Positions 1-64,000 of a DNA stretch of 64,000 nt are shown here, one piece after another. The notes below the pieces were generated by a model. The model did no database searches. It worked only from the letters and a program-made list of their open reading frames with translations, and was not told the origin of the DNA. Origin of the DNA: Rhodospirillaceae bacterium. Its GTDB lineage: Bacteria; Pseudomonadota; Alphaproteobacteria; UBA828. Position numbers and translations under genes: made by a program. How positions within the stretch are numbered: position 1 is the first letter of the stretch; each line of letters opens with the position of its first letter. The stretch spans positions 12,889 through 76,888 of the forward strand of contig JABIXB010000205.1 in assembly GCA_018666805.1 (NCBI GenBank). Direction: 5' to 3'.

Positions 1-639
1 AAACACGAATATGACCAGAAAGGCCGCGTCGGATTTGGCGGCGCATGGCGGATCGCCGACGGCGATGCCGGCGCCCACGCGCTTTCGCTGAATTCATATT
101 TTATTGAAAGCCCGCTCCTGAATGTTTCGACCTGGCAAAATCCGGATCAAACCGCACCGGCGGAGGCGCGTGAAATTCACAGCCTGCGCCATCTCTCGGC
201 CGCGCTCGATGGCGAGACAGCGCCGCCCCTGCCAAACTTCTCCTACCATCTCGCGACACGCTATCAAATTTCGGGCGAAGAGAGCGAGATGAACGAGTTT
301 GGCTATGTCGTTGCACTGCACAGCGAAATCAAACTGGCGGACGGCACAAGCCTGGACCCGCTAGTGGAATACGCCTATTTCGACAATGACGGCGCGGTGA
401 GCCTGCAACGGCAATATCTCACCTTTGGCGTGGCCGGCGATCGTGGCCCGTGGAATCTGACATTGACCTATAGCGGCCGGGATTCGATGCTAGACGATCC
501 GGCGCTGGAAACCGACAGGCAGCGCCTGCGTCAATTAATGCTGCGCTATGCCTTTGAGGACGGCTCGACCCTCGATTTTGGCCATCGCCGCGACACCGCT
601 TCAAAGACTTTGAATGTGCGCTTTGCCATTCCCCTCTAA
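1..639 (+). CDS. Hypothetical beta-strand-rich protein, C-terminal part (possible outer-membrane barrel); the 5' end lies outside the window
   Basis: Frame 1 is open from base 1 to the stop at 639, so the track ORF at 289..639 is only its tail. The sequence alternates hydrophobic and polar residues and is rich in Y, G and D (e.g. TYSGRDS, LDFGHRRD, LNVRFAIPL). No family recognised. Confidence 0.4.
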   Translation, partial: KHEYDQKGRVGFGGAWRIADGDAGAHALSLNSYFIESPLLNVSTWQNPDQTAPAEAREIHSLRHLSAALDGETAPPLPNFSYHLATRYQISGEESEMNEFGYVVALHSEIKLADGTSLDPLVEYAYFDNDGAVSLQRQYLTFGVAGDRGPWNLTLTYSGRDSMLDDPALETDRQRLRQLMLRYAFEDGSTLDFGHRRDTASKTLNVRFAIPL

Positions 640-663
640 CAACGCCGCCCGCGCGCGCCCGGT

Positions 664-1008
664 TTACCGCTCAAATACAATATCCTCGCCATCGATTGAA
701 ACGCGCAGCGCGCGCAGCCAATCACCGGCGCAAGGGCCGGCCAGGCACTGCCCGGTCTCAACGCGAAACAGCGCACCGTGGGTGGCACATAGAATATGCC
801 CACTTTCCTTGTCGATGAAGCGGTCCGGCGTCCAGTCGAGCGGCCCACCGGTATGCGGACAACTATTTTCGTAGGCGTAGATCCGTTCGCCCTTGCGGGC
901 GACAAAAAACTCAAACGCCTCCGGCCCTTCGCCGATCTCAAAGCCCTTGCTGGCACCGTCGGGAATATCCGCGAGGCGGCAGAGGACCGTCGCATCGCCG
1001 CCGGTCAC
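664..1008 (-). CDS. Rieske (2Fe-2S) domain protein
   Basis: CPHTGGPL and CATHGALF motifs give the two Cys-X-His Rieske boxes. Length is 114 aa. Confidence 0.8.
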   Translation of the reverse strand: MTGGDATVLCRLADIPDGASKGFEIGEGPEAFEFFVARKGERIYAYENSCPHTGGPLDWTPDRFIDKESGHILCATHGALFRVETGQCLAGPCAGDWLRALRVSIDGEDIVFER

Positions 1009-1316
1009 GCCTTGATCCCGGCCCGCGTCACGAGAGTCTTAACCGGCATCAAGGCCTCAACATCGACCATGCCGAAGATATTTTTCGCATCCGTATGATC
1101 CGGGTAATGCTCTTTCACCACTTCGACCACGCCGACGATCTGTTTCTCATTGACCGAGTGATAGAAGAACCCGCGGTCGCCGATTTTCATCGCTTTCATA
1201 TTATTGTTGGCTTGGTGATTACGCACGCCATCCCACTCGCAAGCGCCTTCCTTCACCTGGTCGTCCCACGACCACGCCCCCGGCTCACTCTTAAAAAGCC
1301 AATACGCCATACGCAT
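1005..1316 (-). CDS. EVE (PUA-like) domain protein
   Basis: N-terminal MAYWLFKSEP plus FFYHS..VVGVVEV are typical of EVE-domain proteins. The gene overlaps the Rieske gene by 4 bp, suggesting coupling. Confidence 0.7.
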   Translation of the reverse strand: MRMAYWLFKSEPGAWSWDDQVKEGACEWDGVRNHQANNNMKAMKIGDRGFFYHSVNEKQIVGVVEVVKEHYPDHTDAKNIFGMVDVEALMPVKTLVTRAGIKA

Positions 1317-1393
1317 TCCTCCCCGCTGCTGACTGCTCGATTAATCGCGCGTGCGCACTTTAGCCGCGCCGGGCACGGTGCACCACTGCTCGC

Positions 1394-2392
1394 TTAAAAT
1401 TCGGGACGGAAGGGACGGGAGAGCAGCGCGGCAATGGTCTCGCCGATATCAGCACCCTGATGCAACACCGCGTCCACGGCCTCGGTGATGGGTAAATCGA
1501 CGCTCAAATTCTTACCCAGTGCAACAATAGCGGGGGCGCTGGTCACGCCTTCGGCAACACTGTCGCGCGCACCAAGAATATCGGCCAGCGACTCGCCCTG
1601 GCCCAACGCCACGCCGAGCGAGAAATTACGCGATTGCGAACTCGAGCAGGTTAGCACCAAATCGCCCAGACCGGAGAGTCCGGCCAGGGTTTCGAGCCGC
1701 GCTCCTTTGGCCCGCGCAAGGCGCACCATTTCGGCGAAGCCCCGGGTCATGATGGCGGCGCGCGCATTTTCGCCGAGCCCCCGGCCAATGGCGATACCGG
1801 CGGCAATGGCCATGACATTCTTCAGCGCCCCGCCGATTTGCGCGCCGATCATGTCATCGGAGAGGTAGGGCCGGAAGGTCGCCCCGCCGAGCGCCGCCGC
1901 TATCGCCTCGCCGAGAGCGTTATCCGCGACAGCCAGTGTCACGGCGCTGGGCAAACCGCGCGCCACTTCAGCAGCGAAGGTCGGGCCGGAGAGAACGGCC
2001 AGAGGCCTGTCGCTCACCACCTCGCGCACCACCTCGCTCATCAAAGCGCCGCTTTTCAGCTCAACGCCTTTGGCGCAAATAACCAATGGCGCGGCGCCCT
2101 TTAATTCGCCGGTGAAATCTGCTGCCGCCGCTCGCAGGTGCTGGGCCGGTGTGGCCAGGAGAATGAGATCGGCCGAACCGAGCACCGCCATATCACCGCT
2201 CGCGGTTATGGCGGCATCGAGCGCAATGCCGGGCAGGAAGCGCGCATTCTCGCGCGCATCGTTGATCGAGACCACGACATCTTCCTCGCGCGCCCAGAGG
2301 GTAACGCTGCGCCCGGCCCGCGCCGCCGCCGCCGCCAGCGCCGTGCCCCAGGCGCCGGCGCCAACAATGCCGATGTGCTCGATTGAAGTCAT
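1394..2392 (-). CDS. gpsA: NAD(P)H-dependent glycerol-3-phosphate dehydrogenase
   Basis: GIVGAGAWGTALA Rossmann motif, GPTFAAEVA and KNVMAIAAGI motifs; 332 aa. Confidence 0.9.
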   Translation of the reverse strand: MTSIEHIGIVGAGAWGTALAAAAARAGRSVTLWAREEDVVVSINDARENARFLPGIALDAAITASGDMAVLGSADLILLATPAQHLRAAAADFTGELKGAAPLVICAKGVELKSGALMSEVVREVVSDRPLAVLSGPTFAAEVARGLPSAVTLAVADNALGEAIAAALGGATFRPYLSDDMIGAQIGGALKNVMAIAAGIAIGRGLGENARAAIMTRGFAEMVRLARAKGARLETLAGLSGLGDLVLTCSSSQSRNFSLGVALGQGESLADILGARDSVAEGVTSAPAIVALGKNLSVDLPITEAVDAVLHQGADIGETIAALLSRPFRPEF

Positions 2393-2496
2393 ATTGGAGT
2401 GAACTATGCCCGGCTAAAGCCGCCTCCCGCAAACGCTAAAAACCCTCTCCCGGACGGGAGAGGGCTGGGGAGGGGGCGAAGCAAAGCGCGCCAGCG

Positions 2497-4053
2497 CTAC
2501 CTTTCGATTGTCCGGCACACATGCCCATGCGCGCGCAGCGTGGCGCAAAGGGTGCGCGATTTTAACGGTGTATCGAGGGGACCAACAATCAGCTCAACAT
2601 ATTTACCCGTATCCTCGCCGTCCGCCGCAGCCGCTTCAATGGGTTGAAATTCGAACGGCAATTTGCGCAGCAGGCCGGCATGGGTCGTACTTATAATTTG
2701 CCATGCCTCCAGCGCCGCCGCCTCGCTCTCATAGGTCGCCAGGCTGATGAGGAAGATTTCCGGCTCCGGCGGCAGGGGGGGAAGAATATCCTCATCTGCA
2801 TCTGTTGTATCTGGCGCCAGTTCCGCATCAAATGCCGTTGCTTCCGCATCAAGTGCTGCATCGAGGCGTGCGACCTTATTTTCAGCGACTTGCTCAGCCT
2901 GCTCAACCGCCGGCGCCTCAACCGGCGGAGCGGCCTCAACTTCGACCGCTTCATTAGGGCCGGCAACCTTCGTTTCCGTAACCACCTCAGCTTGCTCAAC
3001 TATCGGCGCTTCAGCCGGCGCTGCCTCTTCATCGAGCAAATCCTCGACCAGAAGGATGGTTCGCTCCGGTTCGGGCTGAGCAGCAATTAACAAACCCTGT
3101 TCTTCACCGCCTTCGGACGATGCAGTTTCGCCGCCGGGAGATTGCAGCTGCACCGCCGGCAAATCCTCGGGCGGCGGCACGCGGGCAGGTGGGCGGGGTT
3201 TGGGCTGAGACGGCAGGGGTTTGAGACTGTCCTCCACATCAACGGCACCCATCGGAACATTGCCGGGCGGCTCATCCGACCCGGGAACATGGGCCGGTTC
3301 GGGCGGTGTCAGTGCGATCGAGGCGAGCGGAAAATTTTCGCCGCGCCGGGCGATCGGTTCGGGTCCATCGAATATCGTCGCTGGCGGCGGCGCCTCGGGC
3401 GCGTCATCCAGGGCAGCGAGATCGATCTCGATTGCCGGCTCTTCTTTTTTGCCGGCAACGAATTCCGCCCGGCGCTCGCCAAGCGGCGTGGCGGGAATGT
3501 TGAGGCTCGGATTGGCCAGCGCCACACTCTCCCGCCCGGTGGCAAAGGTCGCTTCCGCCGGAAAACTCTCATCCTCGGCCCAGCTTGCCGAAGCCTGGCT
3601 GTAGAGCGCTTCCGCCTCGGCAAAATCCCGCTCGACGCCGAGGCCGCGGTCATAAAGATAGGCGAGCGCGGCCTGCGCCGATTCATTGCCCTTGTCCGAA
3701 GCGCGCTGATACCATTTGGCGGCCTCGCCATAGTCAAGCGCAATGCCTTCGCCGCGCTCATAGAGGGACCCGATATGGAATTCCGCCAGAGCATCGCCTT
3801 GTTCAGCCGCGCGGCGGTACCACACAAGAGCCAAGGCCGGATCGCGGGCGATGCCGATGCCGCGTTCATAGAGCAGGCCAAGTGCGGTTTGCGCGGTTGA
3901 ATCGCCTTCCGCCGCCATGATAAATACCCGGTCCGCGCGCGAGCCGCGCTCGGCCTCTGGGCCGGTGGCGCCACAGGCGGCGGCAATGGTGAGAACACCA
4001 GCCAACAGCGCGCCGCGTGCAACGCGAAAGATCATCATATTTGGCTTCGGCAC
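2497..4053 (-). CDS. Secreted Sel1-repeat protein with a Pro/Glu/Ala-rich linker and a C-terminal SPOR (septal peptidoglycan-binding) domain
   Basis: N-terminal signal or lipoprotein-like segment (LTIAAACG). Three Sel1-like repeats follow (LGLLYERGIGIARD, WYRRAAEQGD, LYDRGLGVERD). A long low-complexity PEPA linker leads to a C-terminus with the SPOR-like pattern YVELIVGPL...C..L...G..C. Confidence 0.65.
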   Translation of the reverse strand: MPKPNMMIFRVARGALLAGVLTIAAACGATGPEAERGSRADRVFIMAAEGDSTAQTALGLLYERGIGIARDPALALVWYRRAAEQGDALAEFHIGSLYERGEGIALDYGEAAKWYQRASDKGNESAQAALAYLYDRGLGVERDFAEAEALYSQASASWAEDESFPAEATFATGRESVALANPSLNIPATPLGERRAEFVAGKKEEPAIEIDLAALDDAPEAPPPATIFDGPEPIARRGENFPLASIALTPPEPAHVPGSDEPPGNVPMGAVDVEDSLKPLPSQPKPRPPARVPPPEDLPAVQLQSPGGETASSEGGEEQGLLIAAQPEPERTILLVEDLLDEEAAPAEAPIVEQAEVVTETKVAGPNEAVEVEAAPPVEAPAVEQAEQVAENKVARLDAALDAEATAFDAELAPDTTDADEDILPPLPPEPEIFLISLATYESEAAALEAWQIISTTHAGLLRKLPFEFQPIEAAAADGEDTGKYVELIVGPLDTPLKSRTLCATLRAHGHVCRTIER

Positions 4054-4149
4054 GCTATTCGACGACCCCCGATTCGGCCCTAAATCTACTGCGTAACGGT
4101 CATTGGCGCCAGTGCCCTAGCACCAACTCACCAGTGCCCTGACACCAAC

Positions 4150-5544
4150 TCAATAACGCTGAATGGCGCGCCGGGACACGAGAGTAAAACGCAGCGCCAA
4201 GCTGGTACAGGATACGAGCGCGCCGGCGAGAAAGCCCCACATCAGGCCGGGCGTGCCCAATTCGGCATGAAAAGCGAGAACGTAAGCAACCGGAACCGCC
4301 ACGCCCCACCACGAAACAAACTGCATAACCGGCGGCAGCCAGACATCCGCCATGCCGCGCAGAGCACCCATCAGCACCGCCTGCCCGCCATCGAAAATCA
4401 GCACGATACCGGCAATAAAAATCAACGGTACGGCAACAAAGATCACAGCCGGATCATCTGTATAGAGCTCCGCCAGCGACGTGCCGAGTGCGAAAAACAG
4501 CACGGTAAAAAAGGCCATAATAATTGTAATCAATGTTAGGGCGGACCAACCGGCGTAACGGATATCGGCCGAATTATGCCGCCCGACTGCATTGCCGACA
4601 CGTATTGTCCCGGCGCCGGCTACCCCGATGGCACACATGAAAACCAGCGCCACCAGATTAAAGGCGATTTGATAGCCGGCGAGCGGAACGGTTCCCAACA
4701 GCCCAGCCAACATGGTCAAAGCGCTGAAAGCGGCGGCCTCAAGACCGCGCGCGGCACCCATGGGAATGCCGATGCGGCGTAGTTTTCGTGCAATCAGCCA
4801 AAAATTCCGAATTGCGCCACCGATTCCCAGTGCCGCCCGATCGGGTAATTTCAACACATAGAGGACGAGCGCAGCAAACATGACCCAGCGCGTAATCGAG
4901 GTTGCCAGCGCGGCGCCTTCGGCGCCCATCTCCGGCGCACCAAGGGCACCATAAATAAAAATGGCGTTGAGCCCGGCATTAAAGAAAATAGCCAAGAGCG
5001 TGAGGACCATACTGGGCAAGGGGCGGCTCAGCCCGTCGAGAAAAAACGACGTGGCGACCCACATGCCGAGGGCCGGCAGACCCCACGAGATCATACGCAG
5101 CACCGCGGCGCCGCCGCTGGCAAGCTCCGCCGATTGCCCGACGGCAACCAAAATGATTTCACCCAGGAAGCAAATTCCCGCCATCGCCAAACCGAGCACC
5201 ACACCGTGCACCAAGCCGACGCGCCAATAGCTGCCGCATTCCTGCTCAGCGCCGGCGCCGTGCGCCTGGGCAACAAGCACCATGGTGCCTTGCAATAGGC
5301 CGACCGTCACCAACACCATGACCACCTGGAGCGCATTGCCAGCGGCGTAATAGGCTAGATTTAGCGTGCCGTAATGACCGATCATGGCGGTATCGACGGC
5401 AACCATGATCAGCAAACCGGCGCGCATGACAATCATCGGCCCGGCCAGGCGGACCGTACGCTTGAGATGGGTGGCGAAATTCATCGTCGGACCGGCGGCT
5501 GTGCCGGTGTCCGGGGAATCGGCGCTAAATTTTCGGGTGGACAT
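4150..5544 (-). CDS. MATE family multidrug and toxin efflux transporter
   Basis: About 12 TM helices with the MATE duplicated-half pattern. The track ORF starts at 5679; the more likely start is MSTRK at 5544 or MNFATH at 5484. Confidence 0.8.
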   Translation of the reverse strand: MSTRKFSADSPDTGTAAGPTMNFATHLKRTVRLAGPMIVMRAGLLIMVAVDTAMIGHYGTLNLAYYAAGNALQVVMVLVTVGLLQGTMVLVAQAHGAGAEQECGSYWRVGLVHGVVLGLAMAGICFLGEIILVAVGQSAELASGGAAVLRMISWGLPALGMWVATSFFLDGLSRPLPSMVLTLLAIFFNAGLNAIFIYGALGAPEMGAEGAALATSITRWVMFAALVLYVLKLPDRAALGIGGAIRNFWLIARKLRRIGIPMGAARGLEAAAFSALTMLAGLLGTVPLAGYQIAFNLVALVFMCAIGVAGAGTIRVGNAVGRHNSADIRYAGWSALTLITIIMAFFTVLFFALGTSLAELYTDDPAVIFVAVPLIFIAGIVLIFDGGQAVLMGALRGMADVWLPPVMQFVSWWGVAVPVAYVLAFHAELGTPGLMWGFLAGALVSCTSLALRFTLVSRRAIQRY

Positions 5545-5559
5545 TGTGCGACAGACTAT

Positions 5560-5736
5560 CCGATGACAGGCGCACGGGAAAGACGGTGGTAATTGGGCCT
5601 GCTGGACAAAAAATGGCCTGAGCTGAATGTACGGCTGGCGCCGGACGCTCTGACCTATTATGATCGCGGTCCGCACCAATTCGATAGATTCGATTGCGCG
5701 GCAGACAGGATCGAACGGGATTCAGGGATTGGAAAC
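5560..5736 (+). promoter_or_regulatory. Candidate cobalamin riboswitch in the cbtB-cbtA leader
   Basis: This is a 190-bp non-coding leader in front of cbtBA, genes usually controlled by a B12 riboswitch. A GGGAAAGACGGTGGTAATTGGGCC segment resembles the conserved AGGGAA..GGTG..AAT.CC core. No clean B12 box could be aligned by eye. Confidence 0.3.
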
Positions 5737-5934
5737 ATGGCACGAGCAGCTCACCTGACGACAAAGGGACAGGCTTCGGGAAATACCGCAATCGGCATTC
5801 GCCAACTGTGGCCGGTTTTTTTCGCCGCGCTGTTGGGCGTCTCCCTTATTTATGGCGTTGGATTGGCCAGCCCTTCAGCCCTGCACAATGCAGCGCATGA
5901 TTCGCGGCATTCGCTCTCCTTCCCCTGCCACTGA
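5737..5934 (+). CDS. cbtB: Cobalt transporter subunit CbtB (small single-TM protein with a His-rich C-terminus)
   Basis: The internal Met of track ORF 5593..5934 starts MARAAHL. One TM helix (WPVFFAALLGVSLIYGV) is followed by HNAAHDSRHSLSFPCH. It sits immediately upstream of cbtA. Confidence 0.55.
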   Translation: MARAAHLTTKGQASGNTAIGIRQLWPVFFAALLGVSLIYGVGLASPSALHNAAHDSRHSLSFPCH

Positions 5935-5956
5935 CCCTTAAACGAACGCCCTGAAG

Positions 5957-6679
5957 ATGGCGTTGCTTGGCCGAATTCTTCTGCCAGCGGTTATTGCGGG
6001 ACTTATTGCCGGCGCCTTTCTGACCGGCCTGCAGCATATTGAGGTCATCCCGCTCATTTATGAGGCGGAGACCTATGAAAATCCGGCGGCGGCAGGCCAT
6101 ACGCATGATTCGGGTGCGGGCGATGCGCATGAAACTGAGAGTCGGACGCCGGACAACGGTCTCGAACGCGCTGCTCTAACCCTACTCGCCAATATCGTCG
6201 CCACCATCGGCTTCGGCCTGTTGCTATCGGTTGCCTTTGTCGTCCTGGCGGCGAAAGGCCGCGCTGTCGCCTGGCGCACCGGTTTGCTGTGGGGACTGGC
6301 CGGGTTCGTCATATTCAATTTCGCCCCGGCGCTCGGCCTGCCACCGGAGCTTCCGGGCAGCGATGCGGCGGCGCTTGAAGGACGCCAGGGCTGGTGGATT
6401 TTGACCGTTCTCCTCACCGCGCTCGGCCTCGGGCTGATCGCCTTCGCCCGGCCGCTTTACCTGCGCGCGCTCGGTGGCGTTGCGCTCATCATCCCCCACC
6501 TTATCGGTGCGCCGGCGCCGGATCATCATGGCGGGCTTGCGCCCGAGGAAATGGCCGAGCGTTTTATCTACGCTTCTCTCGCCACCAGTGCCGCATTTTG
6601 GCTCGCGCTCGGACCGCTTACGGCGTTTCTGCACCAGCGCATCAGCCGCGCCGGGCAAGGCCGAATCTCAGCCACCTGA
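5957..6679 (+). CDS. cbtA: Cobalt transporter subunit CbtA
   Basis: 240-aa polytopic membrane protein with a His-rich loop (AGHTHDSGAGDAHETE) and a HLIGAPAPDHHGG motif typical of CbtA. Confidence 0.7.
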   Translation: MALLGRILLPAVIAGLIAGAFLTGLQHIEVIPLIYEAETYENPAAAGHTHDSGAGDAHETESRTPDNGLERAALTLLANIVATIGFGLLLSVAFVVLAAKGRAVAWRTGLLWGLAGFVIFNFAPALGLPPELPGSDAAALEGRQGWWILTVLLTALGLGLIAFARPLYLRALGGVALIIPHLIGAPAPDHHGGLAPEEMAERFIYASLATSAAFWLALGPLTAFLHQRISRAGQGRISAT

Positions 6680-6873
6680 TAGCGCCATCGCGGGCGCCCA
6701 TCGCGACTTCAGGCGAAACTTGGACCAGCGCTTAAAATTCGCGAATTAATCCATCATGCGTGCTTGAATCGGGCAAGTGATGGGTGTTGAATGACTCCTG
6801 CGCCGCGTTGCCAAACAATCGGCAAATCGGCCTGATATTTCTTTCAGCCGAGCATATAAAAGCACAGGAATTC

Positions 6874-8481
6874 ATGCAGCACCGAGGTCCCTTCGTCAGC
6901 CCGCACGGGTTGGATTCGTTAGGTATTGAGCAGGTTCAAACCGCCTACTGGAATCTAACCACCCCCTCTCTTTACGAAGAATCCATCCGCCGCGGCGAAG
7001 CCCGCGTCGCCAAGGGCGGCCCGCTGGTCGCCATGACCGGCATCCACACCGGACGCTCACCGAACGATAAGTTTTTTACGCGCGAGCCATCGACGGAAAA
7101 CGACATCTGGTGGGGCGATGTCAACCGGCCGATCGATGCCGCGCAATTTGACAGCCTCGAGAGCCGCATCAAGGCCCATCTCGGCGGCAAGGATGTCTTC
7201 GTCCAGGATTGCTTCGCCGGCGCCGACCCGGCCTACCGCCTGCCGATCCGCGTGGTTTCGGAATTTGCCTGGCACAGCCTGTTCGCGCGCAACCTGTTGA
7301 TCACGCCGAGCCTCACCGAGCTCAAGGATCACAAGCCTGAATTCACCATCATCCAGGCGCCCGGCTTCTCGGCTGACCCGGCGAAGGACGGGGTTAATTC
7401 GGAAACCTGCATTTTGGTCAATTTCGCCAAACGGCTGGTCCTCATTGGCGGCACCTCTTACGCCGGCGAATGTAAGAAATCGGTCTTCACCATTCTCAAT
7501 TTCCTGCTGCCGGCACAGGGCGTGCTGCCCATGCATTGCTCGGTCAACACGGGAAAAGGTGGTGATTCGGCGATCTTTTTTGGCCTCTCCGGCACCGGCA
7601 AGACAACCCTTTCCGCCGATCCCGACCGCACCCTGATCGGCGACGATGAGCATGGCTGGTCGGACAATGGCTTGTTCAACTTCGAAGGCGGCTGCTACGC
7701 CAAGATGATCCGCCTCTCGGCCAAGGCGGAGCCCGAGATTCACGCCACAACAAAGATGTTCGGCACCGTGCTTGAGAATGTCGCGATGCATGACGAGACG
7801 CGCGAGCTTGATCTCGACGACGCCACCTTCACCGAAAATACGCGCGGCGCCTATCCGCTGTCCTTCATTCCCAACGCCAGCGCCGACGGCATCACCGGCC
7901 ATCCGGATAATGTCATCATGCTCACGGCGGACGCGTTCGGCGTGCTGCCGCCGATTGCGCGGCTCAGCCCGGAACAGGCGATGTATCATTTTCTCTCGGG
8001 CTATACGGCAAAAGTCGCGGGCACCGAAAAAGGCCTGGGCAAGGAACCGCAAGCCACTTTCTCGACCTGCTTCGGCGCGCCCTTCATGCCGCGCCATCCA
8101 TCCGTCTATGCGGAAATGCTGCGCGACAAGATCGAGCAGACCGGGGCAAAATGCTGGCTCGTCAATACCGGCTGGACCGGTGGCGCCTATGGTGTCGGCG
8201 AACGGATGAAAATATCCCACACCAGGGCGCTGTTGCGCGCCGCGCTCGACGGCTCGCTCAACAAGGTCCAGATGCGACGCGATGCCTGTTTTGGCCTTGA
8301 AGTGCCGGAATCCTGCCCCGGCGTGCCGGATGAGGTGCTCAACCCGCGCGATACCTGGGGCGACAAAAGCGCCTATGACAGCCAGGCCAGCGACTTGGTC
8401 GGACGCTTCCACAATAATTTCACACAATTCGAAACCCATGTCAGTGAAGCGGTTAAGGCGGCCGCACCACACGCCGCCTAA
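6874..8481 (+). CDS. pckA: Phosphoenolpyruvate carboxykinase (ATP)
   Basis: [10 protein letters not shown]-loop, RSPNDKF, and full-length similarity to ATP-dependent PEPCK. The start is placed at MQHRGPF, giving 536 aa. Confidence 0.9.
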
Positions 8482-8517
8482 CTCCGCACAAAAATTTAGC
8501 CGGGGGGGTAACAGGCA

Positions 8518-9396
8518 ATGATTTCGAGTGACGCACGCTATTCGAAGAAAACCGCAGAGGTGAGCGGCGCCCGCATGGCCTATGTCGAAACCGGCAGCGG
8601 CGATCCGATCGTATTTCTGCACGGCAACCCGACCTCATCTTATTTGTGGCGTAATGTGATACCCCATCTGGAAGGTCTTGGGCGCTGTATCGCACCCGAC
8701 CTGATTGGCATGGGAGATTCGGACAAGTTGCCCGGGTCCGGCCCGGACAGTTATCGTCTGGTCGATCATATCGATTATTTGGACGGACTGCTGGCGGCCC
8801 TCGGCGTGAGCGAAAATGTGCTGTTCGTCGCGCATGATTGGGGCGGCCCACTCGCCTTCGATTGGCTGAGACGGCACAGTGCGGCGGCAAAGGGCATTGC
8901 CTATATGGAAACCATCGTGACGCCGATGAGTTGGGCCGGTTGGCCCGACGCGGCGCGCGACCTGTTCCAGGCGTTCCGCTCGCCAGCCGGCGAGAAAATC
9001 ATTTTGGAAAAAAATACTTTCGTCGAAAAGGTCCTGCCGGGCTCGGTCCTGCGCCAGCTCGACGAAGCGGAGATGGCGGCCTACCGCAAGCCATTTGAAG
9101 AGCCGGGCGAAGGCCGGCGGCCGACCCTCACCTGGCCGCGCCAACTGCCGATGGACGGCGAGCCGGCCGATGTGGTCGAAATCGTCAAGGCCAACGACAC
9201 TTTTATGAGCGCCAGCCAAATGCCGAAATTGCTCATCAATGCAGAGCCCGGCGCTATTCTGAAAGGCCCGCTGCGCGAGCATTGTCTAGCCTGGCCGAAT
9301 ACGCAGGAAGTCACCGTCGCCGGCAATCATTTCATTCAGGAAGATTCGCCGGATGAAATCGGCCAGGCGATCGCAGATTGGTATCGCGGCCTCTAG
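8518..9396 (+). CDS. Haloalkane dehalogenase family alpha/beta-hydrolase (DhaA/DhmA-like)
   Basis: HGNPTSSYLWRNVIPH (halide-stabilising Trp motif), HDWGG nucleophile elbow and C-terminal GNHFIQED catalytic His region. Confidence 0.7.
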   Translation: MISSDARYSKKTAEVSGARMAYVETGSGDPIVFLHGNPTSSYLWRNVIPHLEGLGRCIAPDLIGMGDSDKLPGSGPDSYRLVDHIDYLDGLLAALGVSENVLFVAHDWGGPLAFDWLRRHSAAAKGIAYMETIVTPMSWAGWPDAARDLFQAFRSPAGEKIILEKNTFVEKVLPGSVLRQLDEAEMAAYRKPFEEPGEGRRPTLTWPRQLPMDGEPADVVEIVKANDTFMSASQMPKLLINAEPGAILKGPLREHCLAWPNTQEVTVAGNHFIQEDSPDEIGQAIADWYRGL

Positions 9397-9438
9397 TCCA
9401 CCCTAAATTTACCGACCCCATCATGGAGAATAAAAGTA

Positions 9439-10197
9439 ATGCAGTATTTTGATGACCTGCCCTACACCGTGGCTGTGGTCGGCGCCGGCAGCGGCATTGG
9501 CAAGACGACGGCGGAACTGATCGGGTCGATGGGCGTCTCTGTCGGTTGTCTCGACAAAAATGCGGAGGCGGCCGAAGATACCGCGCAGGCGATCGAGGCG
9601 GCGGGCGGCAAGGCCTGCTCCTACGCCATGGAAGTAACCGACCCGGCAAGCGCCAAAAGCGCGCTCGATCATGTCGAAGATATACTCGGCAACATCTCAG
9701 GCCTGGTGAATTGCGCCGGCATCACCGGCAAAACAGCGGTGCTCGGCGCGGATGTCGATCTCGATGATTTCGACCAGGTGCATGATATCAACGTCAAGGG
9801 TGCGCTGATCGTTTCCCAGGCAGTGCTGCCCAGCATGTTGGCACGTGGTTATGGCCGCGTGCTGCACGTCGCCTCGATCTCCGGCAAGGAAGGGAATTCC
9901 GGCATGCTGGCTTATTCGACCTCCAAGGCCGGGCTGATCGGCATGGTCAAGGTACTGGGCAAGGATTACGCCGAATCGGGCGTTACCATCAACGCCATCG
10001 CACCGGCCGTGGTGCGGACACCGATGGTCGATGTTCTGCCGAAAGAAACCGTCACCTATATGACCGATAAAATCCCGATGAAACGCTGCTGCGAGCTTAG
10101 CGAAGTGGCGCAGTTGATCGCCTGGACCATCTCACCGGCGTGCAGCTTCAACACCGGCTATGTGTTTGACATGACCGGCGGGCGCGCCACCTATTAG
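9439..10197 (+). CDS. SDR family NAD(P)-dependent oxidoreductase
   Basis: VVGAGSGIGK cofactor motif, NCAG, S..YSTSKAG (YxxxK active site), PG.V.T. Confidence 0.85.
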   Translation: MQYFDDLPYTVAVVGAGSGIGKTTAELIGSMGVSVGCLDKNAEAAEDTAQAIEAAGGKACSYAMEVTDPASAKSALDHVEDILGNISGLVNCAGITGKTAVLGADVDLDDFDQVHDINVKGALIVSQAVLPSMLARGYGRVLHVASISGKEGNSGMLAYSTSKAGLIGMVKVLGKDYAESGVTINAIAPAVVRTPMVDVLPKETVTYMTDKIPMKRCCELSEVAQLIAWTISPACSFNTGYVFDMTGGRATY

Positions 10198-10198
10198 T

Positions 10199-11842
10199 TT
10201 AATCGACGACGATGATTTCGCCGAGAAAGCTCTCTTGAATGCGAATCGTCGCGACACCGCTTTGGATCGACTGCGTCGGAACGACGGCGGTGGCGGCGGA
10301 ATAGCCATCGGCGGCGTAGCGCCGGGTGATGGCATGGGAGATGCTGTAGAGATCGCTTACCGAGACCTCACTGCCAATATAGTGCCGGTAAATCGGCAGT
10401 AATTCACGCGCCGAATAGATTGAGGAACCGTCGATGATGACGCCGGCCAACTCAAAGCGCATCTCGGCCGCATCCTCTTCAGGCAGAATATCGACAGCCA
10501 GATCGCCAGATTCTTCCTGACTATCGAGCGCCGCATCAATTCTCGCCCATTCCGATTGTTCTTCCTCCAATTCTTCTTCCAATGCCGGTTTGGTTGCGCT
10601 CGTTTCATCCGCGCCCTCCGCGCGTTCCGCAACCGCTTGCGGCTCGGGCTCCAACGCGGCAACCACCTGTTCCACCTCCGGCTCGACAACCTGCTCGACC
10701 ATAGCGACTTCGGCCTCAGGCGGTTGCTCGGGCTCCGGAGCAACGACAGTAATCTCAGCCTTTTCCGGCTCAGGTTCCGGTGTCTCGACCACGATCTCGA
10801 CCTCTTCCGGCTCGGGCTCCGGCGTTTCGACAACGACCTCGACCTCCTCCGGCTCAGGCTCCGGCGTTTCGACAACGACCTCGATCTCTTCCGGCTCAGA
10901 CTCCGGCGCCACTGCGGCGATCTCGATCTCTTCCGTTTCGGCGGCAACGATCTCCGGCGCCGCTTCGTCGGCAACAATATCCACGGTCTGTTCGGCGTAA
11001 TCGCCCCGAGTGACCTCTTCGGGGTCCATCTCAGGCTCGCTGCTCTCGACCGGCTCGACCACAGCGACGATCGTTTCTTCTGGTGCCTCCTCGGGCACCG
11101 TCTCTGCCACTGCCTCGACCACGGCAGCGTCTTCCGCCGCCGGTGTTTCGCCCGCCCCATCCTTGGTATCCAGGCGTGAAGCCAATTTCGGCATGACGGC
11201 GCCGAAATCGCGCCCCTGGGCGCTGAACAGCTCGGCCACATTGTTGAAGAGGACAGCGCTGGTCAACGGATGGACGCGCTCGATCTCGGCCAGGATACCG
11301 AGGGCGCGGCGATACAGCGGCTCGGCCTCGGCAAATCTCGCTTCGAGATAATAAAGTTGCGCCAAATCGTTCAAACTAACGGCCACCGCCATGTGATTGG
11401 GGCCGAATTCCATCTCCTTGATCTTAATCGTCCGGAGATAGAGCGTTTCCGCCTCATCATAGCGACCCTGCCAGCGATACAATTTAGCCAATTTTCCGAC
11501 CAATACGGCGGTGGTGCGGTGGCCCATGCCCAAGGATCGCTCGGCCGACTGCACGGCCTCGACCAACAGCGGCTCAGCCTCCCCGAGATGGCCCATCTCA
11601 ATATGCAGCTCGGCAACATTAGCGTAGAGAACGGCCGAAGTCGGGTGACCCTCGCCAAACTCGCTTTCATGCAATTCGATCAGTTTAAGCGCATGCGGCA
11701 GTGCCTCTTCAAAGCGGTCCTGCGCATAGTGCGTGGCATAGAGGTTGTAGGTATCGAGAAGCGCGTCCGATTGCGCCCAGCCCGTGGCCGGGGCCAGCGC
11801 GAACGCCGCAACCGCCGCTATCGCCCACCTTCTGGCCTTCAT
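10199..11842 (-). CDS. Periplasmic protein with TPR repeats, an acidic tandem-repeat region and a C-terminal POTRA_2-like domain, with no beta-barrel
   Basis: Signal peptide MKARRWAIAAVAAFALAPATGWA. About 200 aa of TPR (YANVAELHIEMG, LAKLYRWQGRYDEAE, LAQLYYLEARFAEAE). About 180 aa of PEPEPEEVEVVVET repeats. The C-terminus GVIIDGSSIYSARELLPIYRHYIGSEVSVSDLYSISHAITRRYAADGYSAATAVVPTQSIQSGVATIRIQESFLGEI matches the ShlB/FhaC-type POTRA pattern. The stop abuts the convergent SDR gene. Confidence 0.65.
   Translation of the reverse strand: MKARRWAIAAVAAFALAPATGWAQSDALLDTYNLYATHYAQDRFEEALPHALKLIELHESEFGEGHPTSAVLYANVAELHIEMGHLGEAEPLLVEAVQSAERSLGMGHRTTAVLVGKLAKLYRWQGRYDEAETLYLRTIKIKEMEFGPNHMAVAVSLNDLAQLYYLEARFAEAEPLYRRALGILAEIERVHPLTSAVLFNNVAELFSAQGRDFGAVMPKLASRLDTKDGAGETPAAEDAAVVEAVAETVPEEAPEETIVAVVEPVESSEPEMDPEEVTRGDYAEQTVDIVADEAAPEIVAAETEEIEIAAVAPESEPEEIEVVVETPEPEPEEVEVVVETPEPEPEEVEIVVETPEPEPEKAEITVVAPEPEQPPEAEVAMVEQVVEPEVEQVVAALEPEPQAVAERAEGADETSATKPALEEELEEEQSEWARIDAALDSQEESGDLAVDILPEEDAAEMRFELAGVIIDGSSIYSARELLPIYRHYIGSEVSVSDLYSISHAITRRYAADGYSAATAVVPTQSIQSGVATIRIQESFLGEIIVVD
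10760..10935. repeat. Tandem repeat inside the TPR gene, period about 45 bp, about 3.5 copies
   Basis: Near-identical units ctcttccggctcgggctccggcgtttcgacaacgacctcgac encode the repeats EEVEVVVETPEPEP. Confidence 0.7.
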
Positions 11843-11850
11843 GAACTGAA

Positions 11851-12111
11851 TACCAAGGGGTGGTGATAGTGACACATAGGGATCGCCCCTGCGGCCTGTC
11901 GGGTAGGAGGGAGGCCGCAGGCGATGCGGCGCATCGGCAAGGCCTTCCGACGCCCTCCAACAGGCCGCAGGGGCGACCGGTTCGGCGGCTTACCAAGGCT
12001 TTCGGACGGCGTCGCGCGTGCCTTGCGATGTGCCGCATCGCCACGCCCCACGCTCCTAGCCGAAAGCCTTGGTAAGCCGTCCCTATGCGCCACTATCACC
12101 ACCCCTTGGTA
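11851..12111. mobile_element. MITE-like non-autonomous element with 32-bp terminal inverted repeats and nested internal palindromes
   Basis: Left end TACCAAGGGGTGGTGATAGTGACACATAGGGA (11851-11882) and right end TCCCTATGCGCCACTATCACCACCCCTTGGTA (12080-12111) are reverse complements at 30 of 32 positions. Internal perfect 16-bp inverted pairs are CGCCCCTGCGGCCTGT/ACAGGCCGCAGGGGCG and TTACCAAGGCTTTCGG/CCGAAAGCCTTGGTAA. If the ends are read as CCAAGG..CCTTGG, the element is flanked by TA dinucleotides. No transposase ORF is present. Confidence 0.5.
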
Positions 12112-12158
12112 TTTAACTCCCGAATCATGCCCCATAAAAAACCCCAGAGCCGCCCGCG

Positions 12159-13454
12159 TCAACAATTAGGCGCATGCGTGTGGCACGCCAGGACATCGCC
12201 GACCAAATAAAGCGAACCGCAGACGAGGATGCGGCCCGGGCCGTCCTGTCGTGAAATCCACGCCAGCGCCGCCTTTACATCTTTAGCCTCATGATTTGGC
12301 AAACCGAGGCCCGCCGCCGCCGCCGAGATATCTTCTGGTGCCAAACTGGCAGTTTCACCCGGCACGGCGACCCCGGTCACGCTGGCCGCGAGGGGCGCAA
12401 GCGGGCGGAGGAAATCTTCCGGCGCCTTGCTGTTGATCATGCCGATGATCAAATGGAGCGGCTTATCCGTCCAATCCCGGGCCGCCGCCAGCGCCTCTCC
12501 AGCCGCCGCATTGTGGCCCCCATCGAGCCACACTTCCCAGCCTGCCGACATATCGGACAAGGATATTTGCTGCAACCGGCCGGGCCAACGGGCGCCGGCG
12601 AGACCCTCAGTAATCGCCGCGTGCGGCAACGCACCCGCCGCCAGCACCTCGACACAGGCAATGGCGATCCCGGCATTGCCGATCTGATGCGCGCCGGCGA
12701 GAGCGGGCAGGGGAAAGTGCGATTTTCCCGATGATGATTCGAAATTAAAGCCGTCACCGCCGGGGTGAACATCCCATTCAACGCCGTAGCGCAGGAGAGG
12801 TGTTCCGAGAGTGGCAGCGCGGTCCTCGATTGCGGCGAGCGCAGCTGGCATCTGGGCGCCGATCACCGCCGGTACCCCAGCCTTCAGAATACCCGCCTTC
12901 TCAGCCGCGATGCCGACCAGCGTATCGCCAAGATATTGCGTATGATCGATCGACACCGGCGTAATGGCCGAAAGCGCCGGGCGCGCCACAACATTGGTCG
13001 CATCGAGCCGCCCGCCGAGGCCAACCTCCAGCAAAAGAATATCGGCGGCGCTGCGTTCGAACGCGAGCAAGGCGGCAGCGGTGGTGATTTCAAAAAATGT
13101 GATCGGCGCACCTTCGTTAGCAGCTTCGCATTCCGCCAACAGAGCGGTGAGTTGCGCCTCGTCGATATCCCTGCCAGCAAGCCGGATGCGCTCATTAAAA
13201 TGCACCAGATGGGGCGAAACATAGCTATCCACGCGCTGGCCTCTGGCGCTGAGGATGGCGTCTAAATAGGCCAGGGTGCTGCCTTTGCCGTTAGTACCGG
13301 CAATATGAATGACAGGCGGCAGGCGGGTTTCGGGATTGCCCAAATTTTTCAGCAACCGTTCCATACGGCCGAGCGAAAGATCAATCAGCTTGGGATGCAA
13401 TTGCTGCAGCCGAGCGAGAATGCGGCCGCTCGCTTCCGCCGGTTTGCCCGTCAT
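12159..13454 (-). CDS. folC: Bifunctional folylpolyglutamate synthase / dihydrofolate synthase
   Basis: IHIAGTNGKGST P-loop and the Mur-ligase-family architecture. It sits in the conserved accD-folC position. The start is placed at MTGKPAE. Confidence 0.9.
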   Translation of the reverse strand: MTGKPAEASGRILARLQQLHPKLIDLSLGRMERLLKNLGNPETRLPPVIHIAGTNGKGSTLAYLDAILSARGQRVDSYVSPHLVHFNERIRLAGRDIDEAQLTALLAECEAANEGAPITFFEITTAAALLAFERSAADILLLEVGLGGRLDATNVVARPALSAITPVSIDHTQYLGDTLVGIAAEKAGILKAGVPAVIGAQMPAALAAIEDRAATLGTPLLRYGVEWDVHPGGDGFNFESSSGKSHFPLPALAGAHQIGNAGIAIACVEVLAAGALPHAAITEGLAGARWPGRLQQISLSDMSAGWEVWLDGGHNAAAGEALAAARDWTDKPLHLIIGMINSKAPEDFLRPLAPLAASVTGVAVPGETASLAPEDISAAAAGLGLPNHEAKDVKAALAWISRQDGPGRILVCGSLYLVGDVLACHTHAPNC

Positions 13455-13485
13455 GCCGGGATGCGCCGCCTCGCCCGGGCCTCTG

Positions 13486-14382
13486 TCAGGGTGCCGGCGT
13501 CTCGGCGCGCGCAAGCTCGACGACTTGAGCGGGCGCGGCGGTATTGCGCAACAGGGATATTGTCTTCGCCAAGGTGTCGCGCAAATCATGGCGCCGGACC
13601 ACCATGTCGATCATGCCGTGCTCGAGGAGATGCTCGGCGCGCTGAAAGCCTTCCGGCAGCTTTTCACGGATCGTATCCTCGATTACCCGCGCGCCGGCAA
13701 AGCCGATCACCGCGCCGGGTTCGGCAATGGCAATATCGCCCAACATGGCGAAGGATGCCGTCACGCCGCCGGTGGTCGGGTGGGTGAGCACAACGATATA
13801 GGGCAGATGCGCTTCTTTCAGTTCATCCACCGCGATGGTGGTGCGCGCCATTTGCATCAGCGACAATGTGCCTTCCTGCATTCGCGCCCCGCCCGACGCC
13901 GGGACGACGATAAACGAAGAATCCTGCAACACCGCGAGCCGCGCGCCATTCAGTAGCGCTTCGCCGACCGCCACCCCCATCGAGCCGCCGAGAAAGGAAA
14001 AATCGAACGCCGCGACGACGACCGGATTGCCACCGATCGTGCCATGGGCAACGATGACGGCATCCTGATGGGCGTTACTGCGCGCATCTTTCAGGCGGTC
14101 GGCATAGCGCTTGCGGTCACGAAAACGTAAGGGATCGTTTGTCACCTCGGGCAGCTCGATGGTTTGAAACTCGCCGTCATCGAACATGTAGGAGAGGCGC
14201 TTGTTCGCATCGAGGCGCAAATGGTGATCGCAGTGCGGGCAGACACGCTGATTGTTTTCAAGCTCGCGGTGAAAAATCATCTGCTCGCAATTGGGGCACT
14301 TTTCCCACAAATCATGCGGGATATCGTCCTTGCGAAAGAGGCCCCGCACCTTCGGGCGGGCGAAGCGATCGAGCCAACTCAT
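13486..14382 (-). CDS. accD: Acetyl-CoA carboxylase carboxyltransferase beta subunit
   Basis: N-terminal zinc ribbon CPNCEQ...CPHCDHH and the carboxyltransferase domain; 298 aa. Confidence 0.9.
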
Positions 14383-15218
14383 GTTGCAGCTTCCCTTTTG
14401 CTTTGGCGCACACCGGCGCTCAAATCGCGCACCAGCGATAGCGCCGCATCAACCGTTTGCGGCGACCCGGCACCGCTATCGTCCAACGTGTTTTCGATGG
14501 CGGAAATAATGGCCGAGCCGACCACCGCCGCATCGGCCACACGCGCCACATCGCCAGCCTGTTGCGGCGTTTTGATGCCGAAACCAACAGCAATCGGCAG
14601 GTCCGTATGACGGCGCAGACGCGCCACCGATTCGTCGATCGAGCCAGCGCTTGCCGCACCGGCGCCGGTGATGCCGGTAATCGAAATATAATACACGAAA
14701 CCCGAGCTGTTCTCGAGCACACGCGGCAGGCGCGCATCGTCCGTGGTCGGCGCGGTCAGGCGGATAAAAGCGAGGCCGGCTTCGAGGGCCGGCAGACAAA
14801 GCTCCGAGTCTTCCTCCGGCGGCAAATCGACGATGATCAATCCATCGAGCCCGGCATCTAGCGCATCGCGCAGGAAGCGCTCGACGCCATAGATATATAT
14901 CGGATTGTAATAGCCCATGAGAATGAGCGGCGTCTCGCCATCCTCTTCGCGGAAGCGCCGCACCAAGCCAATGGTTTTCTCGAGCGTGATGCCGGCCTTG
15001 AGCGCGCGCTGACCGGCGACCTGAATAACCGGCCCGTCGGCCATGGGATCGGTGAAGGGCGAGCCGATTTCAATAATGTCGGCGCCGGCGGCAGGCAGGC
15101 CGCGCAAAATCTCAAAAGACGTTTCGATATCCGGGTCGCCCATCATGGTGAAGGTCACCAGGCCGCTGCGACCTTCCGACTTCAGCGCCTGGAAGCGCCG
15201 TTCGATGCGCCAGCTCAT
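14379..15218 (-). CDS. trpA: Tryptophan synthase alpha chain
   Basis: [18 protein letters not shown] and GFGI motifs. Overlaps accD by 4 bp. Confidence 0.9.
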
Positions 15219-16426
15219 ATTTCCATCTCCAGCGCTTCGGCCACCGTGAAAATATCCTTATCACCGCGGCCGCACATATTCATCACGATGATATGGTCCT
15301 TCGGCAAAGTGGGCGCAATTTTGCCAACGTGGGCCAGAGCATGGGCCGGCTCCAATGCCGGGATAATGCCTTCGAGACGCGAGCAAAGCTGAAAGGCTTC
15401 GAGCGCTTCTGTGTCCGTGATCGGCTCATAGTCAATCCGCCCGGCATCCTTGAGCCAGGAATGTTCCGGCCCGATGCCGGGATAATCGAGCCCGGCGGAA
15501 ATGGAATGGGCTTCGTTGATCTGACCATCTTCGTCCTGCAACAAATAGGTGCGGTTGCCGTGCAACACGCCCGGACTGCCGGCGCTGAGCGAGGCCGCGT
15601 GCTTACCGGTCTCGATACCGTGCCCCGCCGCCTCGACGCCGACCATGGCAACACCTTCATCGTCGAGGAAGGGATGAAACAGGCCAATCGCATTCGAGCC
15701 GCCGCCAACGCTGGCAACCAGCGTGTCGGGCAGGCGGCTTTCGGCTTCGAGCATTTGCTCGCGCACCTCCTCGCCAATGATGGATTGGAAATCGCGCACC
15801 ATCTCAGGATAGGGATGCGGGCCGGCAACCGTGCCGATCAGATAATAGGTCGATGCCACATTGGTAACCCAATCGCGCAACGCCTCGTTCATGGCGTCTT
15901 TCAGCGTCATCGAGCCGGAGGTAACCGGCACCACTTCCGCGCCCAACAATTTCATACGAAAAACATTGGGCTTTTGCCGCTCGATATCGACCTCGCCCAT
16001 ATAGACCGTGCATGGCAGATCGAAAAGTGCACACACCGTTGCCGTGGCGACACCATGCTGACCGGCGCCGGTCTCGGCGATAATGCGCGTTTTTTCCATG
16101 CGCTGGGCGAGGAGAATTTGGCCGATGCAATTATTGATCTTGTGCGCGCCGGTATGGTTGAGCTCGTCGCGCTTGAAATAGACCTTGGCGCCGCCCCAAT
16201 GCTCGCTCAGGCGCTCGGCATAATAGAGCGGGCTCGGGCGGCCGACATAATGCTTGAGCCAATAATCCATATCGGCGGCAAAGGCGGCGTCATTCTTGGC
16301 CGTCTCCCAGGCGGTTTCAAGATCGAGGATAAGCGGCATCAGGGTTTCGGCGACATAGCGCCCGCCATAGATGCCGAAATGGCCGTCTTTGTCCGGCCCG
16401 ACGCGAAATGAGTTGGCTGTGTTCAT
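15215..16426 (-). CDS. trpB: Tryptophan synthase beta chain
   Basis: [12 protein letters not shown]-lysine motif and GGGSNAIG; 403 aa. Overlaps trpA by 4 bp. Confidence 0.95.
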
Positions 16427-16454
16427 CTTCTATCCGAGTTAAAATTCGCCCACG

Positions 16455-17111
16455 TTACAGCTCGGCGCCAAGGGCAAGAAACTGGCGTACAAGCTCGGCG
16501 TCTTTTTTCCCCGGCGCCGATTCGACACCGGAAGAAACGTCTACCGCCCGGGCGCCCGATATCCTAACCGCTTTGGCCAGATTGTCGATATCAAGCCCGC
16601 CGGAAAGCAACCATGGCAGGCCTGCCGCCGGTTGTGGCTCGTTCGCAAGCATCGTCCAATCAAAAGCCAGTGCATTACCGCCGGGCAATGCGCCGCGCAG
16701 ACTTTTCGGCGCCTTGGCATCGAACAGAATCCAATCGGCAACGGTGTGATAGGGCGTGGCCGCATCACTGTCACCGGGCGCCGCGAGCTTGATCGCCTTG
16801 ATGATGCCGGCGCCGGTGCGCAACTTTATCTCAGCTGCGCGCTCGACGCTCTCACTGCCGTGCAACTGGATAAAATCCAAATCCAGCTGGGCCATGACGC
16901 TATCCAACAAATCATCGTCGGGATCGACAAACACGCCGACCCGCGAGATCTCGTCCGGCACCGGCAGGGCGAGCGCACCCGCCTGCTCAGGCGCAACGCA
17001 GCGCGGCGACGGCGGATAAAACACAAAGCCGACAAAGCGCGCGCCGCCAGCCACCGCTGCCGCAACGGCAATGGCATCGCTCAGGCCGCAAATCTTCACG
17101 CTTAGGGACAT
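16455..17111 (-). CDS. trpF: Phosphoribosylanthranilate isomerase
   Basis: KICGL, QLHG and LSGGL motifs; 218 aa; directly upstream of trpB. Confidence 0.85.
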   Translation of the reverse strand: MSLSVKICGLSDAIAVAAAVAGGARFVGFVFYPPSPRCVAPEQAGALALPVPDEISRVGVFVDPDDDLLDSVMAQLDLDFIQLHGSESVERAAEIKLRTGAGIIKAIKLAAPGDSDAATPYHTVADWILFDAKAPKSLRGALPGGNALAFDWTMLANEPQPAAGLPWLLSGGLDIDNLAKAVRISGARAVDVSSGVESAPGKKDAELVRQFLALGAEL

Positions 17112-17196
17112 CTAATAATCCACTTGGTGATGCAAGCAAATGCATGGCTGCGCGCTTATTCGACGAATCGAGGGGCCGCGTCAAGAACTTCGGTCG

Positions 17197-17559
17197 CTAC
17201 GCGGCGTCTCCGGGTGGCGCGATGCGATTTTGCCCGGGCTCCGCCTTGCCCGCCTGGGCTTGTTCCTTCTCCGCTTCATCGAGGCGTTGGCGCAATGTCG
17301 AAATTTCGCGCTCCAAGGCGCGCACATGGCGCCTGCCCTGGCGCGCTTCGGCGCGCCAGCGATGATCGAACAGCCAACGGATGACGGCGCCAAGGATAAA
17401 GCCGAAAGCAAGCGCGCCAATTACCGCGGCCCAGAGCGGGATATCCAATTCATAGGGCAGGGGATCGAAATGAACGCCCACCGCCGTCCGGTTGGCGATG
17501 GCAAAGGCGATGACGATAAAGGCCACCGGAATCGCAATTATCCAGCCGATAAATCTCAC
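17197..17559 (-). CDS. LapA-domain (DUF1049) small inner-membrane protein
   Basis: Two TM helices followed by a charged coiled-coil tail (RALEREISTLRQRLDEAEKEQ). The likely GTG start is at VRFIGW. It holds the conserved position between ihfB and trpF. Confidence 0.55.
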   Translation of the reverse strand: MRFIGWIIAIPVAFIVIAFAIANRTAVGVHFDPLPYELDIPLWAAVIGALAFGFILGAVIRWLFDHRWRAEARQGRRHVRALEREISTLRQRLDEAEKEQAQAGKAEPGQNRIAPPGDAA

Positions 17560-17622
17560 GCCGTTTCCTTCAGCGCCTTCGCTCCACGCCCGCGGGCGCG
17601 CCGCCATGAAAATCGGCGCGGC

Positions 17623-17910
17623 TTATCCTTGATTGATGCGCTCGCGCAATTCCTTGCCGGTCTTGAAAAACGGCAAATGCTTCTTCGCCACATTGACCGA
17701 TTCGCCGGTGCGCGGGTTGCGCCCGACGCGTTCGCCGCGCGCGCGCACCGAAAAGGCGCCGAAGCCGCGCAGCTCGACCCGGTCACCGCGCGCCAAGGCG
17801 GCACTGATCTCATCGAACACCTTGTTTACCACGCGTTCAAAATCACGGTGATAGAGGCGCGGGTCGGGATACATTTCGGCCAGCCGCTGAATCAGTTCAG
17901 ATTTGGTCAT
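17623..17910 (-). CDS. ihfB: Integration host factor beta subunit
   Basis: [12 protein letters not shown]...[10 protein letters not shown]...[10 protein letters not shown] is the classic IHF/HU fold. Start placed at MTKSEL. Confidence 0.9.
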
Positions 17911-18022
17911 GCCATCGCTTTCCTTCTCGCCGTCCCAATTACGCTGCTCTAATTGCACCGCTCTAATTGCACTGCCCCATTTGCGCCGATCACGAGCAAA
18001 CTATCGTTTTATTTGGGTTTTT

Positions 18023-18943
18023 TCACTCGCGACCGAGCCCAGGGTGCCAAACGGCGAGGAGGCCGTCAAGCGTGAGACGCCTCGGCAAAACCGCGCCGCC
18101 GACCGAAGAGACGAGGCGCTCGACAATATCTTCGCGCTCATCGGTCTCTAAATCATAGAGCGGCAGGGTCGCTGGCACGCCGCGCTGACTGTCGAGCCAG
18201 GCCAAAGCCTCCGGCTCACCGCCGATTTCATCGACCAGGCCATTGGCCACCGCCTGGCGGCCGGTGAACACGCGCCCATCCGCCAAAGCCTCTGCCACCG
18301 GGCGCTCCAGGCCACGTCGCTCGGCCAGTAGATCGATGAAAAGGTCATACATATCGTCGACCACCGCTTGCGCCGCCGCCCGGCCGCTTTCGTTGAGCGT
18401 CTCAAAGGGCGAGGGCACGCCTTTTAAGGGCGCGCTTTTGATCGCTTCGGTGACAATGCCGAGATCGCTCAGCATGCGGCTCACTTCAGCGGTTTGCAGA
18501 ATCACGCCGATCGAGCCGGTGACGGTGGAATTGCGCGCCAAAATATGCTCGGCGGCGAGTGCCGTCATATAGCCGCCCGATGCCGCCGTGCCACCCATGA
18601 CGGCGATCACCGGCTTAGTGGCCGCCACTTTGCGCAAGCCCAGATACAGCGCTTCGCTGCCCGCCATGGTGCCGCCCGGCGAATCGATCCTGACGATCAG
18701 CGCGCGGACATCACTATCCTCGGCAATCTCCGCCAACATTTCCTCACGCAGGGGATCGTCGATGATCAGGCCGGTGACCCAGAGGCGGGCGATATAATCG
18801 CCGCCGGCCGGGCCATCAAGGGCAAAGCGGCCGATGGCAACGACGATCAGCGCGATCACGGCGACGACCGCGAGCGCGCGCCATACGGCGACGCCACGCT
18901 TGAGACGCCGGCGATCAAGTAGCCTATCCGGGTCGAGCATCAT
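18023..18943 (-). CDS. sppA: Signal peptide peptidase SppA (36K type)
   Basis: An N-terminal TM segment, then the S49 peptidase domain with GGTMAGSE...AASGGY...SIG motifs. Confidence 0.85.
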   Translation of the reverse strand: MMLDPDRLLDRRRLKRGVAVWRALAVVAVIALIVVAIGRFALDGPAGGDYIARLWVTGLIIDDPLREEMLAEIAEDSDVRALIVRIDSPGGTMAGSEALYLGLRKVAATKPVIAVMGGTAASGGYMTALAAEHILARNSTVTGSIGVILQTAEVSRMLSDLGIVTEAIKSAPLKGVPSPFETLNESGRAAAQAVVDDMYDLFIDLLAERRGLERPVAEALADGRVFTGRQAVANGLVDEIGGEPEALAWLDSQRGVPATLPLYDLETDEREDIVERLVSSVGGAVLPRRLTLDGLLAVWHPGLGRE

Positions 18944-18973
18944 TTCCGCCGCTCACTCCCCGTGTTGACGTGT

Positions 18974-19011
18974 GAAAAACCGGATATATCAGCGCCGACA
19001 AGCGCCCCGGT
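18974..19011 (-). terminator. Possible rho-independent terminator after rpsA
   Basis: On the minus strand, hairpin AAGCGCC-loop-GGCGCTT overlaps the rpsA stop. A second GC-rich segment follows and ends in CCGGTTTTTC. Confidence 0.3.
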
Positions 19012-20859
19012 TCAGGCGCTTGTTTCGTCTTTGCCGTCCTCTTCACCGCCCTCAGCCGCTTCAGCTTCCGCCTCGGCAGCGTCATCAGCATTGTCTTCAG
19101 CCGGTGCTTCATCGGCAGCTTCTGCTTCCGGTGTGGCTTCAACTTCCGCTGCCGCTTCCTGCTTACGGCTAATCGCCGCGCCGAGAATATCGCCAAGGCT
19201 GGCGCCGGAATCGGTCGAGCCATATTCCTCAACCGCCTGCTTCTCTTCCTCGACCTCAAGCGCCTTGATCGAGAGGGTGATACGCCGCCCGCCACGATCG
19301 ATCTGCATCAGCTTGGCGTCGAACTTATCACCGACGGCAAAGCGGTCGGGGCGCTGCTCGTTGCGGTCGCGCGCCAGATCGGAACGGCGGACAAAGCCCG
19401 GCAGGCCGTCCAGCACTTCGACGTCGATGCCTTGATCGCTCACTGCCGTCACCGTGCAGGTGACCGGCTGGCCGCGTTTGCCATGCGCCACCTGGAAGGG
19501 ATCGTTGTCGAGCTGCTTGATGCCGAGACCGATGCGCTCTTTCTCGATATCGATCGAGAGCACTTTGACTTTGGTCTTGTCACCCTTGCTGAATTTCTGG
19601 ATCGCGGTTTCACCCGGTACCGCCCAATCGATATCGGACAAATGCACCATGCCGAATATCTCGCCCGACAGTTCGACGAACAGGCCGAACTCGGTGATGT
19701 TCTTGATCTCGCCCTCAAGAACCGTGCCTTCCGGATTGTTCTCTTCGAACGATGTCCACGGATTGTCGAGGCATTGCTTGAGACCGAGGCTGATGCGCCG
19801 CTTGTCGGGATCGACATCGAGCACCATGACTTCGACTTCCTGGCTGGTCGAAACGATCTTGCCGGGATGGACGTTCTTCTTGGTCCAACTCATCTCGGAG
19901 ACATGGACGAGGCCCTCAACGCCGGGCTCGAGCTCAACAAATGCACCATAATCGGTGATGTTGGTCACCCGGCCGGTATATTTGGCGCTGATCGGGTACT
20001 TGGCCGCGACGCCCTCCCACGGATCGGCCTCGAGCTGCTTCATGCCGAGGGAAATACGCTGGGTCTCGGAATTGAAACGGATCACCTGCACCTTGACGCT
20101 CTGGCCGATTTGCAACGCATCTGTCGGATGGTTGACGCGGCGCCAGGCAATATCGGTGACATGCAATAGGCCATCGACGCCTCCCAAATCGACGAATGCG
20201 CCGTAATCGGTGATATTTTTGACAATACCCTCGAGCACTTGGCCTTCGTGCAGATTGGCGATCAACTCGTTGCGCTGCTCAGCGCGGGTGTCTTCCAACA
20301 CGGCGCGGCGCGAGACAACGATATTGCCGCGCCGGCGGTCCATTTTCAAAATCTGGAAGGGCTGCTCGGTGCCGATCAGCGGCTGGATATCGCGCACCGG
20401 GCGGATATCAACTTGGCTGCCTGGCAGAAACGCCACGGCGCCATCGAGATCGACGGTGAAGCCGCCTTTGACCCGGCCAAAAATGACGCCATCGACGCGC
20501 AAACCGTCTTCATGGGCCTTTTCGAGTTTTTCCCAGGCTTCTTCGCGGCGCGCGCGCTCACGGCTGAGCACTGCTTCGCCGCGGCGATTTTCGATGCGTT
20601 CAATGAAAACCTCGACTTTGTCGCCGACTTTAAGCTCGGCCGGCTGGCCGGGAGCTGCGAATTCCTTCAGTGGCACCCGTCCCTCGACCTTGAGACCGAC
20701 ATCAATCAATGCCGCGTCATTATCGATGGAAAGCACCGTGCCTTTGATCAGGCGGCCTTCGAACTTGGCGCTATCGCCGACAAATTCGTCGAGCATCTCG
20801 GCGAAGTTTTCGGTGCTGGGCGCTTGCTCCTCGGAAGTCTCAGAGGTTTGCGTTGTCAT
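19012..20859 (-). CDS. rpsA: 30S ribosomal protein S1
   Basis: Six S1 repeats (GxV.G.V..I...GAFV pattern); 615 aa; acidic C-terminal tail. Confidence 0.95.
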   Translation of the reverse strand: MTTQTSETSEEQAPSTENFAEMLDEFVGDSAKFEGRLIKGTVLSIDNDAALIDVGLKVEGRVPLKEFAAPGQPAELKVGDKVEVFIERIENRRGEAVLSRERARREEAWEKLEKAHEDGLRVDGVIFGRVKGGFTVDLDGAVAFLPGSQVDIRPVRDIQPLIGTEQPFQILKMDRRRGNIVVSRRAVLEDTRAEQRNELIANLHEGQVLEGIVKNITDYGAFVDLGGVDGLLHVTDIAWRRVNHPTDALQIGQSVKVQVIRFNSETQRISLGMKQLEADPWEGVAAKYPISAKYTGRVTNITDYGAFVELEPGVEGLVHVSEMSWTKKNVHPGKIVSTSQEVEVMVLDVDPDKRRISLGLKQCLDNPWTSFEENNPEGTVLEGEIKNITEFGLFVELSGEIFGMVHLSDIDWAVPGETAIQKFSKGDKTKVKVLSIDIEKERIGLGIKQLDNDPFQVAHGKRGQPVTCTVTAVSDQGIDVEVLDGLPGFVRRSDLARDRNEQRPDRFAVGDKFDAKLMQIDRGGRRITLSIKALEVEEEKQAVEEYGSTDSGASLGDILGAAISRKQEAAAEVEATPEAEAADEAPAEDNADDAAEAEAEAAEGGEEDGKDETSA

Positions 20860-20968
20860 CTGTTCTCCTGTCCAATCATTTTCATCTCTATAGCCCGGCC
20901 CCCATGGCCCGGCTGGGGAATGCTCTCAAATACGCGGCAAGCGGCGGAACCCGTAGCGATTGGCTGGG

Positions 20969-21604
20969 CTACCCGACCCGCGCCGCGATATATGAAAGCG
21001 CCAAATCAAACACCTCGTCCGGTGAAAGACCTGTGGTATCGATCGTGAGTGCATCTTCCGCCGCCTTCAACGGCGCGACCGCGCGTCCGCTGTCACGGGC
21101 GTCGCGATCCTTCATTTCTTGCAAAACGCGCGATTCTATACTCTCCACGCCGCGTAATCGCAACTCTTTCGCGCGCCGCGCCGCACGTGTTTCTGCCGAG
21201 GCCTCAAGATAAATCTTACCGGTGGCTTCCGGGCAGACCACCGTGCCGATATCGCGGCCATCCAAAACCGCCCCTGGCGGGGTCGCGGCGAAGTCGCGTT
21301 GATAGGCCAAAAGGGCCGCGCGGACCGGCGGATGAGCGGACAGGATCGAGGCCGCCTGACCGACCTCCTCGTCGCGCAAATGGGGCGATTTCAGATCATT
21401 TTCAGCAAGATTTCGCGCCGCGGCCTCGGCGGTGGCGGCATCCGCCGGATCCCCGCCGCTCTCTAACAGGCGCACGGCGGCGGCGCGGTAAAGCCCACCG
21501 GTGTCGAGATGGCGGAGCGTAAAATGATCGGCCAACCGACGCGCCAGAGTGCCTTTACCGGAAGCCGCCGGGCCATCGACAGCGATTATTATTGCTTCAG
21601 ACAT
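20969..21604 (-). CDS. cmk: Cytidylate kinase
   Basis: IIAVDGPAASGKGT P-loop. Start placed at MSEAIIIAV; it overlaps the aroA stop by 8 bp. Confidence 0.9.
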   Translation of the reverse strand: MSEAIIIAVDGPAASGKGTLARRLADHFTLRHLDTGGLYRAAAVRLLESGGDPADAATAEAAARNLAENDLKSPHLRDEEVGQAASILSAHPPVRAALLAYQRDFAATPPGAVLDGRDIGTVVCPEATGKIYLEASAETRAARRAKELRLRGVESIESRVLQEMKDRDARDSGRAVAPLKAAEDALTIDTTGLSPDEVFDLALSYIAARVG

Positions 21605-23000
21605 TGTTGATATTTCCACCCAAATTATTCATCAATTCGACGAAGCCCGGGAAACTGGTGGCGATCGGCGCACCGTCATCGATGGTAATGCTGCCCTGCG
21701 ATGCCATGCCAAGCACCAGAAAGGCCATGGCGATGCGGTGATCGAGGCGGCTTTCGATTTGCGCCCCGCCGGGTGGCGGACCGCCGGCACCATCGATCAA
21801 TATATCGTCACCATCCGCCGCCACCCGAACGCCGCAGGCGGTGAGCCCCTCAACGATCGCGGCGAAGCGGTCGCTTTCTTTGTGGCGTAATTCACCGAGG
21901 CCGCGGAGACGGCTCTCTCCGTGCGCATAGGCCGCGAGGATGGCGAGGATGGGATATTCATCGATCATACTTGGTACGCGTGCAGCCGGCACATCGATGG
22001 CGCGTAATTCGGAGGCGCTGACGGCAATATCGGCAGCCGGCTCGCCCGAGAGCTCGCGCGCCTCAAGCAATTCGACCTTGCCACCCATCTCGGCGACGCA
22101 ATCGAGCAGACCTGAGCGCAGCGGATTGATGCCGACATTCTTAAGCAGCACGTTGGAGCCCGGCACGATCAGCGCAGCGCCAAGCGGGAAGGCGGCGGAG
22201 CTGATATCGGCCGGCACCGATAGATCGGCGGCGCGTAATTCCGGCTGCCCGGCCAGGGTGATCCTGCGCCCGCCGGACGCTTCCTCCTCAACTCGCACAT
22301 CGGCGCCAAAATGGCGCAACATGCGCTCGCTATGATCGCGGCTCGGCGCCGGCTCGATGATGCTGGTCTCGCCCGGCGCCGCCAGGCCAGCCAGCAGGAC
22401 CGCCGATTTCACCTGGGCCGAGGCGACCGGAAGGGTGTATTCAATCGGCAAAAGATCATTGCTGCCGGTGAGCGCCAGCGGCAGGCGGCAGGCACTGCGC
22501 GCGGTGATCTTGGCGCCCATGCGCCTAAGCGGCTCTGCCACCCGCTTCATTGGCCGCGACAGCAGCGAATCATCGCCACTAAAATAACTGGTGAAGGCAT
22601 GGCCGGCAGCGATCCCCATGAGGAGGCGCACCGCGGTGCCGGCATTGCCGAGATCAAGCACACGCGCCGGTTCGGCAAAACCACCGACGCCAACGCCCCA
22701 GACACGCCATTTGCCCGGGCCCTGGCAGTCGAGCTCGACACCATATTCACGCAGCGCGCCCGCTGTCGCCAACACATCGCCGCCCTCGAGCAGGCCGTGG
22801 ATGTGCGTTTCACCGACCGCGAGCGCGCCAAACATCAAAGCGCGGTGCGAAATGGACTTATCGCCCGGCAAAACGGCCTCGCCAGCCAAAGCCGCCGCTG
22901 TCGCCGAAACCAGCGGATTAGCGCTCGCCGCAGCCCGTTCCCCGGCGCCAATTTCTGGCGCACTGGATTGATCTAAAATGATTTGTTCGCTTTTCTTCAC
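21597..23000 (-). CDS. aroA: 3-phosphoshikimate 1-carboxyvinyltransferase (EPSP synthase)
   Basis: LPGDKSISHRALMFGALA, LGNAGTA.R and HRIAMAF motifs; 467 aa. The true start may lie slightly internal. Confidence 0.9.
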   Translation of the reverse strand: MKKSEQIILDQSSAPEIGAGERAAASANPLVSATAAALAGEAVLPGDKSISHRALMFGALAVGETHIHGLLEGGDVLATAGALREYGVELDCQGPGKWRVWGVGVGGFAEPARVLDLGNAGTAVRLLMGIAAGHAFTSYFSGDDSLLSRPMKRVAEPLRRMGAKITARSACRLPLALTGSNDLLPIEYTLPVASAQVKSAVLLAGLAAPGETSIIEPAPSRDHSERMLRHFGADVRVEEEASGGRRITLAGQPELRAADLSVPADISSAAFPLGAALIVPGSNVLLKNVGINPLRSGLLDCVAEMGGKVELLEARELSGEPAADIAVSASELRAIDVPAARVPSMIDEYPILAILAAYAHGESRLRGLGELRHKESDRFAAIVEGLTACGVRVAADGDDILIDGAGGPPPGGAQIESRLDHRIAMAFLVLGMASQGSITIDDGAPIATSFPGFVELMNNLGGNINNV

Positions 23001-23150
23001 ACTGAGTCTCTAACATAAGCTTGGCCGCCGGAAAACGAAGTGGCATGGCCAATGTCATTTTATTTTTGACAGAGTCTTCTTTACGTGGCAATTCGGCACA
23101 CGCATTTGCTTGTCCGTGCGTATCCAAAGTCATAAGGGGAGAGATTAATC

Positions 23151-23531
23151 GTGGCGAATCCAAAATGGGGCACCAAACGTATGTGCCTCGGCTGCGGTAA
23201 ACGATTTTACGACATGCAGCGCAGTCCGATCGCATGTCCATCCTGCGATGCGCCGTTCGAAATCATCCCGCCGGGAAGAACGAGACGCCAGCGTGCCCCT
23301 GTCGAAGTGGTGGCCGCACCCGTCGTCGAGACACCCGTCGCTGCCCCCGTTGAAGTGGAGGGCGAGGAAGTGAAACCGGTCGAAGACGAGACCGGCGGCA
23401 CGGAAGATATTGCTGAGGCCGACGAAAAAGACGCCGAAACCCTGGAGGATCCATCGGAATTAGGCGAGGACGAAGACGACGTCGCCGAAGTTCTCGACGG
23501 CATGGAAGAACCGGACAAGACGGACATTTGA
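23151..23531 (+). CDS. TIGR02300-type protein: N-terminal zinc ribbon (FYDL motif) with an acidic C-terminal tail
   Basis: MANPKWGTKRMCLGCGKRFYDMQRSPIACPSCDAPF, then a D/E-rich tail. This conserved alphaproteobacterial protein is commonly divergent from aroA. Confidence 0.7.
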   Translation: MANPKWGTKRMCLGCGKRFYDMQRSPIACPSCDAPFEIIPPGRTRRQRAPVEVVAAPVVETPVAAPVEVEGEEVKPVEDETGGTEDIAEADEKDAETLEDPSELGEDEDDVAEVLDGMEEPDKTDI

Positions 23532-23606
23532 GAAAGAAATCTTGTCCCGGACTTGCGCGAACGCCTGGCGTTCCATATTTTTGAACCAGCGCGCGCAAAA
23601 TCGCAT

Positions 23607-23682
<76 letters not shown>

Positions 23683-23688
23683 AATCTC

Positions 23689-23718
23689 GGGGAGCCTAGC
23701 TGACACCGGCTAGGCCCC
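23689..23718. terminator. Possible bidirectional hairpin between tRNA-Ala and the convergent DUF1326 gene
   Basis: GGGGAGCCTAGC-tgacacc-GGCTAGGCCCC forms an 11-bp stem with one bulge. Only a weak T-tract (GAGATTT) follows, on the minus-strand side. Confidence 0.3.
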
Positions 23719-23727
23719 TCTACGAAT

Positions 23728-24366
23728 CTAAGCGGCGCTTCTGATGACGCCTTTATTGCCGAGGTGAATTTCGGCGAATTGGCCGTAGCTTTTTTCGAAT
23801 GAGAGCTCAATGGCGCCTGACGTCGTCGTCGTGCCGCTGCCCATTTCAGCCAACTCAAATTCGAACCCATGTGGCAAATCAATGCGCGCGCGGTGGATGT
23901 TTCCGGTGGCCGGGTTGCGAATCGGCTCACCGATGCCGTCGATCACGCCGGGCACGACGAGACGCGCGGTTCTGTTCTCGACATCTACCTCGAAATCGAT
24001 CGGTAGAAACAGAGGATCATGAATCTTACTCGACATGGTGGTGTAGACAGACCAGACCGTCGTCATGGGCTCGGTTTCCTCGCCCTTCAAAATACGAAAC
24101 ACGGCATCGCGCTGGGCATCGCTCGCGCTTTCATCGATGATGACCTGCATTTCGCCGTCGCCGCCATGCACCGGGCCAGGCCATTTGTAAACGGCGGCCG
24201 CGCGCACGCCATCCAGTTTGACATCCCCAAAATGCCCTTCGTCGATTTGATAGCCGACCGCCGCTTCGCAGGTGCCATGCGTCGGCAGAGCATTGAATTG
24301 ACAGGGGCAACCATAGTCGCAATTGCAATTTGCAAATTCGCGCGCCTTTATTCGCCAATCGATCAT
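23728..24366 (-). CDS. DUF1326 family protein
   Basis: N-terminal FANCNCDYGCPCQF Cys cluster typical of DUF1326; 212 aa. It is the last gene of the minus-strand cluster. Confidence 0.6.
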   Translation of the reverse strand: MIDWRIKAREFANCNCDYGCPCQFNALPTHGTCEAAVGYQIDEGHFGDVKLDGVRAAAVYKWPGPVHGGDGEMQVIIDESASDAQRDAVFRILKGEETEPMTTVWSVYTTMSSKIHDPLFLPIDFEVDVENRTARLVVPGVIDGIGEPIRNPATGNIHRARIDLPHGFEFELAEMGSGTTTTSGAIELSFEKSYGQFAEIHLGNKGVIRSAA

Positions 24367-24388
24367 AAGATTTATCCCTCCCCGGATA

Positions 24389-26026
24389 TTATTGTTCTAT
24401 CGATTCTTTCAGCATGCCCGCCACCATTTGGGCCATCTCCTCTTTGTCGTAGGGCTTCCAAATGATCGGCACGCCTTCCATTACCTGGCCGCTATCGGCG
24501 AGATATTCCTCACGGTAGCCAGACATGAACAGCAGCTTGAGGCCGGGCCTGAGACGCAGGCCAATCTCGGCAACCTGGGGTCCGTTCAGGCCGTGCGGCA
24601 TGGCGATATCGGAAAACAAAAGATCGATACGCTCATTGCCCTCCAATACCGCCTGGGCGGCGCGGCCATCGCCCGCCTCGATCACATGATAGCCCAACTC
24701 GCGCAATAATTTTGCCACCAGATAGCGCACCTCGGCTTCATCCTCGACGAGCAGAATCGACTTCTTCGGCGGGCCGGCACGGGCCACCTTGCCGGGCAAA
24801 TTTTGTTCCGTCGCCTTGGGCAGATAGAGGGCAACCGTGGTGCCTTTGCCGACTTGGCTATCAATTTTGGCGAAGCCGCCCGATTGTTGAGCAAACCCGA
24901 AAACCATACTCAAGCCGAGGCCTGTTCCCTTGCCGACTTCCTTGGTGGTGAAAAAGGGCGTTACCGCGTTTTCGATCAGCTCCGCCGACATACCGATGCC
25001 TTCATCGCGCACCGAGAGCCGCACATAGTCGCCGGCGGCGACATCAAGAAGATTTGCCGCCTCCTGTTCGTCGATGACCGCGTTTTCCGCGATGATCGTA
25101 ATGCTGCCGCCATTGGGCAGTGCATCGCGCGCATTGACCGCAAGGTGGAGAAGTGTGTTGTCGATTTGGCTGCGGTCGGCAAACACCGGCCACAGCGTGT
25201 CGGAAATGCGGGTTTTGACCGCCGCCATTTCACTGACCGCTGCCTGCAGAAGTGGCACCGAATCGGGAATGAGATAATTGAGATAAAGCTGCTCGGGTTC
25301 CAAATGTTGCTTGCGCGAAAAGGCCAATAACCTTTCGGTCAAATCCGCACCGCGTACGGCGCCACGGCGCGCCGCTTCGATCAACTGCAGAATATCGCCA
25401 TCCTGAGGCACGCAATCTTCGAGCAGGTCGAGATTGCCGAGAATCACAAACAGCAGATTATTAAATTCGTGCGCAACATTGCCGGTCAAGCTATCGATCG
25501 CTTCGATATTCTGATTTTGCCGGAATTGCTGTTCGAGCATTTTGCGATCCGTCACGTCCTGCAGAATGCCCTCAATGATCGTCGATTGACCGGCGGAAAT
25601 TGTTTCCGCTTCATAGCGTTCGCTGATATGGCGGATCTGGCCATTGGGCCGGACAATGCGATATTCGAGGTTCGGAATTATCTCGCCAGCCAGCTCCTCT
25701 TGAATGACCGCTCCCACCCGCTCCTTGTCTTCGGGGTGGACCCGCGCCATCAAGGTATCGATGGAGGCAATGTCGGATGCCGGATCAAGGCCAAGAATGC
25801 GAAACAATTCATCCGACCATTTCAACTGGCCACTTTCCATATGCCTTTCAAATAGGCCGATATGGGCGACCTTCTGGGCGTGCCGCAAACGCGATTCACT
25901 GGCGCGCAACGCCTCTTCAACAATTTGTGAATCGGTGACATCGCGCGCACCTTCGCGGTTTAAATCGCGAGGTGGGGATGGCCTGTCGGTGATGTCGCGC
26001 CGAGCCATATCGCTGCCTGGCTCCAT
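24389..26026 (-). CDS. Cytoplasmic hybrid sensor histidine kinase (PAS + HisKA + HATPase_c + REC)
   Basis: No TM segment. PAS region (HIGLFERHMESGQLKWSDELFRILG), H-box NVAHEFNNLL, and the N-box, G1 and G2 (GTGLGLS) motifs. The C-terminal receiver domain has LLVEDE...D...MP...K. Confidence 0.85.
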   Translation of the reverse strand: MEPGSDMARRDITDRPSPPRDLNREGARDVTDSQIVEEALRASESRLRHAQKVAHIGLFERHMESGQLKWSDELFRILGLDPASDIASIDTLMARVHPEDKERVGAVIQEELAGEIIPNLEYRIVRPNGQIRHISERYEAETISAGQSTIIEGILQDVTDRKMLEQQFRQNQNIEAIDSLTGNVAHEFNNLLFVILGNLDLLEDCVPQDGDILQLIEAARRGAVRGADLTERLLAFSRKQHLEPEQLYLNYLIPDSVPLLQAAVSEMAAVKTRISDTLWPVFADRSQIDNTLLHLAVNARDALPNGGSITIIAENAVIDEQEAANLLDVAAGDYVRLSVRDEGIGMSAELIENAVTPFFTTKEVGKGTGLGLSMVFGFAQQSGGFAKIDSQVGKGTTVALYLPKATEQNLPGKVARAGPPKKSILLVEDEAEVRYLVAKLLRELGYHVIEAGDGRAAQAVLEGNERIDLLFSDIAMPHGLNGPQVAEIGLRLRPGLKLLFMSGYREEYLADSGQVMEGVPIIWKPYDKEEMAQMVAGMLKESIEQ

Positions 26027-26096
26027 GAGTATGAAAGTTGGGCTTCAGCCTATTCAATTCATGTGAATGCGTCCAGCTTGCAAGCCGGCGGGTGGA

Positions 26097-26798
26097 TCAG
26101 CCGCGAAATCCCTTGTGCAGCCACCAGGATACTTCGTTCATCGAATAATACGGTTTGTAGTGACGGATGGTGGAATGTTCGACCACGCGGCGGATCTGAT
26201 TGTCGAGGATGTAACCCTCGCCGCCGAGATAGACCACCAGGATGGCGTGGCCGACATTGAGGTTGAGATCCTCCACCACGACGATGCGCAGCTCTTCGAC
26301 CGTATAGCCGAGCGCGCGCAGCGACATATATTTGCTGATCGCGTAATCCTCGCAGTCGCCATCGTGAATGAAGAATTGCTGTGGCGTCGCCCAATAATCC
26401 TCTTTGTTCCAATTACGGATATCGGTGATGTAGCGGATGCTGTTGAGGTAGCGGTTGACCTTGCCGATCTGCTGGCGCCGTGAGGTGGCGGAAAGGTCGC
26501 GGGTCGAATCTAGGAAGGCCTGCCATTTTTTGAGATGGCATTGATTGAAGGTGCGCGCGTCGCACGAACCCTCGGGAATCTGATCGGTTTTGAAATAGCG
26601 CTTGAGCATGCCGCGCCATTTGGGAAAGGCCTTGAGATTGTGGCTGTTAATTTCGCGCGTGCCGAACAGTTTGGGATAGGGACCGGAGCCGGCTTCGAGC
26701 GGCACCAGGCCGCCCCAGGCACCGAGCAACAGCGCCGCCACGATCCCGCCCAGGACCGTCCGCGCCAACCATCTCTCTATCCCCGTTCGATTCGACAT
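26097..26798 (-). CDS. Bacterial transglutaminase-like cysteine proteinase (BTLCP, DUF920), LapG-like periplasmic protease
   Basis: Signal or TM segment, then GDCEDYAISKYMSL (catalytic Cys), HAILVVY (His), ILDN (Asp) and PYYSMN..W. The spacing of these motifs matches LapG-family proteases. Start placed at MSNRTG. Confidence 0.7.
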   Translation of the reverse strand: MSNRTGIERWLARTVLGGIVAALLLGAWGGLVPLEAGSGPYPKLFGTREINSHNLKAFPKWRGMLKRYFKTDQIPEGSCDARTFNQCHLKKWQAFLDSTRDLSATSRRQQIGKVNRYLNSIRYITDIRNWNKEDYWATPQQFFIHDGDCEDYAISKYMSLRALGYTVEELRIVVVEDLNLNVGHAILVVYLGGEGYILDNQIRRVVEHSTIRHYKPYYSMNEVSWWLHKGFRG

Positions 26799-26894
26799 GC
26801 GTTTCGACCGTTCTAATTTCCAACTGCCCGGCATGATGCCAGCGATAACAGTTTTCATTCTGTAATAGTTATCACTGGCAACACTAGAGAATTA

Positions 26895-27947
26895 TTAATC
26901 CCCATTTGCGCCCGGAAAGGCGCGAAAGGCTGTCGGAATGCGCTGAATATCGGCGATCAGGCTGGGTGGCATGTCGGCGCTCAAATGCGGCGCCGTGCTG
27001 GCATAGATGGAGTCCGAAAAGCCGCTAAACCGATCGGCAATCCGCTTCCTAATCTCGCCATGGCAGCCCCATACGGCAAAGAGAGCGAGCACATCATCAG
27101 TGATTTCATCGGCCAAATCCTGCCACTTGCCTTCCTTAACCATGGCGTGGAGCTTGAGGCCGAGATCCTCCAGGCCATGCTCTTGCAAGACCGGCCAGTA
27201 GGCGCGCGTCGAGCCGTAAAAAGCCACCCGCTGACGCACCCAGGCCAGCCTTTCTTCAACCGCCGCTTCATCAGCGCCGGTGGCGATAAATCCGCCGCCG
27301 GTGATCTCGAAGCCGTCGCGCGCCCGCCCCGCCTTCTCAAGGCCGGCCAGCATTATCGGCAAAACGACATTTTCCTGATAGCGCTTGGTGCAAAAGGGAT
27401 GCAGCCGCACGCCATCGCACATTTCCGCCGCAACACGCAGCATCGCCGGGCCAACGGCCCCAATGGTGATGGCCGGCGGCGGCGCAGCCATCACCTCCGG
27501 CACAAAAGCCGGAGTCATCAATGAAAAATTATAATGCTTGCCTTCGAATTGTAGTTTTTCGCCGGTTTTCCAGCACTGCCAGATGGCGCGAAGTGCCTGA
27601 ATATACTCACGCATCCTTGGGCCCGGCGCGCTCCATGGCACGGAAAAGCGGCGCTCATTGTGGCCGCGCACTTGCGTGCCGAGACCAAGTACAAAGCGGC
27701 CGTCGGATGCCGATTGCAGATCCCAGCCGAGATTGGCCATCACCATGGGGCTGCGCGGAAAGGCGATTGCCACGCCGGTGAGAAGGCCGATGCGCCGTGT
27801 CGCCGTGGCGGCGACGCCGAGCGGCAGAAATGGATCATGCCGGTTCTCCATGCCCATCAAGCCGTCAAACCCGGCGTCTTCGGCGGCAATTGCGGCGGCG
27901 GGAACCTTCTTCAGATCGTCCTGCGGTAAGGTGGTGTATATTTTCAT
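26895..27947 (-). CDS. Luciferase-like monooxygenase (LLM class) flavin/F420-dependent oxidoreductase
   Basis: TIM-barrel LLM pattern (GFDGLMGMENR, FVLGLGTQ, GHNERRF); 350 aa. Confidence 0.75.
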   Translation of the reverse strand: MKIYTTLPQDDLKKVPAAAIAAEDAGFDGLMGMENRHDPFLPLGVAATATRRIGLLTGVAIAFPRSPMVMANLGWDLQSASDGRFVLGLGTQVRGHNERRFSVPWSAPGPRMREYIQALRAIWQCWKTGEKLQFEGKHYNFSLMTPAFVPEVMAAPPPAITIGAVGPAMLRVAAEMCDGVRLHPFCTKRYQENVVLPIMLAGLEKAGRARDGFEITGGGFIATGADEAAVEERLAWVRQRVAFYGSTRAYWPVLQEHGLEDLGLKLHAMVKEGKWQDLADEITDDVLALFAVWGCHGEIRKRIADRFSGFSDSIYASTAPHLSADMPPSLIADIQRIPTAFRAFPGANGD

Positions 27948-27955
27948 GCAATGCC

Positions 27956-28576
27956 TCAGCTGAGCTCGATCATGACGTGCTCGCGGTAAGCCTCGCGCGC
28001 CTGCAAACGCTCATACCACGCCATCAGATGGGGCATATCGGGATGCGGGATATCGAGCGCATAGTAACGGTAACAGGCACAGCCAAGCGGGATGTCGGCC
28101 ATCGTCAAATCCGCCCCCGCGACATAGGGCGTGGCCGCCAAATGTTCATCCAAAATGCGCCAATTTCCGGTCATTAGCTCGGCCCCAGCAGCGATCGCCG
28201 CACCATCGCGGTCCTCGGGCGGGGTGCGGATCAGGCCAACGAAAACCGGCGCCATGGGCGGAATGATGGCGCCGAGCATCCAATCCATCCAGCGATCCGC
28301 TGCGGCGCGCGCCGCCACATCCTCGGGCCACAGACTCCCGGCGCCATATTTGGCCGCGAGATAGCGCACCACCGCATTCGATTCCCAAACGATGGTGCCA
28401 TCGTCATCGATGGTGGGAATCAGACCGTTCGGGTTCATAGCCCGGAATTCCACCGTATCGAGGCCGCCAAACTGCCGGCCGACATCGTGGCGCTGATGCT
28501 CAAGCCCAAGCTCAGCCACGGTCCACATCACTTTTTGCACGTTGATGGAGTTATTTCGTCCCCAAACGGTCAGCAT
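27956..28576 (-). CDS. Glutathione S-transferase
   Basis: N-terminal thioredoxin-like GST domain (NSINVQKV...NPNGLIP...ESNAVVRYL) and a C-terminal helical domain; 206 aa. Confidence 0.85.
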   Translation of the reverse strand: MLTVWGRNNSINVQKVMWTVAELGLEHQRHDVGRQFGGLDTVEFRAMNPNGLIPTIDDDGTIVWESNAVVRYLAAKYGAGSLWPEDVAARAAADRWMDWMLGAIIPPMAPVFVGLIRTPPEDRDGAAIAAGAELMTGNWRILDEHLAATPYVAGADLTMADIPLGCACYRYYALDIPHPDMPHLMAWYERLQAREAYREHVMIELS

Positions 28577-28807
28577 ACTATTCTCCCTTAAGCTAATTTA
28601 TATGTATTAAAACAATGGTCTAAGGATTTATCACGGCGAATTGACCTGGAGCACCGCCAAGTTAACCACTTCTTACGAGATTGGGGCGCAATGTGGAACT
28701 TAAGCGTAAAAGCGCCAACGATGAACAACGATAATTTGGACTGCGGAAGGAAAGAGGCCGGTTGGGACTGAGTATTAGGCAATGTCCTCGACTGAAGGAG
28801 AAGTACA

Positions 28808-29146
28808 GTGAAACTTTTAATGGCCTTTATGATAGCGACCACCCTGCTGGCTGTGCCGTTCGCGGCAAAAGCCGAAGAGCCAGTGGATAGTCAATTCGTG
28901 CAAAGTGGCCCCAGGCCCAATTCCTGCGTCCCCCACAAAGTCGCCGTCGATCAGCTCTCGGAAATGTTCAACGAGAAAGTGGTCGGCCTTGGCCTTGGCA
29001 AGAACCAGCAAAGCGTTGTCGAGCTTTATGTCAGCAGTAAAGGCAGCTGGACGATTCTTGTTACGCTCACCAACGGCATGAGCTGCATCGCCGCTGCCGG
29101 TGAGAATTGGACCGATACCGCCGAGCAGGCTGAGCTCGCTTCCTAG
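28808..29146 (+). CDS. Small secreted hypothetical protein (signal peptide, 2 Cys)
   Basis: Signal peptide MKLLMAFMIATTLLAVPFAAKA. GC3-rich coding sequence sits next to an AT-rich leader. No family recognised. Confidence 0.45.
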   Translation: MKLLMAFMIATTLLAVPFAAKAEEPVDSQFVQSGPRPNSCVPHKVAVDQLSEMFNEKVVGLGLGKNQQSVVELYVSSKGSWTILVTLTNGMSCIAAAGENWTDTAEQAELAS

Positions 29147-29165
29147 TCTCTTTTTTAAGCAACGC

Positions 29166-29423
29166 TCAGCTGCTGCCGATCGGGGTCCAGCCATCCATCG
29201 CTTGCGCGTGGCACTCGACATCGCCAATGGTGCGGTAGCAAACGACCTCCGGCTGCGGCGCCGGTTTTTCCGGCGCAGCGAAGGTGTTGCAGACCGGCAC
29301 ATCGGCAAACCAGCGCAGCCAATCGCAATCCTGATGCGCCGTCTTGGCCAAATGATATTCCATCGGCGAGCCACAAGCGGCAAGCAACACCAATATGACG
29401 GCCAATAAGCCATATCGTTTCAT
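29166..29423 (-). CDS. Small lipoprotein with four Cys (hypothetical)
   Basis: Lipobox LLAAC-G after MKRYGLLAVILV. The mature protein is about 65 aa with a CDW...C...C..C pattern. Confidence 0.45.
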   Translation of the reverse strand: MKRYGLLAVILVLLAACGSPMEYHLAKTAHQDCDWLRWFADVPVCNTFAAPEKPAPQPEVVCYRTIGDVECHAQAMDGWTPIGSS

Positions 29424-29462
29424 GTGAAACATTCTCCCATTGTTAGCGGGCGGCGCGCCGCT

Positions 29463-30728
29463 TCACGTGACGTAGACCACCGAATCCGTGGCAGCCTCAA
29501 TCCGCCCGGCGCGGACATCGGCAACAACGGCGCGCAAATCGCGCAAATAATTTTCCACTTCTTCCTGGTGGGACATATTAACCCATAGCATGATCGAATC
29601 AGGCTGCTCTGCGCGTGTCGCGGACCAACCCTTCGCGGCCATACCGGTTTCGACGGCGAAAATATCGAAATCGCGCGCCGTGAAATAGAAATGCAGGGCA
29701 TGCGGCCGGGCGATGATTTCCAGGCCGTCGATCTCCTCAACCCCGGCCATCAGACGGCGCTTGATATCGCGCTGGGCGGAAAAAATTCTGAGATAACCTT
29801 CCTCGCCGAGATAGTTCATCACCGCCCAGGCGGAGGCCAACGGCCCGCCCGAGCGCGAGCCGGTGATATTGGCGGTGCTGTACACGCCGGCCGGCCAATC
29901 GCCGAAAGAGGTGTGCTGATGCGCTTCCAGCGCTTTGTCGTGTAAGAGGACCAACGAGATGCCCTTGTTGGCGTAACCGAATTTGTGCAAATCGACGGAC
30001 ATCGACATGACGCCGGGAACGGCGAAATCAAATTCCGGCACCGGCTCGCCGAGGCGGCGCATGAAGGGCAGAATACAGCCGCCGATGCAGCCATCGACAT
30101 GCATCCAGAGGCCATGCGCCCGCGCGATCGCGGCGATATCCTCGATCGGGTCCGTTTCGCCGTAGGGATAAGGCGGGGCGGAACCCATGATCATGATCGT
30201 ATTGTCGCCGACCGCCGCCGCCATCGCCGCCACATCGGCACGCCAGCCCGGGCTCTTGGCCATGCGCACCACTTTGAGGCCGAGCATATGCCCGGCCTTG
30301 TCGAAGGCCGGGTGGGCGGTGTGCGGCACGATGATTTCCGGCGTCCCGGCGGTCGGGCGGTTTTCGCGCGCCCATTCGCGCGCGGTTTTAACGCTCATGA
30401 TGATGCTTTCCGTGCCGCCGCCCGAGACACTGCCGGCGGCGCCCTCCGGCGCGCTCAGCAGCGCCAGCATCATATCGACAACGTCATTTTCATATTGCCC
30501 GAGGCTGGGATAGGCGGTGCGCGAGAAAATGGCATTTTCGGCGAGATACATATTGTAGGCATTATTGGCGACGGCGAGCAGATCCTCGCCGGCAAAATAG
30601 GCCGGCTTCAGATTGCGCGCATCGCACCACGGCATATCGTCCCGGTGCGCCGCCTTCATTTCAGATTCGACATCCTCCCAGCTTTTGGAAAGCGGTGGAA
30701 AGCGGGAATTTCGCATCTCTTTCTCCAA
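29463..30728 (-). CDS. PLP-dependent group II decarboxylase-fold enzyme (sphingosine-1-phosphate lyase / glutamate decarboxylase / MfnA-like)
   Basis: SMSVDLHKFGYANKG PLP-lysine motif and a GGTESI motif; 421 aa. Substrate cannot be assigned from sequence. Confidence 0.7.
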   Translation of the reverse strand: MEKEMRNSRFPPLSKSWEDVESEMKAAHRDDMPWCDARNLKPAYFAGEDLLAVANNAYNMYLAENAIFSRTAYPSLGQYENDVVDMMLALLSAPEGAAGSVSGGGTESIIMSVKTAREWARENRPTAGTPEIIVPHTAHPAFDKAGHMLGLKVVRMAKSPGWRADVAAMAAAVGDNTIMIMGSAPPYPYGETDPIEDIAAIARAHGLWMHVDGCIGGCILPFMRRLGEPVPEFDFAVPGVMSMSVDLHKFGYANKGISLVLLHDKALEAHQHTSFGDWPAGVYSTANITGSRSGGPLASAWAVMNYLGEEGYLRIFSAQRDIKRRLMAGVEEIDGLEIIARPHALHFYFTARDFDIFAVETGMAAKGWSATRAEQPDSIMLWVNMSHQEEVENYLRDLRAVVADVRAGRIEAATDSVVYVT

Positions 30729-30805
30729 TCTTCGTCCAGCCTTTGCAGATCGCCCGGCAAATCATAAGCTGGAACGCAAGCTAGGCAAACCGGGAGAACA
30801 AAAAA

Positions 30806-32119
30806 ATGACAGGCGCCAATCGACGCTACGACCTCATTCCCTGGGCGGCGCAAAATGCGGTCCACCCCGTAACCCAGATCGAGCGCGGCGAAGGCGCCTA
30901 TATTTACGATTCCGCGGGCCGCAAATATCTCGACTTTTCGTCCCAGTTGGTGAATGTCAATCTCGGCCACGGTCATCCAAAGGTGGTTAAGGCGATACAG
31001 GAGCAAGCCGAGCGTCTCTGCTATATCGGCCCGCACTTCACCACCGAGGCGCGCGATAAACTCGGCGCAAAACTGGCCGAAATCGCGCCCGGCGATATGG
31101 CCACCGCGTTCTTTACCGACAGCGGCAGCGAGGCCAATGAGATCGCCATGACGATCGCCCGCCTGGTAACCGGGCGGCGCAAGATCATGACGCGCTACCG
31201 CTCCTATCACGGCACCACGAGCGGCGCCTTGTCGGCGAGCGGCGATCCAAGACGCATTGCCACCGGTTACGAGCAGCCCAATGTGGTGCGTATCTTCGAC
31301 CCCTATTGCCATCGCTGTAGCTTCAAGCTGAGCTATCCTGAATGCGGCATCCAATGTGCCCGGAGTGTCGAGGAAGTAATCCAGCGCGAAGGCCCGGATC
31401 AGATCGCCGCCCTCCTGATCGAGCCAATGACCGCGTCGGCCGCCGGTATCGATCCGCCGCCGGAATATTTTCCCATGCTGCGCGAAATATGCGACCGCTA
31501 CGGCATTCTGATGATCGCCGATGAAGTAATCACGGGCTTCGGCCGCACGGGGAAATGGTTTGCCGTCAATCATTGGGACGTCGTGCCCGACATGATCACC
31601 AGCGCCAAGGGCCTGACCTCGGGCTATGTGCCGATGGGGGTGGTCATGATGCGCGATCATATCGCGCGCCATTTCGACGATAACTGGATTCCCGTCGGCT
31701 CGACGCAAACCGCCAACCCGATCGCCTGCGCCGCCGCCGTAGCAACGCTCGATGCCTATGTCGAGGATGGCCTGATCGAGAATGCCGCCGCCATGGGCGT
31801 GGTGCTGCGGGGCAGCCTGGACGAGCTGAAGCGCAATCACCCCTCGATCAGCGATGTGCGCAGCCTTGGCCTCCTGGCCTGCGTCGAGCTGGTGGAGGAC
31901 CGTGAGAGCGGTGAGCCACTCTCGGCCGCGTTCGGCCATGGCGACAGCATCGAATGGATCAAGCGCCGCGTGCTCGAACTTGGCCTCGAGGTGCGGGTCA
32001 GCGATCATTTTATTCTGATCGGTCCGCCGCTTTGCATCACGGCTGAGGAGATCGCCTGGGCGATGACGGCGTTCGATGAAATCCTCGGAGAGGTCGAAGG
32101 CCGGCTCGAAGCCGCCTGA
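30806..32119 (+). CDS. Class III (omega) aminotransferase, PLP-dependent
   Basis: DSGSEANE, ADEVITGFGRTG and TSAKGLTSGY (PLP Lys) motifs; 437 aa. Confidence 0.85.
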   Translation: MTGANRRYDLIPWAAQNAVHPVTQIERGEGAYIYDSAGRKYLDFSSQLVNVNLGHGHPKVVKAIQEQAERLCYIGPHFTTEARDKLGAKLAEIAPGDMATAFFTDSGSEANEIAMTIARLVTGRRKIMTRYRSYHGTTSGALSASGDPRRIATGYEQPNVVRIFDPYCHRCSFKLSYPECGIQCARSVEEVIQREGPDQIAALLIEPMTASAAGIDPPPEYFPMLREICDRYGILMIADEVITGFGRTGKWFAVNHWDVVPDMITSAKGLTSGYVPMGVVMMRDHIARHFDDNWIPVGSTQTANPIACAAAVATLDAYVEDGLIENAAAMGVVLRGSLDELKRNHPSISDVRSLGLLACVELVEDRESGEPLSAAFGHGDSIEWIKRRVLELGLEVRVSDHFILIGPPLCITAEEIAWAMTAFDEILGEVEGRLEAA

Positions 32120-32138
32120 TCATCGGAGGCAATGCCGC

Positions 32139-32513
32139 ATGACGATCCAGTCGCTTAATCACGTTACGATCCGTTCGCGCGACCTGGAGACAACGCGGAA
32201 TTTTTATGTCGATATCGTCGGCCTCCGCGACGGCGAGCGCCCACCTTTCGGCTTTCCAGGTTATTGGCTCTATGCCGGCGCGGCGCCGGTGCTTCATCTC
32301 ATCGGCAGTCGTGGTTCGACCGCGACCGGCAGCGGCGCGGTCGACCATGTCGCCTTCGCCTATGAGGCGGAAGATTACGACCGCGTCGTCGCTGCCCTGG
32401 CAGCGCACGGCTTTGACTGCGCGCGCCAAACCGTGCCCACCCTCGGTTCACGCCAATTGTTTATCGAGGATCCAGACGGTGTCTGCGTCGAGCTGAATTT
32501 TCCCGCCGCTTAA
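32139..32513 (+). CDS. VOC family protein (glyoxalase/bleomycin-resistance/dioxygenase fold)
   Basis: LNHVTIRSRDLETTRNFYVDIVGL and HVAFAYEA..DYD. Start placed at MTIQSL, 20 bp after the aminotransferase stop. Confidence 0.7.
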   Translation: MTIQSLNHVTIRSRDLETTRNFYVDIVGLRDGERPPFGFPGYWLYAGAAPVLHLIGSRGSTATGSGAVDHVAFAYEAEDYDRVVAALAAHGFDCARQTVPTLGSRQLFIEDPDGVCVELNFPAA

Positions 32514-32515
32514 GA

Positions 32516-33445
32516 TCAATAACCGGCCTCGGGGTCGACAATGTGGTGCGGCACCTCGCCGGCGCGCACGCGGCGGATATTTTCAGCCACCAAACGGGCG
32601 CCCGACTGGGCATTGGTGATCGACGCCACATGCGGCGTGATGGTGATATTGGGCGCACGCCAGAGCGGATCGTCCACCGGCAAGGGCTCCTTGCGGGTGA
32701 CGTCGAGCACGGCGTGGGACAAGCGGCCAGACTCAAGCGCGGCGATCAAATCAGCCTCGACGACGAGGCCGCCGCGCGCGCCGTTGATCAGACAAGCGCC
32801 TTGCGGCAGAGCGCCAAGCAGCCGCTGGTCGATGATGCCCTCGGTCGCTGGTGTGAGCGGCAACAGGCATACCAGGATGTCGCTCGCCGCGAGAAATTCG
32901 TCGAGCGCCGCAGCGCCGGCATAGCTTTTGACGCCCGGCAAATCCTTTTCGTGCCGGCTCCAGCCGATAACCTCGAAGCCGATATCCTGGAGCGGCTTGG
33001 CCGATGCCGCGCCGAGCACGCCGAGGCCCATCATACCGACACGGCGCTCATACGAAAAAGGCGCCGCGAGGCGGTGCCAATCCTGCGCCCGCTGGTAAGC
33101 GAGATATTCCGGCACCCGGCGATGGCAATAAAGCGTGTAGAGAAGCACCCACTCGCGCATGCCCTGGGTGAGATTGTCGTCGACAAAGCGCGTCATCGGC
33201 ACGCCCTCGGGGAGCGTGGTGGCGGCAAGCAAATGATCGACACCAGCGCCGAGCGAGGCGATCAGTTTCAGGTTGGGAAAGCGCAGCAATTGCTGCTCCA
33301 TCGGATCCCACACCAGCGCGATCTCGACATCCTCTTCAGCGCCGACATCGGGCCAAACGCGAAACTCGAGATCGGGCAGATGCCCGGCAAAGGCGGCGCG
33401 CCACTCCTCCGGATCGTCCGTCCGGCTGCAAAAAATCAAAGACAT
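32516..33445 (-). CDS. D-isomer-specific 2-hydroxyacid dehydrogenase (GhrA-like glyoxylate/hydroxypyruvate reductase)
   Basis: GMMGLGVLG NAD motif, catalytic R..E..H pattern (NGARGGLV, ITPHVAS); 309 aa. Confidence 0.85.
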   Translation of the reverse strand: MSLIFCSRTDDPEEWRAAFAGHLPDLEFRVWPDVGAEEDVEIALVWDPMEQQLLRFPNLKLIASLGAGVDHLLAATTLPEGVPMTRFVDDNLTQGMREWVLLYTLYCHRRVPEYLAYQRAQDWHRLAAPFSYERRVGMMGLGVLGAASAKPLQDIGFEVIGWSRHEKDLPGVKSYAGAAALDEFLAASDILVCLLPLTPATEGIIDQRLLGALPQGACLINGARGGLVVEADLIAALESGRLSHAVLDVTRKEPLPVDDPLWRAPNITITPHVASITNAQSGARLVAENIRRVRAGEVPHHIVDPEAGY

Positions 33446-33477
33446 GGCAGTTCAAATATCATGGCGCGGCGAACGTC

Positions 33478-36156
33478 TCAATCGTCCGGCAATATGTTGC
33501 GCAGTCGGTACACCAGATCGAGCGCGGCACGCGGGCTGAGGGCATCGACATCGGTCTCTTCGAGAACGGCGCGCAGTTCATCCAGTACCACCCTGTCTGC
33601 ATTCATAGCCGGCGCGCCCGGACCGGGGCTGGAAAAAAGCGGCAAATCCTCTGCCAGGCGAGCCACCGCGCCGCCCTGCTCGCCTTTTTCCAATGTCGCC
33701 AACACCTCCTCGGCGCGGGTGAGCACAGCCTCGGGCAGGCCGGCCAGGCGGGCGACGTGAATGCCGTAGGAGCGGTCCGCGGAACCTGCCATGACCTCGT
33801 GCAGAAAGACCACATCGCCCTGCCACTCCTTGACCCGCATAGTGCTGCAGGCCAGCCGCTCGAGCTTGGGTGCGAGCGCCGTCAACTCATGGTAATGGGT
33901 GGCGAACAGGGTGCGGCATTTATTGACCTCATGCAGATGCTCGACCGCCGCCCAGGCGATCGAGAGGCCGTCGAAGGTCGCCGTGCCGCGCCCGATCTCA
34001 TCCAATATGACCAGAGCATTGGCCCCGGCCAAATTCAGGATCGCCGCCGTTTCGATCATTTCGACCATGAAGGTCGAGCGGCCGCGCGCCAAATCATCGG
34101 CGGCGCCGACGCGGCTGAACAGGCGGTCGACGACGCCGATATGGGCGCTCTCGGCCGGCACGAACGAGCCCATCTGAGCGAGAATGGCAATCAGCGCGCT
34201 CTGCCTGAGAAAGGTGCTCTTGCCCGCCATGTTGGGGCCGGTCACAAGCCAGAGATGCTGCGCCGGGCCAAGGTCGCAATCATTGGCAACAAACTGTTGC
34301 TCGCTTATCGCCAGCGCTTCGACCACGGGATGTCGCCCGGCGCGGATATCGAAGGCCTGGCCGGCATCGACAACGGGCCGGCAATAACGCCGTTCGACGG
34401 CCAACTGCGCCAACGCCGAGGCAACATCGAGCCGCGCGGCGGCGCGCGCCAGACGGGCGATCTCTTCGGCCCGGGCGATGGTCTCGCCGAGCAATTGCTC
34501 GAACAGCTGGGCTTCAAGATCGAGTGCTTTTTGCGCCGCCGAGTTTATCTTGCCCTCAAGCTCGCCGAGCTCGACGGTGGTAAAGCGCACAGCACTTGCC
34601 AGGCTCTGGCGATGGATAAAACCTTCGCCAAGCTTTGCCGCGTTGCGCTCCGTGACATCAACAAAATAGCCGAGCACATTATTGTGCTTGACCTTCAGGC
34701 TGTCGACGCCGGTCTCTTGTCGGTAGCGCGCTTGTAAATTGGCGATCAGACGGCGGCTTTCGTCGCGAAGCGAGACGAATTCATCAAGTGCGGCGCTATA
34801 GCCGTGGGCGATAAACCCGCCGTCGCGGACCATCGGCGGCGGGGTCGGCACGAGCGCGTTTGTGAGGCGCGTGGCGAGAATGTCATGCTCGCCGAGGCCC
34901 TCGGCGACACGCGCCACGGCATCGCCAATCGCATCTAGGCCCGCTGCCCGGTCGAGCGCCGCGCGAAGCTCAGGCACCCGCACCAAGGCATCGCGAATCG
35001 CCGCTAAATCTCTCGGGCCGCCGCGCCCCAAAGTGAGGCGCGAGAGGGCGCGCTCGATATCGGGAAAGGCGCGCAGTGTCGCCCGCAAAGCGTCACGCGA
35101 AGCCGTCGCCGCGATAAAAAAATCAACCTGGTCGAGGCGCGCATTGATGACGCCCGGGTCGGTAAGCGGGGCCGCCAAGCGGGCATGCAGCAGGCGTGCG
35201 CCGGCACCCGTCACGCTGCGGTCAATAACTGCGAGGAGCGATCCTTTGCGGCCGCCGGAAAGGGCGTGCGTGAGTTCGAGATTGCGCCGGGTGGCTGCAT
35301 CGATCGCCATGCTGGCGGTTTCCAGAACCGGACGCAACGCCGCCAGACGCGGCAGCTTGCCCTTCTGGGTGAGACTGACATATTCGACAATCGCGCCCGC
35401 CGCGGCGAGTTCGGCGCGGCCGAATTCGCCGAAGCCGTCGAGCGCGGCGACACCATAGAGAGCGCACAGACGGCGCTCGCCCGCCGCGCTGTCAAACAGG
35501 CGCGCCGGCTGCGGCGCCAAAGCGGCTTTCCAGTCAGCGAAGGTTTCGAACAATTCCGGCGCTTCAAGCATGCCATCGGAGAGCAGGATTTCACCCGGCG
35601 CGAGACGGGCGAGCGTCGCTGGCAGGGTGGCCGCGTCACATTTCATCACGCGGAATTCGCCGGTCGACATGTCGCACCAGGCAATGGCCCATTGGCCCTC
35701 GGCCCGGCCCAGCGCCACCAGATAGTTGCAGGCGCGCGCATCGAGGAGCGTGTCCTCGGTGAGCGTGCCGGGCGTTACCAGGCGCTCGACCTCGCGCGCC
35801 ACAACGGCTTTTGCGCCGCGCTTCTTGGCCGCCGCCGGGTCTTCGGTTTGCTCACACACGGCAACCCGGAAGCCGGACTGGATGAGGCGCTCGAGATAGC
35901 TGTCGGCGGCGCGCACCGGCACACCGCACATCGGCACGTCCGCTCCCGCATGCTTGCCGCGGTGGGTCAAGGTAATGCCGAGCGCCTCAGCCGCCGTGAC
36001 GGCGTCATCAAAGAAGAGCTCGTAAAAATCACCCATGCGGTAAAATAACAGGGCCTCCGCATGATCGCGCTTGATGGCGAGATATTGCGCCATCATCGGC
36101 GTTACCTTGGCTGCCGGGGATTCTTCGGAAGGCGGATTGGTCGTTTTCTTGGCCAT
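33478..36156 (-). CDS. mutS: DNA mismatch repair protein MutS
   Basis: TPMMAQY N-terminus, mismatch-binding F-x-E (GDFYELF), Walker [10 protein letters not shown] and DELGRGT motifs. Start placed at MAKKTTN. Confidence 0.95.
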
Positions 36157-36242
36157 GGCGCGAGACGGTAACACATGGTGCAAGCGGCTCACAAAGGGGG
36201 GGATTGTCGAAACACCCCGCTTTGCGCACAATTTCCATAGCG

Positions 36243-37631
36243 ATGAACATGGGAGACATTATGGTTTGGCGGGACGTACCCTTGGGACGATGGCTGCGCA
36301 CGGTAGGAATTGCCGCAGCGCCGCTTGCCCTCGCCCTGATTATCCTTGCCGCGCTCGGTCTGATTCCGTTCGGTGCTGCCGCACTCACCTGGCTCGGTTT
36401 GACGATTATCAGCGCCGCCGCGATCTATTGGCTGCTCGGCGATTTGCTGCGCACCAAACGCGATATCGAGCTCATGGCGCGCGGCGACGATATTACACCG
36501 GCCGGCGGGCGCTCGCGCATCGGGCGCGAACTGGCGCAGGCCGTGCAGCGCCTCGAGCGCGAATCACGCGAACGCACCGGCCGCCTGGTGAGCGATCATG
36601 ACGGCCTAAAGCGCGCCCTGGATGCGCTACCCGGCCCGGTGCTGTTGTTGACGGCGGGACAAACGGTGGTCCGCGCCAACCGCGCCGCGAAGACCCTGCT
36701 TGGCGGCGAGCCCGAGGGCCGCGACCTGGCTGCGGTGCTGCGCAATCCCGATGTTATCGCAGCGCTCGAGACGGCCGCGCAAACCGATAGCGGCCAGGAT
36801 GTGGCCTTCACCCTGCAATCACCCATGGCGCGGTACTTCTCGGCCCACATCGAACCCTTGCGCCAACCCGCAGCCGACGGCACGGCAATCGTGCTTGCCC
36901 TTGTCGACGTGACGGCAGCGCGCTTGAGCGACCAGATGCGGGCAGATTTCATCGCCAACGCCAGCCATGAAATTCGCACTCCGCTTGCCACCCTGAGCGG
37001 ATTTATCGAAACCCTGCGCGGGCCAGCCAAGGACGACAGGCAAGCGAGCGAGCGCTTTCTCGCCATCATGGCCCAACACGCCGAACGGATGACGCGCCTG
37101 GTCGGGGATTTGCTCTCCCTCTCGCGTATCGAAATGAACGAGCACACGATTCCGGCGGATCAGGTCAACCTCGCCGCCCTGCTCGCCACTGTGACGGATA
37201 ATCTCGAATGGCGCGCCAAGGAGCGGTCCGTCGCTCTGACCAGCGATATCGAGGCAGGGCTTCCTTCGCTGCCAGGAGATTCCGGTGAGCTGACGCAATT
37301 GTTTCAAAACCTCATCGACAACGCGATCAAATATGGCCGGGAGGATGGCGCCGTACGCATCCGTGCCTGGCGCGATAAAGCCGGTGAACGCGATATCCTG
37401 GTGTCAATCGCGGATGAGGGCGAGGGTATCGCGCGCGAGCATCTGCCGCGCCTGACCGAACGGTTTTATCGCATCGATACGGCGCGTTCGCGCGAGCTTG
37501 GCGGCACCGGCCTCGGCCTCGCCATCGTAAAACACATCGCCAGCCGCCACCGGGCGGAACTCTCGATTAAATCCGAGCCGGGAAAGGGCAGCATTTTCAC
37601 CCTCCGCTTCGCCCCCATTGCGGCTGAATAA
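36243..37631 (+). CDS. phoR: Phosphate regulon sensor histidine kinase PhoR
   Basis: Two N-terminal TM segments, a PAS-like region, H-box ASHEIRTPL, then N, G1 and G2 boxes. It is adjacent to pstCAB-phoU-phoB. Start could be 36243 or 36261. Confidence 0.85.
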
Positions 37632-37695
37632 TCGGGTTCAGCCAAGCCTTAATGCCGGCAATCCGAATAAAAATCAAACGGAGTTACAGCGTAAA

Positions 37696-38997
37696 ATGAC
37701 CAGCCTGTTGAAAATAAGAAACAAAGCTTCCGCCCGGATCAACCGGGCGAGTCTGTTGCTCGGCGCGGCGGTATTGAGCGCCCCGATCCTGCTCGCCCAA
37801 CCGGCAGCCGCGGATGATATTTCGGACCTGAAAGCGGAAAACACGGCTCTCAAAGACCAGATCGAAAGTCTGGCGCGGGATCTGCAACAGCTGCGCGATG
37901 CGGTCCACCAAAATGGCCAGGCGGTCGCCGAAGTAAAGGCCGATAGTCAGAACGCCGGGCCGGTTGTCACATCCGGCGAGGAAAATACCAAACTCGCTAT
38001 TTCCGGCCATGTGAACCGCATGCTGTTTTACGCCGATGACGGCGATCAGGCGCGCTGGTTCCATGCCGACAACGACTCCTCGGCGTCCCGCGTACGCTTC
38101 ATCGGCTTGACCAAAATGGGCGACAATTGGAGCGCCGGTACGACCATGGAGTTACAATTCGAGTCAAACTCGACTGACGACCTCACCATTGACCAAAATA
38201 CGGCGACCATCGCCAGCAACAGTTTTACCGAGCGCAAGCTCGAACTGTGGTTCAGCAACAACGATTTGGGCAAAATTTATTTGGGCCAGAGCTCCGCCGC
38301 CTCAGATGGCACGATGGAGGAAGACCTCTCCGGCACGGGCGTGATTTCTAGTTCGGGCTATTCCGGTCTCGGTGGTTCCCTGGCGTTTCGCGTTTCGGGC
38401 AGCCAGGGCGTTTCGACGGGGGTAACGATAGGCGACCTCTTCAGTGCCCAGAACGGCCTCAACCGCGATGACCGGATTCGTTACGACAGCCCGACCTTTG
38501 CCGGCACCAAGCTCTCGACCTCCTGGGTCGATGGCGACGAGTGGGATCTGGCGGCACGCTATGGCCGCGAGTTCGACGGCACCGAGGTCGCCCTCGCCGC
38601 CGGCTATTGGGACGCCTCGCCGACCGCGCAAAAGACCGGCTATGGCATGTCCGCCTCGGCCAAGGCATCGTTCGGCACCAGCCTGAGCGCGAGCTATTCG
38701 AGCGAGGACATCGAGGCCACGGCGCGCGACGACGAGGAATTCTGGTACGTCAAGCTCGGCCACGATTTCGAAATGACGAGTCTCGGCGGCAGCGCCATCA
38801 GCATCGATTATTCCCAAACCGAGGATCAGGGCGCGACCGGCCGCGAGGGCACGTTCTACAGCCTCGCGGCGGCGCAATCGATCGATAGGCTCAGCGCCGA
38901 ACTTTATGCTATCATCGGCGTCTATGATGCCGATCTGCCCGATGTTCAGACCGAAGACGTCACCATCGGCGGGTTCGGCGCACTGGTGAGATTTTAA
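37696..38997 (+). CDS. Outer-membrane porin with an N-terminal periplasmic coiled coil (possibly phosphate-regulated, OprO/P- or DcaP-like)
   Basis: Signal peptide, then coiled coil DISDLKAENTALKDQIESLARDLQQLRDAV. Alternating beta-strand pattern rich in G/S/T/D/Y, C-terminal ...GALVRF. Located between phoR and pstC. Confidence 0.5.
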   Translation: MTSLLKIRNKASARINRASLLLGAAVLSAPILLAQPAAADDISDLKAENTALKDQIESLARDLQQLRDAVHQNGQAVAEVKADSQNAGPVVTSGEENTKLAISGHVNRMLFYADDGDQARWFHADNDSSASRVRFIGLTKMGDNWSAGTTMELQFESNSTDDLTIDQNTATIASNSFTERKLELWFSNNDLGKIYLGQSSAASDGTMEEDLSGTGVISSSGYSGLGGSLAFRVSGSQGVSTGVTIGDLFSAQNGLNRDDRIRYDSPTFAGTKLSTSWVDGDEWDLAARYGREFDGTEVALAAGYWDASPTAQKTGYGMSASAKASFGTSLSASYSSEDIEATARDDEEFWYVKLGHDFEMTSLGGSAISIDYSQTEDQGATGREGTFYSLAAAQSIDRLSAELYAIIGVYDADLPDVQTEDVTIGGFGALVRF

Positions 38998-39014
38998 GCC
39001 CAAGGAGCCGTCAT

Positions 39015-39200
39015 ATGCTTCACACCGGAAGCAAAGTGAAATACGCCGCAATCCTGCTTGTCGCCACCACGCTCGCCCTATCGGCGTGCGGCGGCAAACC
39101 GCTACATACCAGCAAGTGGCAGGATCCGGGCGACGAAATCCCGCCGGGCTCGGGCCTGTTCTCCGGCGAAGACGGAGAATTTACTGTCCACGCCGAATAG
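39015..39200 (+). CDS. Small lipoprotein (hypothetical)
   Basis: Lipobox LALSAC-GG; 61 aa; GC3-rich; sits between the porin and pstC. Confidence 0.4.
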   Translation: MLHTGSKVKYAAILLVATTLALSACGGKPLHTSKWQDPGDEIPPGSGLFSGEDGEFTVHAE

Positions 39201-39303
39201 ATTTCTTCATTGAGCAAAATCTCTTCGCCGGCGTCATAAAACCGTAACATTGGCGGTGTATTGATTGACTGTTCGGTGATGCTCCCGAAACGTTCCGGGC
39301 GGC

Positions 39304-40731
39304 GTGCCGGAATGTTCTTTCACTGGCGCGAGCGGAGACAGCGAGCGCGTGCAGCTGGTTATACTTCTCATTGCCCTGGGTGGGCTTGCCGCGATCGGCT
39401 ATTACCTGGCGCGGCGAAAATTGCTCGGCGCTGCGGCGCGCGAATCCATCCGCCCCCACTCCATGCCCGGCTATCACGGCTGGTATGTCGCCGTTTGGTG
39501 CGCCCTGCCCTCGGCCGTGGTGCTGCTCATCTGGTTGCTCTTTGAGGAGCGCATTCTTGAAGCCCTGCTGATCTCCTCGCTCGGGCCGGAAGCCGCAATG
39601 CTTTCCGGCGAAATGCTCGGCCTGCTGCTCAACGATATCCGCAATCTAGCCGCCGGCGACGCGGTCAGCCGCGCCGCCGACCCGGCTCTCCTCGCCGCCG
39701 CCGAGCGCTACGGCGCCATGCGCGACACGGCGCGCGCCGCCCTGCTCGGCGGCGGCCTGGCGCTCGCCGCGGCCGGTCTGGCCTGGTCATGGCACCACGT
39801 GGCGCCGGCCTTCCGCGCCCGCCACCGGGTGGAAAAAATGGTGCGCTTCGCCCTGATCCTCGCCTCCTGCGTCGCCGTGGTGACGACCGTCGGCATTATT
39901 CTCTCGGTGCTGTTCGAATCGATCCGCTTCTTTTCCATTATCCCGGTCGGCGAATTTTTGTTCGGCCTGGAGTGGAGCCCGCAAACCGCCATCCGCGAGG
40001 ACCAGATCGGCAGCTCGGGCGCGTTCGGCGCCGTGCCGCTCTTTACCGGCACGCTGCTGATCACTCTGATCGCCATGCTGGTGGCGCTGCCGATCGGATT
40101 GTTTTCGGCAGTTTACATGGCCGAATTCGCCAGCCCGCGCGTGCGCAATACGGTCAAACCGATCCTCGAAATTCTCGCCGGCGTACCAACCGTGGTGTAC
40201 GGCTTTTTCGCCGCCCTCACGGTAGCGCCCGCCTTGCGCGGCTTCGGTAACTCAATCGGCCTCGACGTCGCCTCGGAGAGCGCGCTCGCGGCGGGCGCGG
40301 TGATGGGCATCATGATCATCCCGTTCATTTCCTCCTTGAGCGATGACGCCATCGTCGCCGTGCCGCGTTCCTTACGCGAAGGTTCGCTCGCGATGGGGGC
40401 AACGCGCTCGGAAACGGTGGTGAAAGTTATTCTCCCCGCCGCCCTGCCGGGCATCGTTGCCGCTTGCTTGCTCGCCGTCAGCCGCGCCATCGGCGAGACC
40501 ATGATCGTCGTCATGGCAGCCGGCCTCGCGGCCAAACTCACTGCCAACCCACTCGACGCCGTCACCACCGTGACCGCGCAAATGGTGACCCTGCTGGTCG
40601 GCGATCAGGAATTTGACAGTGCCAAGACCCTGGCCGCCTTTGCGCTTGGCTTGGCGCTTTTCCTCGCCACCCTGGCGCTCAATGTGCTGGCGCTCTACAT
40701 CGCGCGCAAATACCGCGAGCAATACGAATGA
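39304..40731 (+). CDS. pstC: Phosphate ABC transporter permease PstC (long alphaproteobacterial form)
   Basis: An N-terminal extension precedes the ABC permease core. It has the EAA-like loop (GATRSETVVKVILPAALPGI); 475 aa. Confidence 0.9.
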   Translation: MPECSFTGASGDSERVQLVILLIALGGLAAIGYYLARRKLLGAAARESIRPHSMPGYHGWYVAVWCALPSAVVLLIWLLFEERILEALLISSLGPEAAMLSGEMLGLLLNDIRNLAAGDAVSRAADPALLAAAERYGAMRDTARAALLGGGLALAAAGLAWSWHHVAPAFRARHRVEKMVRFALILASCVAVVTTVGIILSVLFESIRFFSIIPVGEFLFGLEWSPQTAIREDQIGSSGAFGAVPLFTGTLLITLIAMLVALPIGLFSAVYMAEFASPRVRNTVKPILEILAGVPTVVYGFFAALTVAPALRGFGNSIGLDVASESALAAGAVMGIMIIPFISSLSDDAIVAVPRSLREGSLAMGATRSETVVKVILPAALPGIVAACLLAVSRAIGETMIVVMAAGLAAKLTANPLDAVTTVTAQMVTLLVGDQEFDSAKTLAAFALGLALFLATLALNVLALYIARKYREQYE

Positions 40732-42017
40732 TAGAAAAGGGCTGGCAAACCTCGGAACGCGCCACGCGGCGGCTCAAGAAACGCTACCGCCGTGAACGCC
40801 GGCTGAAGGCGGCCGGAATCCTGGCCATCGGCCTCGCGCTCGGTGTGTTGGTGCTGCTCTTGGGCAGTGTCATCTCACGCGGCTATCCGGCTTTCGTCAA
40901 AACCGAAATCGCGCTCGAAATTACTTTCGATGCCAGACTGATCGACCCCAGTGGCTCAGGCGAAGCAAAGCAGTTGGCCAAGGGAAAATATGGCAGAGCG
41001 TTGCGCCAGGCGCTGTTTGCAAAATTCCCCGACGTCGTGGAGCGGGCCGAGCGGCGCAATCTAACGCAGCTCTTCAGCAAGGCGGCGCGCTTTGAATTGC
41101 GCGAGATGATTCTCGATCAGCCCGATTGGATCGGCACGACACAGCGCGTTTGGCTTACCGCCGCGAGCGACGTCGACATGCTGACAAAAGGCAGCTTGCC
41201 GCGCGATGTGCCGCAAGCCGAACGCCGCCTGAATGATCAGCAACTGGCCTGGGTTGATCATTTCGAGGCGGCGGGAAATCTGCGCACTGTGTTCAATGGC
41301 GGCTTTTTCACCGGCTCCGATTCACGCGAGCCCGAGCTTGCCGGCATCGGCGGCGCGCTGGCGGGATCGTTCTGGACCCTGCTGATTACCCTCGTTCTCG
41401 CCTTTCCGCTCGGCGTTGCCGCCGCCGTTTACCTGCAGGAATTCGCGCCCAAAAACCGCCTCACCGATTTTATCGAGGTCAATATCAACAATCTAGCGGC
41501 GGTACCCTCAATCGTCTTCGGCCTGCTTGGACTTGCGATCTTTATTCAATTGTTCGAGCTGCCGCGTTCGACCGCCATCGTTGGCGGCCTGACGCTAATG
41601 CTGATGACACTGCCGACTATTATCATTGCCACCCGGGCCGCGCTTGCCGCCGTGCCACCCTCTATTCGCGAGGCGGCGCACGGCGTCGGCGCCTCACCGG
41701 TACAGGTGGTATCGCACCATGTGCTGCCGCTCGCCATGCCGGGTATCATGACCGGCACGATTATCGGCATGGCGCGCGCCCTCGGTGAAACAGCGCCGCT
41801 TTTGATGATCGGCATGGTCGCCTTTATCGTCGATATTCCATCGGCGCCGTTCGATTCGGCGACCGCATTGCCGGTGCAAATATTCTTGTGGGCGGACAGC
41901 CCGGAACGCGGCTTCGAGGAGAAAATGTCGGCCGCGATCATTGTTTTGCTCGCCTTTCTGATAATCATGAATGCGCTCGCGGTTATCCTGCGCCGGCGCT
42001 TCGAGACACGCTGGTAG
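40728..42017 (+). CDS. pstA: Phosphate ABC transporter permease PstA
   Basis: Overlaps pstC by 4 bp. It has the permease core with the [18 protein letters not shown]-loop. Confidence 0.9.
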
Positions 42018-42049
42018 GCAGCGCGTTAAACGGTAAGAAAGAAAATGCG

Positions 42050-42865
42050 ATGACATTTACAATAGAGACAAGTCGCACAAACGGTCGCAGCCAGGCCGAA
42101 ATGCCACTGCCCTCCAAGATGGAGATCAGCGGTCTCGACGTTTTTTACGGCGCGACTCGGGCGCTCTATGACGTCGATATGAAAGTGGCGGAGAAGCGCG
42201 TGAGTGCGTTGATCGGCCCGTCGGGCTGCGGCAAATCAACCTTTCTGCGCTGCCTCAATCGCATGAACGACATCATCGAGGGTTGCCGGGTTGACGGCGA
42301 TGTGCTGCTTGACGGCAACGATATCTATGCCCGCGATCTCGACGTGGTGCAGCTGCGCGCGCGCGTCGGCATGGTATTTCAAAAACCCAATCCGTTTCCC
42401 AAATCGATTTATGACAATGTCGCCTACGGGCCGCGCATTCATGGCCTCACCAACAATGCCGGCGAGCTCGACGAGATCGTCGAAAGCAGCCTGCGCAAGG
42501 CCGGCCTTTATGATGAAGTGGCCGACCGCATGTCAGCACCCGGCACCAGCCTCTCGGGCGGGCAGCAACAGCGCCTCTGCATCGCGCGCGCCATCGCCAT
42601 CAGCCCGGAAGTTATTCTGATGGACGAGCCGTGCTCCGCCCTCGACCCAATCGCCACGGCCAAGGTCGAGGAGCTGATCGATGAATTGAAAGAAGACTTC
42701 ACCATCGCCATCGTTACGCACAATATGCAACAAGCGGCGCGCGTTTCCCAATACACGGCGTTTTTTCATTTGGGAAAACTGGTGGAGTTCGGCGATACCG
42801 AGGCGATCTTCACCAACCCGGAAGAAAAGCGCACCCAGGATTATATCACCGGGCGCTTCGGTTAG
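42050..42865 (+). CDS. pstB: Phosphate ABC transporter ATP-binding protein PstB
   Basis: Walker [10 protein letters not shown], signature LSGGQQQRL, Walker B ILMDEP. Start at MTFTIETS. Confidence 0.95.
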
Positions 42866-42902
42866 CGGATAGACTCTAAAACAAGCGCAACAGGAGGGAA
42901 CC

Positions 42903-43637
42903 TTGCCCGAGCATACCGTCAAGAGCTACGACGAAGAGCTCAACCAGATGACCGGCACGATCTTGCGCATGGGCGGCATGGTCGAGCAACAATTGGCTGA
43001 GGCGATCACCGCCTTAGTCAAGCGCGACCCGGAATTGGCGGCGCGCGTCATCCAGGATGACAAGCCGGTCGACCGGTTGGAACATGAGGTCGACCATCTG
43101 GTCATGCGCCTCCTCGCGCTGCGCCAACCCATGGCGGTCGATCTCCGCCTGATTACCGCCTCGCTGAAAATTTCCAGCGATCTCGAGCGCATCGGCGATT
43201 ACGCCGCCAATGTGGCCAAGCGGGCGGGCGCGCTCAGCCAGGTAGAGCCGATGCGTCCGGTGGTGGTGATCCCGCGCATGTCGCTCATCGTCCAGGGCAT
43301 GATCAAGGATGTGCTGGATGCCTATATGGGGCGCGATGTCGACAAAGCGCTTGATGTGTGGCGGCGCGACGAGGAAGTCGATGAAATTTATAACAGCCTG
43401 TTTCGCGAACTGCTGACTTATATGATGGAGGATCCGCGCCACATCACGCCGTGCACGCACCTGCTGTTTATCGCCAAGAATATTGAGCGTATGGGCGATC
43501 ACGCGACCAATATTGCCGAGACGATCAGCTTTCTCGTCACCGGCACGCCGCTCGATGAGGTGCGCCCCAAGGGCGACAAAACGCCGTTCACGACGACCCC
43601 AGCCGACCTGCAGGATACGGGCTCTGAGGAGGTCTAG
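42903..43637 (+). CDS. phoU: Phosphate signalling complex protein PhoU
   Basis: TTG start preceded by AGGAGGG. Both halves of the PhoU duplicated motif are present, E..DHLVMR... D...ERIGD and ERMGDHATN. Confidence 0.9.
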   Translation: MPEHTVKSYDEELNQMTGTILRMGGMVEQQLAEAITALVKRDPELAARVIQDDKPVDRLEHEVDHLVMRLLALRQPMAVDLRLITASLKISSDLERIGDYAANVAKRAGALSQVEPMRPVVVIPRMSLIVQGMIKDVLDAYMGRDVDKALDVWRRDEEVDEIYNSLFRELLTYMMEDPRHITPCTHLLFIAKNIERMGDHATNIAETISFLVTGTPLDEVRPKGDKTPFTTTPADLQDTGSEEV

Positions 43638-43642
43638 AAACG

Positions 43643-44332
43643 GTGGCGCCCTATATTCTCGTCGTTGACGATGAAGCGGCCCTGCTGACGCTGGTGCGTT
43701 ACAATCTGGAGAAGGACGGCTTTGAGGTCGGCGAGGCTGTCGACGGCGAAGAAGCGATGCTGATGATCCGCGAGCGCCGCCCCGACCTTATCCTGCTCGA
43801 CTGGATGCTGCCCCGGCTCTCGGGTATTGAGGTTTGCCGCCGCGTCCGGCGCCAGGCCGACACGCAGAATATACCAATCATCATACTCAGCGCGCGCGGC
43901 GAGGAAAGCGACCGGGTGCGCGGCCTCGATTGCGGCGCCGACGATTATGTCGTCAAGCCGTTTTCGCCGAGCGAACTGGTGGCCAGGGTGCGCGCCGTGC
44001 TACGCCGTCTGCGCCCCGCCTTCGAAGCAGAGACAATCGAATATGGCGGCATCGCCATGGACCTGGCCGAATACCGTGTGACCCGCGACGGCGAGGCCAT
44101 CCGCCTGGCGCCGACGGAATTTCGCCTGCTGCGCCATTTTATGGAGCACCCTGGTCGGGTATTCAGTAGAGAACAGCTACTTGATGCCGTATGGGGCCGG
44201 GAAATTTATCTCGAACCGCGGACCGTGGACGTTCATGTCCGCCGCTTGCGCAAATCCCTCAACGCCAGCGGCAAGAATGACATTATCAGAACGGTTCGCG
44301 CCACCGGCTACTCGCTCGACCAGCGAGCATGA
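43643..44332 (+). CDS. phoB: Phosphate regulon response regulator PhoB
   Basis: REC domain (ILVVDDE...DLILLDWMLP...K) plus an OmpR/PhoB winged-helix C-terminus (RTVDVHV.RLRKSL); GTG start. Confidence 0.9.
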   Translation: MAPYILVVDDEAALLTLVRYNLEKDGFEVGEAVDGEEAMLMIRERRPDLILLDWMLPRLSGIEVCRRVRRQADTQNIPIIILSARGEESDRVRGLDCGADDYVVKPFSPSELVARVRAVLRRLRPAFEAETIEYGGIAMDLAEYRVTRDGEAIRLAPTEFRLLRHFMEHPGRVFSREQLLDAVWGREIYLEPRTVDVHVRRLRKSLNASGKNDIIRTVRATGYSLDQRA

Positions 44333-44340
44333 TTTTCTTC
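44311..44340 (+). terminator. Possible short terminator at the end of phoB
   Basis: CTCGCT-cgacc-AGCGAG forms a 6-bp stem overlapping the phoB stop, followed by GATTTTCTTCC. Confidence 0.3.
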
Positions 44341-44651
44341 CTTATTTACAGATAGTTAACCATATTTTACGAATAATTTAATTGTTTGTATGACACTCTG
44401 TCTTACAAGTTCCCTGCTGTAAGATTGGCTTAGGCGCTTATTGCGGATCGACCGGGGGCGCGCTACCGGGCGCCTGTAAAAACACTATATTTTGTGTCTA
44501 TTTTGTTCTGAAACACTAATAATAGTATTCGATAAGATGCTGAAAATGAACAATCTTTCAATGTAAACGGTTGTATCATGATTCGGTTGATGTTATGTGC
44601 TACAGCGCTTCAATATGATGCACCCCTTGTCGTCACCATTCTTGGCGAAAC

Positions 44652-45914
44652 ATGGCAACAGCAGATTCGCGACTGGGCCGGACAATGAGCGATAGCCGGC
44701 TAGACGCAGGCCCGAATAGCAGCGAACCCAGTGGACGGCAAAAAGCCAAGGCGCCATCGCCGTGGTCCGTTCGCGGCGTTTCGCGCGAAGCGCGCGCCAA
44801 GGCTGCCAAGGCGGCGTCCCGGCGGCGCGAGACTCTCGGCGAATGGGTGACCAACGCACTCACCCAAATCGCCAATGAAGAACTCGGCACCGGGCCGCGT
44901 CGCGCCACCTCAGAAAGCGCCCAGGCCGGCCTCCCTGCCGGGCCAGCGCAGGACGAATCACCTCTCGGTAAGGCGCTGCTGGCTCTGGCGGAGCGATTTG
45001 AAAAATCTGAAAAACGCAATGATGCGATCAGCGCCCTGGCGCAGCGGGTCGATGTCGCCGAAAGCAGCAACCGCGAAGTCGGTGCCATGGCTGAGCAGAT
45101 CGGCATTGTCGAGCAGCGCTCACGCGCCCTGACGATGCTGGTCGAACGGCTCGAGACCGCGGACCGGCGGGAAAAGACCCTGCTTTCCCTGATGCACAGC
45201 GTCGCCGAACGGGCCGAACGGGGCGAGGAGCGCATTACTGCCGTAACCCGGGGCCTGGCGGAAATGGCAGGCCAGTTGGAGGCTGCGCTCAATCGCAATA
45301 GCGCCCGCACGGCGCAGGATATCAACCAATCGATCATGCCGCTCGAAAGCGCGGTGAACAATCTCAGCAGCCGCATATCGGCGCAATCGAAAGCGCCTCA
45401 GCCCACCCCGGCGGCGCCGAGCGCATCCGCGCAATATTACGGCACGCCGGCCGGAAACATCTCACCGCCGCCTGAACCAGAAGCAGCCGAAGCAGGGCCG
45501 GAAACAACCGCCAGCGCCGAATCGCAGGATGACATGGTGGACGGCGGAAAAAGCAGCAAACCGCTGAAGTTCGATTTTAAAGCCTTAAACAAACGCGCCA
45601 TCGAAAACAGCCAGCGCCTGGCCGGGGATTCGGACTCGGCACCGGCGGAGGAAAAAAGCTCCGACGGCGGCTGGTTCGGCAAGGCTGATTCAGCATCAGA
45701 GAACGACGCGGAAGATGGAAAGGCGCCGGCAAGCGATGATTGGGCCGCCGAGGCTTTGGCCGACAATACGATCGATCACGCGCCGCAAGACGATCATCAG
45801 GAACCCAAATTGGAAAATGAGGGTCGGGCGCAAAAACAACAGCCGGCTGCCAGCGAAGAAGATGAAATGTTGATGGCAATCAAAAATGCAATCAAGCTTG
45901 ACAGCTCCAACTAA
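44652..45914 (+). CDS. Coiled-coil protein with a PodJ-N-terminus-like motif and an acidic low-complexity C-terminus
   Basis: N-terminal SPWSVRGVSREARAKAAKAASRRRETLGEWVTNAL resembles the conserved start of alphaproteobacterial polarity factor PodJ (PWSVKGI...R.G.TLGEWLN; recalled from memory, not verified). A coiled-coil central region follows. There is no TM or peptidoglycan-binding domain. Confidence 0.45.
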   Translation: MATADSRLGRTMSDSRLDAGPNSSEPSGRQKAKAPSPWSVRGVSREARAKAAKAASRRRETLGEWVTNALTQIANEELGTGPRRATSESAQAGLPAGPAQDESPLGKALLALAERFEKSEKRNDAISALAQRVDVAESSNREVGAMAEQIGIVEQRSRALTMLVERLETADRREKTLLSLMHSVAERAERGEERITAVTRGLAEMAGQLEAALNRNSARTAQDINQSIMPLESAVNNLSSRISAQSKAPQPTPAAPSASAQYYGTPAGNISPPPEPEAAEAGPETTASAESQDDMVDGGKSSKPLKFDFKALNKRAIENSQRLAGDSDSAPAEEKSSDGGWFGKADSASENDAEDGKAPASDDWAAEALADNTIDHAPQDDHQEPKLENEGRAQKQQPAASEEDEMLMAIKNAIKLDSSN

Positions 45915-47323
45915 CTGATTTCGTTACTACTTAAAGACCGAATTCGCTCCGCCCGCTGGTGCGCGATGGTTATCCACAGGAGAAAAGCGAGCCCTGGCAG
46001 CGCCGCCACGGTTGTTATCAGGAAAAACGGCACCCATTCCACCATATCCGCCAACCACCCAGCCGGCGCGGCAAGAAATGTGCGCCCGAGGGATGCGACG
46101 GCGCTCAGCAGCGCGAATTGGGTTGCCGTATAGGCGAGATTACAGAGGCCTGACAAATAAGCCACAAAGGCTGCGGTGCCCATACCACCAGCCAAATTTT
46201 CGACCGCGAACGCGATCGCCAACATGCCGGTGTCATAACCGACCGATGCCTGTACGGCGAAAATTAAGTTGGAGAGCATCTGGACGCCGCCGCATATCCA
46301 AAGCGCCCACAACATGCCCAATTTAGCCATTAGCCAGCCGCCGATAACGAACCCGAGAAGGGTCGCGATGAGACCGACGGTTTTACCGATATTGCCGATC
46401 TCGGCGTCGCTGAAGCCGAGCTCGACCAAAAAATAACCGGTCATCACTCCAGCCATCGAATCGCCCAGCTTGTAGAATACGATGAAGAGCAAAATGACGA
46501 GCCACTGCGGGCGTGTCATAAAATCCACGAACGGGCTGATCACCGCGTCATAGAGCCAAGACAGTATTGCCGCGCGACGGCCCGACAATTCAGGCCTGTG
46601 GGCAAGATAATCGCGCACCCGGCGTTCACGCGCCGCCGATTCCTCACCGACGACATGCTCAGGCTCACGGCTCAGCAATATTGTAACCAAACCAATCGAC
46701 ACGAGCGCCGCCATGATCAGATACACCGTGCTCCATCCGACCCCACCGACCAAATTGAGCGCGCCGGTGGTGGAAACCAGAACGCCAATGCGATAACCGA
46801 AGACATACGTACTGGCGCCAGTGCCGATTTTTTCTTCCTCGAGCAGCTCGACCCGGTAGGCGTCGATCACGACGTCCTGACTGGCGCTGCAAAACGCGAC
46901 GAGAACGGCGAAAATGGCCATCAGCCCGAGGTTTTCGACCGGATCGGTTAGCGCCATGGCAACGATTGCCGCCATCAACGCGAGCTGAGTCGCCACCGTC
47001 CAGCCGCGGCGCTGCCCGAGAAACCGTGTGAGCAGCGGAAATCCCACCCTGTCGATAACCGGCGCCCAAAGGAATTTTATCGCGTATGACAGAGCAACTA
47101 TGGAGAACAGGCCAACTGTCGTCTTGTCAATCTCCTCGCGGGCAAGCCAAATACCGAGTGTGTTTCCCGTCAGCGCCAGCGGCAAACCGGCGGACAAGCC
47201 GAGAAAGAAAATGGAGACAATACGCCGGTCGCGATAGCTGGCCAGGGCGCCGCGCCAGGATTTACGCGCTGCATGGCCAAGCCCATCGCGCGACCGCGCC
47301 GGGGGCGAACGGCCGTCAGCCAT
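45911..47323 (-). CDS. ampG: AmpG family muropeptide MFS permease
   Basis: 12-14 TM MFS protein with AmpG-type motifs (GLSAGLPLAL, DAYRVE..). Convergent with the upstream gene, overlapping it by 4 bp. Confidence 0.75.
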   Translation of the reverse strand: MADGRSPPARSRDGLGHAARKSWRGALASYRDRRIVSIFFLGLSAGLPLALTGNTLGIWLAREEIDKTTVGLFSIVALSYAIKFLWAPVIDRVGFPLLTRFLGQRRGWTVATQLALMAAIVAMALTDPVENLGLMAIFAVLVAFCSASQDVVIDAYRVELLEEEKIGTGASTYVFGYRIGVLVSTTGALNLVGGVGWSTVYLIMAALVSIGLVTILLSREPEHVVGEESAARERRVRDYLAHRPELSGRRAAILSWLYDAVISPFVDFMTRPQWLVILLFIVFYKLGDSMAGVMTGYFLVELGFSDAEIGNIGKTVGLIATLLGFVIGGWLMAKLGMLWALWICGGVQMLSNLIFAVQASVGYDTGMLAIAFAVENLAGGMGTAAFVAYLSGLCNLAYTATQFALLSAVASLGRTFLAAPAGWLADMVEWVPFFLITTVAALPGLAFLLWITIAHQRAERIRSLSSNEIS

Positions 47324-47344
47324 GTTTAACTGGCCGGATTGCCG

Positions 47345-48304
47345 TCAGAGCCGGTTCCTATCATGTGCGTGGTGCAGATTTATTTCCGGCCCGCGCGGCA
47401 CGATGCGGGTTGGGTTGATGCTCTCATGGCTGCGGTAATAATGTTCTTTGATGTGGCGGAAATTGCACGTCTCGGCGATCCCTGGGATTTGATACAATTC
47501 GCGTAAATAATTGGAAAGACAGGGATAATCCGCGATTCTTCGGAGATTGCACTTGAAATGGCCGACATAGACGGGATCAAAGCGGAGCAGCGTGACAAAG
47601 AGCCGCCAATCCGCCTCGGTCAGGCGATCGCCGCATAGGTAGCGCCCAGTTGAGAGCTTATCTTCCGCCCAGTCGAGCGCCGCGAAGAGCTGTTCGAACG
47701 CTTCTTCATAGGCTTCCTGGGTGGTGGCGAAGCCGTTGCGATAGACGCCGTTATTGATGTCGGTAAACACCCGCTCATTGATTTCGTCGATCTCGCTCAG
47801 CAAATCATCCGGGCAATAATCTGGGCTGTCCTTGGCGATTCCAACGAACTCGCTGTTCATCATGCGGATAATTTCGGCCGATTCATTATTGACGATGGCG
47901 CCGCGCGTACGGTCCCACAGTACCGGCACCGTAACGCGGCCGGAATATTCCGCCCGAGCGTGGGTGTAGATTTCATGCATGTGCCGGGCGCCGAACAGCG
48001 GATCGGCAATGCAGCCCTCGCTTTCGCCAAACGCCCAGCCCTTATCGGCCATGAACGGATCGACGACAGATATGCTGATCGCGTCCTCCAGGCCCTTGAG
48101 AACACGAAATATAAGGGTGCGGTGCGCCCATGGGCAGGCGAGCGAGACATAGAGGTGATAGCGCCCGGCTTCGGCCTTGAAACCGGTGCTGCCATCGGCG
48201 CTGACGAAATCGCGGAACTGGGTCTCGGCGCGGACAAACCGGCCATCCTTGGAACGGACAGCTAGCGTCTCGGCTTGCCAAATACCATCCACCAATTGGC
48301 CCAT
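47345..48304 (-). CDS. yqjG: Glutathionyl-hydroquinone reductase (Xi-class GST, YqjG-like)
   Basis: CPWAHR active-site motif, YHLYVSLACPWAHRTLI; 319 aa. Confidence 0.85.
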   Translation of the reverse strand: MGQLVDGIWQAETLAVRSKDGRFVRAETQFRDFVSADGSTGFKAEAGRYHLYVSLACPWAHRTLIFRVLKGLEDAISISVVDPFMADKGWAFGESEGCIADPLFGARHMHEIYTHARAEYSGRVTVPVLWDRTRGAIVNNESAEIIRMMNSEFVGIAKDSPDYCPDDLLSEIDEINERVFTDINNGVYRNGFATTQEAYEEAFEQLFAALDWAEDKLSTGRYLCGDRLTEADWRLFVTLLRFDPVYVGHFKCNLRRIADYPCLSNYLRELYQIPGIAETCNFRHIKEHYYRSHESINPTRIVPRGPEINLHHAHDRNRL

Positions 48305-48388
48305 ACCGTCACCCCCTCAATTCCTGTCGTCGCCCCGTCATACAAGGATATGACAAAGTTAAGGCATTGAATTTATTGACTATACATT

Positions 48389-49396
48389 TTACCCGCCAGC
48401 GAGTGGCCCAGCGCTGGCCGCAACGAACTGAGCAACATCGGATTCCGGTTTGGCGCCAAAATGGGAGATTATCTCGCTGGCCGCGAGCGCGCCGAGGCGG
48501 CCGCAGCGGGCAAGGTCGAAATCATGGGTGTAACCGTAGAGAAACCCGGCAGCATAGAGGTCGCCGGCACCGGTTGTGTCCGTCAATTGTGCCACCGGCG
48601 CCGCGTCAATAACATGAATTTCACCACCGCCGACGACCACGGATCCCTTTTCGCTCCGGGTCAGCGCGGCAATTTCACAATGCTTGGCGACCAATTGCAG
48701 CGCTTCATCAAAATCGGATAATTGATAGAGCGATAAAATTTCATCTTCGTTGGCGAACAGAATATCGACATGGTTCTCGACCAGATCGCGGAATTCGTCA
48801 CGATAACGATCAACGCAGAATGAATCTGAGAGGCTGAGCGAGACGCGCCTGCCATGCGCATGGGCAATTTTCTGCGCCTTGCGAAAAGCCTGTTTGGCGC
48901 CTGGCGGATCCCAAAGATAGCCTTCCATATAGGTCACTTTGGCGTCAGCGATAAAATCCTCCCTGATATCGTCAGGGCCAAGCTCAACGCAGGCGCCGAG
49001 ATAGGTATTCATGGTACGCTGGGCATCGTCGGTGACGAGAATGAGACAGCGCGCCGTCGGCGTGCCGTCAATCGCTGGTGTGGTATCAAACCGAACGCTG
49101 GCAGCGTTGATATCGTGGCGAAATACCTCGCCCAGGGTATCTTTCTTGACCTTGCCGATATAGCCGGCGGCGCCACCCATCAGGGCAAGGCCAACCATGG
49201 TGTTGGCGGCGGATCCGCCGGAAGCTTCGATGCCAACGCCCATAGCGGCGTAAAGCGCCTCAGACTGCTCAGCATCAATAAGGGTCATCGCGCCCTTGGC
49301 CAGCGCGTGGTCGGTAAGAAACGAGTCCTCGGCACGCGCGATCACATCGACGATGGCATTGCCGATACCGATCACATCCAGGCTTGGTTCCGCCAT
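48389..49396 (-). CDS. PfkB-family carbohydrate/nucleoside kinase (adenosine kinase-like)
   Basis: GNAIVDVI N-terminus, GG-switch, DTTGAGDLYAAGFLYG anion-hole motif. Confidence 0.75.
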   Translation of the reverse strand: MAEPSLDVIGIGNAIVDVIARAEDSFLTDHALAKGAMTLIDAEQSEALYAAMGVGIEASGGSAANTMVGLALMGGAAGYIGKVKKDTLGEVFRHDINAASVRFDTTPAIDGTPTARCLILVTDDAQRTMNTYLGACVELGPDDIREDFIADAKVTYMEGYLWDPPGAKQAFRKAQKIAHAHGRRVSLSLSDSFCVDRYRDEFRDLVENHVDILFANEDEILSLYQLSDFDEALQLVAKHCEIAALTRSEKGSVVVGGGEIHVIDAAPVAQLTDTTGAGDLYAAGFLYGYTHDFDLARCGRLGALAASEIISHFGAKPESDVAQFVAASAGPLAGG

Positions 49397-49561
49397 ATTT
49401 CAACTCCGATTCGCTAATATTATTATGTTTCTTGCGCCGCACTATAAGGTGCCAACGAGATAGAATCCAACATATGGTGGGGATTCGGGCAGGGCTGGGA
49501 TTCGCCGTGCCGCACCGGCTGCACGGTTCTTCCGAAGACGCCGCAAGATAGGGATAAGAAG

Positions 49562-50257
49562 ATGATTGAAGCGCTTAGTTTGGCCTTCAGGCAACTTGGT
49601 GATCGGCGCATCAGGCACGCCATATTGTGGACGCTGCTGATTGCGCTTACGATTTCCGCCATATTGATCGCTGGCGCGACCGCGACGTTCGCCCTGTTGG
49701 AGCTTTCCGGAATCGTCTTTGTCGATTGGGCCTTGGCGCTCTTAGGCGGCATTGCGGCGGCCTTTGTTGCCTGGATGCTGTTCCCGGTATTGGCGGCTGA
49801 GATCCTCTACGCCTTTGTCGATCAAGTCGCCGACGCGGTTGAGGAACGCCACTACCCGCACCTGCCGAAGCCCACGCCGGCCTCGTTCTGGCATTATACG
49901 ATCGCCGGCATCCGCCTCGCTCTGGTCATGGGATTTTTCAATCTGCTTATCCTGCCGCTCGCCTTCTTTCCGGTCGCCAATGTGCTTTATCCGATTTTCT
50001 ACTTCATCATCAACGGCATTTTGCTGGGGCGCGAATTCTTCGAAATCGTTGCGCCGCGGCGCATGGATTTTAAAGCCGTACGCCAGTTACGGCGAAAGCA
50101 CCGCATTAAACTATTTGTCTCAGGCGTTGTAATTGCATTATTATTCACAATTCCGCTGATTAACTTAATCGCACCGATCGTGGCAACGGCCTTCATGGTC
50201 CATATCTTCCACGGTCTGGGCGGCAGCGGAACACCGCGCTCCGAATTGCGGTCATGA
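49562..50257 (+). CDS. EI24 / CysZ-like (DUF540) polytopic inner-membrane protein
   Basis: Four or five TM helices with the CysZ-like pattern (GIRLALV..NLLILPLAFFP...NGILLGREF...TIPLINL). Its stop is 5 bp before the bactofilin start. Confidence 0.65.
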   Translation: MIEALSLAFRQLGDRRIRHAILWTLLIALTISAILIAGATATFALLELSGIVFVDWALALLGGIAAAFVAWMLFPVLAAEILYAFVDQVADAVEERHYPHLPKPTPASFWHYTIAGIRLALVMGFFNLLILPLAFFPVANVLYPIFYFIINGILLGREFFEIVAPRRMDFKAVRQLRRKHRIKLFVSGVVIALLFTIPLINLIAPIVATAFMVHIFHGLGGSGTPRSELRS

Positions 50258-50261
50258 GCTT

Positions 50262-50894
50262 TTGATGGATACAGAAATGGTCCGCCGTAGAAGCAACGAA
50301 CCAGGAGGCCGCAGGCCTATGCCCGGCAGCAGCAACGAAGACCCGCATTTCATACCGCGCTTTTCGAGCGAACCGATGAGCCTGGATGGCCCGAGCCGAG
50401 CGGTGCAGTTTCATCCCGATGTGCCGCACCGAAGAGATGGCCACCACGCCCTATCCGAGCCCGGCGCGCCTGACGAATTCGGCCTGGAAAGCAAGCTTCT
50501 GACCGTGGGCAAGGATATGGGCCTGAAGGGCGCCGAGATTTCCGATTGCGACCGTCTCGTCGTCGAAGGCACGATTGACGGCACCCTGACCAGCGGGCGC
50601 TATCTCGAGATTGATGTTGGCGGCACCTTCAAGGGCTCGGCGGTGATCGATAATGCCGAAATCGCCGGCACCTTCGAGGGCGAATTGCGCGTTCATAACC
50701 GCCTCGCCATTCACGCTTCGGGACTGGTCATCGGCAAGATCTATTATGGCCAACTCGAAATAGAGCGCGGCGGGCGCATAAACGGCGCGGCCGAACATGA
50801 CGGCGGAAACCGCGAAGCCGATCTGCAGCCGGTCAGCGACGGGAACCAGGAAATAACATTTTCCACGCCGGCGGCTGCGTCAGAAACGGATTGA
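50262..50894 (+). CDS. Bactofilin family cytoskeletal protein
   Basis: Bactofilin (DUF583) beta-helical core LTVGKDMGLKGAEISDCDRLVVEGTIDGTLTSGRYLEIDVGGTFKGSAVIDNAEIAGTFEGELRVHNRLAIHASGLVIGKIYYGQLEIERGG. A long disordered N-terminus precedes it; the exact start is uncertain. Confidence 0.8.
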   Translation: MMDTEMVRRRSNEPGGRRPMPGSSNEDPHFIPRFSSEPMSLDGPSRAVQFHPDVPHRRDGHHALSEPGAPDEFGLESKLLTVGKDMGLKGAEISDCDRLVVEGTIDGTLTSGRYLEIDVGGTFKGSAVIDNAEIAGTFEGELRVHNRLAIHASGLVIGKIYYGQLEIERGGRINGAAEHDGGNREADLQPVSDGNQEITFSTPAAASETD

Positions 50895-51481
50895 TGGCGC
50901 GCCGACTATGGGAGGCCAAGCCGGCATCGCCGGTTGTGTTGGTGCTTGCCCTGATCCTGCTTGTCGTGGCTGCCTGCACCAAGCCCTACAATCCTGCGCA
51001 AGGCCCGGACGGTGACTCCCCACCGCCAACCTCAGCAACGGAAACTACCCTGCAGCAGGATACCGCGCCCACCGAAGCGGTTGCCGAAAAGGCTTCGCCA
51101 CCGCCTAAGGAGCTGAGCGAACCAGCGCCCGCGCCGCTCGCCGCATTGGAGACAGAATCGCCACTCGCCCCGGCACAAATAGAGGTGATGCCGCCGATCA
51201 ATGACGATCCGCATCAACTGATGGGTCTGGCGCCCAGCGCCGTCAACCGCCTGCTCGGGCCACCTTCCCTGTTGCGGACGGAGGCACCGGCCGAAGTCTG
51301 GCAATACACGGCGGAGGATTGCGTCCTCGACATATATCTCTACGCCGAAGAACAAATGCCGGATCGTTCCCGCGTTACTTATTATGAGATTCGCCGTTCC
51401 GATACGGCCACCCGAGGTGCGCGCGCCTGCTTCGGCGAAATCATCCAAAGCTGGAACAACACCAGCGGCGAAACGCCCTAA
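50891..51481 (+). CDS. Pro-rich lipoprotein (hypothetical), translationally coupled to the bactofilin
   Basis: The start overlaps the bactofilin stop (ATGA). Lipobox VVAAC-T, a Pro/Ala-rich linker, and a conserved-looking C-terminal domain with 2 Cys. Confidence 0.55.
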   Translation: MMARRLWEAKPASPVVLVLALILLVVAACTKPYNPAQGPDGDSPPPTSATETTLQQDTAPTEAVAEKASPPPKELSEPAPAPLAALETESPLAPAQIEVMPPINDDPHQLMGLAPSAVNRLLGPPSLLRTEAPAEVWQYTAEDCVLDIYLYAEEQMPDRSRVTYYEIRRSDTATRGARACFGEIIQSWNNTSGETP

Positions 51482-51498
51482 TCCTCTTCCGGAGCCGT

Positions 51499-52140
51499 CT
51501 ATTCCGATTCTGTGGTCTTTGCCTTGAAGGCGCAGAGTTCGCGCACCTCGCAGGCCGGACAATCGGGGTTGCGCGCCTTGCACACATAGCGGCCGAATAG
51601 GATCAACCAGTGATGCGCGTGCTGGAGATATTCTTGCGGAACGGCCTTGTAGAGCTTGTCCTCCACCTGATCGGGTGTTTTGCCGCGCGCTAGACCTGAG
51701 CGGTTGGCAACCCGGAAGACATGGGTGTCGACAGCGATCGTCGGTTGACCAAATACCGTGTTGAGAACAACCCCCGCCGTTTTACGCCCGACACCGGGCA
51801 AGGCCTCCAACTGGGCGCGGTTATCCGGTACCTGACTGTCATGACGTTCAATCAGCATCGCGCTCAGCGCGATGATATTTCTGGCCTTGGCATTGTAGAG
51901 GCCAATGGTGCGGATGTGCTTCTTGAGCCCAGCCTCGCCCAGGGCTACCATTTTCTCCGGCGTGTCGGTGGCGGCGAAAAGTTTCTTTGTCGCCTTGTTA
52001 ACGCCGACGTCGGTGGCCTGGGCGGAAAGCACAACGGCGACCAAAAGCGTATAGGGATTTTTAAATTTAAGCTCGGTCACCGGCGCAGGAATTCGCGCCG
52101 CCAACCGTTTCATGAATTCAGCGGCATCGGTCTTTTTCAT
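51499..52140 (-). CDS. nth: Endonuclease III
   Basis: HhH-GPD motif LPGVGRKTA and the C-terminal 4Fe-4S cluster C-x6-C-x2-C-x5-C (CKARNPDCPACEVRELC). Confidence 0.9.
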   Translation of the reverse strand: MKKTDAAEFMKRLAARIPAPVTELKFKNPYTLLVAVVLSAQATDVGVNKATKKLFAATDTPEKMVALGEAGLKKHIRTIGLYNAKARNIIALSAMLIERHDSQVPDNRAQLEALPGVGRKTAGVVLNTVFGQPTIAVDTHVFRVANRSGLARGKTPDQVEDKLYKAVPQEYLQHAHHWLILFGRYVCKARNPDCPACEVRELCAFKAKTTESE

Positions 52141-52325
52141 GGTGGCTGAGATTAGTGGGAGAGAGCAGGTTACACTAGAGCAAAACCCGAGCAGGTGGAA
52201 TCACCCGCGACGACGATTTGCTTCAAACCCAAAGTGATAGAGCATTTTGCGTGAGCGCATGCGAACGTGACATGCTCTAGGGAATAGAATCCAAACTATG
52301 TACATGACAGTGCCGGCGGGTTGAA

Positions 52326-53558
52326 ATGAAACTGCTCCTAACCCTGTTGCTGATGGCAGTGCTTATAGCGCTGGCACCCTATGGCAGCGCCTCCGCCGGG
52401 TTAAGCGAAGGGCGTGCTGCCTATGCGCGCGGCGACTACAGCACGGCGATAAGCGAATTTACAGCGCTGGCCGAAGCCGGAAACGCCTACGCGCAACGCA
52501 TGCTCGGTGCCATGTACCGCCAAGGCCAGGGCGTCGCCAAGAATGCGGAACACGCCCTCTATTGGACGCAAAAGGCGGTCAAGCAGGGCGATGGCGGGGC
52601 ACAATTCAATCTCGCCAACATGTACGAGACCGGTGATTTGGTAGCGAAGAATTTTCCTCTCGCGGCCAAATTGTATCAGCTCGCGGCGCGCGCCGATATT
52701 CCTCTGGCGCAATATCGCCTCGGCGTATTTTTCCTTGAGGGCCTCGGCGGCACGCGCGACCGGGTGCGCGCCTTCGTATGGTTTTCACGTGCCGCCGTCA
52801 ATGAGCGTGCCGGCGGACTGGCGGCCCATGCCGCCAAAGCGCGTGACAAGATCGGCCAGCGCCTGAGTGAAACGGAGAAGGCGCGCGGCGCCCAGCTCCT
52901 GCAGCGGATGTTGGCGCAGTCCGCAGGCGTATCGCGCAAGCCAGCCAAGCAATCGACCGGCACCGGATTTATCGTCAGCGCCGATGGCTATATCCTGACC
53001 AATAACCATGTCGTCGCCGGCTGCAAGGAAGTGCATATCAAGCCGCTCGTCGTGCCGGTTGTTGCCACCGACGCCAAGCGCGATCTCGCGCTCTTAAAGG
53101 TGGGCGCTAATTTCAAGCGCTTCGCGACCTTCAGAGACGGCGCCATCCGCAAAGGTGAAAGCGTTGTCGTAGCGGGCTTCCCGCTGCACGGCGTGCTTGC
53201 CTCCGACCTTAAAATCACTACCGGCACGGTGAGCGGATTAGCCGGGCCGGGCAACAACGCGACGCTTCTGCAACTTTCCGCACCGATCCAGAAAGGCAAT
53301 AGCGGCGGCCCGTTACTCGACCTTTCGGGCCATGTGATCGGCGTGGTGGTGAGCAAATTGGACGCGCTGAAAATGGCCCGCGCGACCGGCGATATCCCGC
53401 AAAATGTGAATTTCGCCATCAAGGGGGATGTCGCGCACGCATTCTTGGCGGAGCATGATGTCGCGGTCGTGACGGCACAATCGACAGCAGATCTGCCGCC
53501 CGCCGATGTCGCCGAGCGCGCCCAGCTCTACACCGCATTGATCGAATGTTGGAAGTGA
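52326..53558 (+). CDS. Secreted Sel1-repeat protein fused to a trypsin-like (S1C/DegP-like) serine protease domain; no PDZ domain
   Basis: Signal peptide. Four Sel1-like repeats (AQRMLGAMYRQGQGV, AQFNLANMYETGD, AQYRLGVFFLEGLG). The protease domain has GTGFIVSADGYILTNNHV (His), D..DLALLKV (Asp) and GNSGGPL (Ser). Confidence 0.75.
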   Translation: MKLLLTLLLMAVLIALAPYGSASAGLSEGRAAYARGDYSTAISEFTALAEAGNAYAQRMLGAMYRQGQGVAKNAEHALYWTQKAVKQGDGGAQFNLANMYETGDLVAKNFPLAAKLYQLAARADIPLAQYRLGVFFLEGLGGTRDRVRAFVWFSRAAVNERAGGLAAHAAKARDKIGQRLSETEKARGAQLLQRMLAQSAGVSRKPAKQSTGTGFIVSADGYILTNNHVVAGCKEVHIKPLVVPVVATDAKRDLALLKVGANFKRFATFRDGAIRKGESVVVAGFPLHGVLASDLKITTGTVSGLAGPGNNATLLQLSAPIQKGNSGGPLLDLSGHVIGVVVSKLDALKMARATGDIPQNVNFAIKGDVAHAFLAEHDVAVVTAQSTADLPPADVAERAQLYTALIECWK

Positions 53559-53582
53559 CATGGCTGTTGGAAGTGACATGGC
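53547..53582. repeat. 18-bp perfect tandem duplication (TGTTGGAAGTGACATGGC x2) spanning the protease stop codon and the start codon of the next small ORF
   Basis: Copy 1 is at 53547-53564 and copy 2 at 53565-53582. The TGA stop of the Sel1-protease lies at 53556-53558. In-frame ATGs occur at 53560 and 53578. Confidence 0.75.
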
Positions 53583-53754
53583 ACAGGGCGAAGGTAATTT
53601 TCGCGACGCGAACCTCGCCAACGAGTTACGGGAGCCGGTGCTATTCGATGCGGCGCTCGAGCCGCACCGCGCGCTGCCGCGTTACGGCCTCATCGTGGTC
53701 ATGCTGGCGGCGGGGATCATCACTCTGGGCGTTGGCGGAAATACGCCAAGCTAG
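53560..53754 (+). CDS. Small hypothetical single-TM protein, translationally coupled to the Sel1-protease
   Basis: 57-64 aa, depending on which duplicated ATG is used. GC3-rich codon usage and a C-terminal TM helix LIVVMLAAGIITLGVGG. Its stop overlaps the convergent dapB stop. Confidence 0.35.
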   Translation: MAVGSDMAQGEGNFRDANLANELREPVLFDAALEPHRALPRYGLIVVMLAAGIITLGVGGNTPS

Positions 53755-54578
53755 GTGAGCGCGGCGAAATTCAATACATCCGCCATGGTATAGAGGCCGG
53801 GCGGCTTGCCTTGCGCCCAGGCCGCCGCGCGCAACGCGCCGCGGGCATAGGTCTGGCGGCTGGATGATTTGTGGGTCAGTTCCAAACGCTCGCCATCGGC
53901 GGCAAAAATCACGCTGTGATCGCCGACCACGTCACCGCCCCTGAGCGCAGCAAAGCCGATGGCGCCGCGCGCCCGTGCACCGGTAACGCCATCGCGCCCG
54001 CGCTCGGCGACATCATCCAACTGAACGCCCCGGCCCTTGGCAACCGCGCGGCCCAATCCGAGCGCGGTGCCGGAAGGTGAATCGACCTTGTGACGGTGAT
54101 GCATCTCGACGATTTCGACATCGTAGTCATCATCTAAAAGCGCCGCCGCCTGCTCGGCCAAATGCATCAAAAGATTGACACAGAGGCTCATATTCGGCGC
54201 CTGGACAATTGCCGTTTTTTCGCCGGCCCGCGCCAATGCGCCTTGCTGTTCGGCGGCAATACCGGTGGTGCCGATAATCAGCGCCGTGCCATGGCGGGCG
54301 GCGCCCTCAGCATGATCGGTGGTAGCGATGGGAAGGGTAAAATCGAGCACCACGTCGCTGGCGGCAAAGAGCGCGTCGCTGTCATCGCTAACGGCAACGG
54401 AGAGGGCCGCCCCGCCGGCAACTTCGCCGGCATCGCGCCCGAGCATCGCATGGCCAGAGATTTCGCTGGCCGCAACCAGACAAAAGCCGGGTGTCTCGGA
54501 AATTTGGCGAATCAGTGTCACGCCCATTCTGCCGGTGGCGCCCGTCACACCAATTTTTATGTCGTTTTGTTCCACCAT
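53751..54578 (-). CDS. dapB: 4-hydroxy-tetrahydrodipicolinate reductase
   Basis: KIGVTGATGRMG NAD(P) motif and EIVEMHHRHKVDSPSGTA catalytic motif. Start placed at MVEQNDIK. Confidence 0.9.
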   Translation of the reverse strand: MVEQNDIKIGVTGATGRMGVTLIRQISETPGFCLVAASEISGHAMLGRDAGEVAGGAALSVAVSDDSDALFAASDVVLDFTLPIATTDHAEGAARHGTALIIGTTGIAAEQQGALARAGEKTAIVQAPNMSLCVNLLMHLAEQAAALLDDDYDVEIVEMHHRHKVDSPSGTALGLGRAVAKGRGVQLDDVAERGRDGVTGARARGAIGFAALRGGDVVGDHSVIFAADGERLELTHKSSSRQTYARGALRAAAWAQGKPPGLYTMADVLNFAALT

Positions 54579-54677
54579 GTCGCCCCCGCTTGTTGCAGGG
54601 GGACAAAAAAACACAAAGCGCGGCGGACACCAAGCGCTATTGCATGTTCAACGCCAATGCAAAATTTGGTTGCCGGT

Positions 54678-55811
54678 TTAATCCTTGAGGTCTTCCCAGA
54701 TATCCTTGACCTTGGAAAAGAATCCGTCCGACTGCGGGCTGGTGGATTTGGTGCCGAGCGAATCGAATTGCTTGAGCAGTTCTTTTTGCTTCTTGTTGAG
54801 ATTGACCGGCGTTTCGACCGAAACCTCAATATACATATCGCCCTTCGAGCCACCTCTGAGCGCCGGCATGCCTTTGCCGCGCAAGCGGAACTGATGGCCG
54901 CTCTGGGTGCCGTGCGGGATGGTCACGCGCGCCCGCCCGCCGCCCAGCGTCGGCACATCGATGGAGCCACCAAGTGTGGCCGAGAACATCGGAATGGGAA
55001 CCTGGCAATAGAGGTTCATGGCATCGCGCTGAAACAGCGGATGCGGTTTGATGGAAATGAAAATATAGAGATCGCCCGCTGGCGCACCGCGCGCCCCGGC
55101 TTCGCCCTCACCGGCAAGGCGAATGCGCGTGCCGTCCTCAACCCCGGCCGGAATATTGACCGACAGCGTCTTTTCCTTTTGTACCCGACCGGCACCTCGG
55201 CAGCTTTTACACGGATCAGCGATCACGGTGCCGGAGCCCTGGCAGGTCGGGCAGGTGCGCTCGATGGTAAAAAATCCCTGCTGCGCCCGCACTTTGCCGA
55301 CGCCGCCACAGGCACTGCATATGGTCGGCTTGGTGCCTTCCTTGGCGCCGCTGCCGGAGCAATCGTCGCAGCTTACCGACGTCGCAGCCTGTATTTTGGT
55401 CTGCTTGCCGGCAAAGGCGTCTTCGAGATTGACTTCCATATTGTAGCGCAGATCGGCACCCCGCGCCGGACCACGCCGCCCGCCGCGCCGCTGGCCGCCC
55501 ATGAAATCGCCGAACAGGTCGTCAAATACATCGGCAAAACTGGAGCGGAAATCGAAATCGCCGGGACCGGCGCCACCGCCGCCGCCCTCGAATGCGGCAT
55601 GGCCATACTGATTATAGGCACTGCGTTTTTGTTCGTCGGAGAGCACGCCATACGCTTCCGACAGCTCCTTGAACATGGCTTCGGCTTCGTCGTCATCCGG
55701 ATTGCGATCCGGGTGATATTTCATCGCCAGCTTACGGTACGACTTCTTCAGTTCCGCCGCATCCGCGTCGCGGGTGACACCCAGTGTCTCGTAATAATCT
55801 CGTTTGGCCAT
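54678..55811 (-). CDS. dnaJ: Molecular chaperone DnaJ
   Basis: J-domain with HPD (YHPDRNP), a G/F-rich region, and four CxxCxGxG zinc-finger repeats. Start placed at MAKRDYYE. Confidence 0.95.
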
Positions 55812-55909
55812 TCTGCCCTCAACGCCCGACACGACCGTGCACACCGCGCCCGAAATTTGGCGGCGTTGCCGGAATGATCTGCATGGATAGCGTCACCGCT
55901 GGAAGCGGT

Positions 55910-57874
55910 TCAATCGGGACGCTGGTTCTTGTCTTCGTCGTCGAGTTCCTCGAATTCGGCATCGACAATATTGTCGGGCTCCGGCGCGTCATCGTCGCCG
56001 GCCGGACCAGCGCCACCCGGCCCCATACCCTCCATACCTTCCATACCTTCAGGCATGCCGCCCTCGGGCCCGGCGCTATCCTTATAAACGGCCTCACCCA
56101 GCTTCATCGACGCCTGGCCAAGCTTTTCCATCTTGGCGCCGATCTCGGCCGCATCCTCGCTCGCCAGCGCGCCGCGCACTTCCTCGATCTCGGCTTCGAT
56201 CACGCTCTTCTCTTCAGCGCTAACCTTATCGCCGTGCTCCTCGAGCATTTTCTCGACACTGTGCACCATGGCTTCGGCGTGATTGCGCGCCTCGACCAAT
56301 TCCTTGCGCTTCGCGTCTTCTTCAGCATGCGCCTCGGCATCATGCACCATGCGGTCGATCTCAGAATCATCGAGTCCGCCCGACGCCTGGATGCGAATCT
56401 GCTGTTCTTTGCTGGTCGCTTTGTCTTTGGCCGAAACATTGACGATGCCGTTGGCATCGATATCGAACGTCACCTCGATTTGCGGCAAGCCGCGCGGTGC
56501 CGGGGGAATACCGACCAAATCAAACTGCCCGAGTATCTTATTATCCGCCGCCATTTCGCGCTCGCCCTGGAAGACGCGAATGGTCACCGCTGACTGGCTA
56601 TCCTCAGCGGTCGAAAAAACCTGGCTCTTTTTGGTTGGTATGGTCGTGTTGCGATCGATCAAGCGGGTGAATACGCCGCCCAGTGTTTCGATGCCGAGCG
56701 AGAGCGGCGTCACGTCGAGCAACAACACATCCTTGACGTCGCCCTGCAAAACGCCGGCCTGAATGGCCGCGCCGATCGCCACGACTTCGTCCGGATTAAC
56801 GCCCTTGTTGGGCTCACGGCCGAAGAAATTTTTCACCGTCTCAATCACTTTCGGCATGCGCGTCATGCCGCCAACGAGAATGACTTCGTCGATTTCGCCC
56901 GCCGACAGGCCGGCATCTTTCAATGCCGCCTTGCACGGATCGATGGTGCGGTTGACGAGATCCTCGACGATGGCCTCGAGCTTGGCCCGCGTCACCTTCA
57001 TGGTCAGATGCTTGGGGCCGCTTGAATCAGCGGTGATGAACGGCAGATTGATTTCCGTCTGCACGGCGCTCGACAATTCGATCTTGGCTTTCTCGGCAGC
57101 TTCTTTCAGACGCTGCAGCGCGAGTTTGTCCTCGCGCAGATCGATGCCGTTTTCCTTTTGGAATTCCTCCGCCAGATAGGAGAGCAGGCGGATATCGAAA
57201 TCCTCGCCGCCGAGGAAGGTATCGCCATTGGTCGATTTGACCTCAAACACACCGTCGCCGATTTCGAGTACGGATACGTCAAACGTGCCGCCGCCAAGAT
57301 CGAACACGGCGATGGTGCCGTTTTCCTTGCGGTCGAGACCGTAGGCGAGCGCTGCCGCGGTCGGCTCATTGATGATGCGCAGCACTTCGAGGCCGGCGAT
57401 CTGGCCGGCGTCCTTGGTCGCCTGGCGCTGCGAATCGTTGAAATAGGCCGGCACGGTGATCACTGCCTGTTCGACATTTTCACCGAGATGGGATTCGACC
57501 GTTTCTTTCATCTTTTGCAGGATAAAAGCGCTGATTTGGCTCGGCGAATAGCTTTCGCCGCGCGCCGTAACCCAGGCATCGGCATTGTCATGCTCGGTGA
57601 TGGAATAGGGCACCATCTTGATGTCTTTTTGCGTCATCGGGTCCTTATAGGCACGTCCGATGAGGCGCTTGATGGCGAAGATTGTGTTTTCCGGGTTGGT
57701 AACACCCTGACGCTTGGCCGATTGGCCGACCAGGCGCTCACCATCCTCGGCGAAGGCGACAATTGATGGCGTGGTGCGCCCGCCCTCTGAGTTTTCGACC
57801 ACGCGGGGCTCCGAGCCCTCCATGATCGCCACACAGGAGTTTGTCGTGCCGAGATCGATACCGATAACTTTGCT
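55910..57874 (-). CDS. dnaK: Molecular chaperone DnaK (Hsp70)
   Basis: [18 protein letters not shown] and the EEVD-like acidic C-terminus. Start placed at [10 protein letters not shown]. Confidence 0.95.
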
Positions 57875-58142
57875 CATATTAGCCCTCATAGCTCTGCAGG
57901 CCGGGGCGGCCACTTAATGCACCGCCTGGGCCCCATAAATGGGCAAACCGCCGCTTAGGCTGCGGTTCAAGTTTCGATGGCACATATTGGTGCCCCATCG
58001 CCTGCCTACAACCGCCTACAACACGGAAATTTGCCAAAAATGCTTAAAATTGGCCAATTCACCCGAATCCGGGCCTTAATTGGCCTTATCAATTCCCAAA
58101 TCTGCGCCGAGAAATCGCTAAATCTCGACGCAACATAGCCAT

Positions 58143-58841
58143 TTAGGCGCTTGTGTCGAGTGCGCTGCCAAGATTTTCCGCCTTGCCATTGTCGCCCGAC
58201 TGATCGCCATCCATATCCTTGGGCGGCGGCGCAGCCTTGGCAACGCCGACCATCGCCGGGCGCAGCAGGCGATCGCCAATAACGAAACCGGCCTGCACGA
58301 CCTCGATAATCGTTCCGTCGGGCTGGCCCGTCGCCGGCGCCTCGAACATCGCCTGATGCAGATTATAGTCGAATTTTTCGCCGAGCGGGTTGACCTGCTT
58401 GATGCCGTGGCGCTCCAGGGCGGTGGCCAATTCGCGCGCCGTCATCTCGACACCTTCAACCAGGGCCTTGACGATTTCGCTCTCCTCGCGCGCCCCGTCC
58501 GGAATGGATTCGAGGGCACGCGCCATATTGTCCGACACCGACAACATATCGCGGGCAAAATTTGCGATGCCGTAACGGCCAGCGTCGGCGACATCTTTTT
58601 TCGCCCGTCGGCGGACATTTTCGGTTTCAGCAAGGGCGCGCAAGAGCTGGTCCTTCAGCTCTGTCGCGTCTGCGTCGGCATTCTCTTCTTCTTCGGATTC
58701 GCCGTCGTCAGGCGCCATTTCAGGTATATCCAGAGCCGTTTCTTCGTCTCGAATCTCTTCGGATTCGCCAGAATCGCCGGCATTCTCAGCGCCTGTGCGT
58801 TCTCGCTCGTTATCGTTCATGGAGTGTTCACCTTCGCTCAT
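58143..58841 (-). CDS. grpE: Nucleotide exchange factor GrpE
   Basis: Acidic N-terminus, a coiled coil (LKDQLLRALAETENVRRR), and a C-terminal beta domain with the GrpE signature. Confidence 0.9.
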   Translation of the reverse strand: MSEGEHSMNDNERERTGAENAGDSGESEEIRDEETALDIPEMAPDDGESEEEENADADATELKDQLLRALAETENVRRRAKKDVADAGRYGIANFARDMLSVSDNMARALESIPDGAREESEIVKALVEGVEMTARELATALERHGIKQVNPLGEKFDYNLHQAMFEAPATGQPDGTIIEVVQAGFVIGDRLLRPAMVGVAKAAPPPKDMDGDQSGDNGKAENLGSALDTSA

Positions 58842-58842
58842 T

Positions 58843-58884
58843 CATTAACTCAAAATTCGCCCGCATTAACTCAAAATTCGTCCA
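58843..58884. repeat. 21-bp tandem duplication at the hrcA stop / grpE start junction
   Basis: cattaactcaaaattcgcccg (58843-58863) and cattaactcaaaattcgtcca (58864-58884) are identical at 18 of 21 positions. On the minus strand each copy carries GAATTTTGAGTTAATG, i.e. the last hrcA codons plus TAA. Confidence 0.7.
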
Positions 58885-59969
58885 ATGACGCTCGCGGTGT
58901 GATCCACCAGCGGGACAATGCGGGCATAGTTGATGCGGGTCGGCCCAATCACGCCGATGGCGCCGATGAAGCGCGATTTGCTGTCGCGGTAGGGCGCGAC
59001 GATCATCGAACATTCGGTGTTGTGGAACAATTCATTTTCGGCGCCGATGAAAATCTGCACCCCTTCGGCGCCTTCGGTACTCTCGAGCAATTGCACAAAG
59101 CCCTCCTTGCTGTCGAGCGCTTCGAACAGGCCGCGAATACGGTCGAGCTCCGCCATCGCCGTCACATCGTCAAGCAGATTGGCGCGGCCGCGCACGATCA
59201 GGGTGCCATTTTCCTTTTTCTCATTGGCCCAGGTCGCCAAGCCCGCTTCCACCACTTTGGCGGATAGCTCATCCAATTGGGCACGGTGCTCAGCCAATTC
59301 AAGATGTATTTCGGCGCGTACATCCTCCAGCGTGCGGCCCGACAGGCGCGCGTTGAGATAGTTGGCCGCCTCGGTAAGCGCCGATTGCGGCATGCCGGGC
59401 GGCAGGTTGATCACCCGATTCTCCACCACGCCGCTCTCGGTCACCATGATGGCGAGCGCCTCGCCGGGCCCGAGAGAGGCAAATTCAACCTGTTTAAACG
59501 GCACATCGGCGGTCGGCGCCAGCACCAGGCCGGCGCAGCGCGAGAGGCCGGAGAGCGCTTCAGTCGCCTCGCTCAGCATTTCCTCCACCGTGCGGCCCGA
59601 AGCATTACAGGGGCCCTCGATGCTCGAGCGCTCCTGATCGGTCAGATTGCCAACCTCAAGCAGGCCATCGACGAACAGGCGCAGACCAAGCTGGGTCGGC
59701 AGCCGCCCGGCCGAGGTATGCGGCGAGAACAGCAGGCCTGAATCTTCCAGATCCGCCATCACATTGCGGATGGTCGCCGGCGACAGCGGATTTTGCAGGC
59801 GGCGCGACAGGGTGCGCGAGCCGACCGGCTGGCCGGTCTGCATGAATTCCTCCACCAGCCGCCGTAAGACTTCCTGCGATCGCCCGTTTAGCTCATACAA
59901 CAATTCGAAATGCCCAATTAAGAGCGCAAAATATTGCGCCGACGCCCCTGAATGTAGTGAGCCCCCCAA
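58866..59969 (-). CDS. hrcA: Heat-inducible transcription repressor HrcA
   Basis: Winged-helix N-terminus (GQPVGSRTLSRRL), then the HrcA middle and C-terminal domains. The start codon is uncertain: the track start is TTG, and an inverted repeat overlaps the 5' end. Confidence 0.8.
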   Translation of the reverse strand: MGGSLHSGASAQYFALLIGHFELLYELNGRSQEVLRRLVEEFMQTGQPVGSRTLSRRLQNPLSPATIRNVMADLEDSGLLFSPHTSAGRLPTQLGLRLFVDGLLEVGNLTDQERSSIEGPCNASGRTVEEMLSEATEALSGLSRCAGLVLAPTADVPFKQVEFASLGPGEALAIMVTESGVVENRVINLPPGMPQSALTEAANYLNARLSGRTLEDVRAEIHLELAEHRAQLDELSAKVVEAGLATWANEKKENGTLIVRGRANLLDDVTAMAELDRIRGLFEALDSKEGFVQLLESTEGAEGVQIFIGAENELFHNTECSMIVAPYRDSKSRFIGAIGVIGPTRINYARIVPLVDHTASVIGRILS

Positions 59970-60057
59970 GCAGCGTCAACGGCTGGGGGGACACACGCTG
60001 GACGCATGCCGGGCGCTCGGTTAGGGTCCGGAAAATTCAAACATATGGAGAATAATT

Positions 60058-60780
60058 ATGCGTCCTTCCGGCAGACAGCTCGACGAATTGCGCGCCATTT
60101 CGTTGCAGCCGGGTTTCAGTAAACATGCCGAGGGATCATGCCTGGTCAAATTCGGCGATACTCATGTTCTCTGCACCGCCAGTGTGGAGACCCGCGTGCC
60201 GCCATTCCTGCGCAATTCAGGCCGTGGCTGGGTGACGGCGGAATACGGCATGCTGCCGCGCTCAACCGGATCGCGATCCGGGCGCGAAGCGGCGCGCGGC
60301 AAACAAGGCGGGCGGACGCATGAAATCCAACGCCTGATCGGGCGCTCGCTGCGCGCCGTGACCGAGATGACCGCCTTCGGCGAGCGCCAGGTGACGCTCG
60401 ATTGCGATGTCCTGCAGGCTGATGGCGGCACCCGCACGGCAGCGATCACCGGCGCCTATGTCGCGCTCCACCAGGCCTTTGACGGCTTGGTCAAAGCGGG
60501 TGAGATTAAACAAATACCCCTCAGCGATCAGATCGCGGCGGTAAGCTGCGGCATCTATAAGGGAGAGGCCGTTCTCGATCTCGATTACGACGAGGACAGC
60601 GTCGCCGATACGGACGCGAATTTCGTCCTCACCGGCTCAGGCGGGATTGTCGAAATTCAGGGCACCGCCGAAGGCGAGCCGTTTAGCGAGGAGGAGTTCC
60701 TTAAATTGATGGAATTGGCGAAAGCGGGCATTCAGCAATTGGCGGCGCTGCAACGCGATGCGCTTGGCCTGAGCGGTTGA
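60058..60780 (+). CDS. rph: Ribonuclease PH
   Basis: MRPSGR...LR N-terminus, [10 protein letters not shown] and [14 protein letters not shown] motifs; 240 aa. Confidence 0.95.
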
Positions 60781-60786
60781 TCTAAC

Positions 60787-61404
60787 ATGGCGCGCAAATT
60801 CAGCGGTGATCGGCTGGTTATTGCCAGCCACAATGCCGGCAAGGTGCGCGAGATGATCGAACTGATGGCGCCGTTCGGCGTCGAGGTTCATACCGCCGAA
60901 GCGCTTGGCCTGGCCGAGCCGGAAGAGACCGGGACGACCTTTCGCGCCAACGGCGAACTTAAGGCGCGCGCCTCGGCATTGGGCGCAAAGCTGCCGGCTT
61001 TCGCCGACGATTCAGGCTTGGTGGTGCCGGCCCTGAATGGCGATCCGGGAATCTATTCCGCGCGCTGGGCCGGCGAGACGCGGGATTTTGGCATTGCCAT
61101 GAATTTGGTCGAGGACGCGCTCAAAAAAACAGGAGCCTCGCCGGAAGATGCGAATGCCTATTTCGTCTCCGCCCTTTGCCTGTGTTGGCCGGACGGCCAT
61201 GTCGAGAATTTCGAGGGCGAGGTGCACGGCACCTTGAGCTTCCCGCCGCGCGGCGATAACGGCTTTGGCTACGATCCCATATTTGTCCCCGACGGATATA
61301 ACGTCACCTTCGGCGAAATGCCGGCAGTGGAGAAACACGCCCTCAGTCACCGCGCGCGGGCCTTCGAAAAACTTGTCGCCGCCTGTTTTCAGAGCGATGG
61401 CTGA
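60787..61404 (+). CDS. rdgB: Non-canonical purine NTP pyrophosphatase (RdgB/HAM1 family)
   Basis: ASHNAGK, DDSGL and GFGYDPIF motifs; 205 aa. Confidence 0.9.
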
Positions 61405-62563
61405 GACGCGAAAAGACAGTTTGGCGGTTTACGTCCACTGGCCATTTTGCCTCTCCAAATGCCCCTACTGCGATTTTAATTCCCACGTCCGCGACAGCGT
61501 CGACGATGCGCGCTGGCGCCGCGCGCTCTGTCTCGAGATCGATTATTGGGCCGAACAAACGCCGGGGCGGCACGTCGGTAGCATTTTCTTCGGTGGCGGC
61601 ACGCCATCGCTGATGGCACCCGAGACAGTGGCGGCGGTAATCGAGCGGATCGGCATGAAATGGTCGCTCGACGCGGCGGCGGAAATCACCCTCGAAGCCA
61701 ATCCGACTTCCGCCGAGGCGGCGCGTTTTGCCGCCTTTCGCGAAGCTGGCGTCAACCGGCTCTCGCTCGGCGTCCAGGCGCTCGACGATACGGCGCTTAA
61801 ATTTCTCGGCCGCCAACATGATGCGAACGAAGCGCGCGCAGCGCTCGATCTCGCGCGCCGCATCTTTCCGCGTTTCTCATTCGATCTGATCTATGCCCGC
61901 CCGGAGCAAAGCGCCGCCGCCTGGCGTCAGGAATTGAGCACGGCGCTGGATATGGCGGCGGGGCATGTCTCGCTCTACCAGCTCACTATCGAAAAGGGCA
62001 CGCCGTTCTATACCCGCCAGCGCGACGGCGAGATAAACCCGCCCGGCGAGGCGCATGCCGCTGATCTTTTCGACATCACCAATGCGCTCGCCGCCACCGC
62101 CGGTTACAGCGCCTATGAAATTTCCAATTATGCGAAGCCAGCCCACGCCAGCCGCCACAATCTCGCTTATTGGCGTTATCAGGATTATGCCGGCATTGGC
62201 CCCGGCGCGCATGGCCGCCTGCGGACGGCAGAGAACGGCGCCCGCGCCCTGCGCCAACACGCCAAGCCGGAAACCTGGCTGGAGGCTGTCGAACGCGTCG
62301 GTCACGGCAGCGCCGAGGCGCGGCCCCTAGAGCCAACAGAGCAGGCCGAGGAAATGCTGATGATGGGGCTGCGTCTGCACGAAGGTATAAATTTGGTGTT
62401 TTTTACCGAACGTACCGGCCTGACCCTGGAGCAGGCAATTCGTCCCGGCGCTTTGACGCGTCTCGGCGATGGCGGCTTGCTCAGCCATGACGGACAAAAT
62501 TTGCGCGCCACGGATAAAGGACGCAACGTGCTCAACAGCCTGTTATCTGAGCTATTCGCCTAG
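61397..62563 (+). CDS. hemW: Radical SAM heme chaperone HemW (HemN-like, oxygen-independent coproporphyrinogen-III oxidase family)
   Basis: [10 protein letters not shown] radical-SAM CxxxCxxC motif in the form YVHWPFC..C.YC. Start placed at MAETRKD; it overlaps rdgB by 8 bp. This is the conserved rph-rdgB-hemW order. Confidence 0.85.
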
Positions 62564-64000
62564 CGTTTTTTGTTCGGTGTGCGACACGGCAAAGCGGCCG
62601 GGCGGCGGGCTGACGACGAGAACATTAGCGCTCCCTGCGGCGCTCCCTGTGGCGCGCCCGGCAATTTCCAACACCGCCAGGCCGCGCTCCGGCAGGCCGT
62701 CGCTGGAAAAGCGGAAAATGCCGCCGGCACCAAGAAAACCGCGCGTACTGGCGAGCGCTTCCGCATCGAATGCCTCACCCTCGGCGCGGCGCGCCAGAGC
62801 CGCGGCCAGAGCCGTCGCGTCATAGGCCAAAGTAGCAATGCGGTGTGGCGTGTAGCCATACATACTCTCAAACCGCCCGACGAAATCGGCGCGCGCCGCA
62901 GGCGGTGGGCCGACATACCAGCCACCGACAAGTGTCGGTTCGCTGAGCGTTTCGGGATTATCCCAGAGCCCGGTGCCGAGGAAACGAACCTTGGCCGGGT
63001 CGATATCGTAATAGGGCAGCAGCGGGACAACCCGATTTAGGCTTTCGCCGCCATCGGGCAACAACAAAGCATCGAAGGGAACCTCGCCCAGCGTATCCAG
63101 GCCCTCGAGCCGGCGCAGCGCACGCTGGGAAACTTCATCATCGCGCCCCTCCAGTGCCTTGCGTTCGGCATTCAATTCACCGCGCCGCTGGTCGTAATCA
63201 GCCAAGCCACGCACCACCGCATCGGCATCCGAGAGATCGAGCATGTAAAAAGCGACACGCGAGAACTCCGCGCCCACCGCCTCGACCGCGACCCGCATCT
63301 GGCTCGCCACGGCATTGCCATAGGCGGAGCGCGGCGCCAGCACGGCAAAACGCCGGAGGCCGTTCTCATAAGCAAAGCCGACAAGCCGCGCGATCTGTTG
63401 GCGTGAGGTATGGCCGAGCAGATAGACACCGTCTCCGGCCACTTCGGTATCGGTGGAAAAGGCGACCACATTCACCCCGGCAACACGCGCAACCGGCGTC
63501 ACGGCGCTCACTTCTTCGCTCAATAACGGCCCGAGCAGAAGCGCCGCGCCATCCGCCAACAGGCCCTCCGCTGCGCGCAGTGCGCCTGCGGCGGTGCCGC
63601 CGGTATCGCGCGGCTGCAAGATAAAGCGCTGATCGGCAACATCGAACAGCGCCAATTGCGCGGCGTCGAGAAGCGCCGCGCCCTCGCGCGCCAGGGCGCC
63701 GGTCAAGGGCAGCAACAGGCCGACCTTAACCGGCGCCGTGGTGCTCGGTGGCGCCTGTTCAATTTCAGCCTCCAGGGCTTCGGTCAGTACCGCGAGCGCT
63801 ATTTCCTCACTTGCACTAACGCCTCCATCATCCGCCGGCGCTTCGGCTGTCTCGACTTTTTCGGGCTTGGGTTTCACCGGTGTGGACGGCTCGACCGCGC
63901 TTTTTTCAGTCTCGACCGATTGCGATTTTGCAGGAGGGGTTTTGTCCTCAGCGCTGCGCGAGGGTAAACTCGGCGCCTGACACGCAGTAGTCAGCACCAA
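62552..64000 (-). CDS. Periplasmic-binding-protein-fold (Peripla_BP_6 / LpoA-like) lipoprotein; the N-terminal end probably lies outside the window
   Basis: Type-I periplasmic binding fold pattern (VGLLLPLTGALAREG, NVVAFSTD, GHTSRQQIARL). A Pro/Glu/Lys-rich N-terminal linker and a possible lipobox LTTAC near the window edge. The real start is likely outside the window. Confidence 0.5.
   Translation of the reverse strand: MVLTTACQAPSLPSRSAEDKTPPAKSQSVETEKSAVEPSTPVKPKPEKVETAEAPADDGGVSASEEIALAVLTEALEAEIEQAPPSTTAPVKVGLLLPLTGALAREGAALLDAAQLALFDVADQRFILQPRDTGGTAAGALRAAEGLLADGAALLLGPLLSEEVSAVTPVARVAGVNVVAFSTDTEVAGDGVYLLGHTSRQQIARLVGFAYENGLRRFAVLAPRSAYGNAVASQMRVAVEAVGAEFSRVAFYMLDLSDADAVVRGLADYDQRRGELNAERKALEGRDDEVSQRALRRLEGLDTLGEVPFDALLLPDGGESLNRVVPLLPYYDIDPAKVRFLGTGLWDNPETLSEPTLVGGWYVGPPPAARADFVGRFESMYGYTPHRIATLAYDATALAAALARRAEGEAFDAEALASTRGFLGAGGIFRFSSDGLPERGLAVLEIAGRATGSAAGSANVLVVSPPPGRFAVSHTEQKTLGE

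Follow-up and report, generated by a model that had tools for sequence, protein, structure and literature searches.

The established picture of POTRA domains is that of periplasmic arms attached to Omp85/TpsB barrels. In the TpsB proteins of type Vb (two-partner) secretion systems (FhaC, TpsB4/LepB, CdiB and ShlB), they lie just after the signal peptide, where a plug helix, H1, and a linker of about 30 residues precede the tandem POTRA1 and POTRA2 domains, and the hallmark of the class is a C-terminal 16-stranded β-barrel (ShlB, PF03865, or Omp85, PF01103). Partner binding by POTRA domains probably takes place through β-augmentation; in TpsB proteins, they recognise extended TPS domains (PMC5422565). 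The only known POTRA carrier outside the Omp85/TpsB group, and the sole class of barrel-less POTRA proteins described before, is FtsQ/DivIB (Heinz and Lithgow 2014), which shows that these domains can act alone as periplasmic protein-protein interaction modules; FtsQ/DivIB has a domain of the POTRA_1 type (PF08478), a transmembrane anchor and a place in a division gene cluster. In the BAM complex, the POTRA domains of BamA and the TPR lipoprotein BamD jointly handle extended polypeptides in the periplasm, with the two modules on separate proteins held at the outer membrane by the BamA barrel and the BamD lipid anchor. TPR domains of the kinesin-light-chain type are peptide-binding solenoids, to go by the names of PDB entries, and have acidic W-motifs as a ligand type; the related TPR proteins, among them the bacterial BKLC and proteins that pair TPR_12 with CHAT or kinase domains, either are cytoplasmic or bear effector domains of the CHAT, kinase or NB-ARC type. 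Long Pro/Glu-rich spacers, with an N-terminal module on one side and a small binding domain at the C-terminus, are seen in the Glu-Pro/Lys-Pro region of TonB and in SPOR proteins such as DedD.

We report here, from a stretch of DNA of 64 kb (hereafter the window), an intact and conserved gene for an exported protein that unites a TPR module, a very long acidic spacer and a single POTRA domain, and that has no pore (Table 1). We found no description of this architecture in the literature searched; it is undescribed and narrowly distributed. Both termini of the protein are conserved in orthologues, and we take the ATG at 11842 as the start because the N-terminus MKARRWA... is shared among them. 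The signal peptide is followed in turn by the TPR solenoid, the acidic linker, one POTRA domain and a 10-residue tail, and the mature protein has a computed net charge of -87 and a pI of 4.1. The barrel of TpsB proteins is absent: neither ShlB nor Omp85 gives a Pfam match in the 547-residue protein, even at E<=10. A first-pass annotation made from the sequence had proposed TPR repeats, acidic repeats and a C-terminal POTRA_2-like domain lacking a barrel, together with a signal peptide, and all of these elements were recovered. The GC content of the gene equals that of the window.

Table 1. Features of the gene for the TPR-POTRA protein and its flanks, in window coordinates.
Feature	Position	Strand	Basis or remark
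Convergent SDR gene, intact, in the space that a barrel sequence would need	9439..10197	+	adh_short, 5e-49
Complete CDS, 547 aa plus stop	10199..11842	-	N- and C-terminus conserved in orthologues
Stop codon TAA	10199-10201	-	
C-terminal tail SFLGEIIVVD, aa 538-547	10202..10231	-	Aligns with TpsB segment GFIxxVxIxG
Single ShlB/TpsB-type POTRA, β-α-α-β-β, aa 463-537	10232..10456	-	Pfam, AF2, Foldseek, dN/dS
Invariant motif EWARIDAALD, aa 431-440, 29 residues before POTRA	10523..10552	-	Invariant columns of family alignment
Hyper-acidic disordered linker, aa 216-429	10556..11197	-	Composition and model
Tandem repeat in linker, 42 bp x4.4, units of the VVETPEPEPEEVE type	10752..10935	-	
TPR solenoid, kinesin-light-chain type (TPR_12/TPR_10), aa 24-215	11198..11773	-	Pfam, AF2 helices, PDB match, dN/dS
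Sec-type signal peptide, aa 1-23 (MKARRWAIAAVAAFALAPATGWA, followed by QSD)	11774..11842	-	Read from sequence
MITE-like palindromic insertion, ~273 bp	11843..12115	.	Absent from L004 spacer
Ancestral Shine-Dalgarno GGGAG, moved by the insertion to about 275 nt from the ATG	12117..12121	-	L004 comparison
folC, upstream and co-directional	12159..13589	-	Pfam Mur_ligase

The signal peptide reads as an n-region MKARR, an h-region WAIAAVAAFALAPA and a cleavage site between GWA and QSD, and P0001-P0003, L003 and L006 all retain the cleavage motif. Export by the Tat route, which the twin arginine of the N-terminus might suggest, was rejected: this pair is replaced by KK in L003 and RQ in L006, and its lack of conservation points to Sec rather than Tat. 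The protein contains no cysteine and is therefore not a lipoprotein; this also sets it apart from BamD, in that its TPR module is of a different type and no lipobox Cys is present. Hence, we predict from the sequence a Sec-exported, soluble protein that, upon cleavage of its signal peptide, would be left with no membrane anchor.

The N-terminal module is recognised by Pfam as TPR_12 (9e-28) and, over four stretches, as TPR_10 (1e-24). The AF2 model contains nine confident helices between residues 26 and 188, and further helices up to 226 at low confidence; the tandem repeats of ~42 residues that form helix hairpins in the solenoids of kinesin-light-chain TPR domains are present. In the PDB it matches kinesin light chain 1 (1e-29), and its identity to bacterial TPR_12 proteins is 37-42%. 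Unlike the cytoplasmic or effector-linked proteins of this type, the present module belongs to a chain that is predicted to be exported, is acidic and ends in a POTRA domain. Acidic W-motif ligands are unlikely in this case, since the TPR module, too, is acidic, with a net charge of -11. We considered a 'Rosetta-stone' origin, in which the TPR module would derive from TPR_12-CHAT partners of TpsB transporters, and rejected it, as the three TPR-CHAT relatives inspected (L018-L020) have no TpsB neighbour.

The linker is dominated by E (29%), V (16%), A (14.5%) and P (12.6%), with a net charge of -63. Its length is hypervariable, from about 200 to about 435 residues across the orthologues, and at a dN/dS of 0.28-0.38 it evolves by turnover of the tandem repeats. 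While its layout recalls the spacers of TonB and DedD, the protein has no sequence similarity to either and no membrane anchor after cleavage, and the linker is far more acidic and far longer than spanning the periplasm would require. Between the linker and the POTRA domain lies the invariant EWARIDAALD motif, which is part of a helix (residues 421-440) in a low-confidence portion of the AF2 model. MAFFT sets this motif opposite the TpsB motif PGRIEkRFE of the N-terminal H1 region. When short-profile HMMs were compared each way, the scores did not exceed those of shuffled or reversed controls, and the best matches fell off the motif; we retain the likeness to H1 as one of position, and homology is not supported.

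The C-terminal domain scores 53.3 bits with Pfam POTRA_2 (PF08479), for which the cut-off is 24, over profile positions 1-75 of 76, and 57 bits when the C-terminus is scanned alone; all three orthologues rescanned likewise exceeded the cut-off. When the C-terminal module was used as a profile, 608 proteins came back at E<=1e-10; each of the four full-length TpsB-like matches that were rescanned carries a ShlB barrel. The first full-length AF2 model, based on a shallow alignment, gave this region a pLDDT of only 45-65, which might be taken to mean that the match is a false positive and that the C-terminus forms a small α/β domain of another kind. A deeper alignment raised the pLDDT above 90 and brought out the strand and helix order of a POTRA domain, and Foldseek with this model retrieved as its top match 2mhj, the POTRA1 of TpsB4 (rmsd 1.1 Å, TM 0.75), then CdiB and FhaC (6wim and 4ql0 among the matches) and Omp85/BamA POTRA domains. 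Taken together, the Pfam match, the profile search, the deeper model and Foldseek refute the false-positive reading, to which we give practically no credence, and they confirm the domain type proposed in the first pass. The residues that are near-invariant in TpsB POTRA1 are retained, namely F34, L36, G43, Y47, Y56, T77, Y80, G84, Y85, A90, P93, Q95, G100 and E108 in the numbering of the C-terminal module, and identity to the nearest TpsB POTRA domains is about 30-41%. Neither the FtsQ-type POTRA_1 (PF08478) nor SPOR (PF05036) matches the protein at E<=10. In place of the tandem POTRA1 and POTRA2 of TpsB, there is one POTRA_2 match and a 10-residue stub. The TpsB counterpart of this stub sits just beyond the end of the POTRA_2 match, and we infer that the tail, modelled at a lower pLDDT (63) than the POTRA domain, corresponds to the first strand of POTRA2. 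Two further candidates for barrel-less POTRA_2 proteins, from the HMMER matches, were set aside as unreliable: P0112 resembles a fragment in which repeats have collapsed, its POTRA units being identical, and P0161, on a 1.8-kb contig, looks chimeric.

The gene is situated in the order trpFBA-accD-folC → TPR-POTRA gene ← SDR ← hydrolase ← PEPCK, with trpF-trpB-trpA-accD preceding folC, and its stop codon lies 1 bp from that of the SDR gene, as had been noted at the outset. The syntenic loci L001, L003 and L006 have the same order, with gaps of about 50-60 bp between folC and the gene, and the SDR neighbour is found in all syntenic loci. A search of the surroundings of the gene, including the folC spacer, for sites resembling promoters or terminators gave nothing above chance, and the gene is probably co-transcribed with trpFBA-accD-folC. 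The 20 largest ORFs of the 64-kb window, and the surroundings of the gene to 10 kb in the relatives, L001 included, yielded no gene for TpsA, TpsB or another Omp85-family protein, so that the search for TpsA-like partners which the first-pass annotation had recommended came back empty at these loci. An exhaustive HMMER search yielded 9 cluster representatives (E<1e-30) among 1.84 billion, all from uncultured marine Alphaproteobacteria, and the next-best matches are canonical TpsB proteins with barrels; the family is present in 5 genomes among 185,579 species. MAGs with the gene are JAPYQV01, CAYSDJ01, CAJXFT01, CAZPMO01 and PTKB01. The complete orthologues are of 527-766 residues and all end after the POTRA domain without a barrel, at the same residue of the motif ...G-x-(I/V)(I/L)x(V/A)(D/N/E) followed by the stop, across divergences at dS from 0.35 to above 1.7. 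The dN/dS values of the TPR module (0.06-0.13; lowest 0.056, against L004) and of the POTRA domain (0.075-0.24; lowest 0.075, against L007), 0.06-0.24 overall, indicate that both folded modules are under purifying selection. In two of about seven species-level loci, premature stops fall inside the POTRA domain, TAG in L005 and TAA in L009, three codons apart. Recoding at these stops was rejected, as they are different codons at different positions, each one base from a sense codon. Since the frame downstream of both remains open and conserved, they are either recent events or consensus errors, and an intact allele of the L005 gene, P0101, exists in TARA data; the two stops nevertheless mean that the POTRA domain may be dispensable or decaying in some lineages.

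Immediately upstream of the start codon lies an insertion with terminal inverted repeats (11838-11882 and 12080-12124; 45 nt, 84% complementary) and an interior of two 20-nt hairpins, which folds as RNA at -206 kcal/mol (z = -15.5). In L004, the closest relative without the element, GGGAGTcgggttt directly precedes the ATG, and the comparison reveals a clean insertion between the Shine-Dalgarno and the ATG. The insertion thereby separates the gene from its ribosome-binding site and places its start region in the hairpin, and expression may be reduced as a result. An identical insertion is found in the metagenome contig L014, and the two insertion-bearing alleles have 7 differences, all of them synonymous. 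No second copy was found in the window or related loci; a metagenome scan with the core of the inverted repeat recovered the same locus alone (L013, L014), the five other 19-mer matches being chance occurrences inside coding sequence; and no Rfam family matches. Thus, of the features of a MITE, the terminal inverted repeats are present and dispersed copies were not found in the window, the related loci or the metagenome scan, and we reject its interpretation as a multi-copy MITE. The element near the start that the first-pass annotation had called MITE-like is accordingly real, with its inverted repeats and hairpins, while the inference of a rearranged locus that had been drawn from it fails, as it is a clean insertion of ~273 bp.

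Could the protein be a truncated remnant or pseudogene, the 5' part of a TpsB gene whose barrel was lost through a rearrangement linked to this element, as the first-pass annotation offered as one option? The POTRA domain is indeed of the TpsB type, the nearest relatives outside the family are full TpsB proteins, a mobile-looking element adjoins the gene, and the protein ends where the second POTRA of TpsB would start. Against this, every complete orthologue has the one end point over the range of divergence given above, every relative keeps the gene order of the locus, with an intact SDR gene directly downstream, the dN/dS of the POTRA domain is well below 1, and the GC content does not differ from that of the window. 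Further, the element sits at the 5' end and is absent from relatives, and the TpsB POTRA is N-terminal, whereas here ~440 residues of TPR and linker come first. We therefore regard the remnant reading as effectively refuted and give it only a very slight chance; in this lineage, a barrel was never part of the protein. Less readily dismissed, but still unlikely, is a gene that is specific to the lineage and whose function is marginal or decaying, a chance fusion that is tolerated, partly conserved and being lost. It would account for the independent premature stops in L005 and L009, the insertion between the Shine-Dalgarno and the ATG here and in L014, the hypervariable linker and the very small number of representatives and genomes recovered. 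The strong purifying selection on both folded modules, which holds for the closest pairs too, the exclusively synonymous substitutions since the insertion, the intact P0101 allele, and the open, conserved frame past both stops all speak against it.

Position and layout bring to mind another possibility, an envelope or division tether like DedD and FtsN (SPOR) or FtsQ (POTRA), whose C-terminal domain would dock on a septal or peptidoglycan-associated partner. The gene occupies the slot after accD-folC that dedD holds in E. coli, where we confirmed the order accD-folC-dedD; the layout is alike in its N-terminal export signal, long low-complexity linker and small C-terminal α/β domain of ~80 residues; and FtsQ, as noted, provides the precedent for a POTRA domain away from barrels. 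However, BLASTP against E. coli DedD gives E = 2, which amounts to no sequence similarity, and with neither SPOR nor POTRA_1 matching we rejected a relationship with DedD/SPOR proteins. The POTRA domain is unambiguously of the TpsB type, there would be no membrane anchor upon cleavage of the signal peptide, and the shared position, between classes that are far apart, may be a coincidence. We consider such a tether improbable. From FtsQ the protein differs in its TpsB-type domain, its predicted cleavable signal peptide and its folC neighbour.

In light of the above, we are highly confident that the TPR-POTRA protein is genuine, under selection and barrel-less. In comparison to TpsB, it shares POTRA1 by sequence and fold, core residues included, and differs in lacking the 16-strand barrel, a second POTRA and a neighbouring TpsA gene, and in its C-terminal POTRA on a chain predicted to be soluble. 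That it is a functional, vertically inherited, Sec-exported soluble envelope adaptor of a small clade of uncultured marine Alphaproteobacteria we rate at about even. The second option of the first-pass annotation, an undescribed soluble TPR-POTRA adaptor, is thus upheld by the architecture and by its absence from the literature searched, the word 'adaptor' being interpretation. The protein is a fusion of a kinesin-light-chain-type TPR solenoid of four to five repeats with a TpsB-type POTRA1 and a short extra strand, connected by a polyanionic, disordered spacer of 200-435 residues. On the likeliest mechanism, itself tentative and rather doubtful, the POTRA end would bind an extended polypeptide segment of a partner by β-augmentation, as TpsB and BamA POTRA domains bind their ligands, the partner being perhaps an unfolded exported protein or a member of the Omp85/TpsB family; the TPR groove would hold a second peptide ligand; and the acidic spacer would keep the two ends apart and soluble, such that the whole might act as a bivalent periplasmic adaptor or tether. 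The functional analogy would be to the BAM complex, with the difference that POTRA and TPR are combined here in one chain, predicted to be soluble.

A more far-reaching proposal, which we regard as a long shot, is a split Omp85/TpsB system, in which the POTRA domain has become detached from its barrel and acts in trans as a soluble periplasmic receptor for an extended substrate or a TPR-bound client, docking onto an Omp85-family barrel that is encoded elsewhere and has either no POTRA ('noNterm') or a single one. The orphan C-terminal strand might then complete the sheet of the partner by strand donation. If true, outer-membrane protein transport would gain its first example of a POTRA that acts in trans.

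As the family is confined to a few uncultured marine Alphaproteobacteria and offers no pointer to a specific pathway, its immediate impact is modest. Nevertheless, a TpsB-type POTRA domain kept under selection on a soluble exported protein implies that the POTRA is re-usable as a free-standing binding module. The family constitutes a minimal POTRA1 construct made by nature, in fusion with a peptide-binding TPR, and, if a partner barrel or substrate exists, it would be a natural experiment on separating substrate recognition from membrane translocation in Omp85-type machines.

The gene under study encodes an exported, soluble protein of three modules that is under selection, its export signal being predicted from sequence, and each element of the first-pass description (the ORF, TPRs, acidic repeats, C-terminal POTRA_2 domain, signal peptide, want of a barrel and 1-bp gap to a neighboring gene) is confirmed. 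Orthologues keep the N-terminus MKARRWA, which supports the ATG at 11842 as the true start. The N-terminus, laid out as MKARR / WAIAAVAAFALAPA / TGWA|QSD, has the form of a classical Sec signal peptide; Tat export is unlikely because the twin arginine is not conserved in orthologues while the cleavage motif is. Pfam profiles recovered TPR_12 (9.4e-28) and TPR_10 (1.3e-24) within the N-terminal 215 residues, and POTRA_2 (PF08479) at residues 463-537 with 53.3 bits (curated cut-off 24), the match covering profile positions 1-75 of 76. No Pfam match to ShlB, Omp85 or a second POTRA was found in the 547-aa protein even at E<=10, and no curated NCBIfam family matches it. The linker between the folded modules is 29% Glu with a net charge of -63, and the mature protein, with a net charge of ~-87 and a pI of 4.1, lacks cysteine.

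Features of the TPR-POTRA locus, of related loci and of the remaining window (window positions unless a locus is named)
Feature	Position	Strand	Detail
TPR-POTRA CDS	10199-11842	-	ORF of 547 aa
Tandem repeat in linker	10752-10935	-	42 bp, 4.4 copies
MITE-like element	11843-12115		45-nt terminal inverted repeats, two internal 20-nt hairpins
Alternative in-frame start GTG	11875		inside element; AGGGG 10 nt upstream
Displaced Shine-Dalgarno sequence	12117-12121		from comparison with L004
Premature stop in L005	about 12162-12164 (L005)		TCG→TAG
Premature stop in L009	about 560 (L009)		TAY→TAA
Sel1-repeat protein	2497-4053	-	518 aa; syntenic in L001 too
Sel1 + trypsin-like peptidase (Trypsin_2) fusion	52326-53558	+	410 aa
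Long ORF	30656-32008	-	no Pfam match at 1e-5
Long ORF	37618-38997	+	no Pfam match at 1e-5; between histidine kinase gene and pstC/pstA-like permease genes
Long ORF	44652-45914	+	no Pfam match at 1e-5
Long ORF	54162-55877	+	no Pfam match at 1e-5; overlaps an opposite-strand ORF

Structure prediction recovers both folds. The full-length AlphaFold2 model contains a confident TPR solenoid of nine helices at 26-188 (block pLDDT 80-94), followed by residues 190 to 460 at a pLDDT of about 30, a low confidence that we read as probable disorder. The C-terminal 118 residues, modelled with a 71-sequence alignment, exceed a pLDDT of 90 over ~460-539 and follow the order β-α-α-β-β. In Foldseek searches of the PDB the top match is the N-terminal POTRA of Pseudomonas TpsB4 (2mhj; rmsd 1.1 Å over 76 columns, TM 0.75, 28% identity), followed by the POTRA domains of CdiB, FhaC and Omp85/BamA; a sequence-profile search of the PDB likewise places TpsB4 at the top, ahead of the Anabaena Omp85 POTRA (Alr2269) and a weak match to CdiB in third place. 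The protein ends in ten residues, SFLGEIIVVD, that lie past the Pfam POTRA_2 boundary, are modelled with lower confidence, and align with the segment GFIxxVxIxG that follows POTRA1 in TpsB proteins; they may correspond to the first strand of the absent second POTRA.

The first-pass annotation had entertained either a truncated TpsB left behind by a rearrangement or an undescribed soluble TPR-POTRA adaptor, and had taken the MITE-like element upstream of the gene as adding to the picture of a rearranged locus. A local truncation is refuted: a full-length query against 5.8 billion proteins recovered about a dozen TPR + POTRA_2 relatives, none with a barrel, and the complete members in the alignment (527-766 aa; the window protein, P0001-P0003, P0007, P0009/P0010, L003 and L006) all end at the same position, right behind the POTRA. 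The order trpF-trpB-trpA-accD-folC, TPR-POTRA gene, convergent short-chain dehydrogenase (SDR), α/β-hydrolase and PEPCK is shared by the window and the related loci L001, L003 and L006, in which the TPR-POTRA gene lies 50-60 bp downstream of folC on the same strand; in the window its stop codon is 1 bp from that of an intact SDR gene. Nei-Gojobori dN/dS values for the TPR module, POTRA and linker are 0.06-0.13, 0.075-0.24 and 0.28-0.38, respectively, and the GC content of the gene equals that of the window (60.4%). The common end point, collinear locus, low dN/dS and GC content thus establish that the architecture is old within the clade, inherited vertically and kept by selection.

Nor does the upstream element bear out a rearrangement. 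L004, which at 91% protein identity over aa 1-274 is the closest relative lacking the element, has the spacer GGGAGTcgggtttATG, and in the window ~273 bp sit exactly between this GGGAGT and the ATG; the element is hence a clean insertion, one that has come between the gene and its ancestral Shine-Dalgarno sequence. As no further copy was found in the window, related loci or a metagenome scan, and no Rfam family matches it, "MITE-like" describes its shape only. The metagenome contig L014, 99.6% identical to the window, carries the same insertion; all seven differences in the CDS are synonymous and fall within ~43 bp (window 11582-11624, codons 73-87), a clustering that resembles a short tract of recombination or gene conversion more than scattered mutation. 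As RNA the element folds at -206 kcal/mol (z = -15.5) and would bury the start region in this hairpin. The GTG inside it could serve as a substitute start, adding MSLSPPLGIQF to the predicted signal peptide; expression of the gene in this genome is uncertain.

In two related MAG loci, L005 and L009, the POTRA is interrupted by an in-frame stop where helix α2 begins. The two stops lie three codons apart, and behind each the frame stays open and conserved up to the usual end, so that L005 too reaches the common end point if read through. P0101, an allele of this L005 gene from TARA data, is intact. Recoding was rejected; the stops are either nonsense changes that arose independently or consensus errors, and they speak against the POTRA being strictly essential.

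The family is narrow. An exhaustive HMMER search of 1.84 billion cluster representatives with a C-terminal-module profile returned only 9 at E<1e-30, five of them members or fragments already seen and four short fragments that include P0105, a confirmed member. Past a score gap follow thousands of matches, most of those listed being 555-590 aa with the POTRA near residues 60-170; the full-length TpsB-like matches that were rescanned (4/4) combine POTRA_2 with a ShlB barrel. The gene was found in 5 of 185,579 species genomes, all uncultured marine alphaproteobacterial MAGs, and in NCBI the members are named simply "tetratricopeptide repeat protein". The linker is always Glu/Val/Ala/Pro(/Ile)-rich, but its length (about 200-435 aa) and repeat unit differ almost wholly from member to member. 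MAG contigs often break inside this repeat (L004+L007 of CAYSDJ01 come from one MAG, L008+L009 of PTKB01 from another), leaving the gene split and annotated as partial or hypothetical pieces; most of what is seen of the family is therefore fragmentary, and MAG-based catalogues probably under-count it. P0097, a 198-aa ORF on a 1-kb ENA contig, joins an unrelated N-terminal segment with PF21157 to the family C-terminal module (85% identity to the window) and is probably chimeric or mis-called.

Lacking a barrel, a second POTRA and an adjacent TpsA, the window protein is not a TpsB, nor is it FtsQ-like, SPOR-like or BamD-like. The TpsA-like partner for which the first-pass annotation would have looked was not found: no TpsA, TpsB or Omp85 gene turned up in the window, where TpsA was sought among the 20 largest ORFs, or in the syntenic loci. 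Tests gave no support to three further ideas: that the invariant EWARIDAALD motif is homologous to the TpsB H1 region, that the protein originated from a TPR-CHAT/TpsB gene pair, and that it is related to DedD, whose gene likewise follows folC in E. coli. Outside the family, the TPR module is closest to the TPR_12-CHAT proteins P0048 and P0036 (L019 6737-11576, L020 6963-11450), each flanked by genes for an OmpA-like β-barrel and an OmpA peptidoglycan-binding domain, which suggests an envelope-associated context for that subgroup. Elsewhere in the window, at least the long ORF at 54162-55877 may be spurious.

Kinesin light chain TPR domains, which bind short peptides in their groove, match the TPR module at 1e-29. 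The most economical reading, of low confidence, is that the protein might work in the periplasm as a bivalent adaptor or tether, with a polyanionic entropic spacer keeping the two binding ends apart. β-Augmentation is the probable way in which POTRA domains bind their partners, and the POTRA domains of TpsB recognize TPS domains in extended conformation (PMC5422565). The reading as an undescribed soluble TPR-POTRA protein is supported for the architecture; the mechanism is tentative. No account of a barrel-less ShlB-type POTRA protein turned up in full-text literature searches. Although its distribution is narrow, its organisms uncultured and a functional handle lacking, the protein would be unusual to a specialist in outer-membrane biogenesis, and is best described as known domains in an undescribed soluble architecture.

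Follow-up and report, generated by a model that had tools for sequence, protein, structure and literature searches.

The described systems that most resemble the element reported here are the Rickettsia palindromic elements (RPEs), the Correia/NEMIS repeats of Neisseria and the ERIC repeats of enterobacteria, and the MITEs of the IS5 family (IS1031/IS427/ISL2 groups) or of the PIF/Harbinger (Tourist-like) type. A TTA/TAA target duplication is typical of the IS1031/IS427/ISL2 groups and of PIF/Harbinger, IS5-family ends start GA or GG, and Correia duplicates TA. In phage T4, genes 38 and 25 have split ribosome-binding sites with a hairpin insert of ~20 nt. RPEs reside in frame in protein genes, the peptide itself not being conserved, while Correia and ERIC alter expression via RNase III or RNase E processing, or via promoters (PMC10969869).

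The element described here is a 261-bp unit lying between folC and a TPR gene in the 64-kb stretch of DNA that was analyzed (hereafter the window), and it is a genuine member of a family of small mobile elements, best explained as non-autonomous DNA transposons (MITEs), that occur in uncultured, Rhodospirillaceae-like marine alphaproteobacteria. The family is apparently previously undescribed; literature searches found no description of its motifs, nor of MITEs in these taxa. Like RPEs as they are described, its members are palindromic non-coding mobile repeats of alphaproteobacteria whose length and stop-free frame permit in-frame residence in protein genes, and in which the peptide itself is not the conserved thing. 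However, RPEs measure ~150 bp and are known chiefly from insertions that keep the reading frame, clear terminal inverted repeats and a TWA duplication being no main part of their description, whereas this family measures 261 bp and is Y-shaped. A further difference from RPEs is that each terminal repeat of this family contains both a ribosome-binding site and a start codon; in the fetched sample, the copies lie mostly between genes. With Correia/NEMIS and ERIC it shares a small size, terminal inverted repeats and insertion beside genes, and like them it would be co-transcribed with the adjoining genes and form long hairpins in mRNA. Correia, however, carries promoters and an IHF site, whereas no promoter was found in this family, which differs from Correia also in its TTA/TAA duplication, two conserved internal hairpins and conserved open frame. 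The 3-bp TTA/TAA duplication flanking the terminal repeats is common to this family and to the IS5-family or PIF/Harbinger MITEs, but the ends of this family start TACC, unlike those of the IS5 family. As in T4 genes 38 and 25, a folded insert lies between the Shine-Dalgarno sequence and AUG, although the T4 insert is a short hairpin and the present one a 261-nt mobile element with its own start site. Finally, as in ATGA-type coupling in operons, an upstream ORF ends in a UGA that overlaps the next AUG.

Sequence and layout of the element

The features of the locus are given below in window coordinates.

11851..12111, no strand assigned: complete nested-palindrome MITE copy, 261 bp (87 codons)
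11851..11882, no strand assigned: left terminal inverted repeat, TACCAAGGGGTGGTGATAGTGACACATAGGGA
11883..11976, no strand assigned: hairpin A, 94 nt, with a 20-bp basal stem (95% paired)
11977..11985, no strand assigned: linker mini-hairpin CCGGTTCGG, 9 nt, at the element centre (helix 6)
11986..12079, no strand assigned: hairpin B, 94 nt, with a 20-bp stem (100% paired)
12080..12111, no strand assigned: right terminal inverted repeat, with 30 of its 32 positions able to pair with the left arm
10199..11842, minus strand: TPR gene, encoding a secreted TPR-repeat protein of 547 aa with a C-terminal POTRA_2 domain
12112..12158, minus strand: conserved folC-TPR spacer, consisting of a GC-rich stretch, a T-run, ATG and GGGAG
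12117..12121, minus strand: GGGAG, ancestral Shine-Dalgarno sequence of the TPR gene
12159..13454, minus strand: folC, folylpolyglutamate/dihydrofolate synthase, with its stop TGA at 12161-12159
11839..12135, minus strand: pass-through ORF in element frame 1, from ATG 12135 or the repeat GTG 12093 to TGA 11841-11839

The family HMM covered positions 1-261 of the window copy (E = 5e-80), and the element is laid out as 32+94+9+94+32 = 261. The initial annotation had described an element of 261 bp bounded by 32-nt inverted repeats that match at 30 of 32 positions, which is what the sequence contains, and nested palindromes, which turned out to form a more ordered interior than claimed, composed of the two 94-nt hairpins and the mini-hairpin. 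By contrast, the terminal TA dinucleotides, taken then for flanks, belong to the element itself. Over their first 21 nt (TACCAAGGGGTGGTGATAGTG) the arms are identical, and the match runs on for two further bases (AA) in either flank. In the 64-kb window, the 21-mer occurred only in the two arms, and it had no match in 100 shuffles; neither the 21-mer nor the family HMM found a second copy of the element there. The orientation of the window element in the family alignment (A2) is that of the plus strand, whereas host mRNA sense is the minus strand, and in the latter both arm mismatches are G.U pairs. The left repeat contains a Shine-Dalgarno-like AAGGGG with a GTG 8 nt on, the family consensus being AAGGAG-N8-ATG, and the right repeat, read on the minus strand, likewise contains AAGGGG-N8-GTG, with the GTG at 12093-12091. 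The stem of hairpin A differs in sequence among the copies, with compensatory changes (11 pairs changed on both sides in helices 3-5). That of hairpin B is near-invariant across the family (16 of the 20 pairs of helix 7 never vary) and holds internal TACCAAGG/CCTTGGTA, and the hairpin B interior shows homology to hairpin A read as its reverse complement. The window element is not an assembly artefact, because more than 15 independent same-species assemblies carry it; all of them, except for one low-coverage contig, differed from the window by no more than one common SNP.

A multicopy family with 3-bp target duplications

Exact terminal-repeat scans of 185,579 species genomes (21-mer) and of viral contigs and JGI metagenomes (19-mer) found no family copies, returning the window locus and three chance single matches. 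The reading first suggested by these scans, that of a single-copy element, was wrong: the family is multi-copy, and the scans, being blind to diverged ends, missed the copies because the ends vary between subfamilies at positions 9-13. When the spurious 81-aa ORF of the element was used as a query, it matched ~100 protein clusters, among them 20 separate locus tags of a single MAG (GCA_022562195.1), and a 108-aa ORF on the opposite strand matched 201 clusters (50% identity). The DNA of ten insertions, independent of one another and located at unrelated loci, proved to be 75-91% identical, with two copies on each of the contigs L102 and L111. Seven complete copies are 261 bp long and two, with small insertions, 263 and 275 bp; indels of 1-2 nt and 14 nt are tolerated in copies L103 and L111. 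All copies end TACC...GGTA and have terminal repeats of ~32 bp, they occur in both orientations relative to host genes and transcription, and they fall into two subfamilies with different terminal repeats, the interior modules being conserved more than the ends.

Directly outside the TACC...GGTA ends, a 3-bp direct repeat was found, which was TTA/TTA in three and TAA/TAA in two of nine copies, and in the remaining four was one mismatch off such a duplication. The window copy, flanked by GAA...TTT, is without a recognisable duplication, its own having decayed or been reshaped. The earlier assignment to the IS630/Tc1-mariner type fails, because the duplicated target is a 3-bp TTA or TAA outside the terminal TA, and not TA. 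Judged from the sequence, the pattern, which is the 3-bp TNA/TWA duplication of IS5-family/PIF-Harbinger-type elements, points to transposases of the IS5-family/Harbinger type. L106 contains an IS5-type insertion sequence that is likewise located at a TTA; the ends of this insertion sequence are unrelated to those of the element.

The window element has the properties of prokaryotic MITEs, as it is small (<~500 bp), has terminal inverted repeats and contains no transposase gene, and the family adds to these a target-site duplication and many copies at unrelated loci within one genome. The initial view of a MITE-like mobile element was thus borne out, both by full-length relatives elsewhere with duplications and by the absence of the element from this site in six related species. 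The transposase with matching ends that it had proposed to look for did not emerge, since no autonomous element with such ends was found in the fetched loci, in the exact-end scans of genomes, metagenomes and viruses, or among plasmids and phages. Around a cognate DDE transposase gene, ends of the form TACCAAGG...CCTTGGTA or GTGGCCTG... would be expected, together with TWA duplications. Collections of plasmids and phages queried by blastn with three family members yielded no match, and viral contigs none to a conserved-core pattern. A REP/REPIN element mobilised by RAYT was also considered and rejected: the whole 261-bp unit moves, with duplications, and 268 kb contained neither hairpins nor ends on their own as independent repeats.

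Insertion between the Shine-Dalgarno sequence and the start codon

In six related species (folC 64-88% identical), the folC stop is followed by ~50 nt, GGGAG, 7-8 nt and ATG, with no element in between, and L007-L011 and L072 show GGGAG or a variant, 5-8 nt, and then ATG or TTG. In the window genome, the element lies between the conserved GGGAG and the TPR ATG, at 47 nt from the folC stop codon and at 8 nt from the ATG (11842, minus strand), the latter distance being that of the initial annotation. GGGAG is now separated from the ATG by 274 nt, compared with 7-8 nt in the species without the element, and the spacer on the folC side of the insertion is still intact. Hence, the ribosome-binding site was not replaced, as had been supposed; the ancestral GGGAG and the spacer remain, and the element split GGGAG from the ATG. 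The copy count and the search for empty sites, both suggested at the outset, gave a multi-copy family in other genomes and presence/absence polymorphism across species. A single copy conserved at the same site in relatives, the pattern that had been named as speaking for a structured RNA or a regulatory site, was not seen. Within the species, no empty folC-TPR site was found, all fetched same-species contigs that span the site carrying the element. No relatives with folC identity between 88% and 100% were present in the databases, and the original duplication at this site can therefore not be reconstructed.

The outward promoter that the element had been thought to supply found no counterpart in a promoter scan, which returned no consensus promoter in the folC-TPR spacer or the element. 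A conserved TTGACG, considered as a -35 box, was rejected, as it consists of the last folC codons and the TGA stop. Purifying selection continues to act on the TPR gene in the window species, the within-species polymorphism in the TPR domain comprising eight synonymous and no non-synonymous changes. A homologue search with the TPR protein gave matches dominated by generic TPR proteins. The locus is a clean natural case of a very stable 261-nt structure placed between the Shine-Dalgarno sequence and the start codon of a gene under purifying selection.

Fold and covariation

On both strands, the element was predicted to fold into a Y composed of the outer stem and the two 94-nt hairpins. RNA folding of the 316-nt spacer gave -198 and -213 kcal/mol for the two strands (z -13.4 and -12.3), and DNA folding gave -113.6 kcal/mol (z -15.9). 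The family alignment comprised 93 pairs, in which 98.2% of cells were paired and 25 pairs had compensatory changes; shuffles reached the observed level in 0 of 500 cases, and slid controls gave 3-7. Compensatory covariation extended into hairpin A and the terminal repeats themselves. Such heavy covariation in a MITE, terminal repeats included, is unusual, and it raises the question of whether mobility or host selection keeps the fold. In the window copy, all three stem imperfections, as well as the common SNP, are G.U pairs in mRNA sense, and a strand test for RNA-level selection on this copy, based on G.U versus A.C and on folding energy, was suggestive. Across the family, the sense strand folds more stably than the antisense in six of nine copies, with no consistent strand bias.

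One way in which the TPR gene might cope with the insertion is that the compact Y places the retained GGGAG near the ATG, so that the open frame described below would be incidental. This model agrees with the position of GGGAG, retained just upstream of the outer stem (at a distance of 5 nt, with the ATG 8 nt beyond the stem), with the extreme stability of the fold, with the G.U nature of the stem imperfections and the common SNP, and with purifying selection on the TPR gene. In the predicted fold, however, the flanks lengthen the stem, and GGGAG, paired to the start region, would not be presented; the effective spacing would come to at least 13 nt even before the helix width is added. Furthermore, the copies located 7-9 nt upstream of gene starts in L104 and, before mutL, in L108 have no Shine-Dalgarno sequence on the far side, and such bridging is therefore not the general solution of the family. 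For the window copy, we regard it as rather unlikely.

The same flanks bear on a second alternative, in which the insertion is a negative or processing element: the stem would sequester the Shine-Dalgarno sequence and the AUG, or RNase III would cut the duplexes, TPR expression would be altered, and the insertion, neutral or mildly deleterious, would have been fixed by drift. The flanks pair beyond the repeats at 11 of 13 positions (p about 7e-4), and in the minimum-energy RNA fold GGAG is buried together with the UG of the AUG. With lengths of 20-34 bp, the duplexes are typical substrates of RNase III, and Correia transcripts undergo cleavage at the terminal repeats (PMC10969869). On the other hand, the 8:0 polymorphism in the TPR domain means that the TPR gene is still used, and the model leaves unexplained the family-wide stop-free frame and the stop codons placed at downstream starts. 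Taken as a whole it appears improbable, although it is compatible with translational coupling.

The covariation could also reflect mobility dependent on DNA structure instead of the usual DDE cut-and-paste of MITEs, with a single-stranded or cruciform form serving as the substrate of an HUH/Y1-type enzyme, as for REP/REPIN or the T-shaped termini of parvoviruses. The extension of covariation to the terminal repeats and hairpin A, the stronger conservation of interior modules than of ends across the two subfamilies, the occurrence in both orientations relative to transcription without a consistent strand bias in stability, and the z value of the DNA fold are all in line with it. However, the family makes true 3-bp direct duplications, TTA or TAA, that vary between copies, which are a hallmark of staggered DDE-type integration, and HUH transposons (IS200/IS605, IS91, Helitrons) are not known to make such duplications. 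Since the 268 kb contained no solo hairpins or ends either, and no candidate enzyme was seen, we consider this mode of mobility very improbable.

A stop-free frame through the element

Frame 1 of the element was free of stops in 11 of 18 copy-orientations, and frames 2 and 3 in none of 36; eight stops fell in frame 1 compared with 100 in frames 2 and 3 (Fisher p = 3e-7). The variable sites were distributed over codon positions as 35/27/33, and this absence of a third-position excess argues that openness is kept, and not the peptide. The protein-coding reading of the 81-codon frame was rejected, as no coding-type substitution pattern was present. The initial statement that there is no ORF with coding character thus stood as to the substitution pattern but not as to the ORFs themselves, several of which (71-111 aa) cross the element.

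These data bear on the view that the unit is not selfish DNA but a functional structured non-coding RNA or the gene for an 81-aa small protein. It is the reading one would draw from the strong covariation, from a consensus ribosome-binding site and ATG followed by an open 81-codon frame, and from the ORFs called by gene finders in hundreds of contigs. However, the structured small RNA envisaged in the initial annotation matched no family in Rfam 15, the best matches at a relaxed threshold scoring 23-27 bits against gathering thresholds of 62-87. The element is absent from the folC-TPR site in close relatives and scattered elsewhere with target duplications, in both orientations relative to host genes. 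Its variable sites favour no codon position, small indels are tolerated, and the peptide is of low complexity, rich in Arg, Pro, Gly and Ala. We therefore hold a host RNA or protein gene to be extremely improbable.

In the window, the pass-through ORF spans all 87 element codons, and its TGA overlaps the TPR start codon (ATGA). The mRNA-sense ORF was open in all six copies that lie within 22 nt upstream of a gene start; its stop overlaps the next ATG in the window, L103 and L108, and precedes it by 4-9 nt in L104, L110 and L112. In the L108 subfamily, the frame is open though the Shine-Dalgarno motif and the ATG are missing. Sense and antisense differed in openness with a Fisher p of 0.025 from few related copies, and the minus-orientation frame was open in eight of nine copies, whichever direction is transcribed. 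A length that is a multiple of three and a stop-free frame are RPE-like features, and one copy is a clear in-frame case in a protein gene: it adds exactly 87 codons, in frame, to a tail tape-measure gene, whose product P0329 (PHROG 167, E = 9.5e-10) has an 87-residue insert. In the folded RNA, the start site of the repeat is buried in the outer stem.

The best explanation, which we think is probably correct, is that a MITE inserted between GGGAG and the ATG, was fixed, and is tolerated by translation through the element, its mobilisation having presumably occurred in trans. A copy would have entered the folC-TPR spacer in the species lineage, exactly between the Shine-Dalgarno GGGAG and the ATG, and then have become fixed. 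The apparent reason why the insertion is tolerated is that ribosomes could read the element from end to end, which would rest on its 87-codon length, the start site in each terminal repeat and the stop-free frame set by that start codon. We infer translational coupling to the TPR gene: ribosomes on the pass-through ORF would melt the Y structure, and termination-reinitiation at ATGA would hand them to the TPR start, reinitiation replacing the displaced Shine-Dalgarno sequence. The start site of the repeat would be reachable only co-transcriptionally, or once an upstream ribosome opens the stem. Mobilisation is presumed to be due to a DDE transposase that makes TWA duplications (IS5-family/Harbinger-like).

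More tentatively, the family as a whole may be a 'translationally transparent' MITE that evolved to survive at the few TTA/TAA sites of GC-rich genomes, which would be stop codons, ribosome-binding-site spacers and Leu codons. According to this proposal, a length of exactly 87 codons with one frame stop-free on both strands, and terminal repeats each equipped with a start codon behind a consensus ribosome-binding site, would allow ribosomes to traverse the element, and the duplicated TAA, or the flank, would give a stop at or beside the start codon of the next gene and so re-couple it. Compensatory upkeep of the Y fold would then serve mobility or the compaction of the insert in mRNA. If the pass-through ORF does couple translation, it would show a selfish element minimising its cost in compact operons, and the idea drawn from Rickettsia RPEs, that mobile elements are tolerated by virtue of being translatable, would then apply also to intercistronic sites and to marine alphaproteobacteria that are free-living.

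The repeat also leaves traces in sequence databases. Hundreds of 'hypothetical proteins' (50-170 aa) in marine alphaproteobacterial MAGs are the element read as a gene, some real genes (for example trpB and a prolidase-like gene) have been given false N-terminal extensions by it, and in L089 and L111 the repeat breaks the assemblies.

An inserted nested palindrome between folC and the TPR gene

The spacer between folC and a gene encoding a TPR protein contains a 261-bp element (32 + 94 + 9 + 94 + 32 nt), which is placed 47 nt past the folC stop codon and, as the initial annotation had indicated, 8 nt ahead of the TPR ATG.

Features of the folC-TPR locus (window coordinates)
13486-14382, minus strand: accD
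12159-13454, minus strand: folC, with Mur-ligase domains (database name folylpolyglutamate/dihydrofolate synthase)
11851-12111: element
11851-11882 and 12080-12111: terminal arms, complementary at 30 of 32 positions
11883-11976: hairpin A, 20-bp stem (95%)
9 nt joining hairpins A and B: mini-hairpin
11986-12079: hairpin B, 20-bp stem (perfect)
10199-11842, minus strand: TPR gene (547 aa), with a signal-peptide-like N-terminus, TPR repeats and a C-terminal POTRA_2 domain

Both the 32-bp terminal inverted repeats and the nested inner palindromes noticed earlier were confirmed, the latter as two 94-nt hairpins. Since the interior of hairpin A resembles the reverse complement of that of hairpin B, the whole element is a palindrome of palindromes. 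Its terminal 21-mer occurs in the window only at the two element ends and had no match in shuffled sequences. Folding predicted the same Y shape on either strand: as RNA, the 316-nt spacer gave -197.8 and -212.7 kcal/mol (z = -13.4 and -12.3), and as DNA, the element gave -113.6 kcal/mol (z = -15.9). In the mRNA sense of the window copy, all three stem imperfections and the one common SNP shared by the same-species contigs are G.U pairs.

The element was present in all same-species contigs fetched across the site (more than 15, from NCBI MAGs, ENA and JGI assemblies). The folC-TPR order without it was found in six relatives, namely L007, a locus from the species-representative genome collection with the closest folC (88% identical), and the more distant L008-L011 and L072. 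Their spacers are about 50 nt long and end with GGGAG (or a variant), 5-8 nt and an ATG (TTG in L010). The counterparts in the window are GGGAG at 12121-12117 and the ATG at 11842, which are separated by TTAAA, the 261-nt element and TTCAGTTC. The element was thus inserted and has become fixed in one species, and it did not replace the ribosome-binding site, as had been supposed: GGGAG is retained and merely split from the ATG. Without the element, the window spacer is 5 nt longer than those of the relatives, and because the protein collection contained no folC relative between 88% and 100% identity, the exact pre-insertion sequence is not recoverable.

Two further observations were made at this site. 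One low-coverage contig (L101; ERZ27237609 k141_32514) carries, at about 2790-2860, a cluster of roughly 10 substitutions plus a 1-nt insertion within one hairpin A arm, none compensated in the opposite arm, which represent either an assembly error or a genuine stem-breaking variant. L007, which of the element-free relatives is the closest, has a 7-codon mini-ORF (5325-5351; ATG AAA CGG GAG TCG GGT TTA TGA) that spans the Shine-Dalgarno sequence and whose TGA overlaps the TPR ATG; L008, L009 and the window spacer (12112-12158) likewise have an ATG following a T-run. A leader ORF may have predated the insertion.

A dispersed family with TTA/TAA target duplications

Exact-match scans with the element ends in species genomes, viral contigs and JGI metagenomes returned only this locus and three matches taken as chance. 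The latter are lone 19-21-nt stretches without an inverted partner in unrelated metagenome contigs (L087 1152-1170, L088 2026-2044 and L091 773-793), at least one of them in apparent coding sequence. The family was reached indirectly, as some gene finders annotate an 81-aa ORF within the element, and this peptide was used as a query. It matched about 100 protein clusters, 54-89% identical across the element-encoded part and including 20 different locus tags of one MAG, while an opposite-strand 108-aa ORF matched 201 clusters at 50% identity. As DNA, ten independent insertions were retrieved from unrelated loci (two in L102 and one each in L103, L104, L105, L106, L108, L110, L111 and L112), and a contig-end fragment hints at another. 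The unit is multi-copy, the fetched copies being 75-91% identical to that of the window; seven complete copies measure 261 bp, two have small insertions (263 and 275 bp), one is cut at a contig end and in another an inserted IS has removed the first 20 nt. A second subfamily is represented by a 297-bp copy between folA and the following gene (L104b; L104 8519-8815), with homologous internal modules, a Y fold of -207 kcal/mol (z -9.8) and terminal repeats of its own (GTGGCCTGTATCATC...; GTGGCCTGTATCATCTTAATTG...), unrelated to those of the other copies.

No solo hairpins or solo ends were found across 268 kb of host DNA, and therefore the whole unit is what moves. Plasmid, phage and viral collections and Rfam contained no relatives, and the literature searched gave no earlier description of the family. 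All copies have TACC...GGTA ends, directly outside which lie direct repeats.

Sequences flanking element copies (left / right)
L103, L102a, L105: TTA / TTA
L108, L111: TAA / TAA
L104: TTA / TTG
L110: TTA / TTT
L112: CTA / TTA
L104b (second subfamily): TTA / TTG

Since these repeats are direct and alternate between TTA and TAA, they are duplications, and the inner TA is part of the element. The TA flanks were therefore mistaken for a duplicated target site, and the IS630/Tc1-mariner assignment built on them is ruled out. Duplication of TTA/TAA is characteristic of IS5-family (IS1031/IS427/ISL2 groups) or Harbinger-type DDE transposases, and the family's pattern points to one of these, the duplication type being all that it shares with such elements. 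No autonomous partner with matching ends was present in the fetched loci. In L106 (ERZ28763718 ctg115770), an IS5-family IS with DUF4096 and DDE_Tnp_1 ORFs (9100-10016) replaces the first 20 nt of the copy and joins it at TTA; its ends are unrelated to those of the element. The surrounding 20 kb of L106/L107 is dense in IS3, IS1595, IS110, IS256-type and IS5-type transposase genes.

The window copy is flanked by GAA and TTT. Its duplication is gone, whereas its repeats differ at only 2 of 32 positions. The flanks pair with each other at 11 of 13 positions (p about 7e-4), which suggests that the flanks were reshaped after insertion. Apart from a known autonomous partner and this lost duplication, everything expected of a MITE was found, and the element is very probably an insertion of a MITE family.

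Conservation of the Y fold

On a ten-sequence alignment of element copies, the consensus Y structure comprises 93 pairs, with 98.2% of cells paired. Twenty-five pairs were changed on both sides, compared with a shuffle mean of 12.1 (25 was reached in none of 500 trials) and with 3-7 when partners were slid by 1-3 columns. The Y fold is maintained in the family, with covariation falling mainly on hairpin A and on the outer stem formed by the terminal repeats. The hairpin B stem is nearly invariant, 16 of its 20 pairs showing no variation. Copies lie in either orientation relative to host transcription, and the sense strand is the more stable in six of nine. The fold may be kept for mobility, for a role in mRNA, or through arm-to-arm repair.

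A built-in reading frame

The 261 nt of the element correspond to 87 codons, and the family consensus of each terminal repeat, TACCAAGGAGCGGTGATAATGACC, contains a consensus Shine-Dalgarno sequence, 8 nt and an ATG in phase with the element's first base. Of 18 copy-orientations, 11 lack any stop in the frame set by the repeat start (8 stops across all 18), whereas the other two frames are open in 0 of 36 (100 stops; Fisher p = 3e-7). Variation falls evenly on the three codon positions (35/27/33 variable sites) and 1-2-nt indels occur; therefore openness, and not the peptide, is conserved. In all six copies lying at most 22 nt upstream of a gene start, the mRNA-sense ORF spans the whole element and ends near that start.

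Ends of the mRNA-sense ORF
Window, L103, L108 (before mutL): TGA overlapping the ATG
L104, L112: 4-9 nt before the ATG, via a duplicated TAA/TAG
L110: 4-9 nt before the ATG, just past the gene's own GGGAGA
Pass-through frame in the window, minus strand: ATG 12135 or the repeat's GTG 12093 to TGA 11841-11839

The frame is also found within proteins. A 1116-aa phage-type tail tape-measure protein (P0329) contains a complete element in frame (residues 833-919, YQ...LV), exactly 87 codons long, after which the ORF runs 190 residues further, and other hits are genuine genes, for a PLP-dependent enzyme reading like TrpB and a creatinase/prolidase-family protein, with N-terminal extensions from the element ORF. 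Furthermore, an IS110-family transposase ORF (P0356; DEDD_Tnp_IS110 and Transposase_20) continues at its 3' end into a copy of the element that is truncated inside its terminal repeat. REP sequences are targets of IS110/IS1111 elements, which by analogy suggests an IS110-type element targeting this family's repeat. The arms of the terminal repeats in all copies (e.g. L103 442-465 and 681-704) read AAGGAGCGGTGAT and ATCACCGCTCCTT and resemble an extended Shine-Dalgarno sequence and the 16S rRNA 3' end (GATCACCTCCTTA), save for a 2-nt insertion; this could be chance or tied to the repeat's start site.

Translation of the TPR gene

The element divides the TPR gene from its ancestral Shine-Dalgarno sequence, and the 30 nt upstream of the ATG contain no similar motif. 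The gene is nevertheless probably still expressed, because polymorphisms in the TPR domain within the species are 8 synonymous vs 0 non-synonymous (13:14 for the whole gene, the non-synonymous ones being clustered in an acidic linker). We propose that ribosomes would initiate on ATG 12135 or on the GTG of the repeat, either before the 3' arm is transcribed or once an upstream ribosome has opened the stem, proceed through the Y structure, terminate at the UGA within AUGA and re-initiate at the TPR start. Taken alone, this coupling is a tentative proposal, to which we give somewhat less than an even chance. Alternatively, folding might juxtapose GGGAG and AUG in a bridged ribosome-binding site. 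The extended stem, in which GGAG and the UG of AUG are predicted to be paired, might also repress translation or undergo RNase III cutting, as described for Correia elements (PMC10969869). Neither alternative excludes coupling.

Relation to known elements and further observations

In behavior, the nearest counterparts of the element are the Rickettsia palindromic elements, in-frame-tolerant palindromes that can be translated; it also comes close to the Correia and ERIC elements, hairpin MITEs that are co-transcribed. The family stays within the MITE paradigm. It combines a conserved Y fold whose covariation extends to the terminal repeats, repeats that each carry a start site, an 87-codon frame free of stops and stop codons positioned at the starts downstream, and this combination, if borne out, could be a new variant. 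The proposed mechanism is testable and somewhat surprising, and recognition of the element is of immediate use for annotation, given that hundreds of contigs (including L092, L097 and L099) have it annotated as a gene for a "hypothetical protein" of 50-170 aa. Many matches lie on 340-900 bp contigs, and L089 and L111 start within a copy, so the repeat breaks up assemblies as well.

The TPR gene ends 1 nt from a convergent short-chain dehydrogenase gene (9439-10197) and contains a 42-nt tandem repeat of at least 4 units (10632-10935), which encodes an acidic PEPEPEEVEVVVET-like 14-aa repeat. The non-synonymous cluster falls in the linker just downstream of it (gene nt 1207-1340, about window 10500-10640). 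Protein length varies among strains (547 vs 540 aa). The protein consists of a signal peptide, TPR repeats, the acidic repeat linker and a single ShlB-type POTRA_2 domain with no beta-barrel after it, and its homologues of 571-651 aa have an identical domain set.

Follow-up and report, generated by a model that had tools for sequence, protein, structure and literature searches.

Known proteases of the BTLCP type

The protease gene analysed here lies in a 64-kb stretch of DNA (the window) and encodes a BTLCP, a family best compared with three described systems. In DvhG/DvhD of Desulfovibrio vulgaris Hildenborough (PMC10990149, PMC13090378) the protease likewise belongs to the BTLCP family and carries both the C-H-D triad and the D-C-E calcium motif, and most alphaproteobacterial relatives of the window protein adjoin a protein of DvhD architecture with a dead HD motif, whose best solved homolog is DvhD itself. 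The window copy differs in having no adjacent DvhD-like gene, and, whereas dvhG is located within the dvhA/T1SS operon, no adhesin or T1SS operon occurs near it. DvhG carries a TM helix and a linker of about 180 residues, in contrast to the signal-peptide-like N-terminus of the window BTLCP; the two are likened here by published description and by partner protein.

LapG of the LapG/LapD/LapA system of Pseudomonas fluorescens and Legionella (PDB 4fgo, 4u65) resembles the window BTLCP in fold, in catalytic and calcium residues and in predicted periplasmic location, and provides its best PDB matches by sequence and structure, although identity is about 30-37%. The window lacks LapD (LapD_MoxY_N-HAMP-GGDEF-EAL), and the receptors adjoining the relatives of its BTLCP belong to the HD-GYP class rather than to the GGDEF-EAL class. 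HvyA of Caulobacter crescentus shares with the window protein the BTLCP family, an alphaproteobacterial origin, a periplasmic location (predicted for the window protein) and the lack of a LapD partner, and such proteins are already known as widespread, in varied genomic contexts (PMC4241560). HvyA, compared here by description, is encoded inside a locus for capsule export and is itself driven by CtrA/MucR, whereas the window contains neither a capsule locus nor a CtrA box.

A fourth comparison concerns the last gene of the cluster, which belongs to the same DUF1326 family as DmdF of the DmdF/DmdE (DUF1326/DUF2182) pair of Roseobacters. DmdF was reported to have peroxidase activity, consuming H2O2, and its homologs outside the Rhodobacterales are phylogenetically distinct (PMC12992908). 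The window gene differs in lacking an adjacent DUF2182/PpoB2 partner and the dmdA/acuI/dmdR context; elsewhere DUF1326 genes are either paired with PF09948/DUF2182, as in the more distant homologs, or found in unrelated contexts.

Organization of the locus

A preliminary description had recognized a tightly spaced, co-directional minus-strand cluster of GST, LLM oxidoreductase, BTLCP, PAS hybrid kinase and DUF1326 genes. The ORF check and the Pfam and NCBIfam assignments bear this out in both coordinates and families (Table 1). From GST to DUF1326 the genes are separated by 8, 36, 70 and 22 bp, the second gap becoming 96 bp when measured from the conserved BTLCP start, and no terminator-like site was found on the minus strand in any of the four. 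With co-directional genes, gaps of 8-96 bp and no such site, the cluster could thus still be co-transcribed.

Table 1. Features of the BTLCP locus (window coordinates)
Feature	Position	Strand	Evidence
tRNA-Ala(GGC)	23607..23682	+	ARAGORN, Rfam
DUF1326 protein, 212 aa	23728..24366	-	PF07040
Soluble hybrid histidine kinase, 545 aa	24389..26026	-	PAS_3-HisKA-HATPase_c-REC (Pfam)
BTLCP (Peptidase_C93), predicted periplasmic cysteine protease, 233 aa	26097..26798	-	PF06035
Conserved 28-nt non-coding motif TAGTGTNGNNNGTGATANCTATTACAGA, candidate promoter or operator, LLM-BTLCP spacer	26859..26886	-	conservation
LLM oxidoreductase, TIGR03617 F420-dependent subfamily, 350 aa	26895..27947	-	PF00296, TIGR03617
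GST, 206 aa, cytoplasmic	27956..28576	-	Pfam GST_N_2, GST_N, GST_C_2
Low-GC divergent intergenic region, GST gene / 112-aa secreted-protein gene	28577..28807	.	
112-aa secreted-protein gene	28808-29146	+	

The intergenic region upstream of the GST gene is AT-rich, as first noted (GC 0.45 vs about 0.58-0.60), but the further proposal of one transcript starting there fared less well, since the LLM-BTLCP spacer holds a conserved motif, a hint that the protease is controlled separately. Strong conservation in the region is confined to about 170 nt adjoining the 112-aa gene and does not extend to the GST-proximal part, and no sigma-70-like match was found there on the minus strand.

The orphan state of the protease was also recognized correctly: it has no GGDEF/EAL neighbour, and within the 64 kb there is no LapD-like gene, no DvhD-like gene (tblastn) and no second BTLCP. 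Type I secretion genes, an ABC/MFP/TolC trio, lapEBC and a giant adhesin are likewise missing from the window, whose longest ORF does not exceed 917 aa.

The protease and its family

The BTLCP scored 71.5 bits against PF06035 (cutoff 27) and thus belongs to the family, whereas against the NCBIfam LapG equivalog NF045674 it reached 99.3 bits with a cutoff of 320; identity as a LapG equivalog was rejected on this score. In an alignment with 27 relatives, C169, H204 and D219 (ORF numbering) are invariant and align with the catalytic region of LapG. Of the two acidic residues that flank the catalytic Cys in the calcium motif D168-C169-E170, E170 never varies and D168 is conserved to at least 90%. 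The top PDB matches of an AF2 model are LapG structures. The earlier label of "LapG-like" is imprecise: fold and residues agree, but the protein falls short of the LapG cutoff, and the partners of its family are receptors of the DvhD type (dCache-PAS-HD-GYP).

The longest ORF reaches 26858, but its first two in-frame ATGs are not kept in relatives, and the conserved start is M21 (window 26798). From this start, the N-terminus passes from a basic stretch into some 19 hydrophobic residues, after which comes "PLEA/GS"; it resembles a signal peptide, and a periplasmic location is predicted. The dN/dS values of 0.13-0.17 lie in the range of the neighbouring genes, indicating that the gene is held under purifying selection.

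A DvhD-type partner in the relatives

Among 81 related loci, a DvhD-like partner adjoins the BTLCP in 51, and it does so in 35 of the 55 loci (35-59% identity) that are flanked by 3 kb or more in either direction. The partner gene is mostly divergent from that of the protease and encodes a protein of about 714 aa with dCache_1, PAS_4 and HD_5 domains. In the PDB it matches D. vulgaris DvhD best (9rc0/9rbz; E 1e-38, 136 bits), well above the runner-up at 60 bits. The HD motif is degenerate in every one of the 47 full-length partners, as was also published for DvhD (PMC13090378).

A neighbour-joining (distance) tree, rooted with LapG, with partial outgroup sequences and 200 bootstraps, recovered the clade of the window BTLCP as monophyletic (200/200) and nested inside the DvhD-paired alphaproteobacterial BTLCP clade (200/200). 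Its sister, recovered in 106 of 200 replicates (53%), is L009, a DvhD-paired copy that lies on another contig of the very MAG carrying a 95%-identical ortholog of the window BTLCP. The DvhD-like partner is thus known from the MAG with the 95% ortholog; of the window's own genome, the 64 kb were searched. Judged from sequence, the window BTLCP is a DvhG/LapG-type paralogue, an additional copy, confined to its lineage, from a periplasmic protease family already known to be linked to c-di-GMP.

A conserved element upstream of the protease gene

The motif TAGTGTNGNNNGTGATANCTATTACAGA precedes the conserved BTLCP start by about 60 nt. When six divergent members of the clade are aligned it is near-invariant, whereas the rest of the spacer around it and the third codon positions close by are variable. 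It is unique in the 64-kb window, where zero chance matches are expected. Its 16-nt core was present in 11/11 clade loci scanned and 0/82 other loci, and the full motif also occurs in L094, L096, L097 and L098. This pattern suggests a candidate promoter or operator, that is, a control region for the protease of its own. Relatives do not keep a hairpin that is predicted in the window.

Neighbouring genes

The GST reached no NCBIfam equivalog cutoff. The LLM protein matched Bac_luciferase PF00296 with 206 bits and TIGR03617 with 398 bits (cutoff 278), and among solved structures it comes closest to F420-dependent methylene-H4MPT reductases. The hybrid kinase, probably starting at the conserved M7 (26008), shows no hydrophobic segment in its translation; in its core it most resembles kinases of the CckA type (NCBIfam; PDB 5idj), and Pfam detected neither an HPt domain nor a DNA-binding output. 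The DUF1326 protein (187 bits to PF07040) carries an invariant Cys-rich motif, N-C-N-C-x3-C-P-C; the invariant cysteines are C14, C16, C20, C22 and C33.

In the close clade, the order GST-LLM-BTLCP is constant in every member and is the sole constant part. Kinase and DUF1326 genes are both present in the window, L001 and L094-96; the kinase occurs without DUF1326 in L090/92 (the absence of DUF1326 being read in L090), and DUF1326 without the kinase in L097/98. L089 has integrase and transposase genes, and an IS110 element truncates the BTLCP in L005/6; in two lineages IS or integrase genes come after the protease. Gene content between BTLCP and tRNA-Ala varies by lineage, with the tRNA as the fixed end of the variable segment; tRNA-Ala(GGC) adjoins FYDLN/aroA in L001 and L090 and ends L097. 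The constancy of GST-LLM-BTLCP could reflect more than inertia, which counts against the explanation preferred below.

Probable origin and possible role of the extra copy

The best explanation, to which we give a probability of about 0.6, is that the window gene encodes an active calcium-dependent DvhG/LapG-type protease, an extra DvhG-like copy whose adjacency to its present neighbours is ordinary. The alphaproteobacterial DvhG-like gene is normally found beside that of a DvhD-type inner-membrane c-di-GMP receptor with a periplasmic dCache domain, a PAS domain and a catalytically dead HD-GYP domain, and the window BTLCP would be an additional copy of it, its product being Sec-exported and acting in the periplasm as a cysteine protease. 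The copy lies within a core stretch of chromosome running from mutS through aminotransferase, PLP decarboxylase, GST and LLM genes to the BTLCP, followed by the variable segment and then tRNA-Ala, aroA and cmk. GST and LLM would be cytoplasmic enzymes placed upstream by position only, with no functional tie, and the kinase and DUF1326 would belong to the tRNA-adjacent variable segment, gained and lost independently.

On the model of LapG and DvhG, we infer that the protease would cut an envelope protein exposed to the periplasm; the likeliest target is an adhesin secreted by the type I route, cut in its N-terminal retention part. Control might be exerted in trans by a DvhD-like receptor whose gene lies at another site of the genome, or might be confined to the gene's own transcription, for which the motif conserved within the 96-nt spacer could serve. 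The locus would accordingly hold a new copy of a known kind of protease, and no new regulatory system is indicated.

Alternative explanations

The preliminary description had left a choice between a different wiring of the orphan BTLCP, possibly redox- or stress-controlled, and a simply unrelated adjacency. The second is favoured by the mosaic synteny: redox and kinase neighbours come and go among close relatives, and the cluster therefore looks like ordinary adjacency. The first, taken as one stress/redox operon in which the PAS hybrid kinase senses redox state and a phosphorelay drives detoxifying enzymes together with an envelope-remodelling protease, is unlikely. It agrees with the co-directional genes, short gaps and lack of predicted terminators between them, with the reported peroxidase activity of DmdF (PMC12992908), and with a kinase ortholog kept beside the BTLCP in two lineages with readable flank. 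The five-gene order is nonetheless not kept across the relatives as a single operon would be, given that the BTLCP is retained (dN/dS about 0.13) where the kinase is absent (L097/98) or DUF1326 is absent (L090), each having been lost independently.

Divergence is also much faster in the kinase than in the genes around it (57% identity vs 78-86%), its ortholog in L090 and L092 having an extra PAS domain. Being cytoplasmic and without HPt or DNA-binding output, it would need further partners for any link to the other genes, and the spacer motif suggests separate control of the protease. Outside the narrow clade no BTLCP has any such neighbour: a GST, LLM or DUF1326 homolog lies within 10 kb of the BTLCP in none of 80 loci with 35-59% identity, near which kinase-like matches are sporadic and weak.

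Equally improbable is an HvyA-like factor acting on capsule or exopolysaccharide export machinery and controlled by its abundance (transcription, turnover), with no c-di-GMP receptor. The precedent is HvyA itself, an orphan alphaproteobacterial BTLCP that acts on capsulation and is transcriptionally regulated (PMC4241560). A mannose-1-phosphate guanylyltransferase gene lies near L007 and L009, the two closest DvhD-paired relatives, and no type I secretion or adhesin genes were found near the alphaproteobacterial BTLCP loci examined. Against this, the 64-kb window holds no capsule or polysaccharide genes and not a single CtrA box (TTAA-N7-TTAA), and the DvhD-paired relatives point to receptor-controlled proteolysis.

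More doubtful still is a reading in which the BTLCP, freed from its c-di-GMP receptor after duplication, came under transcriptional control of a phosphorelay from the adjacent kinase through the 28-nt motif. If true, proteolysis of envelope or adhesin proteins would be tied to a cytoplasmic redox signal, alongside the detoxifying enzymes GST, F420-LLM and DUF1326.

Least probable is the reading of the gene as redundant, a duplicate in the course of loss that does nothing distinct, for although a paired paralogue exists in a related MAG and two copies in the close clade bear inactivating lesions (an in-frame 17-residue deletion removing the catalytic Cys in P0010/L093, and a C-terminus replaced beside the IS110 insertion in P0011/L005/L006), the gene is intact in the window lineage and three others, with every catalytic residue kept, dN/dS like that of housekeeping-type neighbours and the upstream motif conserved too.

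GST, the F420-type LLM and DUF1326 share a redox theme, which fits the one-operon proposal and counts against the extra-copy explanation preferred here.

The gene cluster and its surroundings

The five co-directional ORFs described for this cluster (GST, LLM oxidoreductase, BTLCP, hybrid kinase and DUF1326) were borne out in their coordinates, and profile searches agreed with the family label of each. The upstream intergenic region (28577-28807) is indeed low in GC (0.45). Gaps between the genes, taken as ORF ends, are 8, 36, 70 and 22 bp from GST to DUF1326, and no terminator-like site was found in any of the four; a sigma-70 consensus scan, uninformative for Alphaproteobacteria, gave no minus-strand promoter match in the region. 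BTLCP may or may not be co-transcribed with GST-LLM.

Outside the cluster, the window carries core chromosomal genes of an ordinary kind: gpsA, pckA, folC, accD, trpB, rpsA, cmk, aroA, mutS, phoR-pstCAB-phoU-phoB, dnaK, hrcA, and rph. The preliminary description had placed the BTLCP away from any GGDEF/EAL receptor, which held within the 64-kb window, where no type I secretion gene, GGDEF/EAL receptor, second BTLCP, or ORF longer than 917 aa was found. The LLM belongs to an F420-dependent type and is present in an alphaproteobacterial 'Rhodospirillaceae' MAG; no F420-synthesis genes (cofC/D/E/G/H) were seen within the 64-kb window. Elsewhere in the window, a 558-aa TPR/POTRA_2 ORF is either a split gene or an unusual domain arrangement.

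Features of the window and of loci from relatives (L, fetched relative locus; P, relative protein)
Feature	Locus	Position	Strand	Remarks
558-aa ORF	window	10199-11875	-	TPR repeats and C-terminal ShlB-type POTRA_2; no barrel domain in same ORF
tRNA-Ala(GGC)	window	23607-23682		adjoins DUF1326 gene, just past its end
Hot spot	window	23607-24388		between BTLCP and tRNA-Ala(GGC)
DUF1326	window	23728-24366	-	profile search
Hybrid kinase	window	24389-26026	-	PAS_3-HisKA-HATPase_c-REC by profile search; without hydrophobic segment
BTLCP/Peptidase_C93	window	26097-26858	-	longest ORF; 71.5 bits vs cutoff 27
28-nt motif	window	26859-26886		LLM-BTLCP spacer
Luciferase-like oxidoreductase (LLM)	window	26895-27947	-	TIGR03617 F420-dependent subfamily, 398 bits vs cutoff 278
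GST	window	27956-28576	-	profile search
Conserved non-coding stretch	window	28640-28807		~170 nt, between GST gene and 112-aa ORF
112-aa ORF	window	28808-29146	+	signal-peptide-like N-terminus; no Pfam match
DvhD-like, example pair	L019	7511-9652
BTLCP, example pair	L019	10001-10576
DvhD-like, example pair	L009	7687-9564
BTLCP, example pair	L009	9974-10687
Two tandem BTLCP genes	L076	9845-11619		without DvhD-like neighbour
Two tandem BTLCP genes	L078	9602-11489		without DvhD-like neighbour
P0010, BTLCP	L093	4288-4956		in-frame 17-residue deletion, catalytic Cys lost
P0011, BTLCP	L005/L006	10001-10642		C-terminus replaced beside IS110 insertion

The protease and its DvhD-like partners

Looking up the exact sequence of the 253-aa BTLCP ORF gave no match, because gene callers choose other start codons; relatives were reached through the protein P0001 and through P0121, an exact DUF1326 match. 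When the LLM-BTLCP junctions of six relatives are aligned, the third in-frame ATG is conserved and the first two are not; translation therefore most likely starts at 26798, giving a product of 233 aa and a spacer of 96 nt. The triad C169/H204/D219 is invariant in 27 relatives, among which the acidic residues on either side of the cysteine (D168, E170), which in LapG and DvhG form the calcium site, are also conserved. Two further invariant cysteines lie within the N-terminal block LFGTRE..FPKW..RYF..C..FN.CHL..W of the same 27 proteins.

For 80 genome loci that encode BTLCP relatives (35-59% identity), all six-frame ORFs lying up to 6 kb from the BTLCP gene were clustered. The only strongly recurrent neighbour was a protein of ~714 aa, in most cases transcribed divergently, present at 51 of 81 loci and at 35 of the 55 having at least 3 kb of flank on both sides. 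Its N-terminal TM helix is followed by a dCache-like periplasmic region, another TM helix, PAS_4, and HD_5 (HD-GYP). Its best solved homologue is DvhD of D. vulgaris (PDB 9rc0/9rbz; E 1e-38, 136 bits; next match 60 bits), in which SQ replaces the HD motif in the alignment, as reported for that receptor (PMC13090378). The HD motif is degenerate in all 47 full-length partners (MN, LN or VN, once SQ), and GYP in most. DvhD, a functional analogue of LapD, is a published c-di-GMP receptor by which the BTLCP DvhG is controlled (PMC10990149, PMC13090378).

The label "LapG-like" stands only in part. LapG structures are the first matches of the AF2 model (mean pLDDT 75, catalytic core >90), and the best solved relatives are LapG of Legionella and Pseudomonas (~30-37% identity), but the NCBIfam LapG equivalog cutoff was missed (99 vs 320 bits) and the relatives are paired with DvhD-like proteins. 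Since their recurrent neighbour is a homologue of a published BTLCP-controlling receptor, the family of the window protein is, in terms of its partner, DvhG-like rather than LapG-like.

Housekeeping genes make up the remaining recurrent neighbours. They include a 6-TM histidine kinase, a response regulator with REC and Fis-type HTH, and a third protein, presumably RegB-, RegA-, and SenC-like, as well as a metallophosphoesterase and a PfkB plus cytidylyltransferase protein, the latter presumably HldE-like. Pyruvate kinase and ManC recur too. The neighbourhoods of the BTLCP relatives showed neither adhesin nor type I secretion genes.

DvhD/DvhG-like pairs were found among L007 and L009-L088 in Rhodospirillales-like MAGs, Kordiimonas, Dongia, and Algihabitans, and also in at least one gammaproteobacterium (Marichromatium). 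Judged by homology, such pairs appear common in Alphaproteobacteria, which may extend the published distribution: c-di-GMP-controlled periplasmic proteolysis of this type has so far been characterised in Desulfovibrio (PMC10990149, PMC13090378), and in the available part of the supplementary text of PMC13090378, class-level Fig. 9b aside, the terms Alphaproteobacteria, Rhodospirill-, Kordiimonas, and Dongia do not appear.

Origin of the unpaired copy

The window BTLCP is an unpaired paralogue. In an NJ tree of a trimmed alignment, built from a set of 90 BTLCP sequences and rooted with LapG, the window protein and seven relatives at 79-95% identity formed a monophyletic clade (200/200 bootstraps), nested inside the DvhD-paired clade (200/200). 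Its sister in the best tree (106/200) is the DvhD-paired BTLCP of L009, on contig CAYSDJ010000014 of a MAG that also holds, on CAYSDJ010000046, the 95% orthologue of the window gene. The simplest reading of the tree would be a lineage-specific duplication, in which the new copy lost adjacency to the receptor gene. Some alphaproteobacterial genomes hold extra unpaired BTLCP copies, the window's among them, and two alphaproteobacterial MAG loci (L076, L078) carry tandem ones. Orphan BTLCPs in varied contexts are known in Alphaproteobacteria (PMC4241560). An HD-GYP-type receptor paired with a BTLCP has been published from Desulfovibrio.

Conservation of the gene neighbourhood

The arrangement GST-LLM-BTLCP is constant throughout the close clade, in conserved synteny with mutS, a 2-hydroxyacid dehydrogenase, a glyoxalase, an aminotransferase, a PLP decarboxylase, and, in all lineages except L097/98, the gene of the 112-aa protein. 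The 6 kb at 23001-29000 are 99.7-99.85% identical to contigs of GCA_018700315.1, ERZ23491215, and ERZ27237644. The stretch from BTLCP to tRNA-Ala behaves as a variable segment.

Genes following the BTLCP in lineages of the close clade
Lineage	After BTLCP
Window, L094-96 (99.7-99.85% nt identity to window)	kinase, DUF1326, tRNA-Ala
L001-3 (95% BTLCP identity)	kinase, DUF1326, ~3.5 kb extra genes, tRNA-Ala
L090/92	kinase only (57% identical, extra PAS), then tRNA-Ala
L097/98	DUF1326 only, then tRNA-Ala
L089	integrase fragment and transposase
L005/6	IS110, adjoining C-terminally altered BTLCP
L093	contig end, after BTLCP lacking 17 residues including catalytic Cys

This hot spot, with equivalents in L001, L089, L090, L005, and L097, holds the kinase and/or DUF1326 or other cargo: the extra 3.5 kb (ECH, CoA-transferase, SDR), an integrase fragment with transposase, or IS110/IS240. 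A tRNA-linked genomic island is plausible for this segment only, and was rejected for GST-LLM-BTLCP, embedded as they are in conserved core synteny.

A redox operon driven by the hybrid kinase and including the BTLCP would fit the short intergenic gaps and the shared redox theme, to which the peroxidase activity reported for DmdF, a DUF1326 protein (PMC12992908), may be added, but gene content is a mosaic between lineages. Homologues of GST, LLM, or DUF1326 occurred within 10 kb of the BTLCP at none of the 80 loci of relatives at 35-59% identity, where kinase-like matches were weak and scattered. DUF1326 homologues at 71-77% identity lie in unrelated contexts, one being the classic pairing with PF09948/DUF2182. 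The "different regulatory wiring" proposed for this BTLCP is not supported by the comparative evidence.

A decaying duplicate would account for the lesions in two lineages (P0010, P0011), but not for the purifying selection in the others: intact BTLCP copies have dN/dS of 0.13-0.17, and are under purifying selection as their neighbours are (LLM 0.10-0.16; GST 0.10-0.13). Given this selection and the lineage-variable downstream genes, retention of the protease requires neither the kinase nor DUF1326.

Possible function

Our best estimate is a protease predicted to be exported and active, which would cleave an envelope protein exposed to the periplasm; if it acts as LapG and DvhG do, the target would be a type I secreted adhesin, cut in its retention module. 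Control would be exerted in trans by a DvhD-like receptor encoded elsewhere, or only via the expression of the protease itself, with GST, LLM, kinase, and DUF1326 as probable bystanders. A less likely reading has the protease control capsule or polysaccharide, as HvyA does (cf. PMC4241560); regulation in the manner of HvyA was not supported, since a search of the window for the CtrA box TTAA-N7-TTAA gave 0 sites.

What the locus offers is mainly a negative lesson: where a BTLCP adjoins redox enzymes and a kinase, neither the label LapG nor a new signalling circuit should be assigned unless comparisons support it. The more useful by-product is the set of alphaproteobacterial DvhD/DvhG-homologous pairs and unpaired extra copies, which raises the questions of what targets these proteases cut and whether one receptor governs several protease paralogues.

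Conserved elements in the intergenic regions

The LLM-BTLCP spacer contains a 28-nt motif, TAGTGTNGNNNGTGATANCTATTACAGA, that occurs once in the window and is nearly invariant across clade members differing at more than half of synonymous coding sites. Of 93 loci, only the 11 belonging to the clade had its 16-nt core; four further clade loci have the motif too. Ending ~60 nt upstream of the conserved BTLCP start, the motif is a candidate dedicated promoter or operator for the protease. A 13-bp hairpin in the same spacer of the window (z -2.3) does not qualify as a conserved RNA element: L089, L090, L005, and L093 lack its 3' arm. At E<=1, the tRNA was the only Rfam match within 23400-29300, so the spacers are without a known riboswitch or leader. 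The ~170-nt non-coding stretch upstream of the 112-aa ORF, which encodes a small secreted protein, is likewise without an Rfam match; it is strikingly conserved despite heavy synonymous divergence in the clade, and may represent a regulatory region or a long 5' leader.
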